This document shows, in pieces, positions 1 to 64,000 of a stretch of DNA of 64,000 bases; positions within the stretch are counted from its first letter, which is position 1, and the number at the start of each line of letters is the position of its first letter. The DNA is from a virus. Taxonomy: Duplodnaviria; Caudoviricetes. The translations under genes were made by a program, and so were the position numbers. Below the pieces are notes generated by a model. It was not told where the DNA came from. It ran no database searches and was given only the letters and a program-made list of their open reading frames with translations. The stretch lies in the IMG/VR virus record IMGVR_UViG_3300027969_000041; one strand, given 5' to 3'.

Positions 1-1587
1 ATAAGTACTGATGTAGATGGGCATGGGAAGGTCGTGATCTTCCATTCCTGTGTGATCTCGCATTTTATCGTAGATTGTTGGGTCCCATTCTTGCAACACT
101 AAAACCATACGCATTACTAACAATAATGCAGAAACTAGGTCATCGTGCTGTCCTACTTTAGCTTTAAAAGTTATGCCCTGTGCAACAAATGTCTTCAATT
201 CACTGACCAAGGTCTTACTGTTTACTTTAATTTGTTTGGATTCAATTAACTGTTTTAATTTGGCACAGGCATTAATTTTGGCGGCATGCGTAGTGTTAAA
301 TCCCTTACGGAAACGACGAACATGGCCTTTCTTAATTGGTTCGCTTAGGAACAATCCCGGGAATGTTTCTTCACCTAATTCGTTCATAGAAACTAAGGCA
401 GCTTCACCTAATGTGTTGTTTTCAACGCTGTAGTATATGCTAGATTGCGTACCTGCTGCTTGACATTTTTCGTCAATATGCTTTAATAAATCTCGTAAAA
501 TTCTAGCTTGGGCTTGTACAGGAGTTAGGTTATGCTGCCATTCACATACTTGATCCATGCTAGGTAATTCCATAATCTGGATGGCTGCATAATCCCCACC
601 TGTACCTAAGCTAGGATCTAGTGCCACAATATATGTGCTACTAGGATTGATCTTTTTATACCAACGTGCTTGTCCCATCTTCATAATAGGCTCGCGTCCT
701 TCCATGTCTGAAAGACTAATACTGTTGATCAATGTTTCATCAAAGATCAAGAATTCACATTCGTGTTCTCGTTGGAACCGCTCATATCCCACACGCGACA
801 CCTCTTCGTTTTTCCACTTTTCATCGCGGTCTGGATGCTCTGACCAAATAGCAATGCAAGGGTAAAATCCGTTTTTACCTAGTTCAGTGGAGTTACCGTG
901 TTCGTCAAACCGTTTATTGGCTTCGTTCCAAATTTGTGCAAATTGATCTTCGTCACTGTTAGGAGTAGAGGTAATAATTGCTTTACCACCAGTTGCTAGT
1001 GTAGGTGAAATAGAAGTCCAAAACTCAACAGCAATATTAGGTTCAACATAAGCAAACTCGTCGCAGTATAGTAATGATACAGACATACCACGACCTGTTG
1101 TTTCGGTTGTTGTCTGTGCAACAATACGCGAGCCGTTGTCAAACTCTAAACTTTGTTTGTTATAACTTGTAACACCTGCACGGATAAAGTCAGGACAAGT
1201 TTCATATGCATACCGCAGGCGTTGCATAATCTCTTGGGCACCTGTGTATTTGTGCGCCGAGATAAGAATTGTACTATCGGGTACAAACATAGCGTACCAT
1301 AGCAAATAGCCTACGGCTGTTGTGGTCTTTCCCATCTGGCGCCCAAGCATATTTACACTGAATCTATGTCCGTGATAACTGTCTAACAAACGCTTCTGAT
1401 AAACAAAAGGTTTGTACTGTATCTTACCTTTTGTAGGATGTTGGATAAAGAAAAAGTTATCTAGGAAATATGCTGGACCGTCAATTATGTCGCTACATTT
1501 AAGCATGTGCTCAATGTCTTCTTCAGTCCAACGCTGTGTAGCATTGGCTTTTTTTACTAAATTACCGTCTAAACTTCTTGTGGCCAT
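1..1587 (-). CDS. gp17: Terminase large subunit (T4 gp17-like), 3' end at or beyond the window edge; absent from the ORF track
   Basis: Hand translation from ATG at 1587: MATRSLDGNLVKKAN... It has Walker A GRQMGKTT, Walker B LLYCDEFA, coupling motif IITSTPN, nuclease motifs ALDPSLGTGGDY and HDDLVSA. The frame is open to position 1 (529 codons). Confidence 0.95.
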   Translation of the reverse strand, partial: MATRSLDGNLVKKANATQRWTEEDIEHMLKCSDIIDGPAYFLDNFFFIQHPTKGKIQYKPFVYQKRLLDSYHGHRFSVNMLGRQMGKTTTAVGYLLWYAMFVPDSTILISAHKYTGAQEIMQRLRYAYETCPDFIRAGVTSYNKQSLEFDNGSRIVAQTTTETTGRGMSVSLLYCDEFAYVEPNIAVEFWTSISPTLATGGKAIITSTPNSDEDQFAQIWNEANKRFDEHGNSTELGKNGFYPCIAIWSEHPDRDEKWKNEEVSRVGYERFQREHECEFLIFDETLINSISLSDMEGREPIMKMGQARWYKKINPSSTYIVALDPSLGTGGDYAAIQIMELPSMDQVCEWQHNLTPVQAQARILRDLLKHIDEKCQAAGTQSSIYYSVENNTLGEAALVSMNELGEETFPGLFLSEPIKKGHVRRFRKGFNTTHAAKINACAKLKQLIESKQIKVNSKTLVSELKTFVAQGITFKAKVGQHDDLVSALLLVMRMVLVLQEWDPTIYDKMRDHTGMEDHDLPMPIYISTY

Positions 1588-1592
1588 AATCT

Positions 1593-1598
1593 TATTTA
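1593..1598 (-). promoter_or_regulatory. T4-type late promoter core TAAATA, 5 nt upstream of the terminase ATG
   Basis: Minus strand reads TAAATA-AGATT-ATG; the same spacing recurs at many late genes. Confidence 0.7.
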
Positions 1599-1601
1599 CT
1601 G

Positions 1602-1628
1602 AAAAAAATAGCCTCCGAAGAGGCTATT
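1602..1628 (-). terminator. Rho-independent terminator
   Basis: Minus strand AATAGCCTC-TTCG-GAGGCTATT followed by a T run; C(UUCG)G loop. Confidence 0.85.
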
Positions 1629-1647
1629 TGGATTACATCCTAATGTA

Positions 1648-2619
1648 TTATTTTAGGCCTGCTAACTTTAGAATATCATCAGTTTCGATACTTTCTTTAG
1701 TGTTTTTTGCTGCTGTAGCAGAGTCGCCTGAGGCGGCCTTGCGTTGATATGCAGGCATATTAACTGGGTTCTTTGGATCTAGATCCTTCAAACGATCTTC
1801 AATACCTTCTTCCATATCATCTTCTACTTCTTCTTCCACTTCTTCTGATTCACCTATGAAAGATTTGTATTCTTTCATTAGGCTTTCAAATGCTGAAGGC
1901 TTGCCTTGTGGTTGTGTAGTATGGCGTCCATTACCATCTCCTGAATTGGAGTTATAATTTGTACCAAACCCATCTTGACCGTAACCCTGACGATCTTTAT
2001 TAGGATCGTTTGGTGTAGTAGAATACTGAGGACCATCATATGTTTCGTCAGTTTCTTCTTTGTCATCTTCTTCGCTGTCATCTGGTCCAGCTTCTGGTTC
2101 AGATTTTTCAGCATTGTGATCAGCTATGTCGTGATCCCCATCGTTGTCAATGTCACCGTGTGATTGACTAACACCATCATCGCTGCCTTGCTCGCTGCCA
2201 AATGGTGTTTCTTCTTCTCCATCTTCTGGATTTAATTTGTCTAAAACAGAACGCATAACTTCGCCGTCTGTTGCACCAGGGCCTGCGCCTGCATCTGGAC
2301 CAACTTCTGGCTCAGCAGTTAGTGCCATCATTGGCTCAACATCAATACCAGTGTGTTCTGGTTCAGCTTTGTTAATTCCTGCTAGAGACATAATATCTTT
2401 TAGCATGCCACTTAGTTCGTCGCCTGTAGCGGCAGTCATATTGATACTGGCAGGAGAGTGAGGTTGACTCATTCCACCCATACCGTCCATCATACCCATT
2501 GGGCCACATTCAGAAAGGCTTACACCTTGAACTGGTTTAACAACGGCAGCGCCTGTGTCAATTGCTGGATTAGTTGCATCTAGTTGAGCTAAACGCTTGA
2601 TTACATCGATCATTTGCAT
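1648..2619 (-). CDS. Acidic low-complexity protein, possible internal head/prohead core protein
   Basis: 323-aa ORF, very D/E-rich, in the late head block; no catalytic motif recognised. Confidence 0.5.
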   Translation of the reverse strand: MQMIDVIKRLAQLDATNPAIDTGAAVVKPVQGVSLSECGPMGMMDGMGGMSQPHSPASINMTAATGDELSGMLKDIMSLAGINKAEPEHTGIDVEPMMALTAEPEVGPDAGAGPGATDGEVMRSVLDKLNPEDGEEETPFGSEQGSDDGVSQSHGDIDNDGDHDIADHNAEKSEPEAGPDDSEEDDKEETDETYDGPQYSTTPNDPNKDRQGYGQDGFGTNYNSNSGDGNGRHTTQPQGKPSAFESLMKEYKSFIGESEEVEEEVEDDMEEGIEDRLKDLDPKNPVNMPAYQRKAASGDSATAAKNTKESIETDDILKLAGLK

Positions 2620-2621
2620 AA

Positions 2622-3212
2622 TTATTTCTTCCTTGGGTCAGCAGCTTGTTTCAAAACAGATTGTGTACTGGCTGGTGAATCAACACTAAATGTTGCTGCT
2701 TCAGTTGTAGGAATCTCTTCCCCACGAGCCTTTCTCTGTAATTTTAGGATATCGTTTAATTCTTTAACAAATCCTGTATTATATTTGTCGCCATAGTAAT
2801 CTTCAAATTGAGGACTGCCTGCTTCTTTATAATCTGGGTCATCTAGTAAAGCGCCTTCGCGTGGCTCACTAGGTTCTTGATAATCTTCTGTAGCTTCGAA
2901 CGGACTACGAACTACCAAGTTTTGTTTGTTAACACCTAAGCCTGCTGTTAGGTATTCGGTTAGTTCAAATTGTGTAGTAGGGTAATCTAATGTAACTTCA
3001 TAGATACTCACTTCACAATTTCTAACCTGCGGAAAATCTAAAGGTAATGCTTGGATTGGAGTTGTAGCAGTTTTTTTGAATCCGCTGATTGCAAATTTTT
3101 CTAACATTGTTTTCAACGTAGATTCTTGCTCAGTGGAAAAGCCGCCTGCAACTTTAACACGAAAGTCATACTTCTTTTTAGATTCGGAAAGGTATTCTTT
3201 GAAGTTTTTCAT
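2622..3212 (-). CDS. Hypothetical late protein
   Basis: 196-aa ORF; TAAATA at 3218-3223 lies 5 nt before the ATG. Confidence 0.6.
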   Translation of the reverse strand: MKNFKEYLSESKKKYDFRVKVAGGFSTEQESTLKTMLEKFAISGFKKTATTPIQALPLDFPQVRNCEVSIYEVTLDYPTTQFELTEYLTAGLGVNKQNLVVRSPFEATEDYQEPSEPREGALLDDPDYKEAGSPQFEDYYGDKYNTGFVKELNDILKLQRKARGEEIPTTEAATFSVDSPASTQSVLKQAADPRKK

Positions 3213-3216
3213 AGTA

Positions 3217-3696
3217 TTATTTATTCAGATTCTTAAGTTTTTCTAGGATGCTGTTGCGATCTGTGACAATAACTCCTTGTGCATCTATGGTATCGACGCC
3301 GCCTTCATTGCCGTGTTTTTTGTCAATTGCTAACTTCTTTAATTGCAAATCAACCATTTTTAGCTTTTTGTCAATCTTATTTGTCTTGGCTGTAATTGCG
3401 GCATTCATCATTTGTGCGGCAATTTCAAACATGCGCGACCCGTATCTAGGGTCTACATTCATACCTAGATCCATTAGATCGTCGTAGGCTTGTTCTGCTT
3501 TATGTGCAAGTGCATCTAACTCAGTATCTGCCATATCTCCTAGCCCCTTAACTCTAGGTAGTGCAGAAGCAATTTTATCAAATTCTTCTAAACGTTCCTC
3601 TAAATTAATCATAGGAACAGATTCTGCAGGAGTGGGAGAGATAAGGGGCTCTTCTTCTGTAGAAATATTTAGAACTTCTTCAAGTCGTTTAGTCAT
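3217..3696 (-). CDS. Probable terminase small subunit (gp16-like)
   Basis: Helical segment AYDDLMDLGMNVDPRYGSRMFEIAAQMM and tail GVIVTDRNSILEKLK resemble T4-family gp16 organisation; near terminase and gp4. Confidence 0.5.
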   Translation of the reverse strand: MTKRLEEVLNISTEEEPLISPTPAESVPMINLEERLEEFDKIASALPRVKGLGDMADTELDALAHKAEQAYDDLMDLGMNVDPRYGSRMFEIAAQMMNAAITAKTNKIDKKLKMVDLQLKKLAIDKKHGNEGGVDTIDAQGVIVTDRNSILEKLKNLNK

Positions 3697-3704
3697 ATTA
3701 TTAC

Positions 3705-4145
3705 TTATTTCTTTTTACCACCACCGTAAATATCTGTTTCATTCATGATACGAAACTTGATACCTTGTTGTTGGCACCAGGCAGCAGCCGCAGCCCATTT
3801 GGCTTGGTTCTTGATAAACTGAGCTTGATTGTAGGGATTTTTACCTACTTTTTCTTTGAGCATTTGATTGGCTGGTTTAATTTCAATTAGCTCTACATGC
3901 TTCTTATGATGTGTATCAACATATGTTATAAGGAAATCGGGCACATAAACTGTTTGTTTACCAGTTAGTGGGTCGCGGTATGGGATCTTAACACATTCGC
4001 TGGCCCATTGCTGTATGCTGGGATTGTTGTCACAAAATGACATGAAAGTAAATTCCCAACCTGATCTATATGTGGGGTTTCTTCCACCTACATATTTTTC
4101 AGGGTTTTTTACTTTATAAATCCCTTGGCTAAACTTTAAGCTCAT
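3705..4145 (-). CDS. gp4: Head completion protein (T4 gp4-like, TnsA-like nuclease fold)
   Basis: YRSGWE...WASE.VKIPY..P.TGK...YVPDF...IEIKP motifs. Confidence 0.85.
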   Translation of the reverse strand: MSLKFSQGIYKVKNPEKYVGGRNPTYRSGWEFTFMSFCDNNPSIQQWASECVKIPYRDPLTGKQTVYVPDFLITYVDTHHKKHVELIEIKPANQMLKEKVGKNPYNQAQFIKNQAKWAAAAAWCQQQGIKFRIMNETDIYGGGKKK

Positions 4146-4516
4146 GCTATGACGTTGCGCTGTACTTCGTCGTGTGGTGTAAACTCTTTAGAATATCCTA
4201 AGAAGCTGGTTTTAATTCTGTTGTAGTTTAAAATTTCTGCAACAAGGGCAGAAATCTCTACGCTATCAATACCACCTAAGGTATCTAAAATCTGCATAGG
4301 ATTGTATCCGTCTTTCTTAGCCTGCTTCATAATGATAACTGCAACAGTTTCTGCAGAAGTAGGATCAAAACCTTTTTGAGTAAAAAATCCAATCATTGCC
4401 GCTAACGTTGCCGCATTTAATTCTAAAGGAGCAGTGTAGTATGCGTCAAATGCTTGTACAGTAGCATCTGATGATATTTTTGATGTAGGTAAATTGCTGT
4501 AAATATTTTTGGCCAT
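4142..4516 (-). CDS. Hypothetical protein
   Basis: 124-aa ORF coupled to its neighbours. Confidence 0.6.
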   Translation of the reverse strand: MAKNIYSNLPTSKISSDATVQAFDAYYTAPLELNAATLAAMIGFFTQKGFDPTSAETVAVIIMKQAKKDGYNPMQILDTLGGIDSVEISALVAEILNYNRIKTSFLGYSKEFTPHDEVQRNVIA

Positions 4517-4517
4517 A

Positions 4518-5657
4518 TTATCCGCCGGTTATTTTGCGAGGAGTAGCTTGTGTAGTGTTATTTACACTGGTATTTTTATTGGAGAATAAATTTACACCAG
4601 TCCTAGCGGAAGTACCATATCCTGTTTGGTTAAACCCTTGCTTGATAGATTGCGCTAGTCCGCCTGGTTGATTATTTGACTGAGAAATATTACCTAGTAC
4701 TCCGCCTAATATGCTGTAGCCTTCTTGCTTTAATCCCGACTTGGTTAATGCTTGCACATTTTTAGATAACGTTTTAGCTTGTATAAAAGCACCTAACAAA
4801 TTGCCTTCACTTACTGAATTCAATACGCTATTTGCACCAGCAATTGCTCCGCCGGCACCGAACAATGTATTTGTACCTAACCCACCTATACTTAGTGGAC
4901 TAGGTGTCTTATCATAGTACTTTGCTGCAAATTGACCAGAAGCGTCATTCTTTTTAATTTTGCCTTGCTTATAAACCACATCTTCATAGGCTAATGTCAT
5001 TTTGCTAGACATTATTTTGCTGCCTTCATCTTGATTAACACTATCATGTTCCCAAGCTACTACCTTGGGATTTATTAAAGTTATTTGTGTAAATCGTTGT
5101 TGATGTAACACATAAACATCTATGCTATCAAAGAACGGGTCGTTAGTAAGACTAGTACGATCAGTACGGAATCCGTATCTATAATCAGTTTCACCATACT
5201 TTGTGTCAACATATTCGTTAGGATGCTCTTTATTACTGCCGTACCGACCGTCCATGAAATAGAACTTGTAATAATTTTTCCAAAGATTTGTAGTTATATC
5301 GCTGTTATCGTCATGAAATTCAACATTAACATTCCCATATGTTAATTTTGTTTGTACTACAGTTTTTCTGTTATATTGATTAAGTGTTTCGGTAGCAATA
5401 TTAAATTTAGGTAAATCCATTCTCTTAACAAGAAGTCCTACACTGTCTATATGCTTTTGACTACCTGCCCAGGTAGCATCTAGTAATGCAACCTTATTAA
5501 GATTAAATTGAACAAAATATAAAAACCCAACCTTAGGAGCACGGGCATATGTGTTTGCAACATACATGCGGCTTGCATGTTGATAGTCGCTGAGTTGTGC
5601 TGTATTTCCAAACAGACCTGTAGTTACGCCACCTAAAAAATTTGTAAAAGCACTCAT
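4518..5657 (-). CDS. Tail-tube-family protein (gp19/gp54-like tube initiator)
   Basis: DLPKF...ETLNQYNRK.VVQTKLTY..VNVEFHDD...LAYE tube-fold motifs; adjacent to the tube gene. Confidence 0.6.
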   Translation of the reverse strand: MSAFTNFLGGVTTGLFGNTAQLSDYQHASRMYVANTYARAPKVGFLYFVQFNLNKVALLDATWAGSQKHIDSVGLLVKRMDLPKFNIATETLNQYNRKTVVQTKLTYGNVNVEFHDDNSDITTNLWKNYYKFYFMDGRYGSNKEHPNEYVDTKYGETDYRYGFRTDRTSLTNDPFFDSIDVYVLHQQRFTQITLINPKVVAWEHDSVNQDEGSKIMSSKMTLAYEDVVYKQGKIKKNDASGQFAAKYYDKTPSPLSIGGLGTNTLFGAGGAIAGANSVLNSVSEGNLLGAFIQAKTLSKNVQALTKSGLKQEGYSILGGVLGNISQSNNQPGGLAQSIKQGFNQTGYGTSARTGVNLFSNKNTSVNNTTQATPRKITGG

Positions 5658-5673
5658 AGTAATATTTAGCCAA

Positions 5674-5702
5674 ATAAAAAGCCTGGGTTTTAGCCAGGCT
5701 TT
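5674..5702 (-). terminator. Rho-independent terminator after the tail tube gene
   Basis: AAAGCCTGG/CCAGGCTTT inverted repeat followed by a T run on the minus strand. Confidence 0.75.
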
Positions 5703-5720
5703 GTTGGGGTAGCGTTTTTA

Positions 5721-6353
5721 TTAACCGCCTAGTGCCAGTGTACGGACTGTGCGTCCTACTGCTTCGCCTAGACCAGATAGTGCGCCGGCCGCATCAACTT
5801 GAACTGCGTTATCATAAGTGATAGTCAATGCAATATCTAGAGGATCATTACTGGTGTAATCGCCGCCTTGATATACTGCGCCTTTTAGGAAGCAACCATG
5901 GAATTCAAATGCTTCTAAAATTCCTGGCTCATAAGCACCGTTACCACCGTCTAGAACTTCGACACGCATCATGAACTTATAGTCGATACCAGATGCAGCA
6001 CCGCTTTGCTCGTAGAAGTCAAATTGCTTCTGTAGTTGTTCGCCAACTTTCTTGCTAACTGCACCAGTAACATCATCACGCACTGTTAGTTTAGCATCAG
6101 CAAAACTATGACGTCCTGCTAGCTTAACTGTACTGTTATAGACAGCTAACTTAATTTCTTCAAAGCTAACTTCTGGACGAGTCACGTTCATAACTTGTTT
6201 GGTCAATTCAGTAGCCGGTGTACCTGCTACGCCAAATCCGTCTAAAGTAACACGGAAGCGATATTTCAGTTTAGGCATCAACAAACCTTGAGTTGTTGAA
6301 CTCTGGTCTGTTGATAAAGGTACTGTGAACCTGTTTAGACTTGCGATTGCCAT
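5721..6353 (-). CDS. gp19: Tail tube protein
   Basis: Directly follows the sheath gene; LMPKLKYRFRV, RPEVSFEEI, LAGRHSF..AKLTVRDD, ITYDNA motifs; SD AAGGAG. Confidence 0.9.
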   Translation of the reverse strand: MAIASLNRFTVPLSTDQSSTTQGLLMPKLKYRFRVTLDGFGVAGTPATELTKQVMNVTRPEVSFEEIKLAVYNSTVKLAGRHSFADAKLTVRDDVTGAVSKKVGEQLQKQFDFYEQSGAASGIDYKFMMRVEVLDGGNGAYEPGILEAFEFHGCFLKGAVYQGGDYTSNDPLDIALTITYDNAVQVDAAGALSGLGEAVGRTVRTLALGG

Positions 6354-6384
6354 ATTAAATAGCTCCTTATTCTTTATTTACCTA

Positions 6385-9300
6385 TTATTGTCCAGCTGCA
6401 ATTTCACCAGTGTTTTTAATACGAAGTGGAATGTAGATAAACTCAACTGCCTTAACTGGCTCAATAGCGATGTCCATGTACAACTCAGAACGATCAATTC
6501 TTGCTGCTGTGTTGTTTGATGAATCGCAAACTACTAAGAAGTCATAAAGAGCACGTTGACCTACTAATTCTAATAATAGACTTTCTGCTGCCGCTTTGAT
6601 TTCTCTGCGTGTTTGTGCATCATTTGGCTCAAACAGATATGGCTTAGCTAGTACGCTTAGTTGTTTACGTAGATAAGCAACTAGACGAACTACGTTAATA
6701 CGATCCAGCGCACTGGCGTTCTTAGCACGAGTGTATTGACCAAAGTTAACTAGGCCAACTCCTGGCAATGTTGCGATTGGATTAATCTTAACATCATGCA
6801 TTACATTGCGTAAACCTTCGTACAATGCGGCTGTTTTAAACTCGCCTTCTGCGGTAATGTAACCAACGCTGGTAGCATTATCAACACCACCACGGCGTGT
6901 ACCAGCTGGTGCAAACCATTGGTAGCTCTTAGCATCACTGTTGATAATTGTACGGAGCATCATGTGACTTGGAGGAACAACAATGTTGTTGCCGCTGTTG
7001 TCGGTTGTGTAACCACTTGGATAGAACATACCAACATATTCGTCATATGTAACTGCGCCATCTTCACCGTTGTCTGTAGCAACTGCTGTGTTGTTACCCC
7101 ATGCTGTTAGAGCTGTACCTGTTGGTGCTAAACGGAATGGTGTGTCTCCAACTACGAATGCAGTCTGACCGATGTCAGTGTTAAATGCAGCCATGTTAGC
7201 AATAGCTTCTGGATATCCTGGGCAAGCAATTAAGTTAAATGCTAGAGTATCGGTGTCACGGATAGCGGCATTTGTATCAATCATAGCTTTCATCTTAGAT
7301 ACAACATAACTTCGTTGTGCGTGACGACCAAATGTACCTGAACCATCTACATTGTTAGGGCTTACAGTTACCCAACGATCTGCGCTGTAAATTGGAAGAC
7401 CTGTTAAATCATCAATCATAGGATCATTGGAAAATCTGATGTTCAATCCACCGTTTGCTTCTAGATTTAGGTGACCTTTAATATATTTTTTAACATTGTT
7501 TCCACTACGACGAGTATTCCATAACTTCATACCACGTGGGTATAATGCTGGATCTGGAACATCGGGATCAACGTAGTTACTAGTTAGTAAATCAGTAATC
7601 TTTGCCGCAGAAGTAGCATTGCCACTAGCTGCCCAACGTGCATCAGCAAATACCCAACCACTAGGACTTGTTTGATCTGTGGTATCCTGTAGTATCCACT
7701 TGTATGTGCTAATACCATCAAATACATATATATCTTTACCATAACGCTCAGGATCAGCTGTAGATATCCAAATATCACCATTTGCAAGACTAGCCCCACC
7801 GCTTTGGGCAATAGGTGCTGATGCACTAATTATAGGTCCATTTGGATCTGTATTATAGCCAAAATACGGGGAATCACTATTAGCATATCCTACCCATTTT
7901 GAACCATTATGAATCATAATATCAACTTCACTTATAGAAGAATTATGCCATAATATACCATCATCTGCTAGTACTGTAGGAGTAGATGTCTTTGATTCAT
8001 ATACCAACGGTTTCCAGTTAGTAGCAATAAATGCAAAAGCATCACCTGTTGGTGCTGCATATAAATTTGCAGTTCCTGCCTTAGTAGTCATATTGTAGGC
8101 AGTTAGACCAATTACTGTTAATGGTGTGTTAGCACCATCAGTTAATTCGAACTCTCCACCTAATTCATGGGTAAATGTTACAGTTTTTGTTTGACTATCG
8201 TAGGCAGCAGTAACATTAACTAATCCCTGTGCAGCCAATGCCGCCGGAATTTGAGCTCCTACGGGATTGCTGTTACTACCAGTAATGGAAATAATTTTTG
8301 TAGGCCCCCAAGATCCGCTACTTGCTAGTGTTTCTCTAATAGTAAATTGACTTGTTAAACTCTGCGTTGCTATAGTCGATCCGCTAACAATAGTTGTTGC
8401 ACCAGTGGCATTGCGTCTCCATAGTTTGAAATTAGCAGTTTCAACTGCGTTTTCAATATTTGTATCAACGGCTAGTATTCCAACTGGGATATTTTTTCCA
8501 CCGCCAGCGTAATCTAGTTTTTCAATAGCGTTACGAGTGCTTGTGTACATAGGGGCAGCCACAGTAGTCCAGGCGTTTGTACTTCCGTTGTAATATTTTA
8601 CAACTAAATTAGCACCTAGACCTGGAGAAGTAGTTTTAATCCATACACTACCGTTTAATTCTACACCTTTTGTCCATGTTGGATAGCTAGTGTGGGGACT
8701 TACTTGAACAGATTTACCGCCGGCAAACCCTTGGGCTAGTGGAGTCCATGTGTTGTCTGATTTTTTGTAGTAATACTTGTTAGTTAAATTGTCGGATGTA
8801 ACAACTACGCAGTAGTCTCCCTTTTTACCAAAAGCAGGAAGTGGTGTAGTTCCGTTAAAAAACCCGGTACCATAACGATTATCATTGTTAATAACTAATG
8901 GAGTTTTTGTAACAAAAACTGGGATATCGCCAGACGAATCCCATTCGTTAATTCCGTAGTAACTAGCATCAGTATCTAACCAGTATGTTCCAGCAACTGG
9001 TGTACCAGTTGGCTCGCTGGTTGTAGGCGCTAACGCTTTTAAGTCAACATCTGCACGGGCAACATAAGCTCTTGAGCTTACACCTAATGCACTATATGCG
9101 GCTTGTAGGCCGTATTCATTTAGTTCTCCACCGTGTAGTGGATTGTTATTTGATGTGTAAAATAACGGAGTACCAAATGTATCAACTAAATCACGTTGAC
9201 TTGTGATTACATAAACATTTCCTGCATTAGCGGCAGTTGTACCTGCTGCTGTACCTGTTGCAGAAGCATTGCTCTTGTCTTGTGCAGTAGCAACGAAAAT

Positions 9301-9387
9301 AAGTGGAATAGTGCCAGGAGCTGCGGGAGTATAAAAACTCTCGTCAATTACTGATACGCTTACGCCTGGTGAACCTAGTGTGGCCAT
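6385..9387 (-). CDS. gp18: Tail sheath protein (enlarged, 1000 aa)
   Basis: N-terminal SPGVSVSVIDES; C-terminal WFAPAGTRRG, KINPI, SALDRINVVRL, LFEPND, IAIEPVKAVEFIYI. Confidence 0.97.
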   Translation of the reverse strand: MATLGSPGVSVSVIDESFYTPAAPGTIPLIFVATAQDKSNASATGTAAGTTAANAGNVYVITSQRDLVDTFGTPLFYTSNNNPLHGGELNEYGLQAAYSALGVSSRAYVARADVDLKALAPTTSEPTGTPVAGTYWLDTDASYYGINEWDSSGDIPVFVTKTPLVINNDNRYGTGFFNGTTPLPAFGKKGDYCVVVTSDNLTNKYYYKKSDNTWTPLAQGFAGGKSVQVSPHTSYPTWTKGVELNGSVWIKTTSPGLGANLVVKYYNGSTNAWTTVAAPMYTSTRNAIEKLDYAGGGKNIPVGILAVDTNIENAVETANFKLWRRNATGATTIVSGSTIATQSLTSQFTIRETLASSGSWGPTKIISITGSNSNPVGAQIPAALAAQGLVNVTAAYDSQTKTVTFTHELGGEFELTDGANTPLTVIGLTAYNMTTKAGTANLYAAPTGDAFAFIATNWKPLVYESKTSTPTVLADDGILWHNSSISEVDIMIHNGSKWVGYANSDSPYFGYNTDPNGPIISASAPIAQSGGASLANGDIWISTADPERYGKDIYVFDGISTYKWILQDTTDQTSPSGWVFADARWAASGNATSAAKITDLLTSNYVDPDVPDPALYPRGMKLWNTRRSGNNVKKYIKGHLNLEANGGLNIRFSNDPMIDDLTGLPIYSADRWVTVSPNNVDGSGTFGRHAQRSYVVSKMKAMIDTNAAIRDTDTLAFNLIACPGYPEAIANMAAFNTDIGQTAFVVGDTPFRLAPTGTALTAWGNNTAVATDNGEDGAVTYDEYVGMFYPSGYTTDNSGNNIVVPPSHMMLRTIINSDAKSYQWFAPAGTRRGGVDNATSVGYITAEGEFKTAALYEGLRNVMHDVKINPIATLPGVGLVNFGQYTRAKNASALDRINVVRLVAYLRKQLSVLAKPYLFEPNDAQTRREIKAAAESLLLELVGQRALYDFLVVCDSSNNTAARIDRSELYMDIAIEPVKAVEFIYIPLRIKNTGEIAAGQ

Positions 9388-9486
9388 TTTTCAATCTCCT
9401 TAATGGATTACTTTGTTTTATTTAGCAGGTAACTCCAAAAAGTCCTGGTTAAATACCATTGTAAAAGGGAACAAAAAGGGCGGGGT

Positions 9487-9822
9487 ATGAGAGATTTATG
9501 TAGTTCGTGCGGGCAACGACCAGTTGCAATTAACTATTACAAAGATAGTAAGCCTTTCTACAGATCAAAATGTGATCATTGTGCTAAAGGTAGAGGTGTA
9601 GGAAAGCCTCTATGGGCAGTTACGGGATATAAGAAAAAAACCACATGTGATAAATGCGGTTTTAGTAGTAAGTATTCCGATCAGTTTAATGTGTTTCACA
9701 TAGACGGAGAACTAACAAACTGTCGTCATACTAATTTAAAAACAGTTTGTGCTAACTGTCAACGACTACTTCACAAACTTAAATTGCCGTGGAAGCAGGG
9801 AGATCTAACTCCGGATTTTTAG
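9487..9822 (+). CDS. Zinc-finger HNH-like protein
   Basis: Four CxxC pairs and HIDG...N...NLKTVCANC; late promoter TAAATA at 9450-9455. Confidence 0.6.
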   Translation: MRDLCSSCGQRPVAINYYKDSKPFYRSKCDHCAKGRGVGKPLWAVTGYKKKTTCDKCGFSSKYSDQFNVFHIDGELTNCRHTNLKTVCANCQRLLHKLKLPWKQGDLTPDF

Positions 9823-10478
9823 ACTAAGTCTAATGCAATCCTAGTAGCAAATGGGAGTTGTTTTTTTGACAGTAGCTCTTTAATCTGAGCAAATAAATCG
9901 TCAATAGTTGCGTTGTTGTCAACAACATGATCTATTGCGCCTCCTACCCATGCAGTTTCACTGGCATGAATACCTTCTTTTATTAAGAAGTTTTGTGCGC
10001 TTTCTACACCTTTATTTGCTTGAATAGCTATATCATACCAATGTGGAGTAACGCCTCGATTTACTCTAACTACAATACCGCCTGCATTATGAATAGCCTT
10101 AATTTCGTTAGGAAATCTTACATCACTGATTACAATATTATCTGTAGTCTTTCGAATCTTATTTTCTAGACTTGCAATCCAAATGTCATCATGGAAGCCT
10201 TTACGACATACTTCTGTGCCCCACCATTGTAGTATCCATCGTGGAGTAAGATGGGGAATATTTAGGCGTTCTGCCCACCACGGATCGACCTGTTCTCGCC
10301 ATGCACGAGCTTCTGCGGTGCGACCTTCTAGGAGTGTCCGGTCCCAACCAAATACATGAGATACTGCATCTTTGAGAGTATTTGCAAATGAATCTCGTCG
10401 ATATCCGTGAAAGTTAACCAAATAATCTGCGGCAGTGTCTTTGCCTGAACCAATAAATCCTACAAAACCTACAATCAT
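9819..10478 (-). CDS. Deoxynucleoside monophosphate kinase (T4 gp1-like)
   Basis: P-loop GFIGSGKDT, SFANTLKDAV, TPRWILQWWGTEVCR, VISDVRFPNE, HASE. Confidence 0.9.
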   Translation of the reverse strand: MIVGFVGFIGSGKDTAADYLVNFHGYRRDSFANTLKDAVSHVFGWDRTLLEGRTAEARAWREQVDPWWAERLNIPHLTPRWILQWWGTEVCRKGFHDDIWIASLENKIRKTTDNIVISDVRFPNEIKAIHNAGGIVVRVNRGVTPHWYDIAIQANKGVESAQNFLIKEGIHASETAWVGGAIDHVVDNNATIDDLFAQIKELLSKKQLPFATRIALDLV

Positions 10479-10501
10479 AGCATCTCCTAACGTGATACTA
10501 T

Positions 10502-10530
10502 AATTTACTATAATTAGCTATAGTTGTCAA
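10502..10530 (-). promoter_or_regulatory. Host sigma70-type promoter for the dNMP kinase
   Basis: TTGACA-17 nt-TAAATT, then SD AGGAG. Confidence 0.6.
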
Positions 10531-10537
10531 GAATTTT

Positions 10538-11296
10538 TTAGCCGATTACAAAGGTCAGTGGTTGTCCGCCTTCTTTGTAATTAATTAGATCCATCTCTAA
10601 CATTTCTATTTCAGCTTTGGCTTCAGCTTTTAGTGCTGTTCCATTTAAAGTTGTACTACCCTGCGGACTAGCAATACTTCCAAACTTTTCACGAGCCTCA
10701 CCTAGCATTAACTTAGCTGTCGCTAGACTATAATCTTTTAACCACTGACCTGCATATTGATCTTGCAGTAGGTTAAAATCCGGGCGATAGTTATACATCC
10801 AGGCCAGTACTTCTTCACCACCACGAGGACGTTGCATAATGGTTAACTTTTTAGTAGTCGGATTAAATGTAAAATTGATATCTGTACCAAACATTTTACC
10901 AACTTGCTTTTGATAACTGGCAAAAGCATAATATGTTGCTAGGCCGCCCATGTTTGTACTTGTTAACAAATAGGTATTAGAGTAAGCTAGATTAAACGGC
11001 TCAAATAAAGTTCCACTGTCGCCGCCACCAGATCTACTGCCAATACTACGACGGAAGAGTTGCCGTACTCCAGTTACTTCTTTAGGTAAAATGTAATCGT
11101 TTGTATCAGTTTCTAATGTAATAAATCCAAAACTTTCTTCGCTGGCGTTGCTACTTCGTTGACGAAATTTTGCAAGGGCGCGATCAATGGCCGTATTATA
11201 ATGAATAGGGTCTAATTCTACATCAACCATGCCAGCACCTAGCATAGCTTGTACATAGTCAACAACTTTTTGGCGTTCGTTTTCAGTTTCAGTCAT
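10538..11296 (-). CDS. gp13: Neck protein (gp13-like head-tail adaptor)
   Basis: VDVELDP.HY..AIDRAL..F, QWLKDYSLATAK.MLGEAREKF, GSTTLNG..L..EA motifs. Confidence 0.8.
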   Translation of the reverse strand: MTETENERQKVVDYVQAMLGAGMVDVELDPIHYNTAIDRALAKFRQRSSNASEESFGFITLETDTNDYILPKEVTGVRQLFRRSIGSRSGGGDSGTLFEPFNLAYSNTYLLTSTNMGGLATYYAFASYQKQVGKMFGTDINFTFNPTTKKLTIMQRPRGGEEVLAWMYNYRPDFNLLQDQYAGQWLKDYSLATAKLMLGEAREKFGSIASPQGSTTLNGTALKAEAKAEIEMLEMDLINYKEGGQPLTFVIG

Positions 11297-11301
11297 ACGA
11301 A

Positions 11302-11317
11302 TATTTATCTATAAATA
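11302..11317. promoter_or_regulatory. Back-to-back late promoters driving gp13-like (minus) and gp14/15-like (plus) genes
   Basis: TAAATA on minus at 11302-11307 and TATAAATA on plus at 11310-11317, inside a 28-nt intergenic gap. Confidence 0.75.
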
Positions 11318-11324
11318 TAAGACT

Positions 11325-12530
11325 ATGCCAAGACTCTCATTGTACCGCCCCGAAAAGGGCAATGATTATCGCTTTTTAGATCGTGTTATCAACGAAGAAT
11401 TTCAAGTGGGCGGAACAGATGTTTATGTACACCGATACACGGGTCCGGTTAATCCCGCAACAGGAGAAGCTACTCCTAGTACTCCTAATAATACTAGCAG
11501 TATTCCAGAATTAGGAATACAAGATTTAATATTCATGGAAAACAGAGATCGTCATTATGATCCTGATATCTATGTTATGCGTGGAATTTATACCATGCAG
11601 GACTTGGATTTTAATCTAAGCCAATTTGGCCTATTTTTACAAAACGATAATATCTTTATTATGTTCCACTTAAAAAATACAGTAGATGTATTACAGCGTA
11701 AAATTATGCCTGGAGATGTTATTGAGCTTCCTCACTTAAAAGATGAATATGCGTTAGATAACAGTGTCGTAGCATTAAAGAGATTCTATGTTGTACAAGA
11801 TGTTAGTCGTCCTGCGGCAGGTTATAGTCAAACATGGTATCCCCATTTGCTACGTGCCAAGTGCGTACCGTTAATTGATAGCCAAGAATTTAAAGAGATA
11901 CTTGATAGTGATGCAGGTGCAGGCAATGGTAGCACATTACGTGATTTATTAAGTACATATCAACAAAGCATTGACATTAACAATCAAATTCTAGCTCAAG
12001 CAGAAGCTGATGCACCTAGTAGTGGTTATAATACTAAAAACTTATTTGTTATTCCGTTGCGCGAAGATAGTACTGTAGATGTTGCCGATGCTTCAGATAT
12101 CGACGGCGATGCAAGTATTAACAACCCTGCATTAGATGCTAGTGTTGTGCTACGTAGTCCGGATAAAGACATTTATGTAGGTTACCTAAACGGTGACGGA
12201 AGTCCGCCAAACGGAGCACCTTATGGGTTTGGAATTTCATTCCCATCAGTGCCTATTAAAGGTCAGTTTTATCTAAGAACAGATTATATGCCTAACAGAT
12301 TATTTAGATACGACGGCAAACATTGGATCAAATATGAGGATAATGTTCGTATGACTCTAAACAACCTTGGCAGTGAAGACGTTGCCAGTGGACCTGCGGT
12401 AGGAAAATCAGTTCGCAAAACACAAAAATCTAGCTTTATTAATAATACAAATACTGCTACTATTGCAGGATCAGTGGTTAAGGAGCGTCAAGCATTGAGC
12501 AAGGCATTAAAACCTAAGGCGGACAATTAA
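11325..12530 (+). CDS. Neck protein (gp14-like)
   Basis: D.IFMENRDR.YD, FNLSQFGLFL.ND.IF..FH, PGDVIELPHL; positioned between gp13-like and gp15-like genes. Confidence 0.65.
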   Translation: MPRLSLYRPEKGNDYRFLDRVINEEFQVGGTDVYVHRYTGPVNPATGEATPSTPNNTSSIPELGIQDLIFMENRDRHYDPDIYVMRGIYTMQDLDFNLSQFGLFLQNDNIFIMFHLKNTVDVLQRKIMPGDVIELPHLKDEYALDNSVVALKRFYVVQDVSRPAAGYSQTWYPHLLRAKCVPLIDSQEFKEILDSDAGAGNGSTLRDLLSTYQQSIDINNQILAQAEADAPSSGYNTKNLFVIPLREDSTVDVADASDIDGDASINNPALDASVVLRSPDKDIYVGYLNGDGSPPNGAPYGFGISFPSVPIKGQFYLRTDYMPNRLFRYDGKHWIKYEDNVRMTLNNLGSEDVASGPAVGKSVRKTQKSSFINNTNTATIAGSVVKERQALSKALKPKADN

Positions 12531-12531
12531 T

Positions 12532-13908
12532 ATGGCAGATCATTTTTATGATGGTCAGGTACGCAGATATCTGACACAGTTTATGAGGATTATGAGTAAC
12601 TTTAGTTATAAAGATGCTAAGGGTAAACTTACACAAATTCCAGTCCGCTACGGTGATATGAATAGACAAGTGTCTAGTCTATTAAAGAAAAACAGTGAGA
12701 ACACTATCCCTAGTGCGCCATTTATTGCCTGCTATATCAAAGACATTCAGTTTGATCGTCCACGTATGCAAGATCCTACATTTGTTAGCACAGTTAATAT
12801 TCGTGAACGTACTTATGATGAAACTGGTCAAGAATATTTGAATACACAAGGTGCAAACTATACCGTAGAACGCATTATGCCTAGTCCATATCTTCTTACT
12901 TTTTCTGCAGATATTTGGACTACAAACACAGATCAAAAGTTTCAACTATGGGAACAACTTGCTGTATTATTCAACCCTAGTTTAGAAATACAAACAACAG
13001 ACAACTATATTGATTGGACAAGTTTAAGTGTCCTTACCTTAGAAAATCAAGTATGGAGTAGTCGCAGTATTCCACAAGGTCTTGAACAAGATATTGATAT
13101 TTTGAATATGACTTTTAGTGCACCTATATGGATTAGTCCACCTGCTAAAGTTAAGAAATTAGGAATTATTACTAAAATTATTAGTAACGTATTTTCTGTA
13201 CCTACGGGAAATATTCAAACAGATTACAATAATCCGTATGCAGTAGAGTTATTTGGGGAACCAGCTTCAACAGTTACAGTAACTCTTGGAAATTATGAAT
13301 TATTAGTAATGAATAACGTTGCTAAATTGATCAGCAATCAAGGCACAGATTACGATATTGCATCTGATACTGCACAACAAACAGCGTGGACTAGATTATT
13401 AGATTTATATCCAGGCCAGTTCCGTGCAGGTCTAAGCCAATTAAGATTGACTAAGCCTGACGGTAATGAAATTGTTGCCTATATCAGCTTAGATCCACTT
13501 GACGAGTTTAGGATGGTTATGAACATTGATCACGACACAGTTCCTAGCAATACAATTATCAGTGGCAGAGGCACCGTTGATGCTATTATTAATCCTGAAA
13601 CATTTAATCCTATCTCTACTAGAGCAGCAGGAAAACGCTATCTAATATTAGAAGCTATCAATAGTACTATTACAGAAGGTCCACTAGCGTGGCAACAGGC
13701 CAACGGTCAAGGATTTAGTGCTAATGCCAATGACATTATCGAGTGGAGCGGGACTGCTTGGTCAGTTATTTTCAATTCTCAGGCAGCTACTGCGGTGACG
13801 TATATAACTAACTCATACACAGGAGTTCAATACAAATGGGATTTAGAATCCTGGAGTAAGAGCTTTGAAGGTGTTTATACTAACCAAGCATGGCGTCTAA
13901 TTCTCTAA
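12532..13908 (+). CDS. Tail sheath stabiliser/terminator (gp15-like) with C-terminal extension
   Basis: HFYDGQVRRYLTQF, QIPVRYG, PSPYLLTF...IW, QLWEQL..LFNPSLEI. Confidence 0.7.
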   Translation: MADHFYDGQVRRYLTQFMRIMSNFSYKDAKGKLTQIPVRYGDMNRQVSSLLKKNSENTIPSAPFIACYIKDIQFDRPRMQDPTFVSTVNIRERTYDETGQEYLNTQGANYTVERIMPSPYLLTFSADIWTTNTDQKFQLWEQLAVLFNPSLEIQTTDNYIDWTSLSVLTLENQVWSSRSIPQGLEQDIDILNMTFSAPIWISPPAKVKKLGIITKIISNVFSVPTGNIQTDYNNPYAVELFGEPASTVTVTLGNYELLVMNNVAKLISNQGTDYDIASDTAQQTAWTRLLDLYPGQFRAGLSQLRLTKPDGNEIVAYISLDPLDEFRMVMNIDHDTVPSNTIISGRGTVDAIINPETFNPISTRAAGKRYLILEAINSTITEGPLAWQQANGQGFSANANDIIEWSGTAWSVIFNSQAATAVTYITNSYTGVQYKWDLESWSKSFEGVYTNQAWRLIL

Positions 13909-14333
13909 ATCAAATTGTTTGCAGTGGCGGAATCTTTCTTGCTAAAGAAACACGCAGATTTTTATTCTTACTAAGAACTCAGGGAAAAACTGCAGGCACT
14001 TGGGGATTAGTTGGGGGTAAAAAAGAACCCACTGATATTACTGCGGTTGATGCACTTAAAAGAGAAATCACAGAAGAAGTAGGTAAGACTCCCACAATAA
14101 AAAAGATTGTTCCACTAGAATTGTTTACTAGTAACGATCAAAATTTTCAATATAACACTTATGTTTTGTTAGTTGATAAAGAATTTATTCCTACACTCAA
14201 TGAAGAACATAGTGGGTATGCATGGTGTACTTACGACGAATGGCCAAAGCCCTTACATCAGGGCGTAAAAAATAGCCTTAATAACAAAAGTATTAAGGCT
14301 AAGTTAGAAATCTTACTAGAATTAATCGATTAA
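13890..14333 (+). CDS. Nudix hydrolase
   Basis: Nudix box WGLVGGKKE...ALKREITEEVG and NEEHSGYAW. Confidence 0.9.
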   Translation: MASNSLNQIVCSGGIFLAKETRRFLFLLRTQGKTAGTWGLVGGKKEPTDITAVDALKREITEEVGKTPTIKKIVPLELFTSNDQNFQYNTYVLLVDKEFIPTLNEEHSGYAWCTYDEWPKPLHQGVKNSLNNKSIKAKLEILLELID

Positions 14334-14975
14334 ATCTGGGCCAAACGCCCATGTACCTAAGTGGCGCATTTCCATACTAAGCTGTGTATCAACTTTAACT
14401 GTATAACCACGTTGTGCCATCTTCTGGCATAGGATCATATCTTCACCTAAGTGATCATTGCTTTTAGGCGTCCATCCAAATTCAAACCATGGTTGAGGAA
14501 TTTCTGTTAAAATTTTAGTCTTCATTAACATACATCCCATACCTATGCCTTCTACAGGAACTAAATCATCGTATGGTTTAAATGGAAGAGGATTCTGCCA
14601 ATCGCCGATTGTTTCGTAAGCAACACCTTTAGCTGGTAATTGTCTGCGAATATAGTTTGCAGCAACAATATCTTCGTTATGTGCCAGTAGTCGAAGTGCG
14701 GTAGCGGAAGGGAACACCATATCGCTGTCTAGCCATAACATGTATTCGGCGCCAACGTTCTGGGCTTCTATAGCTAGGCGTTCTCTTTGTGTTAGTAAAA
14801 TAGTACTTGCGTCATAAACAACATGGGTATCTAAGTTATTCATTGTATTAAGTTTAACAAGTTCAACTAAGCACTTGCTAAATGCACTATGTAGCATGTC
14901 TCGACAAGGAACTAATACTGCCAGTTTACCCTTTTTAAGACTCCATTTACTGGAGGCAAATACACTTTTTGTCAT
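14322..14975 (-). CDS. GT-A fold (GT2-like) glycosyltransferase
   Basis: WLDSDMVF DxD motif, GIGMGCMLM, GEDMILC, terminal HLG. Confidence 0.8.
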   Translation of the reverse strand: MTKSVFASSKWSLKKGKLAVLVPCRDMLHSAFSKCLVELVKLNTMNNLDTHVVYDASTILLTQRERLAIEAQNVGAEYMLWLDSDMVFPSATALRLLAHNEDIVAANYIRRQLPAKGVAYETIGDWQNPLPFKPYDDLVPVEGIGMGCMLMKTKILTEIPQPWFEFGWTPKSNDHLGEDMILCQKMAQRGYTVKVDTQLSMEMRHLGTWAFGPDLID

Positions 14976-15442
14976 GCGCCTGCCACATCGTTGCTCAGTG
15001 TTTCACCTTGAATTACAAGTTCTTGTATAGCACTGATTAAATCTTGTGTGCGTTTAGCTGTAAGAATAAAATCAGTAGGACTTAATTTACAGGTGATAGT
15101 CATTGTGTCAAAACCAACACGCCCGTTAGTTAGAACTTCGAGGGCACTTTGACGAGCAAGTGCTTCAATAAAGTTTTGTTGAACAACTTCATCATCGTTT
15201 GACAATAAGTTAACACACTCTTCTTCGTCTAAATCATTAGATAGGTCAACAAGTATTTCTAACTCTTGTGTTTCTAGGTCAGTAAGTTTTTCTAAGGATT
15301 CTAGTTCTTGGATTCGTGTTAAAAAATCAAACAACGTTTTTGGATTTGATGCTCGATCACTCCATTTAATGTTGTCTAGTTCCCACCTCGATAACCCTAG
15401 TTGTGCTTTTGATAAAATGCCGTCTATGTCTAATTTTTTCAT
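14972..15442 (-). CDS. Hypothetical protein
   Basis: 156-aa ORF; ATGA overlap with the glycosyltransferase. Confidence 0.6.
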   Translation of the reverse strand: MKKLDIDGILSKAQLGLSRWELDNIKWSDRASNPKTLFDFLTRIQELESLEKLTDLETQELEILVDLSNDLDEEECVNLLSNDDEVVQQNFIEALARQSALEVLTNGRVGFDTMTITCKLSPTDFILTAKRTQDLISAIQELVIQGETLSNDVAGA

Positions 15443-15444
15443 TG

Positions 15445-15663
15445 TTAATATGTATAAGTGGTTGTTCTACCACCGAACGTTGACGAGAGACTAATTTGAG
15501 TACCGGCTGCACTAACACCATAGTTTGCACCAAGTGTTGCACTTAGCCTAATGTTTGACCCTCCGGCTGGGGCATTGCCTGCCGCGCCCGGAGCATTGTT
15601 ATTATACGCCTGGTTGACTCTTCCAAATGTTATTGCACTTCCGGTTGCTGGTATTAATCCCAC
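15445..15663 (-). CDS. Small Gly/Ala-rich protein, possible fibre-tip component
   Basis: 72-aa ORF directly after the S74-bearing fibre gene. Confidence 0.55.
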   Translation of the reverse strand: MGLIPATGSAITFGRVNQAYNNNAPGAAGNAPAGGSNIRLSATLGANYGVSAAGTQISLSSTFGGRTTTYTY

Positions 15664-15684
15664 GGTCTTGTCCCCTGTGGCGTG

Positions 15685-18438
15685 TTATTTATTGACCAGA
15701 TTGTCAATGGTCTCGGAAAGTTGAGCAATTTGTTTTTGCTGTTCTTTTATGGCTTCTACTAACAATGGTACTAATTTCTCGTATTGAATAGTCTTGTAAT
15801 CCTCTCCAGATTTACTGTTTCCATTTTCATCTTGATCAAACGGTGCTGGTCTAACTGCTTCTGGTAGAACTGCATCTACTTCATCGGCAAATAGTCCAAC
15901 GATTGTTTTATCGGATGTGTATCCAAAACTTCTTGCTAAATCGTTCGGTGTATATAAAATACCATTTAATGATAACACCTTTTGTACAGCATTGTCAATG
16001 ATTTTGACATTTTCTTTTAATCTTCTGTCCGAATAATATGCTGTAATTTCATTAGTAGCACGAATCTCACCAGTTGTACCGCTTGGCGCTGTACCAACTC
16101 CTAATGATCCGTTAATTCTTTCGTTACCGTTAACATAACTGTTACCAGTATTGTAGATACCCCAGCTATTTGTAAATGTTACATTTGTACTTGCAACAGG
16201 AGCCTGAACATATAAGTTAATAGCATCAGTGACTGTAATTGCGTTAGTAGACGCAAAGCTAGGACTGTGAAAACTTGCACCAACTTTTCCTGATACTGTG
16301 CCTGCAATAGCAGTAGTATCAGTTAATGCTGCGGCAGCACTATGGAACACCGGACTGGTTGTTGTCCATGCAGTAGAACTAATATTACCTGTTCTAGTAA
16401 ATGCTGTGGCATTAATAGTTCCCACAACTCCTAATGTACTGATAGAATTAGTCCATGTAAAGTTGCCCGAGAATGTTGTTGCACCTGCGGCACTTTGATA
16501 AGGAATTTGATTAACTAGGCCGCCAGCAATATTTGTAGCGGTAGTTGAACTGCCAGCACTTAGTCCAGATGCCAATGACCACTGAGGAGCACTTGCACCC
16601 GCAGTTAACACGTATCCGCTTGTACCTAATGCTAGTTTAGTTAGTGCTGTACCTGAAGCATAATAAGCAATGTCACCAGCAGTCCAAGATGATAATCCTG
16701 TACCACCGTTGTTAGTTGCAACTACACCTGTAACATTTGCAGAACTACCTGAAATATTATTTGTACTTAATGCCGTTGCAATTTGCGCACCAGTTGCCGC
16801 AGTAAATGCACTTGTACCATTACCGTAGGCAACACCAGTTAGTGTATTAACACCTGTACCACCGTTGGCTGCACCTAATGTTTGTGTCCACTGAGGTGCC
16901 GTTGCACCTGTATTTACTGTTAAGAAATATCCTGCTGTACCAATTGCTAAGAAAGTAGTTGTGGCAGCGCCTGATTGATAAGGTAAGCTGCCTGCACTAC
17001 CGCCCGCTATGTTGCCGGCAGTACCAGATGCATTTCCTGTTAGTGCTCCAACAAATGTAGTAGCTGTTACTGATCCAGTAATTGTTGCACCTGCACTACC
17101 TGTGATTAGGCCACCTACATATAATTTGTCACCTATGCCAACGCCGCCATTGACAACTAATGCTCCAGTTGATGTAGAACTTGCAGCAATACCTGCAATA
17201 ATTTTTACTGTACCGGTTGAATCAACTGTAACACGATCAATAGCATTAGTAGTTAATTTTAAAGAGTTTGTAGCAGGAAATATTGAGAATGATTCAGACC
17301 CTGCGTTATTAGTTAATGCTGCTTGATTAGCATCGGAGTACAAAACACCAATTTGGCCTGTACTAGCACCTCGGAATTTTAATATAGAATTTGCACTACT
17401 GATAATATGCAACGGTGCAGTTGGAGTATCGACACCAATACCGTGATATCCAGAGCTAGGAATAAATGTTAGTCCACTAGTAGCTGCTGTTTTGATTCCT
17501 GTGTTACCTGTACTTGTTGATACAAATGTAACATACATTGGAGTAATTGTAGCAATATCATTTGTAATAGTGACATTAGTTGCTGTACCTGCACTTAGTC
17601 CACTAATTGCAGTCCATTGAGGTGCTGTTGCGCCTGCGGTTAATACAAATCCGCTTGTACCCAAAGCCAACATTGTTGTTGTATCTGCGGCTGTTTGATA
17701 TGGCAAACTGCCAGCTACTCCGCCTACTACATTTGTTGCTTTGGAAGCTGTTCCTGTTAAACTAGCAGTAATTGTGCCTGCTGAGAAATTGCCGCCGGCA
17801 TCTCTAAATACCAAAGTACTAACTGTATTTGAGCTTGTACCGTTTGATGTAACAGTAAATGTCTGTGTCTCACCAGTTGTTGATCCACTTAGACCATAAC
17901 CTGATGTAGCACCAGTTGAAACATAATCACCAGTTGTATCTGTTCCTAATACTACACTGTTAGGTTGAATGGTTAAATTAACGCTGGTTACATCAGCACT
18001 ACCATCAATACTAAATGTACCAGTTGTATCACCGGTAAATGTCACTGTTCTAGCAGTAGACCATTTTGTTGCTACTGTTGCTGTTCCTACAGATAAGGTA
18101 GACTGTGCTACATAACTAGGAGCAGAAGAGCCGTTACTGCTTAAAATAGATCCTACAGTTGATGTAGTTACAAAACCAGTTGTACCTGGAGCACTTTGAT
18201 AAACTAATTGCCCTGCTAGGCCATTGGCTATATTAGTAGCAGTGGTAACACTTCCACTTCCGGAGACTGTTCCGTATATTATTCCGCCAACATATAAATT
18301 TCCACCAACACCTGCACCACCTATTACCTGTAACGCACCGGTAATAGTCGACGATGCCGCATTGGTTCCGCTGACAAAAAGTTGGGTATCAACGGTTCCG
18401 GTACCGTATATTCTTGTTCCAGTTAATAGTTTTGCCAT
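15685..18438 (-). CDS. Tail fibre with C-terminal intramolecular chaperone (peptidase S74-like)
   Basis: S/T/G-rich repeats; YSDRRLKENV...KVLSLNGILY...GLFADEVDAVLPEAV...YEKLVPLLVEAIKEQQ coiled-coil end. Confidence 0.85.
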   Translation of the reverse strand: MAKLLTGTRIYGTGTVDTQLFVSGTNAASSTITGALQVIGGAGVGGNLYVGGIIYGTVSGSGSVTTATNIANGLAGQLVYQSAPGTTGFVTTSTVGSILSSNGSSAPSYVAQSTLSVGTATVATKWSTARTVTFTGDTTGTFSIDGSADVTSVNLTIQPNSVVLGTDTTGDYVSTGATSGYGLSGSTTGETQTFTVTSNGTSSNTVSTLVFRDAGGNFSAGTITASLTGTASKATNVVGGVAGSLPYQTAADTTTMLALGTSGFVLTAGATAPQWTAISGLSAGTATNVTITNDIATITPMYVTFVSTSTGNTGIKTAATSGLTFIPSSGYHGIGVDTPTAPLHIISSANSILKFRGASTGQIGVLYSDANQAALTNNAGSESFSIFPATNSLKLTTNAIDRVTVDSTGTVKIIAGIAASSTSTGALVVNGGVGIGDKLYVGGLITGSAGATITGSVTATTFVGALTGNASGTAGNIAGGSAGSLPYQSGAATTTFLAIGTAGYFLTVNTGATAPQWTQTLGAANGGTGVNTLTGVAYGNGTSAFTAATGAQIATALSTNNISGSSANVTGVVATNNGGTGLSSWTAGDIAYYASGTALTKLALGTSGYVLTAGASAPQWSLASGLSAGSSTTATNIAGGLVNQIPYQSAAGATTFSGNFTWTNSISTLGVVGTINATAFTRTGNISSTAWTTTSPVFHSAAAALTDTTAIAGTVSGKVGASFHSPSFASTNAITVTDAINLYVQAPVASTNVTFTNSWGIYNTGNSYVNGNERINGSLGVGTAPSGTTGEIRATNEITAYYSDRRLKENVKIIDNAVQKVLSLNGILYTPNDLARSFGYTSDKTIVGLFADEVDAVLPEAVRPAPFDQDENGNSKSGEDYKTIQYEKLVPLLVEAIKEQQKQIAQLSETIDNLVNK

Positions 18439-18461
18439 AGTACTCTATTTATTCATTATTT

Positions 18462-18683
18462 TTAAGTTGGTTTATCCACTTCATTAAACCCATTTGATAC
18501 TAACAATGTTCCTGTATTAGTTTCACGTTTTGATATGGCGCCATTGTTAATAGATACTTCATCAAACTGTGCGGCATAATACGTTGTAGTTGTTAATCTA
18601 ATAGTAGAGGTTGTTACTTCGTCAAATTCTCCACTGATAAACAGTGTACCTGTTGATGTTAGTCTAGATGCAACAGTTGCCAT
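18462..18683 (-). CDS. Small hypothetical protein in the fibre block
   Basis: 73-aa ORF with an internal FDEV duplication. Confidence 0.6.
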   Translation of the reverse strand: MATVASRLTSTGTLFISGEFDEVTTSTIRLTTTTYYAAQFDEVSINNGAISKRETNTGTLLVSNGFNEVDKPT

Positions 18684-21600
18684 TATCCAAACACCGTATC
18701 TAAACTATTTGTAGCAGCGTTATAGAATTGATAAACTGCACTTGTTCCTGTCGAAGTTCCAAATCCAACTCTGTTACCAACATAGACACTGTCTTTAACA
18801 CCAACGCCACCTGTTACAGTTAATGCACCAGTATTTGTTGATGTACTTGCGGTTGTATTTGTAATACCAATTGAATTATTAGTAGTTGCACCTCTAGTAG
18901 TAACAGTTTGTAATGTGCTAGTATTCGATACTGTTACAGCACCTGTACTTGTATTGACCGCAGTATCAGTGCCTGCAAATATTGTTGTCTGCGTTGCCTG
19001 TGTAACAAATTGATTAACTGTAGCAGTTGTTATAATCTGTGCGCCAGCAACATATGATGTGTTAAGAACATATAATGCACCGCCTATACCAACTCCACCA
19101 GTTACCTGTAATGCACCACTGTTAGTTGATATTGCTGCGGTTGCATTTGTAATACTAATTGCGGCATTGGTAGTTGCACCACGACCAGTTACAGTCTGTA
19201 ATGTACTTGTATTCCAAATTGTAATAACACCAGTGCTTGTATTAACAGCAGTATCAGTGCCAGCAAATACAGTTGTCTGGCTGGCATATTGATTAACTGT
19301 GGCAGTTGTTATAATCTGTGCGCCGGAAACATAACTTGTCTGGCCAATATATACTGCGCCACCTATACCAACTCCGCCAGCGACTTGTAGGACACCAGTT
19401 ATAGTTGAACTAGATGCAGTAGTATCTACTAGGATAATACTACCAAGACGGAATGTTCCGTTTGTACCAGTTATGTTAATATCGTTATCAGGGCCTGCGT
19501 GAGATAACCATTCTAGATAACCTGTGGCATTATCGCGGCCTAAGAAAGAGTTGCGATCTGCAGTATCATAGTAATGGAAACGGAAACCAATATCTTTTCC
19601 GTCATTACCAAACCATTCTGGGCTGTAGTGTAGTTCAGTTATGTTATCAGTATAAACGGTGTTAGTTGATAATATGTAAGTAGTAGTACCGCTGAATATA
19701 ACATTATTTTGGAATACGGCAGGCCCATTTACAAACAATGATGAGCCAATTCCAACACCGCCTGCTACATACAATGCATTATTTTGTACCGTAGAAGTGC
19801 TGGCTACGGTGCTTAAAATAGTTGCACTACTGCCAACATTCAATGTCTTACCAATTCCAACACCACCTACAACAGTAACAGCTCCTGTAATAGTTGAGCT
19901 ACTATCTGTAGAGTTAGTAAAGATAAATGTGCTAGTGGTTGTAGTTGTCAATCCTTGAGCACCTGTTGCACCTGTTGCACCTGTTGCACCCCTAGGGCCT
20001 TGTCCACCTTGTACGCTGTTTTCTAAGGCTGCATAATCAATCCATGTTCTGTGTGCTGTGTTGCCTGAAGATACATGATATATTCTAGCAGTAACTTTAC
20101 CACCTGACAAGTATGGGGCAGAATCAATAACACTTAGAATAAATTGGAACCAGTTTGTTGATCCTGAATAGGTAGTAAGTGTATCCCATGTTAGTGTCGC
20201 ATAGTTGTACAAATCAATTTCTACAGTATGACCTGATGATGCTGTATAGTTGATGTTTAATACTAATCTTGTAAAATCAGTAACATTAGAGAAGCCAATG
20301 TAGACTACGTATGCTGGAGCACCTGTGGCATCATTGATGCTATAGAATCCAGTATTAGTTCCAGTATTGTAATCATTAATTGTACTAACATCATTTACGG
20401 TGCCAAAATTGTAAGTACCGTAGCTAGTGCTTGTTCCTGCTATTGTAGACAATCCTGTTTGTGATGTAGGATCGTTGGTAATATAAGTTGCAGTAAATGT
20501 AACTGTTTCTAAATCGCCTGCTGTGAGAATCTTTGATCCGTTAACATAGCTGGTATTTGCTACATTGATTGATCCACCTATGCCTAAATAGTTTGCAAAA
20601 TAGCTATCACCAGTAACACCTAAACCTCCACTACTAATTTTTAATGTTTGGCTAGTAACTGTGCCGCTGCTTGCAACACCGCCACTCAGTGTACTAGTTG
20701 TAGACCAAATAGGTGCATTGTTAACATAAGTTAACACGCTGTTTGTAGAACCACCTGCTAGCAATGCTGTTGTGTCTGTAGCAGATTGGTACACTAAACT
20801 GCCAGTGCTGCCACCTAATACATTTGTTGCATAGGTAGCAGTACTAGCAGTTAATGCCAATGTGGCAGTTGTTGCTAACAATGCTGCGGCTGCTGTGTCA
20901 GCGTATCCTACACGGATACTTGTTGTGTTTGTATATTGCGGACCGCTTGTTCCATTACTTGTTAAGATTTGACCTGCTGTGCCGGGCCCTGCAAATCCAG
21001 TAGAGCTTGTAGTTACTTGATACACTACCTGGCCAGCGGTACCACCTTTAACATTATCAGCAAATGATGTGTTTCCAGAACTTAAATTACCTAAAGATGT
21101 CCACTCTGGGGTTAACCCATTAGATGTTAAAATATAAGTTGATGTTCCTATTCCTAAGAATGTAGTAACACCGGATGTTGTTTGATACGGGACACTTCCG
21201 CCTAATCCACCGGCAATATTAGTTGCTGTATTTGCTAACAATGCTAGAGTAGCCGTATTTGCTAACAATGCTATTGTAGCAGTATTTGCTAGTAATGCTA
21301 AAGTTGCTGTCTCAGCAGTTAGTGCATAAGTTGCTGTATTTGCTAACAATGCTATTGTAGCAGTATTTGCTAACAATGCAAAAGTGGCAGTATTTGCTAA
21401 CAATGCAAAAGTGGCAGTGTCTGCTAATAATGCATGAGTAGCTGTTTCAGCAGTTAGTGCATAAGTTGCTGTATTTGCTAGCAATGCAAAAGTAGATGTT
21501 CCGCCATTCAACGCATAAGTTGCTGTTGTTGCTAACAATGCAAAAGTGGCAGTGTCTGCTAATAATGCATGAGTAGCTGTTTCAGCAGTTAGTGCATAAG

Positions 21601-23881
21601 TTGCTGTATTTGCTAGCAATGCAAAAGTGGCAGTGTCTGCTAATAATGCATGAGTAGCTGTTTCAGCAGTTAGTGCATAAGTTGCCGTTGTTGCTAAAGA
21701 TGAATAAGTGGCCGTATTTGCCAGCAATGCAAAAGTAGCCGTATTTGCTAGTAATGCTAAAGTTGCTGTTCCGGCAGTTTGTGCGTATACAGCATCAGTA
21801 ACAAATTCTGCATAAGTTGCAGTAAATGCATATGTCGACGATGTGGCAAAACCGGCAGTCGTTGCAGTAAATGCATATGTTGACGATGTAGCAAAACCAG
21901 CAGTCGTTGCATAAGTCGCTGTATTTGCTAACAATGCTAATGTAGCTGTGTTTGCAAGTAGTGCTAATGTGGCTGTATCTGCAAGCAATGCACGAGTTGC
22001 CGTGTTTGCTGATAACGCATAAGTTGCTGTGTTTGCTAACAATGCCAATGTAGCAGTGTCGGCTAACAATGCACGAGTTGCTGTATTTGCAAATAATGCT
22101 GTAGTGGCTGTATCTGCAAGCAATGCACGAGTTGCTGTGGTAGCCAATAATGCTGTGGTAGCGGTATTTGCTAGTAATGCGTAAGTTGCTGTATCTGCAA
22201 GTAAAGCACGAGTTGCTGTATTTGCAAATAATGCTGTAGTGGCAGTAGTTGCATATCCTACAGTTAATGTACTAGCAGTAGTCCATTGAGGAACAGATGA
22301 AGTAGCGTTAAATGTTAATACACTGCCATTTGCGCCATTTGCTAAGAATGTTGTTCGTCCGACAGAAGTTTGATATACTATATTTCCTGCTAGACCGGCG
22401 GCTAAATGACTTGCAGTAGATGAAAACTCTACAGACCCTTGAGTTGCATATCCCCATTCTGCTGTATTAGACCCCAAGTTCCATAATAACACCTGGCCTT
22501 GAGAACTACCAGGAGTAATGAAAGTTGTAACGCCATTATTTGTTTGGATTGGAATTGATCCATTTTGTCCGCCAGTTAAATTCTGCGAACGAGAAATTGT
22601 ACCAATTAATATCTGTGTTAGAGTATTGTAAAATATATTTGATTGGCTGGCCAGTCTGCTATCGGAAGTTTGATAAACTAATCCATTGTTAGTAACTGTA
22701 CTGTAGAAAGATACATTGGTTGCGGTAACTGTGCCGCCTACTCTCAAATCTTTGCCAATACCAACGCCGCCAACAACAGTTAGTGCGCCTGTGTTTGTAG
22801 TCCCGTTGTTTGAGGTAGTATTTGCTACCTGAATTGCACCAGTCTTAAATTCTCCATAGACTGTATTAGAAATTACACCATCAAATTCAGTTGAATCACT
22901 AAAAAATTCTAACTTCTTAGAATTGTTAGATAATAGTAGCAATGCATTTTTGTCACTGCTATTGTAATAATTAAATCTAAAACCAATATCTTTGCCGTCA
23001 TCGGCAATCCAGGTACCGTCAATACCAGTTAGTGGCACATGTAAATCTATTAAATTATCTGTATAGATTGTATTTGTACTGTAAACGTAGGTTGTTGCAC
23101 CTTGAAAATACACATCATTCTTAAAGACTGCTGTTCCACTAACTGCCAGGCCACCGTATATTCCAACACCGCCTTCTACATATAACGCATTAGATTGTAA
23201 TGTTCCAGTATTTGATGCGGTGCTTAAAATAATAGCATTTCTAGCTACGCGAATGCCGCCTGCTATTTTGACTGCACCTGAACCTGCATAAGATGCAAGT
23301 GTGCCATCATCAAATGTTGATTGTCCTTGTACAGACAGTGTAGATAATAAACTAGCAGCACCAGTTAGTAATGAATTAACACCAACAGTTAAATTGTTGC
23401 CTACATATAAATTCTTAGCAACACCTATTCCGCCATTGACAACCAATGCTCCGGTGTTAGTTGATGTAGAATTAGTAGTATCTGTAAATTGTGCAGATGC
23501 TGTAACTAACTTAACTGAGCTTATTGTACTAGAAAATAATACAGTAGTACCAGTTGATGATAATACAACATTACCAATGTATAAAGAACTACCGCTTAAA
23601 TATAAATCGCTAAATGGGTTAGATGCTGAGCCAAGACTTAGACCGGATGTTATAGGAACTAACGGTCCACCTAAATTTGTTTGTCCAGTTACAGTTAGAG
23701 AGTTTTGTAGAAGCGTATTTCCAAAAATAGTTGCAGTTGTTCCTACAATTAAATTCTTAGCAATAGCAACTCCGCCTGCAACTTGTAAGGCGTCTGTTTG
23801 ATTTGTAGCACTGGTAACGGCACTATCGCCCTCGATAATTACACCGTTCTTGACTACAAAATCTCTATTAATCGCCACCAT
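18683..23881 (-). CDS. Long tail fibre-like protein (1732 aa) with Ala-periodic tandem repeats, a jelly-roll-like insert and a short collagen motif
   Basis: Repeated TGALxVxGGVG and GSxxYQ modules, about 33 TATxALLAN units, GPRGATGATGATGAQG. Confidence 0.8.
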   Translation of the reverse strand: MVAINRDFVVKNGVIIEGDSAVTSATNQTDALQVAGGVAIAKNLIVGTTATIFGNTLLQNSLTVTGQTNLGGPLVPITSGLSLGSASNPFSDLYLSGSSLYIGNVVLSSTGTTVLFSSTISSVKLVTASAQFTDTTNSTSTNTGALVVNGGIGVAKNLYVGNNLTVGVNSLLTGAASLLSTLSVQGQSTFDDGTLASYAGSGAVKIAGGIRVARNAIILSTASNTGTLQSNALYVEGGVGIYGGLAVSGTAVFKNDVYFQGATTYVYSTNTIYTDNLIDLHVPLTGIDGTWIADDGKDIGFRFNYYNSSDKNALLLLSNNSKKLEFFSDSTEFDGVISNTVYGEFKTGAIQVANTTSNNGTTNTGALTVVGGVGIGKDLRVGGTVTATNVSFYSTVTNNGLVYQTSDSRLASQSNIFYNTLTQILIGTISRSQNLTGGQNGSIPIQTNNGVTTFITPGSSQGQVLLWNLGSNTAEWGYATQGSVEFSSTASHLAAGLAGNIVYQTSVGRTTFLANGANGSVLTFNATSSVPQWTTASTLTVGYATTATTALFANTATRALLADTATYALLANTATTALLATTATRALLADTATTALFANTATRALLADTATLALLANTATYALSANTATRALLADTATLALLANTATLALLANTATYATTAGFATSSTYAFTATTAGFATSSTYAFTATYAEFVTDAVYAQTAGTATLALLANTATFALLANTATYSSLATTATYALTAETATHALLADTATFALLANTATYALTAETATHALLADTATFALLATTATYALNGGTSTFALLANTATYALTAETATHALLADTATFALLANTATFALLANTATIALLANTATYALTAETATLALLANTATIALLANTATLALLANTATNIAGGLGGSVPYQTTSGVTTFLGIGTSTYILTSNGLTPEWTSLGNLSSGNTSFADNVKGGTAGQVVYQVTTSSTGFAGPGTAGQILTSNGTSGPQYTNTTSIRVGYADTAAAALLATTATLALTASTATYATNVLGGSTGSLVYQSATDTTALLAGGSTNSVLTYVNNAPIWSTTSTLSGGVASSGTVTSQTLKISSGGLGVTGDSYFANYLGIGGSINVANTSYVNGSKILTAGDLETVTFTATYITNDPTSQTGLSTIAGTSTSYGTYNFGTVNDVSTINDYNTGTNTGFYSINDATGAPAYVVYIGFSNVTDFTRLVLNINYTASSGHTVEIDLYNYATLTWDTLTTYSGSTNWFQFILSVIDSAPYLSGGKVTARIYHVSSGNTAHRTWIDYAALENSVQGGQGPRGATGATGATGAQGLTTTTTSTFIFTNSTDSSSTITGAVTVVGGVGIGKTLNVGSSATILSTVASTSTVQNNALYVAGGVGIGSSLFVNGPAVFQNNVIFSGTTTYILSTNTVYTDNITELHYSPEWFGNDGKDIGFRFHYYDTADRNSFLGRDNATGYLEWLSHAGPDNDINITGTNGTFRLGSIILVDTTASSSTITGVLQVAGGVGIGGAVYIGQTSYVSGAQIITTATVNQYASQTTVFAGTDTAVNTSTGVITIWNTSTLQTVTGRGATTNAAISITNATAAISTNSGALQVTGGVGIGGALYVLNTSYVAGAQIITTATVNQFVTQATQTTIFAGTDTAVNTSTGAVTVSNTSTLQTVTTRGATTNNSIGITNTTASTSTNTGALTVTGGVGVKDSVYVGNRVGFGTSTGTSAVYQFYNAATNSLDTVFG
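21222..22255 (-). repeat. Coding tandem array of 27-nt (9-aa, TATxALLAN) units with 81-nt higher-order repeats
   Basis: About 33 units counted in the translation; near-identical 81-nt blocks start near 21402, 21537 and 21618. Confidence 0.95.
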
Positions 23882-23895
23882 TTAATTCTCTCCAG

Positions 23896-24981
23896 TTATA
23901 CAGACATAGCTGTTCTTAGTACTTTAACAGTTTTAGGAGTAGCATCACTGGCAATAAATTTCAGCGAAACTACAAAATCTCCTCCAGTATTTTGAAAATC
24001 TGCATCAAAATCTCCTAGATCTCCATCTGGGAATATGTTAGCATATTCTGTAATACTTACGGTTCCTGCGTTAGTTACTAATAACAAAAGTTCAGTTACC
24101 TGACAACGAGAGTTTATAATATCTCCTTCATCAATTTGTATCATATATTTTGCTGATCTAAATTGTTTGAATGAGAATGTATCGATAACTGTCGGTGCTG
24201 TACTATTTACCATGACTGAAGATGAATCAAAAATGGCATCTGAAATTTTAACACTTTCGGCGTTTACTCGGCCTCCTACTCCAACACCACCTGTAACTAC
24301 TAATGCACCAGTTGTGGTGCTAGTAGAAGAAGAAGTATTTGTAATGCGGAGTGTTCCAGTAATAGTACCACCGTTATAGTTAGTCACTGGGGTAGCCCAA
24401 ACAACTCCTGTAGCAGTAGTTGTTAGAACTTGTCCTGTTGTGCCGGTAGACCCTGCTGCATATAAGTATCCACCTAATGCTAAATTGCCGCCTAGGCCTA
24501 GGCCGCCTTTGACTACAACTGCACCTGTTACGGTAGAAATAGAGTTTGTTGTATTAAAGAATGAAACTCGATTTGTTGTAGTAGATCCACGGCCTGTTAC
24601 AGATTGTAAAGTAGATGTATTGGAAATAATTACTGCACCTGAACCCGGTTCAATGAATGCACTAATATCAGGGCCTTCAACAATGCCATCTGCAAAAGTT
24701 GCTGTTGTTAAGACATAATGGCCTTTAGCATATAAGTCGCCACCTAACCATAAGTCGCCACCAATACCAACACCACCAAACACTACTAGAGATCCAGTAA
24801 TAGTTGAAGTAGCATTTGTAGCTGATGAAATAATAACGCTGGTCGCTGTCAACGTACCAAACGTTGTACTCGGGTTTGGTGCTTTAATCCAAGCGTATCC
24901 TGTCCACTGATATATAATACCACCTACAGTATATCGATCGCCCGGATTAGGATTTGTGGGGAAATTTAATGAAGTTGCCAT
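23896..24981 (-). CDS. Fibre/virion structural protein
   Basis: Four TG(A/S)xVVxGGxG repeats; N-terminal LNFPTNP..GD.Y..GG..YQW motif; C-terminal beta domain IDTFS...FRSAKYMIQI. Confidence 0.7.
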   Translation of the reverse strand: MATSLNFPTNPNPGDRYTVGGIIYQWTGYAWIKAPNPSTTFGTLTATSVIISSATNATSTITGSLVVFGGVGIGGDLWLGGDLYAKGHYVLTTATFADGIVEGPDISAFIEPGSGAVIISNTSTLQSVTGRGSTTTNRVSFFNTTNSISTVTGAVVVKGGLGLGGNLALGGYLYAAGSTGTTGQVLTTTATGVVWATPVTNYNGGTITGTLRITNTSSSTSTTTGALVVTGGVGVGGRVNAESVKISDAIFDSSSVMVNSTAPTVIDTFSFKQFRSAKYMIQIDEGDIINSRCQVTELLLLVTNAGTVSITEYANIFPDGDLGDFDADFQNTGGDFVVSLKFIASDATPKTVKVLRTAMSV

Positions 24982-24997
24982 AGTTGTAATCTTTTAA

Positions 24998-26896
24998 TTA
25001 TATACCTGTAAGTTGTAGCCAAATTCTATTGGTACCATCTTTTATCCACTGTAGCACTACGCCATTTACAGTATCAACCCAGGTATCACCTATTCTAGGA
25101 TTTGCAGGAGGTGTATCACTTACGGTCACACGAGGTGAATATAGTAAATTTCCTTCATCTGGATTTCCACTTGCACTATAAATATTTCCTGGAACATTTA
25201 ATAAGTTTGTACCGGATGAATAATAAGAACTTGTAGATGTCGCAGATGTGACATAGTTTAATTTTGCGTTACTGTATTCTGGAGAATAAGAACCTATTAT
25301 GTCTGTTAATCCTAGATAATATACATGACTTGCAGTGGTCTGATTGACAAAAATAGCGTTACTAGCAGTAGATGCTCCACCACCTAAAGCCAATCCGCCA
25401 ATATCTCCCCAATATGGAACATCTCCGTTTGATAATAAAACAGTATTTGTGCTGCCTATTGGTAAAAGTAAAGTAGTACTAGTTCCTGTTTGGTACGGAA
25501 CACTACCCCTTGCACCACCTCTAATATTTGTTGCAGTATTAATTGCGCCATTGATGTTTCCTAATACTGTTAAGTCTTGCCCAACGAATACATCTTTTCC
25601 AAATGCTGCTCCGCCGGCAACTACTACTGCGCCTGTTGTAGTACTTGTAGAAGTTACTGTTGACTCAACACATATATTATCTTCTACATGAACTCCACCT
25701 ATAACCCATAATGCCGCAGTGCTGGTTCCGCACGGTGTTCCTAATCCAACTTCAACATCAGCCATTAATTCTAAATTACCTAGACCGTTGTAATAAAATA
25801 CGCTGCCAATATTAACTTGATTGTCTACGCCATCTACAATGTTATCACCACCTATAGCAATAATTCCACTGGCATTTGTAATATTTTGACCAACTTCGTG
25901 ACCAATAAAGAAATTGTAAGAACCAGTTGTTAAATTTGCAGCAACACCGTCACCGAATAAAAAGTTTTGTTTGCCGTCGATGAGTTTTGAACCTGCATTA
26001 GTACCAATAGCAATGTTATTGTCTCTTTCTAATAATCTAGAAACAGTACCGCTAGAAATATAAGTTGAAAAACCGGTCCCGTCAACTGGAATACTAACGT
26101 TAATATTTGAATATAATTCTATTTGAAATGTAGATATAGGTTTTGCATAGCATCTAAGTTGATTAATCTCAGTCATGCCTGTTACACCAGTTATGATAAT
26201 ATGTGTACCAGTTGTGACACCGTGATCTACTGCTTCTATAATAATAGGATTAGTCTTTGAAATTGCTGCAATTAGTGCAATAGGAACATACTGAATAGAT
26301 CCAGTTGCCTTAAGAGCACTGTCACCTATTGCAATAGTGTTTCTAATTTCAGTACCAGAATTTAATGCAAAACGCCCTAGTGCAATACTCTTATAAGAAG
26401 TTGATAAACCTAATAAAGAATCATTACCGATTGCAATGCTTGCTTGTCCTTCACTGTAGGTATTAACTTGAGGAACTGCTGTACCACGAACAACAATATT
26501 GTTAACGCCTTCGTAACCTTGTCCAATAGTTAAACCATTAACAACAATGTCATCATAAATGTTCATTGCGCCGCCAACACCTACACCCCCTTTAACTACA
26601 AGAGCGCCAGTCGTTGTGCTTGTGGATGCAGTACTACTAGTAACATAAACAAAACCAGTTCCAGTTCCTGCAAGTCTAATCATGCCGTCTGGAAGATTAC
26701 TATAAACAGTTCCAGAATTTATTTCTAAATTACCTAAACTAGAACGATACGATGTTCTTAACAGCGCATCAGTAACAACAGTATAACCTGTGCTAGTTGT
26801 AGGTGATTCTGGCAGCTGTGGTTGTGCAGTTGCTAGAGTAATAAACTCATTGCTACCTCCAGCACGTAATGTTGATCCACTTAATAGTTTAGACAT
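24998..26896 (-). CDS. Fibre-like protein with YadA-head-like IAIG repeats
   Basis: SIAIGNDSL, SIALGRFAL, TIAIGDSAL and NIAIGTNAG repeats; C-terminal PPANPRIGDTWVD. Confidence 0.7.
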   Translation of the reverse strand: MSKLLSGSTLRAGGSNEFITLATAQPQLPESPTTSTGYTVVTDALLRTSYRSSLGNLEINSGTVYSNLPDGMIRLAGTGTGFVYVTSSTASTSTTTGALVVKGGVGVGGAMNIYDDIVVNGLTIGQGYEGVNNIVVRGTAVPQVNTYSEGQASIAIGNDSLLGLSTSYKSIALGRFALNSGTEIRNTIAIGDSALKATGSIQYVPIALIAAISKTNPIIIEAVDHGVTTGTHIIITGVTGMTEINQLRCYAKPISTFQIELYSNINVSIPVDGTGFSTYISSGTVSRLLERDNNIAIGTNAGSKLIDGKQNFLFGDGVAANLTTGSYNFFIGHEVGQNITNASGIIAIGGDNIVDGVDNQVNIGSVFYYNGLGNLELMADVEVGLGTPCGTSTAALWVIGGVHVEDNICVESTVTSTSTTTGAVVVAGGAAFGKDVFVGQDLTVLGNINGAINTATNIRGGARGSVPYQTGTSTTLLLPIGSTNTVLLSNGDVPYWGDIGGLALGGGASTASNAIFVNQTTASHVYYLGLTDIIGSYSPEYSNAKLNYVTSATSTSSYYSSGTNLLNVPGNIYSASGNPDEGNLLYSPRVTVSDTPPANPRIGDTWVDTVNGVVLQWIKDGTNRIWLQLTGI

Positions 26897-26910
26897 TGTT
26901 TCTCTCTGTA

Positions 26911-27291
26911 TTATTCGTTAGCAGTTTCTAAAATACTTAGTGTTAACTGTAATGTACTCGTAGTTGAACTATAAGCTCGTATACTATCAAAACTTTCAAT
27001 AATTAACTTTCCTGTTAGTATACTTGCGGCATCACTGGCCGGTACTGCAAAATTTCTAACTAGGTAAGAAGTACCAGTTGATTGCCCTCCATTACCTTGA
27101 GCATCAGCTAACACAGGCCGATTTCTTGAATGAACAAAAGTCACTATTTGAGTTTGTGTGCTTATGTTAGCTACTTGTGCCATTAGCACAATTGAAGTTA
27201 CACCAACTGGAGCAACATATACATTAGTACTGGGACTATTACCGAGTAATGCAGTTTTAGTTTTGAATGTGTTTAATGGAATTAATGCCAT
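26911..27291 (-). CDS. Small beta-sandwich structural protein
   Basis: 126-aa ORF, VYVAPVG.TSIVLMAQVAN...LTLSILET pattern; in the fibre block. Confidence 0.6.
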   Translation of the reverse strand: MALIPLNTFKTKTALLGNSPSTNVYVAPVGVTSIVLMAQVANISTQTQIVTFVHSRNRPVLADAQGNGGQSTGTSYLVRNFAVPASDAASILTGKLIIESFDSIRAYSSTTSTLQLTLSILETANE

Positions 27292-27301
27292 AATCTTTCC
27301 T

Positions 27302-30300
27302 TTATAGGTTTCCGCCTTCGATGGCTAAGATGAACGGTGTCATGTTAGCAAATAACGATTTAGTAAATGTTCTACCACTTAGAACACCTGTTGCTTGACT
27401 GATAACTAGGCCCGGACCAATACGGAAATCACCGTTCTGATCAGTGCTTGTAAAGAATACTTTACCACTGCCTAATTGAACAGTCTCTTTTCCTTGTACG
27501 GGATCAGCAATACCAAACTGTGGTAATGCTCCGTAATTGGTACCTGCTCCAACATACTCAAATACATAACCCGACGCACTAATATAACTGCGTTGATAAA
27601 AATTAATTTCTGAACCATCTGGAAACAAATCATTACGTCTTACATTTTCACCCAATGAAACAATGTGATGTGTACCACTACGAGACCAATAACTTAACCC
27701 AGTCATAACAGAATTGTATCTTCCACCTGTTTCAATATCATATATTAAACGTTGTAGAATAATCTTAACATCTCGTTTACATTTATTTTCATCATATACA
27801 AATCCAGGATTTGTAGATTTAACATAACAATTTATTTCATCGATGATAAAATCAGTGTTATGTTCAAGTAAAGCAATTGCAGAACCACCTCCCTGAACAT
27901 CAGGCCCTGTTCTAGTTCTTATCTTCTCAGGAATAATTGCTTCAGCTTGGGTAACAGTTGCAGTACTTACAATACTGATAATTTCACCAAATCTTAAATT
28001 AATAAATGTTTGTGCGGCAGCACCACCGGTTACTAAATTATCAATAAGTTGATGTGTAGTCACTCCTGTACTTGTTGTCACAACAGTGTTAGAAATAATC
28101 TGATTAACAACAGTGTTCATTCTTGTCAATGCGGTTACGTGTTGCGCTACTTGATCAGTTCCGCCTGTAGCGGCAGCAGACAATAAATTAACACCGTTTG
28201 TTTTTGGATTTTCTGCAACTTCACTGCTTAAAACTGTATAATAAGCATTTCCACAGAAATATAAGTTAAAGAAATTATCATTTCCTACTTCGCCACCACC
28301 GCTGGTTAATGCATAATTTAATGTAACGCTTCTATACCCTAAATCACTAACAATTGTACCTGTGGCGGCATATAGCAATCCGTTAGTACCAGTTTGACTT
28401 CCGTATTGATCTCTAACATACAATGCATTACCAATTGCAATACCATCGGTATTAATATTAGAAATTGTAATAGAGCCGGTGGTTAAACTTGATAAACTTG
28501 GTACAGCATTTAAGAATCCAGGGAATGCTTGTTCATTAAGGTGGCCTGTCGGAGGCAATACCTCCATGACTAAAGAAATATGCGGTCTGTCATTTAGATC
28601 AGGAATGAATGCTTCTACTCTTGCATTGTTTGGCCAGTAACCATTTGGATAGTATTGGTCTAAATCTGTGCCTTTAGGGTATGCTTTGTATGCGGGGTTA
28701 TATATAGTTCCGGTAAATTTACGGGTTCCGTAACCTTTAGCTACTAAGCATAGATCACCGAAGTTAGCGTTACTATTAACAATAGAAGCGATACCACCAT
28801 TGTCAACTTGAACACCTACACTTGAGAAAATTGTAAACACCGAAACTAACTGTGCATATCCATCATTGGTAATTCTAACACCGCGTCCGCCTTGTGTCAA
28901 TTGTGTAAACGCATCATAAACAAAAGAGTTAATAGGACTGCGTGTACTAATAACAGCACCGTCAACTAAACTTCCACCCATACCACCTATTGGATCAACT
29001 CTTCGTTGCGCCCATTGGTCTGGAACATCTTTATCTTGTTTAGGGAACACTAATGTGTCACCAAAATACAATGTTGAATTTGTTCCAAATCCTATAGTTG
29101 CGGTATTCAGCCCGATCAAATAAGTGCCAGTTGATATGTTAGTTACAGATGTAACTTTTGGAGATAGCTTAACGTCAAGACCATTAATTCCAGTTAACGC
29201 ATATAATCCGCCACCTTGATATACCGGTGGAGCATATTCTTTACCGCGTGTAATAATATCAGAAATAATATGGAAGTTACGAGCAACAGCTTGTTGTGGC
29301 ATATAATCTCCACCATACTGGAAGAATGTATTAATTACCTGCGTTGACTGTGTTCCTGTTTGTGGAGTAATTGGAGTGTTTGCAATAATCTGTAAGGCAA
29401 TATCTTTAATATAAGTAATTGCCATTGTAGTAGTTGTCTCTTGTCCTGCTACATAGTTATATCCTTGATTCCAATACGCAACGCCTGCTTCAACAGATTT
29501 ACTATTTCCACCTAATAAAATATCCTGGCTTACTGCATCAATTAACAGGCCGGTATCTCGATAACATAGTTCCTCGTCGTATTTGAAAGAATTAGGATTA
29601 TACTTATTATCAATGTATGCAACTACTTCAGCTTGTAAGAATGATTTATTTGCTATTAAATTATTAAAAGCTGTTAATACAGTTGTGCTTGATGAAGCAG
29701 TTAGCCCAATTGGACTATACAAATATCCAACTGGGCCATTAGATATAATATTAGTAACTGTGGATATTGCTTTAGAAATTAAAGTCGATTCACTTGCTGT
29801 TGCAGTAGTGGCTCCAAATACTTGGTCAATCTTAGTTTGCAACGGAGTAACCGCAATGTTTTGTATTACATTTCCTGCTATTGTTGCTAGATATTGAAAT
29901 GCATCTGTAGTTTCAGCCTCTTCATTTTCAATTGTAATCTGTGTAGTGTTTGCAGCATAGTATGCAAGGCCAGATTGTACAGCTTGTCTGTTTCCTCCAT
30001 GCAATAAATCAAACGATACAGAGTCAATCATATAACCAATATCACGTTTACATTTAACAGGATCATAATGTCCAACAAATGTAGGATACGTTTGATCAAT
30101 GTAGGCTACTACTTCATTTTTCATATACGTTTTATTAGCCTGTAATAGATCTACAGCATTTTCTACACTGAATAAATTTGATTTATTTCCGTTAGTAATA
30201 ATCTTATCGGACCATCCTAGACTATTGCCACCTAATATATCAAGAATAATATTAAATTCATTGGCAATGATTAAGGCTTCATCTGCGGTTGCTGCTTCTA

Positions 30301-32560
30301 GGCTTGTATTTTGTAGCGGAGCTCCGGACTGATATCTATCAACTAAATCTTCAGTCGGCGTAATATTTTGAATAATTTTTATTGCTAGGTCTCTTAGATA
30401 TGTAACCGCAGCAGTAGTAGTTGTAAGTTCGTTAGCAATATCTCCCACATACCCATCTTGATTCCAATATTGAATACCTGCAAATGTACTTTGACTAAAA
30501 GTTGATGTAGAGTATACTATATCAAATGCAATAGAGTCAATGATTAAACCTACATCTCTTTTACATTTTATTTTATTGTAAGGAAGAGCTTTGGGTGGAA
30601 AACATAAACTATTATTAATATAGTTTAATGTATTTTCTTGCATAAATGCTCTGTTTGCCTGCATTAAAATTTCTGCACTAACAAATGCTGCATCTGGTCC
30701 TGTACTATTATAGATTGCTGGCGCCACATCTGGGCCGTTGTTAATAATGTTGGTAACAATTCCAAAACAATTTGTTATAGAAGCGGATGCAATACTACCG
30801 CCAAGTAAGACTGTGTTTCTTACTTGTGGATTTAAACTTGCTACAGTAAATGTACAAGTGGTATTTGTAATAACTTCTAAGCATCGATCTCTTAGATAAT
30901 TAATAGCCGCAACAGTCTGAGTTTCTTGGCCAGCAATAGCACTAATAACACCGTTGTAATATGCTAGACCGCTCTGAACAGATTTTTCGTTACCACCAAA
31001 TGCAACATCATAAGCACAGTTCTCAATAAGAATAGCAACGTCACGCTTACATTTTTCTTGATTGTAATCAAAAGTAGGAAACTGAGCATTAATTCTAGAA
31101 ATAACTTGTTCTTGTAAGAATGATTTATTTGCCAGCATTAATGTTCTTGCATTAAAAAATCCAGGATTTTGTTGTCCTACATCAACACTCATTCCTTGTA
31201 CAATTGTTCCTGAGCTAACTGAAAGAATAATGCTAGTTGTATTTGCAATCCATGTGCCTGTACCAACTGCATCGGGAATCTGAACAGTTTGATTAGGTGT
31301 AAACAATGTACCGTCACGAAGCCACGGACCGGAAAGATTAGTACAGTTCTGAATGTATGGTGAGTGGAACAAGTCAATTCTATCATCACCCTCTTGTGGA
31401 GGAAACGCTGTACAGAAAGCACCGCGATTAAATCTATCTTGGTAAGGACCTTCTAGTAACCCACTTCGACCATTTAAGAACTGCATGAATGCTAGATAGC
31501 AACCAGATTCAACATGGAACAAGTCTTGAGTTTTATTAATAGGTTCAACGCCTGTTGTACGAATGTCTGATCCCATAACACTAGTATATGGCTTTAATCT
31601 AATCGGGTTATCTTCTAAATAATGTCCTGGACTAACTTGAATTTGTGTACCGGGTTGATAATAAGGACTGTTAACAGCACCTGTAATTGTACGACATGCA
31701 CGACTTGCATCTAATGCACGACCATCGTTAGTGTCGTCTCCGTCCATGGTAACATATAGAACATTAGTAACTACCGGAGCAGTACCAATTGGTTTTGTAC
31801 CTCGTACACGGATATCGCCGATAACATCAGTTAGGCCGCCTTCCGGTGCTAGTGTTAAGTTACTGGCTGTTGTTGAAATAAATGGAGAATAAATCTTTTC
31901 TAAATATGCTTCAGCCCATTGTGTTGATGTATTGCCAATCTTAGAATGACTGTTTAATGTAGGAAGAATGTTTTCTGTTACATTTAAATTTTTACCTAAA
32001 TAAACATCCCCTAAAATTCCAACTCCACCTGTGGCAGTAAATGCACCAGTGGTAGGGGATGTTGACGATGCTGTAGATGATACAAATATTTTGTCAGTTT
32101 TTAATTTTCCGGTAGCAGGATTGTATGTTAGACCAAACCCAACACCCGCGCCTGCTTCACTAGAATTGTCACCGCGCAGTTCCTGTGCTCTAATAGTACC
32201 AATTTCGTCAACAAACGTAAGGAAAAAAGATGAGTCAATATTAGTAGCTGTTACAATTACTTTGGTAGATGTAAAAGCCGCATCAATAATTCCGTGAATA
32301 ATACCGCCTACCCACAAGTCTTTTCCAATGCCAACACCGCCGTCGACAACTAAGGCGCCAGTTTGTGTGTTAAATGCTTGATTTTGTCCTGTGAATCTGG
32401 TATTTGGTGTCTGAATAGTTAAAATACCGTTAGGACTACTACTAATAATACTAGTGTTAGTAGAACTAATAATGACACTACCGTCAGGCGCGGAAATAGT
32501 ATACGATGCACCAGGTGTCGGATTTGTTGATATTGTGCCTGATACTCTTATTGTAGCCAT
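27302..32560 (-). CDS. Giant spike-like protein: parallel beta-helix scaffold with five phycobiliprotein-like (C-x-R-D) domains; likely start 32560 rather than 32614
   Basis: MATIRV start follows GGA SD and TAAATA; LYVTMDGDDTNDG...QVSPGHYLE beta-helix cap; five (K/L)CxRD repeats. Confidence 0.8.
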   Translation of the reverse strand: MATIRVSGTISTNPTPGASYTISAPDGSVIISSTNTSIISSSPNGILTIQTPNTRFTGQNQAFNTQTGALVVDGGVGIGKDLWVGGIIHGIIDAAFTSTKVIVTATNIDSSFFLTFVDEIGTIRAQELRGDNSSEAGAGVGFGLTYNPATGKLKTDKIFVSSTASSTSPTTGAFTATGGVGILGDVYLGKNLNVTENILPTLNSHSKIGNTSTQWAEAYLEKIYSPFISTTASNLTLAPEGGLTDVIGDIRVRGTKPIGTAPVVTNVLYVTMDGDDTNDGRALDASRACRTITGAVNSPYYQPGTQIQVSPGHYLEDNPIRLKPYTSVMGSDIRTTGVEPINKTQDLFHVESGCYLAFMQFLNGRSGLLEGPYQDRFNRGAFCTAFPPQEGDDRIDLFHSPYIQNCTNLSGPWLRDGTLFTPNQTVQIPDAVGTGTWIANTTSIILSVSSGTIVQGMSVDVGQQNPGFFNARTLMLANKSFLQEQVISRINAQFPTFDYNQEKCKRDVAILIENCAYDVAFGGNEKSVQSGLAYYNGVISAIAGQETQTVAAINYLRDRCLEVITNTTCTFTVASLNPQVRNTVLLGGSIASASITNCFGIVTNIINNGPDVAPAIYNSTGPDAAFVSAEILMQANRAFMQENTLNYINNSLCFPPKALPYNKIKCKRDVGLIIDSIAFDIVYSTSTFSQSTFAGIQYWNQDGYVGDIANELTTTTAAVTYLRDLAIKIIQNITPTEDLVDRYQSGAPLQNTSLEAATADEALIIANEFNIILDILGGNSLGWSDKIITNGNKSNLFSVENAVDLLQANKTYMKNEVVAYIDQTYPTFVGHYDPVKCKRDIGYMIDSVSFDLLHGGNRQAVQSGLAYYAANTTQITIENEEAETTDAFQYLATIAGNVIQNIAVTPLQTKIDQVFGATTATASESTLISKAISTVTNIISNGPVGYLYSPIGLTASSSTTVLTAFNNLIANKSFLQAEVVAYIDNKYNPNSFKYDEELCYRDTGLLIDAVSQDILLGGNSKSVEAGVAYWNQGYNYVAGQETTTTMAITYIKDIALQIIANTPITPQTGTQSTQVINTFFQYGGDYMPQQAVARNFHIISDIITRGKEYAPPVYQGGGLYALTGINGLDVKLSPKVTSVTNISTGTYLIGLNTATIGFGTNSTLYFGDTLVFPKQDKDVPDQWAQRRVDPIGGMGGSLVDGAVISTRSPINSFVYDAFTQLTQGGRGVRITNDGYAQLVSVFTIFSSVGVQVDNGGIASIVNSNANFGDLCLVAKGYGTRKFTGTIYNPAYKAYPKGTDLDQYYPNGYWPNNARVEAFIPDLNDRPHISLVMEVLPPTGHLNEQAFPGFLNAVPSLSSLTTGSITISNINTDGIAIGNALYVRDQYGSQTGTNGLLYAATGTIVSDLGYRSVTLNYALTSGGGEVGNDNFFNLYFCGNAYYTVLSSEVAENPKTNGVNLLSAAATGGTDQVAQHVTALTRMNTVVNQIISNTVVTTSTGVTTHQLIDNLVTGGAAAQTFINLRFGEIISIVSTATVTQAEAIIPEKIRTRTGPDVQGGGSAIALLEHNTDFIIDEINCYVKSTNPGFVYDENKCKRDVKIILQRLIYDIETGGRYNSVMTGLSYWSRSGTHHIVSLGENVRRNDLFPDGSEINFYQRSYISASGYVFEYVGAGTNYGALPQFGIADPVQGKETVQLGSGKVFFTSTDQNGDFRIGPGLVISQATGVLSGRTFTKSLFANMTPFILAIEGGNL

Positions 32561-32588
32561 TTTATATTCCTTTAGAGTATTTATTAGT

Positions 32589-33074
32589 TTAATGAATTCG
32601 TAATTCCACAGCATCTATAAATGCTGGATCTTTGTGCGGCCAATGTAGATGTGCCTGTAATCTAATTACAACTCCAAAATTATTATCTAATGTTTCTATT
32701 GATAAATTTTCCATTGCCCATACATCTGTTTTGTTGCCGTACAATTTAGTAGGTGCTAGATCTAATGTTGCACGATTTTCACTTACTTGGTCATTAATAA
32801 CTAAACTGATTGTTTCATCAGTAACTCGTCCTCGTCTTTTAACCGACAACCTTAATTCAACTCCTGAAATAGTTTCAGGTAAGTTTTGAAAATTAAAGCC
32901 AGTTGCTTTTAAGTAATAAGTCTTTGTTCGTAAATCATGTTTAGGACTTCTTGCGATATGTTCTAAACATCCATTGGTCGATTTTAAAGAATTATCCCAC
33001 TGTACATGCACTGATTCAGCACCTTCTTCGGCATATTGAGTCAATGTGGTTGGATTAGTCCATGGAGTGGTCAT
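32589..33074 (-). CDS. Hypothetical beta-rich late protein
   Basis: 161-aa ORF; TAAATA at 33080-33085 lies 5 nt before the ATG. Confidence 0.6.
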   Translation of the reverse strand: MTTPWTNPTTLTQYAEEGAESVHVQWDNSLKSTNGCLEHIARSPKHDLRTKTYYLKATGFNFQNLPETISGVELRLSVKRRGRVTDETISLVINDQVSENRATLDLAPTKLYGNKTDVWAMENLSIETLDNNFGVVIRLQAHLHWPHKDPAFIDAVELRIH

Positions 33075-33109
33075 ACCTATATTTACCTAAATAGATTTTA
33101 TACATATTA

Positions 33110-33142
33110 AATGAAAAAAGAACCCAAGGTTCTTTTTTCATT
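33110..33142. terminator. Perfect 15-bp inverted repeat, probable bidirectional terminator
   Basis: AATGAAAAAAGAACC-CAA-GGTTCTTTTTTCATT. Confidence 0.8.
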
Positions 33143-33174
33143 CTTCCTGTTAGGACCTAAGTCCCTATTCTTAA

Positions 33175-33870
33175 TTATTGGTTATCAATAGTTACTGTAG
33201 TATTGGCTACAGCACTACCAAAAGTCCATCCAGCAGTTGCACCAGATGCAAATTGTGAACCAATAGTTGTTGTGCCGCCATGTACGTTGGCAGCAGGAAC
33301 TAATACAACTTTGCGAGATGTTAGTTTAGCAACAAAATATGTGTTACCGGCACTGTCAGTGGCTTTGATACTCATCTCGCCTGCACTTTTGGCTTCTGTA
33401 GTTACTAGTGTGAAAAAACCAGTACCTTGACTTGTTTGTACTTTATAACGACGCGATCCTTGTTGTTTAACAACGTCGCCTGTAAGAATTTCAGCATCAC
33501 CTGAACCAAGTTGCGTTTCGCACTTAATGCCGTTAACTCTAGTTGAACTTAATGTTGCAGTTGGTGTTACAGTAGTAGAGCCGCCTGCAAGCGAGCCACG
33601 AACTGTTACAGTTGGGGCTGCTGTATAGCCTGAGCCAGCTGATACAACTGAAACACTACCTGTAGTAGTGCTTAATGCAGTAAATGCTAATACTGGTTTT
33701 GCTCCGCCAGTAATTTGTGGTGCAGTAATATCTGCGGCTAAAATTGTGAATGGACCGCCTGCGGCCATTCCAGCTAAACCAGTTACTGCGGCAACTGACG
33801 CTACACCTTCACCGCCTACACCTACTGCGTTAGTATTAGCAAAAAATTTCTTATTTAAAGGACGTCCCAT
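33175..33870 (-). CDS. Virion structural protein downstream of the major capsid gene (possible decoration protein)
   Basis: 231-aa Gly/Ala/Thr-rich ORF (MGRPLNKKFF) with GSGYTAAPTVTV; strong SD AAGGAG and its own late promoter. Confidence 0.6.
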   Translation of the reverse strand: MGRPLNKKFFANTNAVGVGGEGVASVAAVTGLAGMAAGGPFTILAADITAPQITGGAKPVLAFTALSTTTGSVSVVSAGSGYTAAPTVTVRGSLAGGSTTVTPTATLSSTRVNGIKCETQLGSGDAEILTGDVVKQQGSRRYKVQTSQGTGFFTLVTTEAKSAGEMSIKATDSAGNTYFVAKLTSRKVVLVPAANVHGGTTTIGSQFASGATAGWTFGSAVANTTVTIDNQ

Positions 33871-33892
33871 TTTATTTTCTCCTTGATGAAAA

Positions 33893-33950
33893 ACAGCGTT
33901 CTAGGCTGTACGCGGTTGGATTTCCGCATAAAACTTACCCTATGTAAGTT
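33893..33950 (-). promoter_or_regulatory. Three-hairpin structured 5' leader
   Basis: AACUUAC/GUAAGUU, UAUGCGG/CCGCGUA and ACAGC/GCUGU lie between TAAATA (33959-33964) and the SD. Confidence 0.6.
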
Positions 33951-34001
33951 ATACCATTTATTTATGCGTTCCAACATTAACTGTAACTATACTTAATCAA
34001 C

Positions 34002-34023
34002 AAAAAACCCGCCGAAGCGGGTT
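34002..34023 (-). terminator. Rho-independent terminator after the major capsid gene
   Basis: AACCCGC-TTCG-GCGGGTT followed by a T run. Confidence 0.9.
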
Positions 34024-34054
34024 AATTGTTTGCTTTTTTAAGACAAGTAACGGA

Positions 34055-35239
34055 TTACTTGAAGCTTACTTTTGCGCTAGTGATAGCAACTTTACCTAAG
34101 TAGTCAGCTGCATTACCTAGAGAAGAAGCAGTGTTGCTTAACTCTACATAACCGTAACGTGTTAGGAAGCCAACTACTGGCTCAAATGTTGCTGGGTCTA
34201 AAACAACACCAGAAGACATTAGAGGAATGTAAGGGCAATAGAAAGCAGCGGCATCAGCTTCGCTAGAACCTTTGTAACCGATCAATACTTGGTTAGCATC
34301 TTGAGCAGTTGCATCAGTCATGTAAGCGTCAACATAGATACGCATTGCGCCGTTTAGTGTACCAACAAACTTAGTGTTTGTAGGTGCTTCGAATGTACCT
34401 TCTGTAGTACGAGCAAAAGCAGATGTTGTTGCAGACTGAAGGATCGTTAGAGCCTGGTTAGAAACAACAGCCCAGTTACCTGAACCACGACGTGTACGTT
34501 GAGCGATCAAGTTGCTTACGCGATTGATCTGGATGGCTAGAGCGGCATGCTCGTCACCAACGAATGTAGCTGTACCAGAAACTAATGACTGGTCATATGT
34601 TTCTTCAACAGAAGCCAAGCTACGTAAAGAAGCTAGGATCTCTTGATCGATTTCAGCTGTGATTTCTTGTGCTAGAGCAGCCATGATTTCTGCTTCGATG
34701 TCAATGCCTTGTTGGGCTTGTGCATCTTGAGCAGCTTCAAAAGTCCAACGTGCGCTTAGTTTACGAGACTTAGCTTCGACTGGGCTCTTCAAGATTTGAA
34801 TGCTCATACGCTTGCCTGGACGACCTTCAAGGGCAGCAGTTGAAGTTGCTCTTGGAGATGTTGTGCTATCACCGTTACCAGAATAACCAGCAGCGATTTT
34901 GAATGGGCTTAGTGCCTCTTCACCAGCTTGTACTTGGTCGTCAGCGTCAGCATAACGAACACGTAAAGTGTGGATCTGTGCAACTGGGCCTGTCATTGGC
35001 TGAACACCAATGATTTCGTTAGCAATAACTGTAGGCATAACACGACGGATAACTGGTAGAATAACACGGTTAAGTGTAGCTACGTTACCTGCAGATGTTG
35101 CACCAGCTGTTGCGCTCTCAGCCAAGTGGCGACGAGTGTTTTCTAGGCAAACTGCCATAGAAGACTTACGGTTACCGGATAGGCCTTCAAGCAGAGCTTC
35201 TTTGGTCTCTGACCATCTTTCATTTAATAATTGTGACAT
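34055..35239 (-). CDS. gp23: Major capsid protein
   Basis: LPVIRRVMP..IANEIIGVQPMTGPVAQI, VEAKSRKL.ARWTFE.AQD, EITAEIDQE, FYCPYIPL, F.P.VGF.TRYG. Confidence 0.98.
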   Translation of the reverse strand: MSQLLNERWSETKEALLEGLSGNRKSSMAVCLENTRRHLAESATAGATSAGNVATLNRVILPVIRRVMPTVIANEIIGVQPMTGPVAQIHTLRVRYADADDQVQAGEEALSPFKIAAGYSGNGDSTTSPRATSTAALEGRPGKRMSIQILKSPVEAKSRKLSARWTFEAAQDAQAQQGIDIEAEIMAALAQEITAEIDQEILASLRSLASVEETYDQSLVSGTATFVGDEHAALAIQINRVSNLIAQRTRRGSGNWAVVSNQALTILQSATTSAFARTTEGTFEAPTNTKFVGTLNGAMRIYVDAYMTDATAQDANQVLIGYKGSSEADAAAFYCPYIPLMSSGVVLDPATFEPVVGFLTRYGYVELSNTASSLGNAADYLGKVAITSAKVSFK

Positions 35240-35262
35240 TTTAATTGTCTCCTTGAATATAA

Positions 35263-36357
35263 TTATTTAGATAAACCCGCTAACTTGCGGATATCTAAGA
35301 TGTTATCTAAGCCTACCTCAGGCTTGCTTTCACGATTTCCAGTTACGGCTGAACTTTCTGCTAGCATTGCTTTCTTAGGAGCAGGTTTGCGTGATTGTCC
35401 GTCCATTACAGCTGGTAGGTACTTATCGAAAGCTTCATTTAGTTTCTGAGTCTGTACAGACTCAAGAAGTTCTTTCATGATCTCTCTCTTGCTAGCGTCC
35501 AATGGACCTAACAACTCGCCCATAACAACTTTACGTTCCATCAAATCTTTCTGAATACGAATTTCGCGATCTTTGGATTCTACGATAGTAGTTTTTTCTG
35601 TTACTGCTTGTTTTGCTTCGGATAATTCTTGATCTTTCTTAGCGATGATCTTTAACAATTTACTTGTTTCAGATTTCTCATTTAGATAAGAACTAGAATA
35701 TTCTTGTGCAAATGCTTCATAAATTTTACGACCAAAATCATTTGTACGAGCACTGTCAATATCTTCTTTCAATTGCTTGATTTCAGATGTTAACTTTTTA
35801 GTTACTACGTTTTCGACAACTTTAGCACTATGCTTGATGAAGTTTGTTTTAATATCTTCAAATTTGCTCTTTGCTTCACGGACTAACTTAACTTTCGTTT
35901 CAGCTAGGTCACGTTTGTCTACAGCAAACTCACCGATCTCTTTAGCTAGAGCGTGAACTACGAATTGCTCTAACTTGCTGAAATTCTCAGAAACTTTCTT
36001 ACGGTCTCCTTGGAACTCAACTAATTCTTTGCCTAATTGATTAATAACAAATCCTTCTAACTTTTTAGCATCTTCAGCAATACGAGTTTGGTATTGTGCT
36101 TTTGCTTCAGCTAGAGCTTTTTTGTCATTGTGCAATTCAGCCATTTCTACGGCCAATCTATCGCTTAACATCTTGTCGATTGCTTCAACCATAACAGTCT
36201 TATCATGACTGTATTTTTGTGCAAACTCTTCACGAAGTTCTGCGGTGACTTGGTCGCGATTCTCTTGAAGTTTAGCGGCAAGGGCAATTTCGACAACTTG
36301 TTGTGTCTCTACTGTCATTACGCCTGACTCTACTAATTGTTTGAATGCGTCCAACAT
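35263..36357 (-). CDS. gp22: Prohead scaffold protein
   Basis: Coiled-coil, E/K-rich; lies between protease and capsid genes. Confidence 0.85.
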   Translation of the reverse strand: MLDAFKQLVESGVMTVETQQVVEIALAAKLQENRDQVTAELREEFAQKYSHDKTVMVEAIDKMLSDRLAVEMAELHNDKKALAEAKAQYQTRIAEDAKKLEGFVINQLGKELVEFQGDRKKVSENFSKLEQFVVHALAKEIGEFAVDKRDLAETKVKLVREAKSKFEDIKTNFIKHSAKVVENVVTKKLTSEIKQLKEDIDSARTNDFGRKIYEAFAQEYSSSYLNEKSETSKLLKIIAKKDQELSEAKQAVTEKTTIVESKDREIRIQKDLMERKVVMGELLGPLDASKREIMKELLESVQTQKLNEAFDKYLPAVMDGQSRKPAPKKAMLAESSAVTGNRESKPEVGLDNILDIRKLAGLSK

Positions 36358-36374
36358 TTATTTCTCCTCGGGCT

Positions 36375-37007
36375 TTATTTTAGACCTTTAATAATATTCA
36401 AAAGAGACTCTTGAATATATTTCTGGGCCTTTGGATCTTCTTTTACTTCTGTTGCTACCTTGAATGCTCTCATCCCGCCTCTAGTGTTCATAATATGCTC
36501 ATAAACAGGAGTAGGATAAGCGCCAGGAGCACTTGGCTGTGCAACTACGTCTACAGTAATAATTTCGAAATCTGATACATGGCCGTTTCCGTCGTTAACG
36601 TTGCCGCTACCACGAGAACTAACACCAAGTTTTACACCGCTTTCGAGCATTGTGCGTACTAAGTTACCCATCGGTGTAGGAAGGATTTTCATCTTTCCAT
36701 AACCGTTAGGACCTTCCATCCACATTTGAGTGATCATATGGGATACACGGTCCAAATTTACTTTAAGATCATCTGGGTGATCAACTTCGCCTAGAACGCT
36801 ATACCCGTTTTGAATTTGATCGTTAAGTGTTTTCACAGCACGTTCAATTTCATCTACAGGGTAGACACGTTGATTAGCATTGCGAATACCACCTTGGATA
36901 GCAATACCTTTTAAGTAAAGGCTCTTGCCATCCTTGTCGTCAGACTCAAGTACTACTCCAGCCTGATCAAAACTTAGGTTTTCACGAAGATAGGAAATCT
37001 GTCTCAT
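36375..37007 (-). CDS. gp21: Prohead protease
   Basis: NANQRVYP, GEVDHP, LGVSSRGSG, TVDVVAQPSAPGA. Confidence 0.97.
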   Translation of the reverse strand: MRQISYLRENLSFDQAGVVLESDDKDGKSLYLKGIAIQGGIRNANQRVYPVDEIERAVKTLNDQIQNGYSVLGEVDHPDDLKVNLDRVSHMITQMWMEGPNGYGKMKILPTPMGNLVRTMLESGVKLGVSSRGSGNVNDGNGHVSDFEIITVDVVAQPSAPGAYPTPVYEHIMNTRGGMRAFKVATEVKEDPKAQKYIQESLLNIIKGLK

Positions 37008-37020
37008 CCAGTTTCTCTAA

Positions 37021-38016
37021 TTAAGCGTTACGATTAGGAGCACCGTTTAGTGGGCTCTTAGCTTGACCAACGCTTGTTTGTCCAGCTTTGTCACCTGTAC
37101 CAGAACCAACTGGTCCAGCTGTCTTGCTGTTTTGTGTAACTTTGCTTAGGTTCTTAACGCCCATCTTTCCGCCAGGAACGTTACCGTTACCAGTTTTCAT
37201 GTCTTGTGCGTTTTTAACAAACCCGCCAACTTTACCGTTGGGGCTTGTTCCGTCCATAGCGCCTTCACCTGTAGCACTTTGATTAATGCCACCTGCGCCT
37301 GCACCTGTTACTGGCTTACCTTTGCCAGAACTTACTGGGCTTTTGCCTTCTACAGGAGCCGGCATGCCTTCACCTGTGTTAGCACCAGCGTATTGACCTT
37401 GTGTCTTTTGGCTGTTCTTTTCCCAGTCGTTTCCAACTTTCTCAGTGTACTCGCGTGTCATACGACGACCTTCGCGCATACCCATCATTTCGTCTTCTGG
37501 TTTGTCGTCACCGCCAAATGCTGGCGTATCGCCCATGTCTTTGTCCATGTCGTCACCGGAAGGTCCCATTCCGCCCTTAGCTTGTTCTAGATCGGCAAAA
37601 GCAGCTTCTAGTTCGGCAATAGCGTTCTTGATGTCAAAGATTGCAGACGCTTCGCTGCCTTCTTCTCCACCCATTTCGGGTTCTGTAGCACCGACGTCAC
37701 CGCCGAAGTCACCTGTTTTTTCCATTCCGCCGGCTTCTGGGTCTTCACCTTCGTCATCGGCTTCCATGCTATATGAATCTTCTAGATCCACGTTTTCATC
37801 AACTGATTCGTCTGCATCTTCTTCAGCTTCGTCAACTGATTCTTCTGCATCTTCATCTTCTGCTTCATCAACAGATTCTTCTTGCTCTTCTTCAGCAATC
37901 AGATTTTCGTATATATCTCTAGATTTCTCAACAACGATTTCATGGAAAAGTTCATTGGCTTTATCCATTTCTTCGTTTACTAAAAGATCTAGGAGTTGTT
38001 CAAATTTTGTAGACAT
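37021..38016 (-). CDS. Acidic prohead core-like protein
   Basis: Helical N-terminus (ANELFHEIVVEKSRDIYENL) then D/E-rich and Gly-rich tracts; occupies the T4 gp67/68 position. Confidence 0.6.
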   Translation of the reverse strand: MSTKFEQLLDLLVNEEMDKANELFHEIVVEKSRDIYENLIAEEEQEESVDEAEDEDAEESVDEAEEDADESVDENVDLEDSYSMEADDEGEDPEAGGMEKTGDFGGDVGATEPEMGGEEGSEASAIFDIKNAIAELEAAFADLEQAKGGMGPSGDDMDKDMGDTPAFGGDDKPEDEMMGMREGRRMTREYTEKVGNDWEKNSQKTQGQYAGANTGEGMPAPVEGKSPVSSGKGKPVTGAGAGGINQSATGEGAMDGTSPNGKVGGFVKNAQDMKTGNGNVPGGKMGVKNLSKVTQNSKTAGPVGSGTGDKAGQTSVGQAKSPLNGAPNRNA

Positions 38017-38045
38017 TAATAATTCTCCTTAATTGGTAGCGGCAA

Positions 38046-38115
38046 GGCTGTAATGTTATTTACAGCCGTTCTGATATACTTATGTGAAATAGGCCTAAAA
38101 CGAGCCGTTTTAGGC
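38046..38115. repeat. Two inverted repeats upstream of the head operon, the first enclosing the late promoter
   Basis: GGCTGTAA/TTACAGCC (38046-38067; TAAATA on minus at 38057-38062) and GCCTAAAACG/CGTTTTAGGC (38093-38115). Confidence 0.8.
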
Positions 38116-38200
38116 AAATAGACGCAGAGTTTTGCTCTGGATTGACAAATTTTTGTTAAAAATATTTAGTTTCTGTTCTAAAATATTAAACATACAGTTA

Positions 38201-38443
38201 TTATACGGCCGCTTCGGGCGGCGGCATAGCATACATTTTACGAACTAGACCTAATTCTTCTTTCTTTTCTTGCTCACGAGAATCGCCTGCTTTGCGTAGA
38301 TCATTCAACATCCGTAGTGTTAAACGAGTCTTACGAAGATCAGATTTGCGTAAAACGCTGGTATCGTTTTGACTTAGATAGCGATTATCCTCAATGGGAT
38401 CGGCGCTTTTATTATCAAAATAAGTAAATTCTCTTAGTAGCAT
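38201..38443 (-). CDS. Small hypothetical head-block protein
   Basis: 80-aa ORF (RKTRLTLRMLNDLRK); TAAATA 5 nt before the ATG. Confidence 0.65.
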   Translation of the reverse strand: MLLREFTYFDNKSADPIEDNRYLSQNDTSVLRKSDLRKTRLTLRMLNDLRKAGDSREQEKKEELGLVRKMYAMPPPEAAV

Positions 38444-38451
38444 GATGTTAT

Positions 38452-47428: not shown

Positions 47429-48252
47429 TATTTTGTTATTTCAATTAGTTTTGAATTTATCTGTCCAAAGATTTTCATAAAATCCTCGGAAATTTCGTTT
47501 TCATTTACTAGTACATACTTGTTTTCATCTCTATTAAACATATCCTTACCTAGTTTTATTCTATTTTTAATATGTTCAGGATCTAAGAATTCTGAGGTGT
47601 TAAGTTCTTGGTGAGCAAAGCTATCAATTTTATATTGAATATCTTCAATAGCACCCCAATAGGTTAAATGCCAACCGCCATTATCTATGATACCAAATCC
47701 GTGTCTAGCATTTCTTAGTCCTTGCGGAGTCTCTTCTCTTGCAACCTTATTAGTACTAATGCTAGTACCTATCCAAGGTGCAACTTGTTTCTGTTTAAAG
47801 TTATAAGAAAAATGATCTTGTTGCACAACTAACCTATCCCATCCGTTTGAAAAATAGTGTTTAGCAATGTCAATACATGACACATGAGGAATCTCATCTA
47901 GATCACTGATCATAATAATAGCATCGTTGTCGAATAATTCCAATGCTTTTGAAATATAATTTCTTTGTGCGTGTTCGCACTTATGCGGCCCTGTGTTATA
48001 ATCTCGATCGTGAGCAGGTTTGCGCTCGTAATTGTAATTTCTTCGATCTGTTATAAACGGAAAATGCAATACTTTGTCTAGATATTTTTTATACCTGGAC
48101 ATATTATTCATAAAGTATAACGGTTTTGTATTACCGCTAAAGGTTAGATTTGATTCTACAATCACAAAGTAATCTACATGATCGTAGAGATATTCTAATC
48201 TACCTTCAAGTATATCAAACTCGTTAAAAAATATAAAGCTGTCTACAATCAT
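47428..48252 (-). CDS. GT17-like glycosyltransferase
   Basis: FFNE.DILE.RL..L...VDYFVIVES..TFSG..K, QRN, SDLDEIP, GGWHL. Confidence 0.85.
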   Translation of the reverse strand: MIVDSFIFFNEFDILEGRLEYLYDHVDYFVIVESNLTFSGNTKPLYFMNNMSRYKKYLDKVLHFPFITDRRNYNYERKPAHDRDYNTGPHKCEHAQRNYISKALELFDNDAIIMISDLDEIPHVSCIDIAKHYFSNGWDRLVVQQDHFSYNFKQKQVAPWIGTSISTNKVAREETPQGLRNARHGFGIIDNGGWHLTYWGAIEDIQYKIDSFAHQELNTSEFLDPEHIKNRIKLGKDMFNRDENKYVLVNENEISEDFMKIFGQINSKLIEITK

Positions 48253-49262
48253 AGGTTATTATAAATTTCTAACAATGTATTTTTATCAAACTGTTCGCTC
48301 TCAATATTGATAAGTTGCTCAGTAACAATTTGATCAACACTTTCAAACTTAGTATCTGGATTATCGTCTATAGTACCTTCTAAGTTTGTCTTATCTTGGA
48401 TAAGACTAATTTCTCGGATATCATAATCTGCAATAAATGTTTCTTTGATAAAGTTCGCTTCTTCATAGCTAATATCGATATCAAGATGCACCTTTAAATG
48501 CATCTTTGATTTCATAATAGTATCTTTTTTATCAATCAAATCGCTGAGTTTAACAGATCTGTACTTAGGACAGTTAGGCCAATTAATATAATTAGGTTCT
48601 CCGCCCCACTCTAGCGTCATCATGCCGCGATCGTCGTCCCATGTATCTGAGAAGTTGTGAGGAAAAGCATTTCCAATGTACTGTACTTTGCTATTAGTTT
48701 GCCGCTTATGGAAATGTCCGCTGAATACATAGTCTGGACTAGTAAAATCTTCGGCTCTGAGTTCGCCGTGATCGGGCATCTGTACCATTGCATTCATAAA
48801 GAACTTAGGTAATTCAAAATGACCGAATACATATTTGCTTTTAATATTCCGCATACCCTTCCACTCGTCGCCCACCAACCACGGTACAAGGGTAACATCG
48901 CCTAGAGTGGTGACAGAGTCTACGACAGTTACGCCAGGGATATGGCGTCCGAACGCACTGCTATGGATGTCTCGCTTGTCCTTGTAGAACAAATCGTGGT
49001 TGCCTGGAAACCAATAGAACTGCTCAAAGGCAGCTCCTAGTTTTTCCAAACAACGGAGGCTTGAATCTAATGTGAATAAATTTAGACTGTTACGGTTATG
49101 CGACCAATCTCCGAGAAAGATGCAAGTTTCCGCACCTTCTTGTTTAGCTTCTGCAATAAACCAGTCTACAAATTCTTCACAGTCTCGTAAATGTGTTGTT
49201 GAATTGGACTTAAGACCAAAATGTATGTCAGTAAAACACGCTACCTTCTTAAACAAGGGCAT
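48249..49262 (-). CDS. gp47: Recombination nuclease subunit (gp47/SbcD/Mre11-like)
   Basis: Metallophosphoesterase motifs TDIHFG, LGD, GNHD, GHFE, SGHFH. Confidence 0.95.
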   Translation of the reverse strand: MPLFKKVACFTDIHFGLKSNSTTHLRDCEEFVDWFIAEAKQEGAETCIFLGDWSHNRNSLNLFTLDSSLRCLEKLGAAFEQFYWFPGNHDLFYKDKRDIHSSAFGRHIPGVTVVDSVTTLGDVTLVPWLVGDEWKGMRNIKSKYVFGHFELPKFFMNAMVQMPDHGELRAEDFTSPDYVFSGHFHKRQTNSKVQYIGNAFPHNFSDTWDDDRGMMTLEWGGEPNYINWPNCPKYRSVKLSDLIDKKDTIMKSKMHLKVHLDIDISYEEANFIKETFIADYDIREISLIQDKTNLEGTIDDNPDTKFESVDQIVTEQLINIESEQFDKNTLLEIYNNL

Positions 49263-49282
49263 TAATAATTCTCCTAACTAAG

Positions 49283-49311
49283 AGTGTAGCAGGCCTTGAT
49301 TTAAAAGTCAA
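49283..49311 (-). promoter_or_regulatory. Sigma70-type promoter for the gp47-GT17-gp46 unit
   Basis: TTGACT-17 nt-TACACT, then SD AGGAG. Confidence 0.7.
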
Positions 49312-50222
49312 GGCAGTTTTTCTTCAGTTTCGCCATCTTCTTCGTCGCCGTAATCTTCGCTCTTTGGCATACGCATATTTTTATATAGAATAGCTTGACG
49401 AGCAATCTCTCCTGCATATTCTTGCTGATTCTGTCTAGTTGAACTTGGAGTTAATCCTGCCTCTTCTAGCAAATCGTCTCGAATATTTTGGCTCTTCTTT
49501 TCAATATTTAGAATACGAGTAAATGAGTTTGTTACTGCGGCAGTATAGTAAGCAAATGGGTTTTCTGATTTTGATTCGTCGAATTGTAATCCAATCTGAC
49601 TTAGCTGTAGAATAGCTTGCCCACGCATTTCATCTATATAAGTATAACCTCGCCAATTACTACGCTGTGCGTAACGTTCGCTTAGTTTGATAAACATCTT
49701 ACCTAAGTTTTCTGTAATGCGTCCGTGGTCCTTGCTAAAGTGTCCTGTATCTAACGGACCTTTCCAATGACTCTTACCAACACAGAACAATTCTCCTTCG
49801 TCATTGAACTTCCAATGTTGGAACGGGGGAAAGTTTACTTTATCGTGACTATCTGCTGTAGTTTTGGTTGTCTTCTTACGACCGGGTGCTAGCGGAATAT
49901 GATCAAATGTCATTATACGGATAATAATATCTGTTTTAGCAACAGTAGTGTAATCCGGAGTGCATTCGATTAATTTGATTTTCTTATCGCCGCCGTTTCG
50001 AGCAATAGCAAATGCAATTAATCCTAATCTTTTAGCTCTTGCACGTTTAGCATCTGCTATAGTACGGATGTTAACCTTGTCTAAACTTGGTAAAATAATG
50101 TCGTGTTGGTTATAATCAGGGTTGGTAAAACTTGAATAACTGCATTTACTACGATGTATTTCTGCTAGAAGATCTCGATTGTTTAAGTATTTTACTTTTC
50201 TTATTGTGGGTATAAGGTTCAT
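49308..50222 (-). CDS. gp55: Late-transcription sigma factor (gp55-like)
   Basis: YLNNRDLL, NWRGYTYIDEM, FDESKSENPFAYYT, F.RILNIEKK. Confidence 0.9.
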   Translation of the reverse strand: MNLIPTIRKVKYLNNRDLLAEIHRSKCSYSSFTNPDYNQHDIILPSLDKVNIRTIADAKRARAKRLGLIAFAIARNGGDKKIKLIECTPDYTTVAKTDIIIRIMTFDHIPLAPGRKKTTKTTADSHDKVNFPPFQHWKFNDEGELFCVGKSHWKGPLDTGHFSKDHGRITENLGKMFIKLSERYAQRSNWRGYTYIDEMRGQAILQLSQIGLQFDESKSENPFAYYTAAVTNSFTRILNIEKKSQNIRDDLLEEAGLTPSSTRQNQQEYAGEIARQAILYKNMRMPKSEDYGDEEDGETEEKLP

Positions 50223-50247
50223 CTTTTTATTATTATTCCTTGTGTTT

Positions 50248-50275
50248 AGTATAGCACAGAAATGGCTAGTGTCAA
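50248..50275 (-). promoter_or_regulatory. Sigma70-type promoter for the gp55-like gene
   Basis: TTGACA-16 nt-TATACT with an extended -10 TG. Confidence 0.7.
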
Positions 50276-50334
50276 CCGTTTAGATATTAAAGTAGCAGAT
50301 TATTTATTGGTAAATAGCATATCAAGGAACAAAC

Positions 50335-51162
50335 ATGGCAGACTCCCCGATAAATTTAGATAAGACAGCCGCCGCAAGTGCAGTAAAGATGTCTAAGACA
50401 CAGATACTTGGTGATACCTCACCGGCATCTGGTAAATCTAGTTCAGGTTTTAACGCTACTACAATATTAGGAGTTGTTGCCGGTGCTCGGTTGTTGTCTT
50501 CAATATTCAAAAAAGATAAACCGGCAGCTGCCGAAGTTAATATTACGAACGGTGAAGGCATGGATGATAGCCGTGTTAAGATTCGTGTTCCTCCTAAATA
50601 TCTAGTAGATCTAACATCTGGAAGTCCGGGAAGAAACGAATTGAAAAAACTGGGAGGTATAATATTTCCCTACACTCCGAGCATAAGCTATGAACATAAA
50701 GCTGACTATTCAAATGTCCCTGTAATGCACAGTAACTTTGCATTAAACTTTTATCAGCGTAGCTATGTTACCAACATTAGTATATCAGGGAAATTTACTG
50801 TACAAAATGATTATGATGCAAGCGTGTATCTGTCCACAGTTCATCTATTAAGATCATTAACTAAGATGTTGTCCAGCGGTGAACCAAATAGCGGAAGTCC
50901 ACCGCCAGTATGTAGATTAGATGCTTACGGGGATTTCATGTTAAAAAATGTCCCCGTTGCTATTTCTAATTTTAAATTTGAGTTACCCGACGGAGTTGAT
51001 TATTTTACAATTAACGAGGGCCCTTTTAAACAAACTTCTGTTCCTACAGTTTCAACAATTTCATTAACTCTAATACCAATGTACAGCAGAGCAGAAATGC
51101 AGAATTTTACAGTATCTGATTGGTTATCAGATGCTGGTGTTAGAAAATCAGGAATCTTATAA
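50335..51162 (+). CDS. Baseplate tube-cap/initiator-like protein
   Basis: IIFPYTPSI, ISISGKF, GSPPPVCRL.AYG, VAISNF..ELP tube-like motifs; first gene of the baseplate operon. Confidence 0.6.
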   Translation: MADSPINLDKTAAASAVKMSKTQILGDTSPASGKSSSGFNATTILGVVAGARLLSSIFKKDKPAAAEVNITNGEGMDDSRVKIRVPPKYLVDLTSGSPGRNELKKLGGIIFPYTPSISYEHKADYSNVPVMHSNFALNFYQRSYVTNISISGKFTVQNDYDASVYLSTVHLLRSLTKMLSSGEPNSGSPPPVCRLDAYGDFMLKNVPVAISNFKFELPDGVDYFTINEGPFKQTSVPTVSTISLTLIPMYSRAEMQNFTVSDWLSDAGVRKSGIL

Positions 51163-51464
51163 TGGCCACAACCTATAATCAAACTAGCCCTTATTATTCT
51201 ACAAGTAACAGCAATGGTTATCTTGATATAATCTCTTTTAGAGATATTGCAGCGCAAACAGATGATGTACTATTTGAAGTTACTAGTAATTATCATAACA
51301 GACCAGATTTACTTGCCTATGATTTATATGGGGATGTAAACTTATGGTGGGTATTTTCGGTACGTAACAAGAGTATAATCAAAGACCCTACATTTGATCT
51401 AGTAGCAGGAGTTAAAATTTATCTTCCTACAATTGAAACTATTAAATCTTCGATAGGGTTATAA
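51162..51464 (+). CDS. Baseplate wedge protein (gp53-like, LysM-like)
   Basis: RPDLLAYDLYGDVNLWWVF. Confidence 0.75.
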   Translation: MATTYNQTSPYYSTSNSNGYLDIISFRDIAAQTDDVLFEVTSNYHNRPDLLAYDLYGDVNLWWVFSVRNKSIIKDPTFDLVAGVKIYLPTIETIKSSIGL

Positions 51465-51465
51465 T

Positions 51466-53796
51466 ATGTCTCTTACGCTCGATACAGTGGTTATTACTCC
51501 AAAAGAAAATATTCTAAACAACTATAGATCGTACACCTATAATTTTACAATAGCCGCTGTACATGCTTCTGATGTTGCAAACAAAGAATACACTGGCAGT
51601 TCGTCTGATGTTGTTATTGCCAGGTCTGGCGGCAAAGGAACATCGGGAATATCGTCTCAGTCTACAGGCGATATAGCTAAAGCAAGCAGCGATTATGCAA
51701 AAGAATCGACTAGCTTATCTGCCACAAGTGAATCTGTGGCAGTTAAAAAATCAGCATTGAATACTGCTCTTGCAGCCGACGGATTTAATAAAAACAGTCC
51801 CGGTAGATTTGATTTCTTTATTGATAATGTTGAAATATCGACCGACATGGCATTTTCTTCAAAAGGAAGTGTAACACTGCCCGCCACGTTAAAGTTTGAA
51901 ATTGTTGAGCCATATAGTATTAATGGTTTCTTAGAAGCAATGCACGTTGCGGCACTAACAACAGGATTCCCTTCATACGCAGAAGCAACTTTTATTTTCA
52001 AAATGCAGTTTATTGGGTATCCTGACAGGGGAGCCCTTCCTGAACCTAAAGTAATTCCTAAATCTACTAGAAATTTTATGTTCAAAATGTCTGAAATCCA
52101 AATAGATCTTACGGAAAAAGGGACAAGGTATAGATGTGCTGGCAACCCTCTTCCTGGTATGGCGTTAGGTCAGCCAGATGTATTACCAGAACCTGTAAGT
52201 TTACAAGGGCAAACTGTACAAGAAGCGTTAGAAAACTTTTTTAAGAATGTAAATGAACAAAAAATTGCCGCCGACAAAACCGGCAAAGCAGGTGCTGACG
52301 CAGGAAATCATGATATCTATGAAATTAAATTTCCCGATATTGTTAAAGGTAAAGAAACTGGTTCAACAAACAAAATCTCACAATCTAAAATTGCAACTCC
52401 TCTTAGAGAAAACCAACTTTATGCGTTTTTAGATCCCGCCACATCTACAAAATCAAATGCAATGCAAACAGGAAATAGTGCAGCATCATCAATACCTGCT
52501 GACTATGTACTAAAAGATACGCAGATACAATTTGCAGACGGGCGACGGATTAGCGAAGCTATTTCCGCTGTGGTTAGAGATAGTAATTATACTAGAGATA
52601 TATTGAGAGATGTCCCGGGTCACACTGACGATGCTGGTCTCATTAATTACTTTACGATTATAACAGAAACTTATCCTCTTAAAAAATTTGATGCAGTATC
52701 TCGGAGACCTTATAAGAAATATGTTTTTAAGGTTGTACCATATAAAGTTCATCGTACTTCAATTCCGGGATATGAAGCAATTCCGTACAAAGCTGAAACA
52801 CTAAATCAAATAATCTGGAGAAAATATAACTATCTATATACCGGAGATAATATAGATGTACTTAGTTTTAAGTTAAATTTTAATTTTGCATTTCAGTCCG
52901 AAATACCTCGGGGTAATGCTAATAATGATACCCCAGGTGCTACTAGAGGAGCAGCGCCTGATTCGACAGTTGATGTTAAACGTAAAGGTGTTAATGTAGA
53001 AAATCTTAAAACAGATCAAAATTCAGGAGGAACAGTTGCAACAACACCTACTGCTTACAGCATGAGTCGAGTAACTGACGGAACAGCCGGTCAAGTATCA
53101 GACGATCCTTATTGGACACTTGCTAGAAATATGCATGATTCAATTGTTAACTCTACCGGAGGATCTCTACTTATAGGCGAATTAGAAATTTTAGGAGATC
53201 CGTTTTTTCTTGTTACAGGTGCATTTAGTAATAGTATTCCTTTAGAAGAAAGTCCCGGTATTACTATTAATGGAGAGGCTTCCTACATTACCGGCCTTAT
53301 AGTAATTGGTCTTGAATTTAGAAATCCTCAGGATATTGGGACATTTAATGAAGGAGGATTATTAAAATTTCAAGATACTGAACGTGTTCCTTTCGGCGGC
53401 ATATATAAAGTTTCTTCAGTAACTAGTACTTTCAAAGAAGGACAGTTCAGACAAATACTAAAAATTGAAAGGTTGCCGGGTCAATTGCCGAACAATACTA
53501 AAACTGCTCCTGGAGATATCGCCGATGCTTCAGTTACAGAACCAAATAAAATAGATAAACCAGTCGCAGATAGTACACAGGCAACAGGCAGTGCAGCATT
53601 GGATGGTACACAGTCTGGCTCGGGTTCTGCAACTACAATTCCGCCCGGACAGCCAGAAACAATTGCACCACCTGCTGAAATATCTGCTAAAGATATTGCA
53701 AATGCTGTCAGCTCGGCAGCTAACAAAATAATAAGTCCGTTGAGCTTACTTGTTAATAGCATTACTAGCTCGGTAACGAATAAATTTGGAAAATAA
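51466..53796 (+). CDS. Baseplate hub protein (gp27-like, inferred)
   Basis: Lies between gp53-like and gp5-like genes; C-terminal LEILGDP and GIYKVSSVTSTFKEGQFRQ.L hub-type motifs. Confidence 0.6.
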   Translation: MSLTLDTVVITPKENILNNYRSYTYNFTIAAVHASDVANKEYTGSSSDVVIARSGGKGTSGISSQSTGDIAKASSDYAKESTSLSATSESVAVKKSALNTALAADGFNKNSPGRFDFFIDNVEISTDMAFSSKGSVTLPATLKFEIVEPYSINGFLEAMHVAALTTGFPSYAEATFIFKMQFIGYPDRGALPEPKVIPKSTRNFMFKMSEIQIDLTEKGTRYRCAGNPLPGMALGQPDVLPEPVSLQGQTVQEALENFFKNVNEQKIAADKTGKAGADAGNHDIYEIKFPDIVKGKETGSTNKISQSKIATPLRENQLYAFLDPATSTKSNAMQTGNSAASSIPADYVLKDTQIQFADGRRISEAISAVVRDSNYTRDILRDVPGHTDDAGLINYFTIITETYPLKKFDAVSRRPYKKYVFKVVPYKVHRTSIPGYEAIPYKAETLNQIIWRKYNYLYTGDNIDVLSFKLNFNFAFQSEIPRGNANNDTPGATRGAAPDSTVDVKRKGVNVENLKTDQNSGGTVATTPTAYSMSRVTDGTAGQVSDDPYWTLARNMHDSIVNSTGGSLLIGELEILGDPFFLVTGAFSNSIPLEESPGITINGEASYITGLIVIGLEFRNPQDIGTFNEGGLLKFQDTERVPFGGIYKVSSVTSTFKEGQFRQILKIERLPGQLPNNTKTAPGDIADASVTEPNKIDKPVADSTQATGSAALDGTQSGSGSATTIPPGQPETIAPPAEISAKDIANAVSSAANKIISPLSLLVNSITSSVTNKFGK

Positions 53797-53798
53797 TA

Positions 53799-55358
53799 AT
53801 GGGAAGTTTTGATCAAAGACGAACAGGGACCTTACCATCTCCAGGGCCATTCCTTGCGGAAATTACTAGTCTACTAGATCCTACATATATGGGAGGAGTT
53901 GAAGTTGTACTTAAAAAAGGACTAACCGGGTCTATTACAAAGCAAAGCAATACTTATATTGTAAAATACATGACCCCGTTTTACGGTGCTACTTCTATTA
54001 GATATGAAGGTAATAACAGCGGAGACTTTAATGATGTACAAAAGTCATACGGAATGTGGATGGTTCCGCCAGATGTCGGTACAACTGTACTCGTTATTTT
54101 CATTGACGGGGATCCAAATCAAGGATATTGGATAGGATGTGTTCCCGACGAGTTTCAAAATCATATGGTCCCGGGCATTGCTGCAACAGAAAATGTAATG
54201 GCAACTCCTGGCCAAAGAATAAAATATGAAACTTCCTCGCTGCCTACAGCAGAATTTCATAAAAGTAGTCAAAAACTCAGTAATCCTAATGTTAACAAGT
54301 TTCCAAAACCTATACATCCCTTCGCTGATAGATTATTAGCGCAAGGGCTATTACGAGATAATGTTAGAGGCATCACGTCTAGTTCCGCTAGACGTGAGCA
54401 CCCTTCTCACGTATTCGGCATTAGCACTCCTGGACCACTAGATCTTAACGGTAAAAAAGGAAAAGTAGGCTATGAGGGAAATACACAAGCACCAATAAGT
54501 CGTCTAGGTGGCAGTACATTTGTCATGGATGACGGAGATTCTAAGGGATTAAACGAGCTTGTAAGAATTAGAACACGCACAGGTCATCAAATTCTAATGC
54601 ACAACAGTAGCGACTTGATCTATATTGCTAATAGTAAAGGAACCGCATGGATTGAATTGACCAGCAATGGAAAAATTGATATCTACGCCGAAGACTCAGT
54701 TAGTATTCATACTGAAGCAGATTTTAATTTCCGTGCTGATAGAGATATTAATATTGAAGCAGGCAGAAATATTAATATGAATTCTGTTAGTAACTTAAAC
54801 ATAAATGCTAGAAAAGATTTTAATTTAATAGTTAATAAAGAAGGCAAGATTTTAATCAACGGAACATTTGAACAGACAGTCAAACAGAATCTAAAAGTTT
54901 CAGTTACGGGAGGAATTTATCAATCTTCCAAAGGAAATCTAAACTTAACCTCTGACAGTTCAGTAAATGTGACATCCGCCGCTAACATGAACTTAAAATC
55001 ATCCGGAACAATGAATCAAACATCCGGTGGAAACTTCAATGTCAACTCCGCCGCACAATATTTAGAAACTGCTAAAGTTATTCAGATGAACGGTGCTCCG
55101 GCTGCATTAGCAATTCCTGCTACGGCTGCAGAAATATCAGCAACACCTACATTACTACCGTTGTTTACTCTACCTAACAGAGATAAAGATGCAGGATGGT
55201 CGGGCCAAAACTTTTATGCTACTGATTCTATCAAGAGTATTATGCAACGTGTGCCTACACACGAACCATGGGCTCAGCATGAAAACTTAAATCCTAAATC
55301 ATTTAGTCCAAAAGGCACTGATACAATTGATGGAACAGCCAACAAAAGAGCAGGTTAA
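53799..55358 (+). CDS. Baseplate central spike (gp5/VgrG-like, no lysozyme domain seen)
   Basis: OB-fold PPDVGTTVLVIF, RTRTGHQILMH, beta-strand repeats. Confidence 0.8.
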   Translation: MGSFDQRRTGTLPSPGPFLAEITSLLDPTYMGGVEVVLKKGLTGSITKQSNTYIVKYMTPFYGATSIRYEGNNSGDFNDVQKSYGMWMVPPDVGTTVLVIFIDGDPNQGYWIGCVPDEFQNHMVPGIAATENVMATPGQRIKYETSSLPTAEFHKSSQKLSNPNVNKFPKPIHPFADRLLAQGLLRDNVRGITSSSARREHPSHVFGISTPGPLDLNGKKGKVGYEGNTQAPISRLGGSTFVMDDGDSKGLNELVRIRTRTGHQILMHNSSDLIYIANSKGTAWIELTSNGKIDIYAEDSVSIHTEADFNFRADRDINIEAGRNINMNSVSNLNINARKDFNLIVNKEGKILINGTFEQTVKQNLKVSVTGGIYQSSKGNLNLTSDSSVNVTSAANMNLKSSGTMNQTSGGNFNVNSAAQYLETAKVIQMNGAPAALAIPATAAEISATPTLLPLFTLPNRDKDAGWSGQNFYATDSIKSIMQRVPTHEPWAQHENLNPKSFSPKGTDTIDGTANKRAG

Positions 55359-55378
55359 AATTTACAATAAATATTAAT

Positions 55379-55816
55379 ATGGCCTATAAGAAACTTGAAA
55401 TTAACAATAATACAGTGGAACAAAACCCACTAACTCAGTCTAGCCAATTTTATAAAGGGTTTAGCTCTGTGAATGAAACTACAGCAGAAACTCAACTCTA
55501 CGATTTTGATTTAATAAAGCAGGACATCATTAATCATTTCAAGACAAAAAAAGGCGAGCGCCTAATGAATCCTACCTTTGGAAGCATTATCTGGGATTTG
55601 CTAATGGAACCGTTAACAAATGAAGTTAGAACTGCTCTCAAGGATGATGTTAATACTATTTGTACGTTCGACCCTAGAGTTACTCCTATACAAATGGATA
55701 TAACAGAGTATGAAAATGGATTTCTTTTAGAACTGACATTGTTAATGAAAAAGACTAACCAATCTACAAATATGCGGTTAGCGTTTGACCAACGTATAGG
55801 CTTACAGGTACAATAA
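55379..55816 (+). CDS. gp25: Baseplate wedge subunit
   Basis: T.KGERLMNPTFGS.IWDLLMEP, DPRV. Confidence 0.9.
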   Translation: MAYKKLEINNNTVEQNPLTQSSQFYKGFSSVNETTAETQLYDFDLIKQDIINHFKTKKGERLMNPTFGSIIWDLLMEPLTNEVRTALKDDVNTICTFDPRVTPIQMDITEYENGFLLELTLLMKKTNQSTNMRLAFDQRIGLQVQ

Positions 55817-55864
55817 AATACCAAGTTTATACACACAATAAATACGGTACAGAACAATAAAATC

Positions 55865-58800
55865 ATGATTCCATCAACAAATAACAAACTGCTGGTTTCT
55901 GAAGATTGGAAAAAAATCTATCAGAGCTACCGCAACGCAGATTTTCAAAGTTACGATTTTGAAACTCTCCGTCGCACAATGATTCAGTATCTTCAAGAAA
56001 ATTTTCCTGAAGATTTCAACGATTTTATTGACAGTAGTGAATATATTGCTCTTATTGATCTTATTGCTTTTTTAGGTCAGAATTTAAGTTTCCGCATTGA
56101 CTTAAATGCTCGTGAAAATTTCTTAGAAACAGCACAGCGCCGCGATAGTATTCTACGTTTAGCACAGTTAGTAAGTTATGTTCCTAAGCGTAATACTCCT
56201 GCAAACGGATTCTTAAAAGTAACAGCAGTTTCTACAACCGACAATGTTATTGACGGTAACGGAATCAATCTAGCAAATACAACAGTTGGCTGGAATGATC
56301 CTACTAACTCTAATTGGTATTCTCAATTCCTTGCTATCATGAATTCTTCAATGGCAGGTAGTTTTTCTTTTGGCAAGCCTTACGATAGACAAACGATCAA
56401 TGGCATCTTAACAGAACAGTACAGGATTAACAGTGCTAACACTGATGTCCCAGTTTATGGATTTACTAAAAATATCGGTGGCACATCGATGGCATTTGAA
56501 ATTGTTTCTTCCGGGTTCTCCGGTAAAACATCAATTTACGAAGAAGCACCGCGTCCAGCTAATCCGCTTGGCCTAATATATAAAAATGATAATCAAGGAA
56601 ACGGTAGTAACAACACAGGATTCTTTGCACACTTCCGTCAGGGTAGTTTAAGTGTTGCAAATTTTGCAGTCGATAATCCAGTGCCTAATGAAATTGTAGG
56701 AGTTAACACTACAAATATTAATAACACCGATGTATGGTTATGGCAACTAGATTCTAATAATTCTTATTCAACTTTATGGACAAAAGTTTCCGATGTTATA
56801 GGCAACAATGTTATCTATAATAGTTTAAGTAATGATGTAAGAAATATTTACAGCGTAACTTCCCGTGATCAAGATCAAGTTGACTTAAATTTTGCAGACG
56901 GTAGCTTTGGTAATTTACCCAAAGGCAATTTTAGATTGTTCTATCGTCAAAGCAATGGATTAACATATTCTATCAAACCAGAACAGATGAGCGGGATTGT
57001 TATTGATGTTCCTTATTACAATAAAAATAATCAACAACATACATTAACATTAACTTTAACTTTAGAATATACTGTAAACAATAGTTCTGGTACAGAGTCT
57101 AATGCTAGTATTCAGAGCAAAGCGCCCCAGGCATACTATGTGCAAAATAGAATGGTCACTGCTGAGGACTATAACATTGCCCCGTTGACGCTGGGCAATG
57201 ATATTCTTAAAGTTAAAAGTGTTAATAGAGTTTCTAGCGGATTAAGCAAGTATTTTGATCTAAGTGATGTTAGCGGCAAGTATAGTAAAACTAATATTTT
57301 TGCTACCGATGGTATTGTTTACAAAGATACTAAAGAAAATATTTTTGAATTTGAATTTACAACTAGAAACGAAGTTTTTGCAGTAATTAAGCAACAGTTA
57401 GCTACAGTAATTTCATCTACCTCAATGAGATCTTTTTACTTTGATCAATATAGTAGACCGTTGCTGTTAGAATCAACATGGTTAGTTCCTGTTCCTAAAC
57501 AACCCAGAGGATATTTTAATAAAGATAACGGCCCAGTTCCAGTTGGCACATTTAATTCTGATAATTTTAAATATATCGAAGCTGGCGCACTAATTAAATT
57601 TGTTCCCCCTTCTGGAAAATTCTTTACAGCAAATGGAAACCTTACTAGTGCAGAATCTACAACCACTCGAAAATATATTTGGTCTAAAGTTGTCCAAGTA
57701 GTTGGCACAGGTGCAGGTACATTAGATGATGGCACCGGTCCAGTAATTTTAAGCGATGTAATTCCAGCTAATTCAATTCCGGTGGAAGTAATCCCTAAAT
57801 TTGTTAATGTATTTTCTTATGCATTTGAAACAGAATTAGTTAATTTATGTTTAGGCCAAAGAAACTTTGGTCTTAGTTTTGACAATGAATCTAGATCATG
57901 GAACATTATTTCTGATACAAACCTTGATATATTATCTTCTTTTAGTCTAGCATCTCAGGGAGATAAAACTAATAATAGTAAAGACGCAAGCTGGATGATT
58001 GCATTTATTTGGAATAGCAAGAAATACACTGTAAGATATAGAAACACCGATTTTATATTTGAAAGTGAAAAAGAAACTGCGTTCTTTGTTGATGCTGATT
58101 CAATTAATTATGATTTTACTACTGACACAATTGTCAAAGACCAAGTTAATGTATTGTCTATCAATCAATCAAACACATCAACTTATGTTTCTTTGGGCAA
58201 AGATTACACATGGCAAATTGATAACGCAGTAATAGAACCAGATGGCTATATTGAACCTAAAAAAGTTAAGGTAAGTTTTTATGACTATAATAATTTAGGT
58301 CAGATTACTGATCCTGATACATTTAATAATATTGTTCAACCACTTACTACATCTACAAACGGATATAGAGATAAGTTTGTTTATTTTAAAAGGCTATCAG
58401 ACGGTTTGAGATATGTTTTAGTTGACGGAATTGAAGCTTACCCAACACCAGATGCTGTAGGTAATAATCCGGACCCTAGTGTATTATATTATTTCTATGA
58501 TCAAAACTACAATGTAGTAAACACTTATTCTACTACAACTAATGCATGGGTATATCAACCTGAATATTTTGCATACCCGGGGCGCAGTGGATTAAAATTC
58601 CACTATGTTCATAATAGCAGCGAAGATCGTAGGATTGATCCTAGTAAGAGTAATTTAATTGATGTTTACTTATTAACATCGGCATACGATGCAGAATATA
58701 GAAACTGGTTAACAACTGGCATTGGGTACGAACCCCTTGCTCCGACAAGTCAAAGCCTAGAAGAAAATTTCTCATCATCGTTGGAAACAATTAAAACTGT

Positions 58801-59224
58801 CAGTGATGAAATTATTTTTCAACCTGTAAAATATAAAGTATTGTTTAGTAGCAACGCAGATATTAATCTGCAAGCAACATTCAAGGCTGCAAAAAATTCT
58901 ACAAGACCTGTTAGCGACAATGAATTAAAAACAAGAATCCTATCTGCAATCAACGATTTCTTTAGCTTATCAAATTGGGATTTTGGTCAAACATTTTACT
59001 TTAGCGAATTATCGACCTATGTAATGAATCTATTAACACCAGATATCACAAACTTTGTAATAGTACCTAAATCAAACAACAATTTTGGAAGTTTATATGA
59101 GGTTGCTTGTGCAAGTAACGAAATTTTCATTAGCGGTGCAACTGTATTTGATATAGAAATCATCGATGCAATTACATCATCACAATTAAAAACAACATCT
59201 ATCGTAACTGGTACCGGAAGTTAA
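55865..59224 (+). CDS. gp6: Baseplate wedge subunit
   Basis: DFETLR, SEYIALIDLIA, RENFLETAQRRDSILRLA.LV.Y.P, FADG.FG.LP, QNRMVTAEDY. Confidence 0.9.
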   Translation: MIPSTNNKLLVSEDWKKIYQSYRNADFQSYDFETLRRTMIQYLQENFPEDFNDFIDSSEYIALIDLIAFLGQNLSFRIDLNARENFLETAQRRDSILRLAQLVSYVPKRNTPANGFLKVTAVSTTDNVIDGNGINLANTTVGWNDPTNSNWYSQFLAIMNSSMAGSFSFGKPYDRQTINGILTEQYRINSANTDVPVYGFTKNIGGTSMAFEIVSSGFSGKTSIYEEAPRPANPLGLIYKNDNQGNGSNNTGFFAHFRQGSLSVANFAVDNPVPNEIVGVNTTNINNTDVWLWQLDSNNSYSTLWTKVSDVIGNNVIYNSLSNDVRNIYSVTSRDQDQVDLNFADGSFGNLPKGNFRLFYRQSNGLTYSIKPEQMSGIVIDVPYYNKNNQQHTLTLTLTLEYTVNNSSGTESNASIQSKAPQAYYVQNRMVTAEDYNIAPLTLGNDILKVKSVNRVSSGLSKYFDLSDVSGKYSKTNIFATDGIVYKDTKENIFEFEFTTRNEVFAVIKQQLATVISSTSMRSFYFDQYSRPLLLESTWLVPVPKQPRGYFNKDNGPVPVGTFNSDNFKYIEAGALIKFVPPSGKFFTANGNLTSAESTTTRKYIWSKVVQVVGTGAGTLDDGTGPVILSDVIPANSIPVEVIPKFVNVFSYAFETELVNLCLGQRNFGLSFDNESRSWNIISDTNLDILSSFSLASQGDKTNNSKDASWMIAFIWNSKKYTVRYRNTDFIFESEKETAFFVDADSINYDFTTDTIVKDQVNVLSINQSNTSTYVSLGKDYTWQIDNAVIEPDGYIEPKKVKVSFYDYNNLGQITDPDTFNNIVQPLTTSTNGYRDKFVYFKRLSDGLRYVLVDGIEAYPTPDAVGNNPDPSVLYYFYDQNYNVVNTYSTTTNAWVYQPEYFAYPGRSGLKFHYVHNSSEDRRIDPSKSNLIDVYLLTSAYDAEYRNWLTTGIGYEPLAPTSQSLEENFSSSLETIKTVSDEIIFQPVKYKVLFSSNADINLQATFKAAKNSTRPVSDNELKTRILSAINDFFSLSNWDFGQTFYFSELSTYVMNLLTPDITNFVIVPKSNNNFGSLYEVACASNEIFISGATVFDIEIIDAITSSQLKTTSIVTGTGS

Positions 59225-59225
59225 C

Positions 59226-62200
59226 ATGGCAAAACAAGTTATTAAATCGATCAATCTACTACCTGAGATTTTTAGAACAGGTAAGAATTCAAAATTTTTA
59301 GCAAGTACAATTGATCAATTAATCCAACCTCCGGATCTAGAACGAATTGATGGATATGTTGGATCTAAATTAACACCAACATATGTATCTACGACTGACA
59401 ATTATATTCCTGAGTCTCTATCGTTACGCAGAAATTATCAATTAGAACCTGCGTTGGTTATTAAAGATAATGCTTCTAATGTAACAGATGTTATCGGGAT
59501 TGATGACCTTGCCAACGAGATTTCTACCAAAGGCGGCAAAAGTGATAACTTTGATAGGTTGTTTAGATCCGAAGTATACTCTTATGATCCGCATATTGAT
59601 TGGGACAAGTTAGTTAACTACCAAGAATATTATTGGATGGTTACTGGACCCGAGACTATTGTTATTACAGGCGAGCAACGCAATACCACTAGCACTTATA
59701 CTGTGATAGACAATGGTACCGGATCTTCGTTTATTTTTAGTCCTGACGGGCTAACTGAAGATCCTGTAATTGAATTGTACAGAGGTAATACTTACCATTT
59801 TGAAGTTAAATCTTCATTTAAGTTTTTTGTTAAAACATCTCCCACCACAGGCAACGGTGATCAATATAACTATGGCATTACTAATAATGGAACATCTTCC
59901 GGTACCGTAACAATTGTTGTTGGTCAAAACACCCCTGACACATTATATTACACTAATGATAGTCAACAATTTATGCAAGGACAGTTTTCAATTAAATCTT
60001 TAGATCAAGATACTTCTATTGATATTGACTTAGCAATCGTAGGTAAGAAATTTTACACATCCGGACTAGGAGTTGAGCTAACTAACGGAATGAAAATAAG
60101 GTTTGGCGGAACTATTACTCCTGAATCTTATAGAGAAAAAGAATATTTTGTAGAGGGCGTTGGCAAAGCAATCCAATTAATTGATTATTCATTATTAACT
60201 GCTTCACAAAGTATTAAAAATGTTTATAATGATAACTTTGATACTACTGCGTTCGATGACTACCCGTTTGACAATTATAAAAGTTTACCCCTTGTACCAG
60301 AATATATCACTATCAATCGTGCCAGCCAGGATTTAAATCCTTGGTCTAAATATAATCGTTGGGTACACAGCAGTGCTATTAAAGCAAGTGCAGAAGCCAA
60401 TAATCAAATCCCTGTATATCCTGCTAACCAGCGAGCAAAACGACCTATCATTGAATTTGTACCAAATTTAAAATTGTTTAATTTTGGTTCAACTGGAATT
60501 GATGATGTTGATTATATTGATACAGTTACAACTGATGCATTTAGTAAAGTAGAAGGTTCTGCCGGTTATTATGTTGACGGAATTTTATTAGAGCAAGGTA
60601 ATACAGTTATTTTTAGTGCAGACACTGATTCAATTGTTCGTAATAAAGTTTTTCGAGTTAACTATGTTAAATTAAAAGGTAGTACTTATTTAGAACTACA
60701 AACAGTTTCGTCACCCGAAGCCGAAGCTAGTGTTAGTGTAAATTTTGGAAAAAAATATGCAGGTACTAACTGGTGGTTTGATGGATCTAATTGGAATTTT
60801 TCTCAACAGCACGATTCATTAAATCAAGCACCTTTGTTTGATCTGTTTGATAAATTGGGAAATCGATACAGCGACACTGTACATTACCTAAGTAGTTTTA
60901 GCGGTAATAAAATATTTGGTTATGAAATAGGTACAGGATCGAATGATACTGTTTTAGGGTTTCCATTAAAATATAAAAATAGTTCTGGAGTAGGTAGCTA
61001 CTTGTTTAAGAATTATTTCATGACTGATACTATTTCCATATCAGAAAGCAATCAAGTTGTTACTAAAATTTCTACTGCCGATACTTACCTTAAGTTTATA
61101 AACGACGAGACTTATACAAATGTATGGGCATTAACAGCTGATTATCAGATACCTATTTTACAATTTCAAACAATTGAAAATCAATCTACTTCTACAATTG
61201 CAATAACAGCAGTTGATAATCCTGCTATTGTAGATTTGCAATTAGATGTATTTGTCAATAGCGTTAAAATAGATGCATACACAACTGCAATAACCGGACC
61301 TAATTATTTTGTTAAGTTTACAAATGTTTTAACTCCTGGGGACAACGTCTTATTCAAAATATACACAGATGTTCCGGTCAATAATAACGGCTATTATGAA
61401 TTACCGTTGAGTTTGACTAATAATCCGTTAAACGGTCCAATTACTTCGTTAACACTAAGTGAATTAAGCGACCATTTGCATACTGCAATTCATAAATCTC
61501 CCGACTTTGTTGGAAATTTTCCAGGAGTAAGTAATTTAAGAGATATTTCTAATATTGTAGCGTATGGAGACAGATTAATTTCTAATGCTAGCCCACTGGC
61601 ATTTGCTAGTTTCTTTATTGGAAAGAAAAATCACAGTGTTATCGATGCTACTGCTAAGGCCGCCGACCAATATAATCAATTTAAGATTTCTCTTCTAAAA
61701 CAATTAGTTAAACTTGAAGATCAAACAGACCCGGTTGCCGCGCTTGACATTGCCTTAAAAGAAATTAATCTTGATAAAGATCTTTTATCTCCGTACTATC
61801 TCTCAGATATGATAGCCTACGGCACAGATAAAACTGTTAGAACATGGACGGTAACAGATGTACGAAATACAGTCTATCCTATTACATCTGATTTTAGACT
61901 CGATAAATTAAGTTTACGGTCTGTCTTAGTTTATCTAAATGGTGTACAACTTATTAATAGTGTTGATTACGAATTTGTAACTGACGATTCTACTATTCAA
62001 ATGTTAACACCACTTGTAGTTGGTGATACAATTACTATTAATGATTATTATAGTACAGCAGGTTCTTTTGTACCATCAACTCCTACGAAGTTGGGATTAT
62101 TTCCTAAATTTACTCCTAGAATATTTGAAGACACATCATACATTAGTGCTCCTGTAAATGTTATACAAGGACATGACGGTAGTATTATGTTGGCCTACAA

Positions 62201-64000
62201 CGATTTTAGAGATAACGTTATTCTTGAATTTGAAAAGCGTATCTATAACAACATTAAAACTTTGTACAGAGAAGATTTAATAGATATAAATTCTGTTCTA
62301 CCAGGTGCATTTAGATCAACCGACTACTCTGTTAATGAAATAAATGAAATACTTCAAAGCGACTTTATTAAGTGGGCAGGTTTTTACGGCATCGATTATT
62401 CTACAAATAATATCACCTTACCAGACGAGTCCCGTACATGGAATTTTCAAGGTGGGTACAGTGATGTAGTCGAAAAATCTGTTTCTGGATTCTGGAGAGC
62501 TGTGTTAAAATACTTCTATGACACTGACCGTCCGGACATATGTCCTTGGGAAATGTTAGGATTTAGTGAAAAGCCAACCTGGTGGGAAAGAGAATATGGT
62601 CCTGCTCCGTATACCTCTGGCAACGAAATGCTATGGGACGATTTAAAAACAGGTACAATCCGTCAAGGAACTCGAGCAGGAATACATTCAGTATATGCTC
62701 GACCTGGACTATATTCTATTTTACCAGTTGACAACTTTGGTAATCTAGTTGATACATCATCTTTGCTTTCTACAATTACAGAATACAATAAACGTCAAGA
62801 TTGGAAATTTGGCGACCAAGGACCTGCTGAAACTTCTTGGAGAAGAAGCAGTTACTGGCCATTTGCGGTTCAACGGTTATTAGCATTAACCAAGCCTGCT
62901 GTATATGCATCATTGATGTATGATACAAGTCGAGTAACAAAGAATCTTGCAGGACAGTGGACTTATGGTACCGATGGTGAATTTTTAAACATTAAAAATA
63001 TTTTTATTCATGATGATAATAAAACTTTAACCAGCGGCTATAGTGTATTTGTTTCTGAAACAGGACAGCAACGTTCTAAAGATTATATTAATGAATTAAA
63101 AACTGATTTAAGTAATATTGATTTTAATTTATTTTACAAAGTTGGTGGGTTTGTTAGCAAAGATAAATTGCAGATTCTTATTGATGCATACGACCCTACA
63201 ACTACCGGACCTGGCGCATTACTTCCACAAGAAGATTATAACTTAATCTTGAATACCAGTAACCCGGTTAAGTCTATTGGAATTTCTGGTATTATTATTC
63301 AGACTACTGACGATAAATTTACTGTACAAGGGTATGATACTGAGAATCCGTATTTTACAATTTATGAACCTACTAGAAATTCCTCTACACCTACTATTAC
63401 TGTAGGTGGAGTATCTGAATCCTATGTAACATGGACTGCAGGGACCACTAGCGGAAATACTGGATTGTCTGATGCAGATACTACAACAGCAGTAGCAGCA
63501 TCGTCTGGTAAATTCTATCAAGCCGGGCAGTTAGTTGCGTACGGTAATGATTTTTACAGAGTTAAAATTAGTCACCAAAGTGGCTCTACATTTAATACTG
63601 CATATTTTCAAGCCATAACAACTGTACCTTTAACTGGCGGAGCAACAGTACAAACTGAAAATGGTTTTAATTTTACACCTAAACTTGTTCCTTATAAAAC
63701 AGAATTTAACACTATTCAAGAAATCTACGATTTAATTATAGGTTATGGCAAGTGGTTAACAACTCAGGGATTTATATTTGACGAGTATAATGCTGATTTT
63801 AATTCTACCATTGATTGGTATTTTTCCGGGAAAGAGTTCTTATACTGGACTACTCAGAAATGGTCAGATCGTAGTATTATTACCCTAAGTCCGTTTGCAG
63901 GTAAAATCAAATATCAGCTAGCTGGAACAGTGGTAGATAATGTTTTTGATAGTTTCTATCAATACAGTTTATTAAATGCGTCTGGGTTATCTTTCCCACA
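59226..64000 (+). CDS. Giant baseplate-associated protein (gp7-like position), truncated at the window end; absent from the ORF track
   Basis: ATG at 59226 follows the gp6 stop: MAKQVIKSINLLPEIFRT...DKLVNYQEYYW. Assumed open to the edge (over 1590 codons) because the track lists no terminated ORF here. Confidence 0.75.
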   Translation, partial: MAKQVIKSINLLPEIFRTGKNSKFLASTIDQLIQPPDLERIDGYVGSKLTPTYVSTTDNYIPESLSLRRNYQLEPALVIKDNASNVTDVIGIDDLANEISTKGGKSDNFDRLFRSEVYSYDPHIDWDKLVNYQEYYWMVTGPETIVITGEQRNTTSTYTVIDNGTGSSFIFSPDGLTEDPVIELYRGNTYHFEVKSSFKFFVKTSPTTGNGDQYNYGITNNGTSSGTVTIVVGQNTPDTLYYTNDSQQFMQGQFSIKSLDQDTSIDIDLAIVGKKFYTSGLGVELTNGMKIRFGGTITPESYREKEYFVEGVGKAIQLIDYSLLTASQSIKNVYNDNFDTTAFDDYPFDNYKSLPLVPEYITINRASQDLNPWSKYNRWVHSSAIKASAEANNQIPVYPANQRAKRPIIEFVPNLKLFNFGSTGIDDVDYIDTVTTDAFSKVEGSAGYYVDGILLEQGNTVIFSADTDSIVRNKVFRVNYVKLKGSTYLELQTVSSPEAEASVSVNFGKKYAGTNWWFDGSNWNFSQQHDSLNQAPLFDLFDKLGNRYSDTVHYLSSFSGNKIFGYEIGTGSNDTVLGFPLKYKNSSGVGSYLFKNYFMTDTISISESNQVVTKISTADTYLKFINDETYTNVWALTADYQIPILQFQTIENQSTSTIAITAVDNPAIVDLQLDVFVNSVKIDAYTTAITGPNYFVKFTNVLTPGDNVLFKIYTDVPVNNNGYYELPLSLTNNPLNGPITSLTLSELSDHLHTAIHKSPDFVGNFPGVSNLRDISNIVAYGDRLISNASPLAFASFFIGKKNHSVIDATAKAADQYNQFKISLLKQLVKLEDQTDPVAALDIALKEINLDKDLLSPYYLSDMIAYGTDKTVRTWTVTDVRNTVYPITSDFRLDKLSLRSVLVYLNGVQLINSVDYEFVTDDSTIQMLTPLVVGDTITINDYYSTAGSFVPSTPTKLGLFPKFTPRIFEDTSYISAPVNVIQGHDGSIMLAYNDFRDNVILEFEKRIYNNIKTLYREDLIDINSVLPGAFRSTDYSVNEINEILQSDFIKWAGFYGIDYSTNNITLPDESRTWNFQGGYSDVVEKSVSGFWRAVLKYFYDTDRPDICPWEMLGFSEKPTWWEREYGPAPYTSGNEMLWDDLKTGTIRQGTRAGIHSVYARPGLYSILPVDNFGNLVDTSSLLSTITEYNKRQDWKFGDQGPAETSWRRSSYWPFAVQRLLALTKPAVYASLMYDTSRVTKNLAGQWTYGTDGEFLNIKNIFIHDDNKTLTSGYSVFVSETGQQRSKDYINELKTDLSNIDFNLFYKVGGFVSKDKLQILIDAYDPTTTGPGALLPQEDYNLILNTSNPVKSIGISGIIIQTTDDKFTVQGYDTENPYFTIYEPTRNSSTPTITVGGVSESYVTWTAGTTSGNTGLSDADTTTAVAASSGKFYQAGQLVAYGNDFYRVKISHQSGSTFNTAYFQAITTVPLTGGATVQTENGFNFTPKLVPYKTEFNTIQEIYDLIIGYGKWLTTQGFIFDEYNADFNSTIDWYFSGKEFLYWTTQKWSDRSIITLSPFAGKIKYQLAGTVVDNVFDSFYQYSLLNASGLSFP

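Follow-up and report, generated by a model that had tools for sequence, protein, structure and literature searches.

The 64,000-nucleotide stretch of viral DNA analysed here (the window; IMG/VR record IMGVR_UViG_3300027969_000041) contains a stop-free ORF of 1770 amino acids (P0001; Table 1). Its likely start is Met19, near nucleotide 32560, because close homologues are 8–18 amino acids shorter and, in those checked, every cysteine lies 17–18 residues earlier. The ORF consists in part of four tandem units of about 162 amino acids and a rearranged fifth, with a C-x-R-D motif in each. An earlier, sequence-only reading of this DNA had described these five motifs in a spike-like phage protein and likened them to the bilin attachment site of phycobiliproteins (PBPs). 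All five of the 20–21-residue motif strings that it quoted are found in the translation, and its cysteine codons are exact: residues 522, 684, 855, 1017 and 1612 correspond to nucleotides 31049–31051, 30563–30565, 30050–30052, 29564–29566 and 27779–27781. Successive cysteines of copies 1–4 are 162, 171 and 162 residues apart, where that reading gave 161–171.

Table 1. Features of the fibre-type ORF and the nearby capsid gene (positions in the window; aa, residues of the ORF).
Feature	Position	Strand	Basis
Whole ORF (P0001), fibre-type structural protein with PBP-like units	27302..32614	-	ORF call; PHROGs; cyanomyovirus homologues
N-terminal region, aa 1-480	31175..32614	-	From about aa 265-282 on, conserved in cyanophage homologues
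PBP-like unit 1, aa 481-636, Cys522 (KCKRD)	30707..31174	-	Unit HMM, 161 bits; Pfam Phycobilisome
PBP-like unit 2, aa 639-809, Cys684 (KCKRD)	30188..30700	-	Unit HMM, 154 bits; aligned with other copies
PBP-like unit 3, aa 815-971, Cys855 (KCKRD)	29702..30172	-	Unit HMM, 169 bits; CpcA motif, 11/21
PBP-like unit 4, aa 972-1131, Cys1017 (LCYRD)	29222..29701	-	Unit HMM, 178 bits; AlphaFold2 model; hhalign
Beta-rich core, aa 1232-1466, between array and last unit	28217..28921	-	AlphaFold2 model
Half unit, aa 1487-1563, late helices only	27926..28156	-	Unit HMM positions 87-161
Fifth unit, aa 1575-1728, Cys1612 (KCKRD)	27431..27892	-	Unit HMM, 108 bits; AlphaFold2 model
Major capsid protein gene, two genes upstream of the fibre ORF	34055..35239	-	phrog_138, E 4e-100

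The other tandem copies share 31–36% identity with copy 1, and the fifth copy shares 25%. A unit HMM built from homologues scored 154–178 bits on copies 1–4 and 108 bits on residues 1575–1728. Public data hold about 1500 cluster representatives of the unit family at 50% identity, and the number of separate units per protein among homologues ranges from 4–5 up to about 24. In an AlphaFold2 model of residues 1135–1770, the beta-rich core that separates the last unit from the array has strands at model residues 98–332, with a pLDDT of mostly 55–92, and the half unit that follows is helical (pLDDT of about 90). The fifth unit is predicted to be helical only in its early helices (model residues 442–506, up to about residue 1640 of the ORF), with its cysteine in the helix at model residues 475–495 and beta structure beyond. 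A Foldseek search with this 636-residue C-terminal model gave no clear fold match, and we make no claim of a beta-helix or of a named spike fold for this part.

Homology and genomic setting suggest that P0001 is a large virion protein of the fibre type. Among PHROGs, families of tail fibres and of virion structural proteins match the ORF with E-values from about 1e-66 (the best tail fibre match at 4.5e-66) to 1e-15, and its homologues in cyanomyoviruses are annotated as tail fibre or structural proteins. The tail fibre family phrog_17885 covers residues 276–633, and tblastn pieces in many cyanophages begin at residues 265–282; residues 1–480 have no Pfam match. The gene lies in a late structural block, two genes on from the capsid gene, and is followed by a tailspike-like gene and by a gene for a fibre that has an endosialidase-chaperone domain. 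In those clade relatives for which both positions are listed, the fibre gene is also within a few kb of the capsid gene.

The capsid protein is 66–70% identical to those of the jumbo phages GAP32, CBB, PA5oct, Vibrio 2.275.O and Phosso. This places the phage in a clade of uncultured, aquatic jumbo phages related to T4 (GAP32/CBB/PA5oct-type). The setting implied by the sequence-only reading thus has to be corrected: a classical cyanomyovirus is rejected on the capsid protein and on the lack of psbA, which was found in none of 12 related large contigs. No near-identical DNA was found among isolate phages, and a search with a single unit as query returned no relatives. Ten of 12 contigs selected by their capsid gene contain the PBP-like domain, which indicates that the gene that carries it is core to the clade.

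Relationship of the units to phycobiliproteins

Profile searches and structure prediction indicate that the units are true sequence and fold relatives of PBPs in which the C-x-R-D site of pigment attachment has been kept. The Pfam Phycobilisome family (PF00502) matched the whole protein with 26.5 bits (E-value 7e-6, cut-off 22.2), aligning residues 518–585 of unit 1 with profile positions 72–139. Single units on their own remained under the cut-off (18 and 15 bits), and a precomputed PF00502 match is present in about half of 120 homologues. When a profile of the units was searched against the PDB, the sole matches were phycocyanin alpha chains, at borderline E-values of 0.065–0.4 and with the unit cysteine placed on Cys84. 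An hhalign comparison (88.5% probability, E-value 2.7e-6), whose significant alignment spans only about 58 columns, placed Cys1017 on Cys84 and the arginine and aspartate on Arg86 and Asp87. As the PF00502 and hhalign E-values are low and the PDB matches are to phycocyanin alpha only, the likeness goes beyond chance. The phycocyanin string that the sequence-only reading had quoted was essentially right, as the corresponding 22 residues of PDB chain 1f99_A show, and copy 3 again agrees at 11 of 21 positions with Acaryochloris CpcA. Other searches were less informative. The whole protein yielded nothing meaningful with phmmer against the PDB, NCBIfam gave a CpeA match only, below threshold, and shape searches of the AlphaFold DB clusters and the ESM Atlas gave weak matches and no closer cellular family.

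The AlphaFold2 model of unit 4 (pLDDT 93, pTM 0.89) has the globin-like fold of PBPs, with helices A, B, E, F, G and H, as the sequence-only reading had anticipated. The best 50 Foldseek matches listed for this model were all PBPs (TM 0.55–0.70). With VIA-align, the best 8 of 48,161 chains were PBPs or ApcE (Z 11.6–14.7, 115–145 residues aligned), the best of them matching 145 of 167 residues at Z 14.7; globin-coupled heme sensors were the next-best matches, at Z of about 11. In PBPs, the N-terminal X–Y helices and the pairing of Asp13 with Arg93 build the alpha-beta monomers and rings. The units have neither of these features. They align from about PBP residue 26–38 on, which bears out the earlier remark that the X–Y helices are absent, and the position aligned to the pairing residue Arg93 is an aspartate in 80% of units. 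The loop between helices B and E, which covers the bilin in PBPs, is 8–11 residues shorter in the alignments than that of phycocyanin alpha. The unit also has a long unstructured loop between helices G and H.

Conservation of the attachment site and bilin enzymes in relatives

The sequence-only reading had made preferential conservation of the cysteine, arginine and aspartate a touchstone of its proposal. Among about 1300 units found with the HMM, which are only about 30% identical, the cysteine is conserved in 95–97%, the arginine in 98% and the aspartate in 99%, and all three rank in the top five of the 165 unit positions for conservation. The proposal withstood this check, as it did that of the fold. 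They align column for column with the Cys84/Arg86/Asp87 triad of PBPs. Loss of the cysteine is accompanied by loss of the arginine or aspartate (odds ratio 75–100, p-values of 1e-14 to 1e-17, uncorrected for relatedness), which points to one functional site. Where serine replaces the cysteine, the Arg-Asp pair stays, and where phenylalanine, tryptophan or leucine replaces it, the pair is mostly gone. As tryptophan is tolerated there, the cysteine position probably faces a cavity.

Three further residues are near-invariant, namely Asp59 (100%), Tyr75 (99%) and Gln122 (90–92%), and these are either not at aligned PBP positions or not alignable. They could reflect a different chemistry or merely a structural network. 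Asp59 is invariant even in units without the cysteine, arginine and aspartate, so that some of the conserved residues are structural. The units contain no conserved histidine.

Bilin enzymes co-occur with the units in some relatives. Of 22 large contigs chosen for their units or capsid gene, most of which are 16–73% complete, four encode a PcyX-like bilin reductase: G001 (100% complete), G033 (92% complete), G027 and G034. Both contigs that are at least 90% complete are thus among them, and both encode a heme oxygenase as well. A heme oxygenase gene adjoins the reductase gene in G001 and G027. In G001 and G033, the reductase is not adjacent to the fibre gene but about 155–160 kb away. The search of homologue-bearing genomes that the sequence-only reading had proposed thus recovered heme oxygenase and bilin reductase, and it found no CpeT/CpeS lyase in one complete and four further related contigs. 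A Pfam scan of 30 ORFs in the window found no gene for heme oxygenase or bilin reductase.

In the opposite direction, 5 of 20 contigs selected by their reductase carry the units. Given the domain's core status in the clade, common descent and not function may be what pairs it with the reductase, and we downgraded the co-occurrence as functional evidence. The link between enzymes and domain is also not strict, because Pelagibacter phage Mosig has bilin enzymes and no PBP-like domain, and P-SSM2, for which the literature reports bilin reductase genes, likewise has no units. The connection to phage bilin enzymes drawn in the sequence-only reading gains real support from both of the most complete relatives but does not hold as a rule. 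The role of the bilin cassette in phages of non-cyanobacteria has been called "still enigmatic" (PMC11480375).

Diverged units are present in the cyanophages S-PM2 and P-HM1/P-HM2, and none were found in P-SSM2 and P-SSP7. S-PM2 and P-HM1/2 adsorb in the light only, by an unexplained mechanism that in S-PM2 does not require host photosynthesis, whereas darkness does not prevent the adsorption of P-SSM2 and P-SSP7 (PMC6628666). Unit presence thus tracks light-dependent adsorption in three phages with and two without units, which amount to about two plus two independent phages. Every diverged unit of S-PM2 and P-HM1/2 that was checked keeps the cysteine, and some cyanophage units read C-x-D-D. 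Gln122 is not retained in the S-PM2 and P-HM units.

Possible roles of the units

The reading we prefer, although we would put it slightly below an even chance, is that each unit covalently binds a bilin at its cysteine. The predicted beta-rich body of the protein has an inserted array of four domains and a rearranged fifth, all of PBP descent. Each domain is a globin-like PBP core, and the domains would sit as separate beads along the fibre, because the X–Y helices and the Arg93 salt-bridge residue, with which PBPs pair and form rings, are missing. A linear tetrapyrrole would be held in each domain by a thioether at the equivalent of Cys84 and by Arg86 and Asp87. It may be supplied by the host or by enzymes often encoded in the clade, namely heme oxygenase and the PcyX-like reductase. 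As no lyase was found, the domain would attach it autocatalytically, following the precedent of ApcE.

The most likely use of such a pigment would be light control of the fibre and, through it, of adsorption. In its full form, this idea makes the units a bilin-based photoreceptor on the virion that switches the fibre by light, so that adsorption takes place in the light only. We consider this unlikely. If true, it would explain the light-dependent adsorption of S-PM2 and P-HM1/P-HM2, and the "enigmatic" phage cassette of heme oxygenase and PcyX would gain a phage-encoded acceptor.

The units may instead be free of pigment. A captured PBP gene would now provide only a stiff helical spacer, readily duplicated, that determines the length or reach of the fibre, and C-x-R-D, Asp59, Tyr75 and Gln122 would make up a polar network inside the domain that stabilises a ligand-free fold. 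The wide range of copy numbers fits a length-setting module, and the shortened B–E loop, the invariance of Asp59 where the triad is lost, the many clade contigs in which no bilin reductase was seen and the lack of a lyase in five contigs are all consistent with a scaffold. However, a lone cysteine kept at such frequency in units that share so little identity would be unusual if purely structural. It is lost together with the arginine and aspartate, as one functional site, and these residues coincide with the aligned chromophore-site positions of PBPs. On balance we doubt a pigment-free role, while giving it substantial weight.

Less probable still is a different chemistry at the cysteine, such as the binding of heme, another tetrapyrrole or a metal, a Cys-Gln thioester that reacts with the host surface, or disulfides between the chains of the fibre. 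Heme finds some support in the globin-coupled heme sensors among the structural matches, but the units offer no conserved histidine as a heme ligand, and we set it aside. Thioester-domain adhesins, which react covalently through an internal Cys-Gln thioester, would be the model for a role of Gln122, which is conserved alongside the cysteine in the jumbo-phage units. As Gln122 has been lost in S-PM2 and P-HM units that retain the cysteine, we think a thioester unlikely. The sequence matches are moreover to phycocyanin alpha specifically and not to heme globins. That the units are a helical repeat that came to resemble PBPs over a short motif, by convergence or chance, would be compatible with the sub-threshold scores of single units, the short significant alignment and the weak matches among the AlphaFold DB clusters. 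This is very improbable, as four independent lines concur (the Pfam match, the search of the PDB with the unit profile, hhalign and the fold prediction as compared by two aligners), the structural match extends over most of the unit, and the common motif lies on the equivalent helix.

Comparison with known systems

PBPs are known chiefly as the pigments of cyanobacterial and algal antennae, and also as the bacterial globins discussed below; here, related domains form tandem arrays in viral structural proteins. If these bind bilin, this would to our knowledge be the first virion with a photoreceptor-like pigment protein. The purpose of heme oxygenase and PcyX/PcyA in phages whose hosts have no phycobilisomes would become testable, as would the light sensor behind light-dependent adsorption of cyanophages, and the units might be a source of small monomeric fluorescent tags of the PBP type, perhaps self-attaching. 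If they are free of pigment, they would be a clean case of a host antenna protein turned viral building block. Our literature search, with most subscription journals outside its scope and prior mention thus possible, found no paper that describes the units or recognises those of cyanomyoviruses as PBP-like.

The closest counterpart is phycocyanin alpha (CpcA; PF00502), which has the same globin-like core and a K-C-x-R-D-x-G ... G-G motif on the equivalent helix. Unlike it, the units have no X–Y helices, an aspartate in place of Arg93, a shorter B–E loop, a long G–H loop and the additional invariant Asp59, Tyr75 and Gln122. They also come in tandem, with 4 to about 24 copies in one phage structural protein, whereas phycocyanin alpha is a free antenna subunit of about 160–170 amino acids. 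ApcE resembles P0001 in that a PBP-type domain is part of a much larger multi-domain protein (structural match at Z 13.0–13.6). It resides in the phycobilisome core and attaches its own bilin without a lyase, but it has a single such domain, with the cysteine elsewhere. In P0001, the unit cysteine occupies the canonical position 84, and a phage fibre-type protein carries the domain.

The bilin biosynthesis-associated globins (BBAGs) are paralogues of PBPs in heterotrophic bacteria (Rockwell et al. 2023, PMC10151467). By description they are, like the units, PBP-related globins outside photosynthetic antennae, and they occur in organisms with bilin reductases, which some contigs of the phage clade also encode. 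BBAGs are bacterial, whereas the units are phage-encoded; in a term search of that paper, phages figured only through their bilin reductases. BBAGs have also been suggested as potential partners of the products of phage PcyA/PcyX (PMC11480375). Among viruses, the giant structural or "tail fibre" proteins of T4-like cyanomyoviruses (for example S-PM2p091 of T4-like gene cluster 830, and the P-HM2 frames of 4458 and 3682 amino acids) share a diverged form of the unit with P0001, in which K-C-x-R-D is mostly retained, and have a C-terminal region in common with it. Their units are fewer and more diverged than those of P0001, and the overall protein is different.

The repeat protein and its units

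The sequence-only reading described five phycobiliprotein-like domains with the bilin-attachment motif C-x-R-D, and codons, residues and peptide strings all agree with this observation. The C-x-R-D motifs lie at residues 522, 684, 855, 1017 and 1612 of the repeat protein, which map exactly onto the five Cys codons, and all five quoted peptides occur in the ORF translation. Units were placed on the protein with an HMM derived from homologues (see table). Identity to copy 1 is 31–36% among the four tandem copies and 25% for the fifth. As close homologues are 8–18 aa shorter, and every Cys sits 17–18 residues earlier in those checked, Met19 is probably the true start.

Coordinates of the repeat protein, its units and related features in the window and in other phages
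Feature	Sequence	Coordinates	Strand	Remarks
Repeat-protein ORF	window	27302-32614	minus	1770 aa
Full units (unit HMM)	repeat protein	aa 481-636, 639-809, 815-971, 972-1131		
Half unit (unit HMM)	window	27926-28156	minus	aa 1487-1563; late helices only
Fifth unit (unit HMM)	window	27431-27892	minus	begins aa 1575
Major capsid protein	window	34055-35239	minus	
917-aa fibre	window	15685-18438	minus	C-terminal endosialidase-type intramolecular chaperone domain (Peptidase_S74)
632-aa neighbour	window	24998-26896	minus	matches tailspike PHROG
TnsA-like endonuclease	window	3705-4145	minus	within structural region
SegE-type GIY-YIG homing endonuclease	window	44723-45151	minus	within structural region
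Family-17 glycosyltransferase	window	47428-48252	minus	within structural region
Relatives with 20–23 units	G041	C1:29912-45388		frame of 5616 aa
	G044	C1:10676-21802		frame of 4262 aa
	G033	C1:315544-325527		frame of 3849 aa
Bilin-enzyme region	L046 (G001:C1:26000-40000)	6227-7415 and 7421-12549		
Ferrochelatase, heme oxygenase, PcyX-like reductase	Mosig, MT647606	39650-43977		
Unit matches	S-PM2, NC_006820	55558-57960 and 166342-170379		
Unit matches	P-HM2, NC_015284	54715-57528 and 82988-83935		

The units are very probably phycobiliprotein-like domains that carry the attachment motif, a reading with good support from four independent routes that agree (Pfam, PDB profile search, hhalign and predicted fold). 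The whole protein matches Pfam PF00502 (Phycobilisome) at 26.5 bits (E 7e-6; cut-off 22.2 bits), the best stretch placing aa 518–585 on profile positions 72–139; on their own, single units reach 18 and 15 bits. Among the 120 best homologues, roughly half have a precomputed PF00502 match, and public annotation pipelines have already attached this family to some unit proteins. When all PDB sequences were searched with a profile built from 96 diverse units, only three chains came up at borderline E values (0.065–0.4), all of them phycocyanin alpha, with the unit Cys falling on Cys84. Using hhalign, the same profile aligned to Acaryochloris CpcA/CpcB from plasmid pREB3 with 88.5% probability (E 2.7e-6; unit columns 10–67, CpcA residues 38–105), pairing Cys with Cys84, Arg with Arg86, Asp with Asp87 and two Gly with Gly102-Gly103.

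The AlphaFold2 model of unit 4, built with the alignment of these 96 units, is helical throughout (pLDDT 93, pTM 0.89), and each of its 50 best Foldseek matches in the PDB is a phycobiliprotein (TM 0.55–0.70). A second structural aligner, independent of Foldseek, was run against 48,161 representative chains; phycobiliproteins and bilin-binding domains of the phycobilisome core-membrane linker ApcE took places 1–8 (Z 14.7 to 11.6, 115–145 residues aligned), followed by globin-coupled heme sensors (Z about 11). As the unit aligns to phycobiliproteins from residue about 26–38 onward only, the N-terminal X-Y dimerisation helices are absent, just as had been claimed.

Conservation of the putative attachment site

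As approximately 1300 units were collected by HMM rather than by motif, counting conservation in them is not circular. Cys is conserved in 97%, Arg in 98% and Asp in 99%. By conservation, the top five of the 165 unit positions are these three, Asp59 (100%) and Tyr75 (99%), and a conserved His is absent. Arg/Asp are missing in 13 of 36 units without Cys versus 7 of 1262 with Cys (odds ratio about 100), and in 12 of 27 versus 6 of 570 after units more than 70% identical were collapsed. This coupled loss has a p of 1e-14 to 1e-17, relatedness being ignored. Arg-Asp is kept where Ser replaces Cys and mostly lost with Phe, Trp or Leu.

Bilin attachment to the units is plausible, and we place it a little short of an even chance. 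The main rival, a purely structural role without pigment, is possible but doubtful. A separate, structural role is probable for Asp59, as this residue is invariant throughout, including units in which Cys is replaced. The substitution pattern of Cys, Arg and Asp fits one coupled site beside a space that would admit Trp, as expected of a ligand pocket.

Phage clade and gene neighbourhood

The window capsid protein is 66–70% identical to those of the jumbo T4-related Proteobacteria phages GAP32, CBB, PA5oct, Vibrio 2.275.O and Sinorhizobium Phosso. This capsid identity indicates that the window phage belongs to an uncultured aquatic jumbo-phage clade and is not a classical cyanomyovirus. In contrast to the capsid, the repeat protein matches only cyanomyoviruses among isolate phages. 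IMG/VR contains many uncultured relatives with capsid proteins 75–92% identical. As units occur in 10 of 12 capsid-selected relatives of at least 52 kb, the repeat gene is core to the clade; in both others the capsid gene lies at the contig end. Where both positions are listed, the two genes are a few kb apart. Unit copy number is highly variable, with 20–23 in single reading frames of some relatives. Among 1.84 billion cluster representatives, the unit profile matched 1513 proteins at E up to 0.001, and the largest metagenomic unit proteins reach 6382 aa and up to about 40 matched stretches. No publication describing these phage domains was found in the accessible literature, whose coverage leaves out most subscription journals.

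The repeat gene lies within a late structural run, preceded by a head protease, a 364-aa protein of unknown function, the capsid gene and two small genes, and followed by a 126-aa gene, the tailspike-like 632-aa gene, two structural genes and the 917-aa fibre, whose chaperone end is typical of self-cleaving trimeric fibres. The 632-aa neighbour also has a match, slightly under the Pfam cut-off, to the ubiquitin-E1 FCCH beta-barrel domain. The repeat protein itself matches PHROGs tail-fibre and virion families. In the model of its C-terminal 636 aa, a beta-rich body (aa 1232–1466), to which no fold could be assigned, precedes a confident helical domain (aa about 1480–1640) in which late helices come before the early helices bearing Cys1612. 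In this model, the last helical domain appears to join the half unit to the early helices of the next, a beta-flanked circular permutation of the phycobiliprotein-like fold. The C-terminal model also gave weak, low-probability UBA1/UBA6 matches.

Bilin enzymes and light-dependent adsorption

In G001, a relative with terminal repeats (322 kb, 100% complete), a heme oxygenase adjoins a ferredoxin-dependent bilin reductase. The pair lies directly beside phage ClpS and Hsp20, with ClpX further along, and a 629-aa collagen-repeat protein on the opposite side. Among isolates, the reductase is closest to the PcyX-like gene of Pelagibacter phage Mosig (40% identity). A bilin reductase also occurs in G033 (92% complete) and G034, and G027 has an oxygenase/reductase pair; none was seen in the remaining clade contigs, which are 16–73% complete. 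Reductase and repeat gene are about 155–160 kb apart in G001 and G033. By rough estimate, fewer than half of 60–70% genome fragments would contain the two genes together, so the reductase may be universal in the clade. The lyases CpeT and CpeS were found in none of five clade contigs, and psbA in none of 12 large ones.

Co-occurrence by itself is no proof of a functional link between unit and bilin enzymes, given that the unit belongs to the clade's core. Mosig, a SAR11 myophage, has the oxygenase/reductase pair without the phycobiliprotein-like unit, which means that bilin made by Mosig must have a different acceptor or purpose. Its ferrochelatase, heme oxygenase and PcyX-like reductase genes are interspersed with four 2OG-Fe(II) oxygenases and an endonuclease V gene, and neck genes are directly adjacent. 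The link is thus not strict, as P-SSM2, for which the literature reports bilin reductase genes, also lacks the unit. The purpose of oxygenase and PcyX/PcyA cassettes in phages of non-cyanobacteria has been called 'still enigmatic', and bilin-binding globins have been raised for them as speculation only (PMC11480375).

Adsorption fails in the dark for P-HM1 and P-HM2 and succeeds there for P-SSM2 and the podovirus P-SSP7; in S-PM2 it is light-dependent and independent of host photosynthesis (PMC6628666). The unit profile has nine matches in S-PM2, spread over two giant reading frames, and four each in P-HM2 and P-HM1; P-SSM2 and P-SSP7 have none. Even a search with a P-HM2 unit gave no match in P-SSM2 at E up to 1. 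The diverged units of S-PM2 and P-HM2 are distributed over two giant structural proteins in each phage. Cys is present in every cyanophage unit, mostly as K-C-x-R-D and in a few as C-x-D-D. Unit presence matches light-dependent adsorption perfectly across about 2 + 2 independent phages, which is a lead and not evidence of mechanism. That the units form a virion photoreceptor is possible but unlikely. Phycobiliproteins pair by Arg93, and it is an Asp that the phage unit aligns to this residue.
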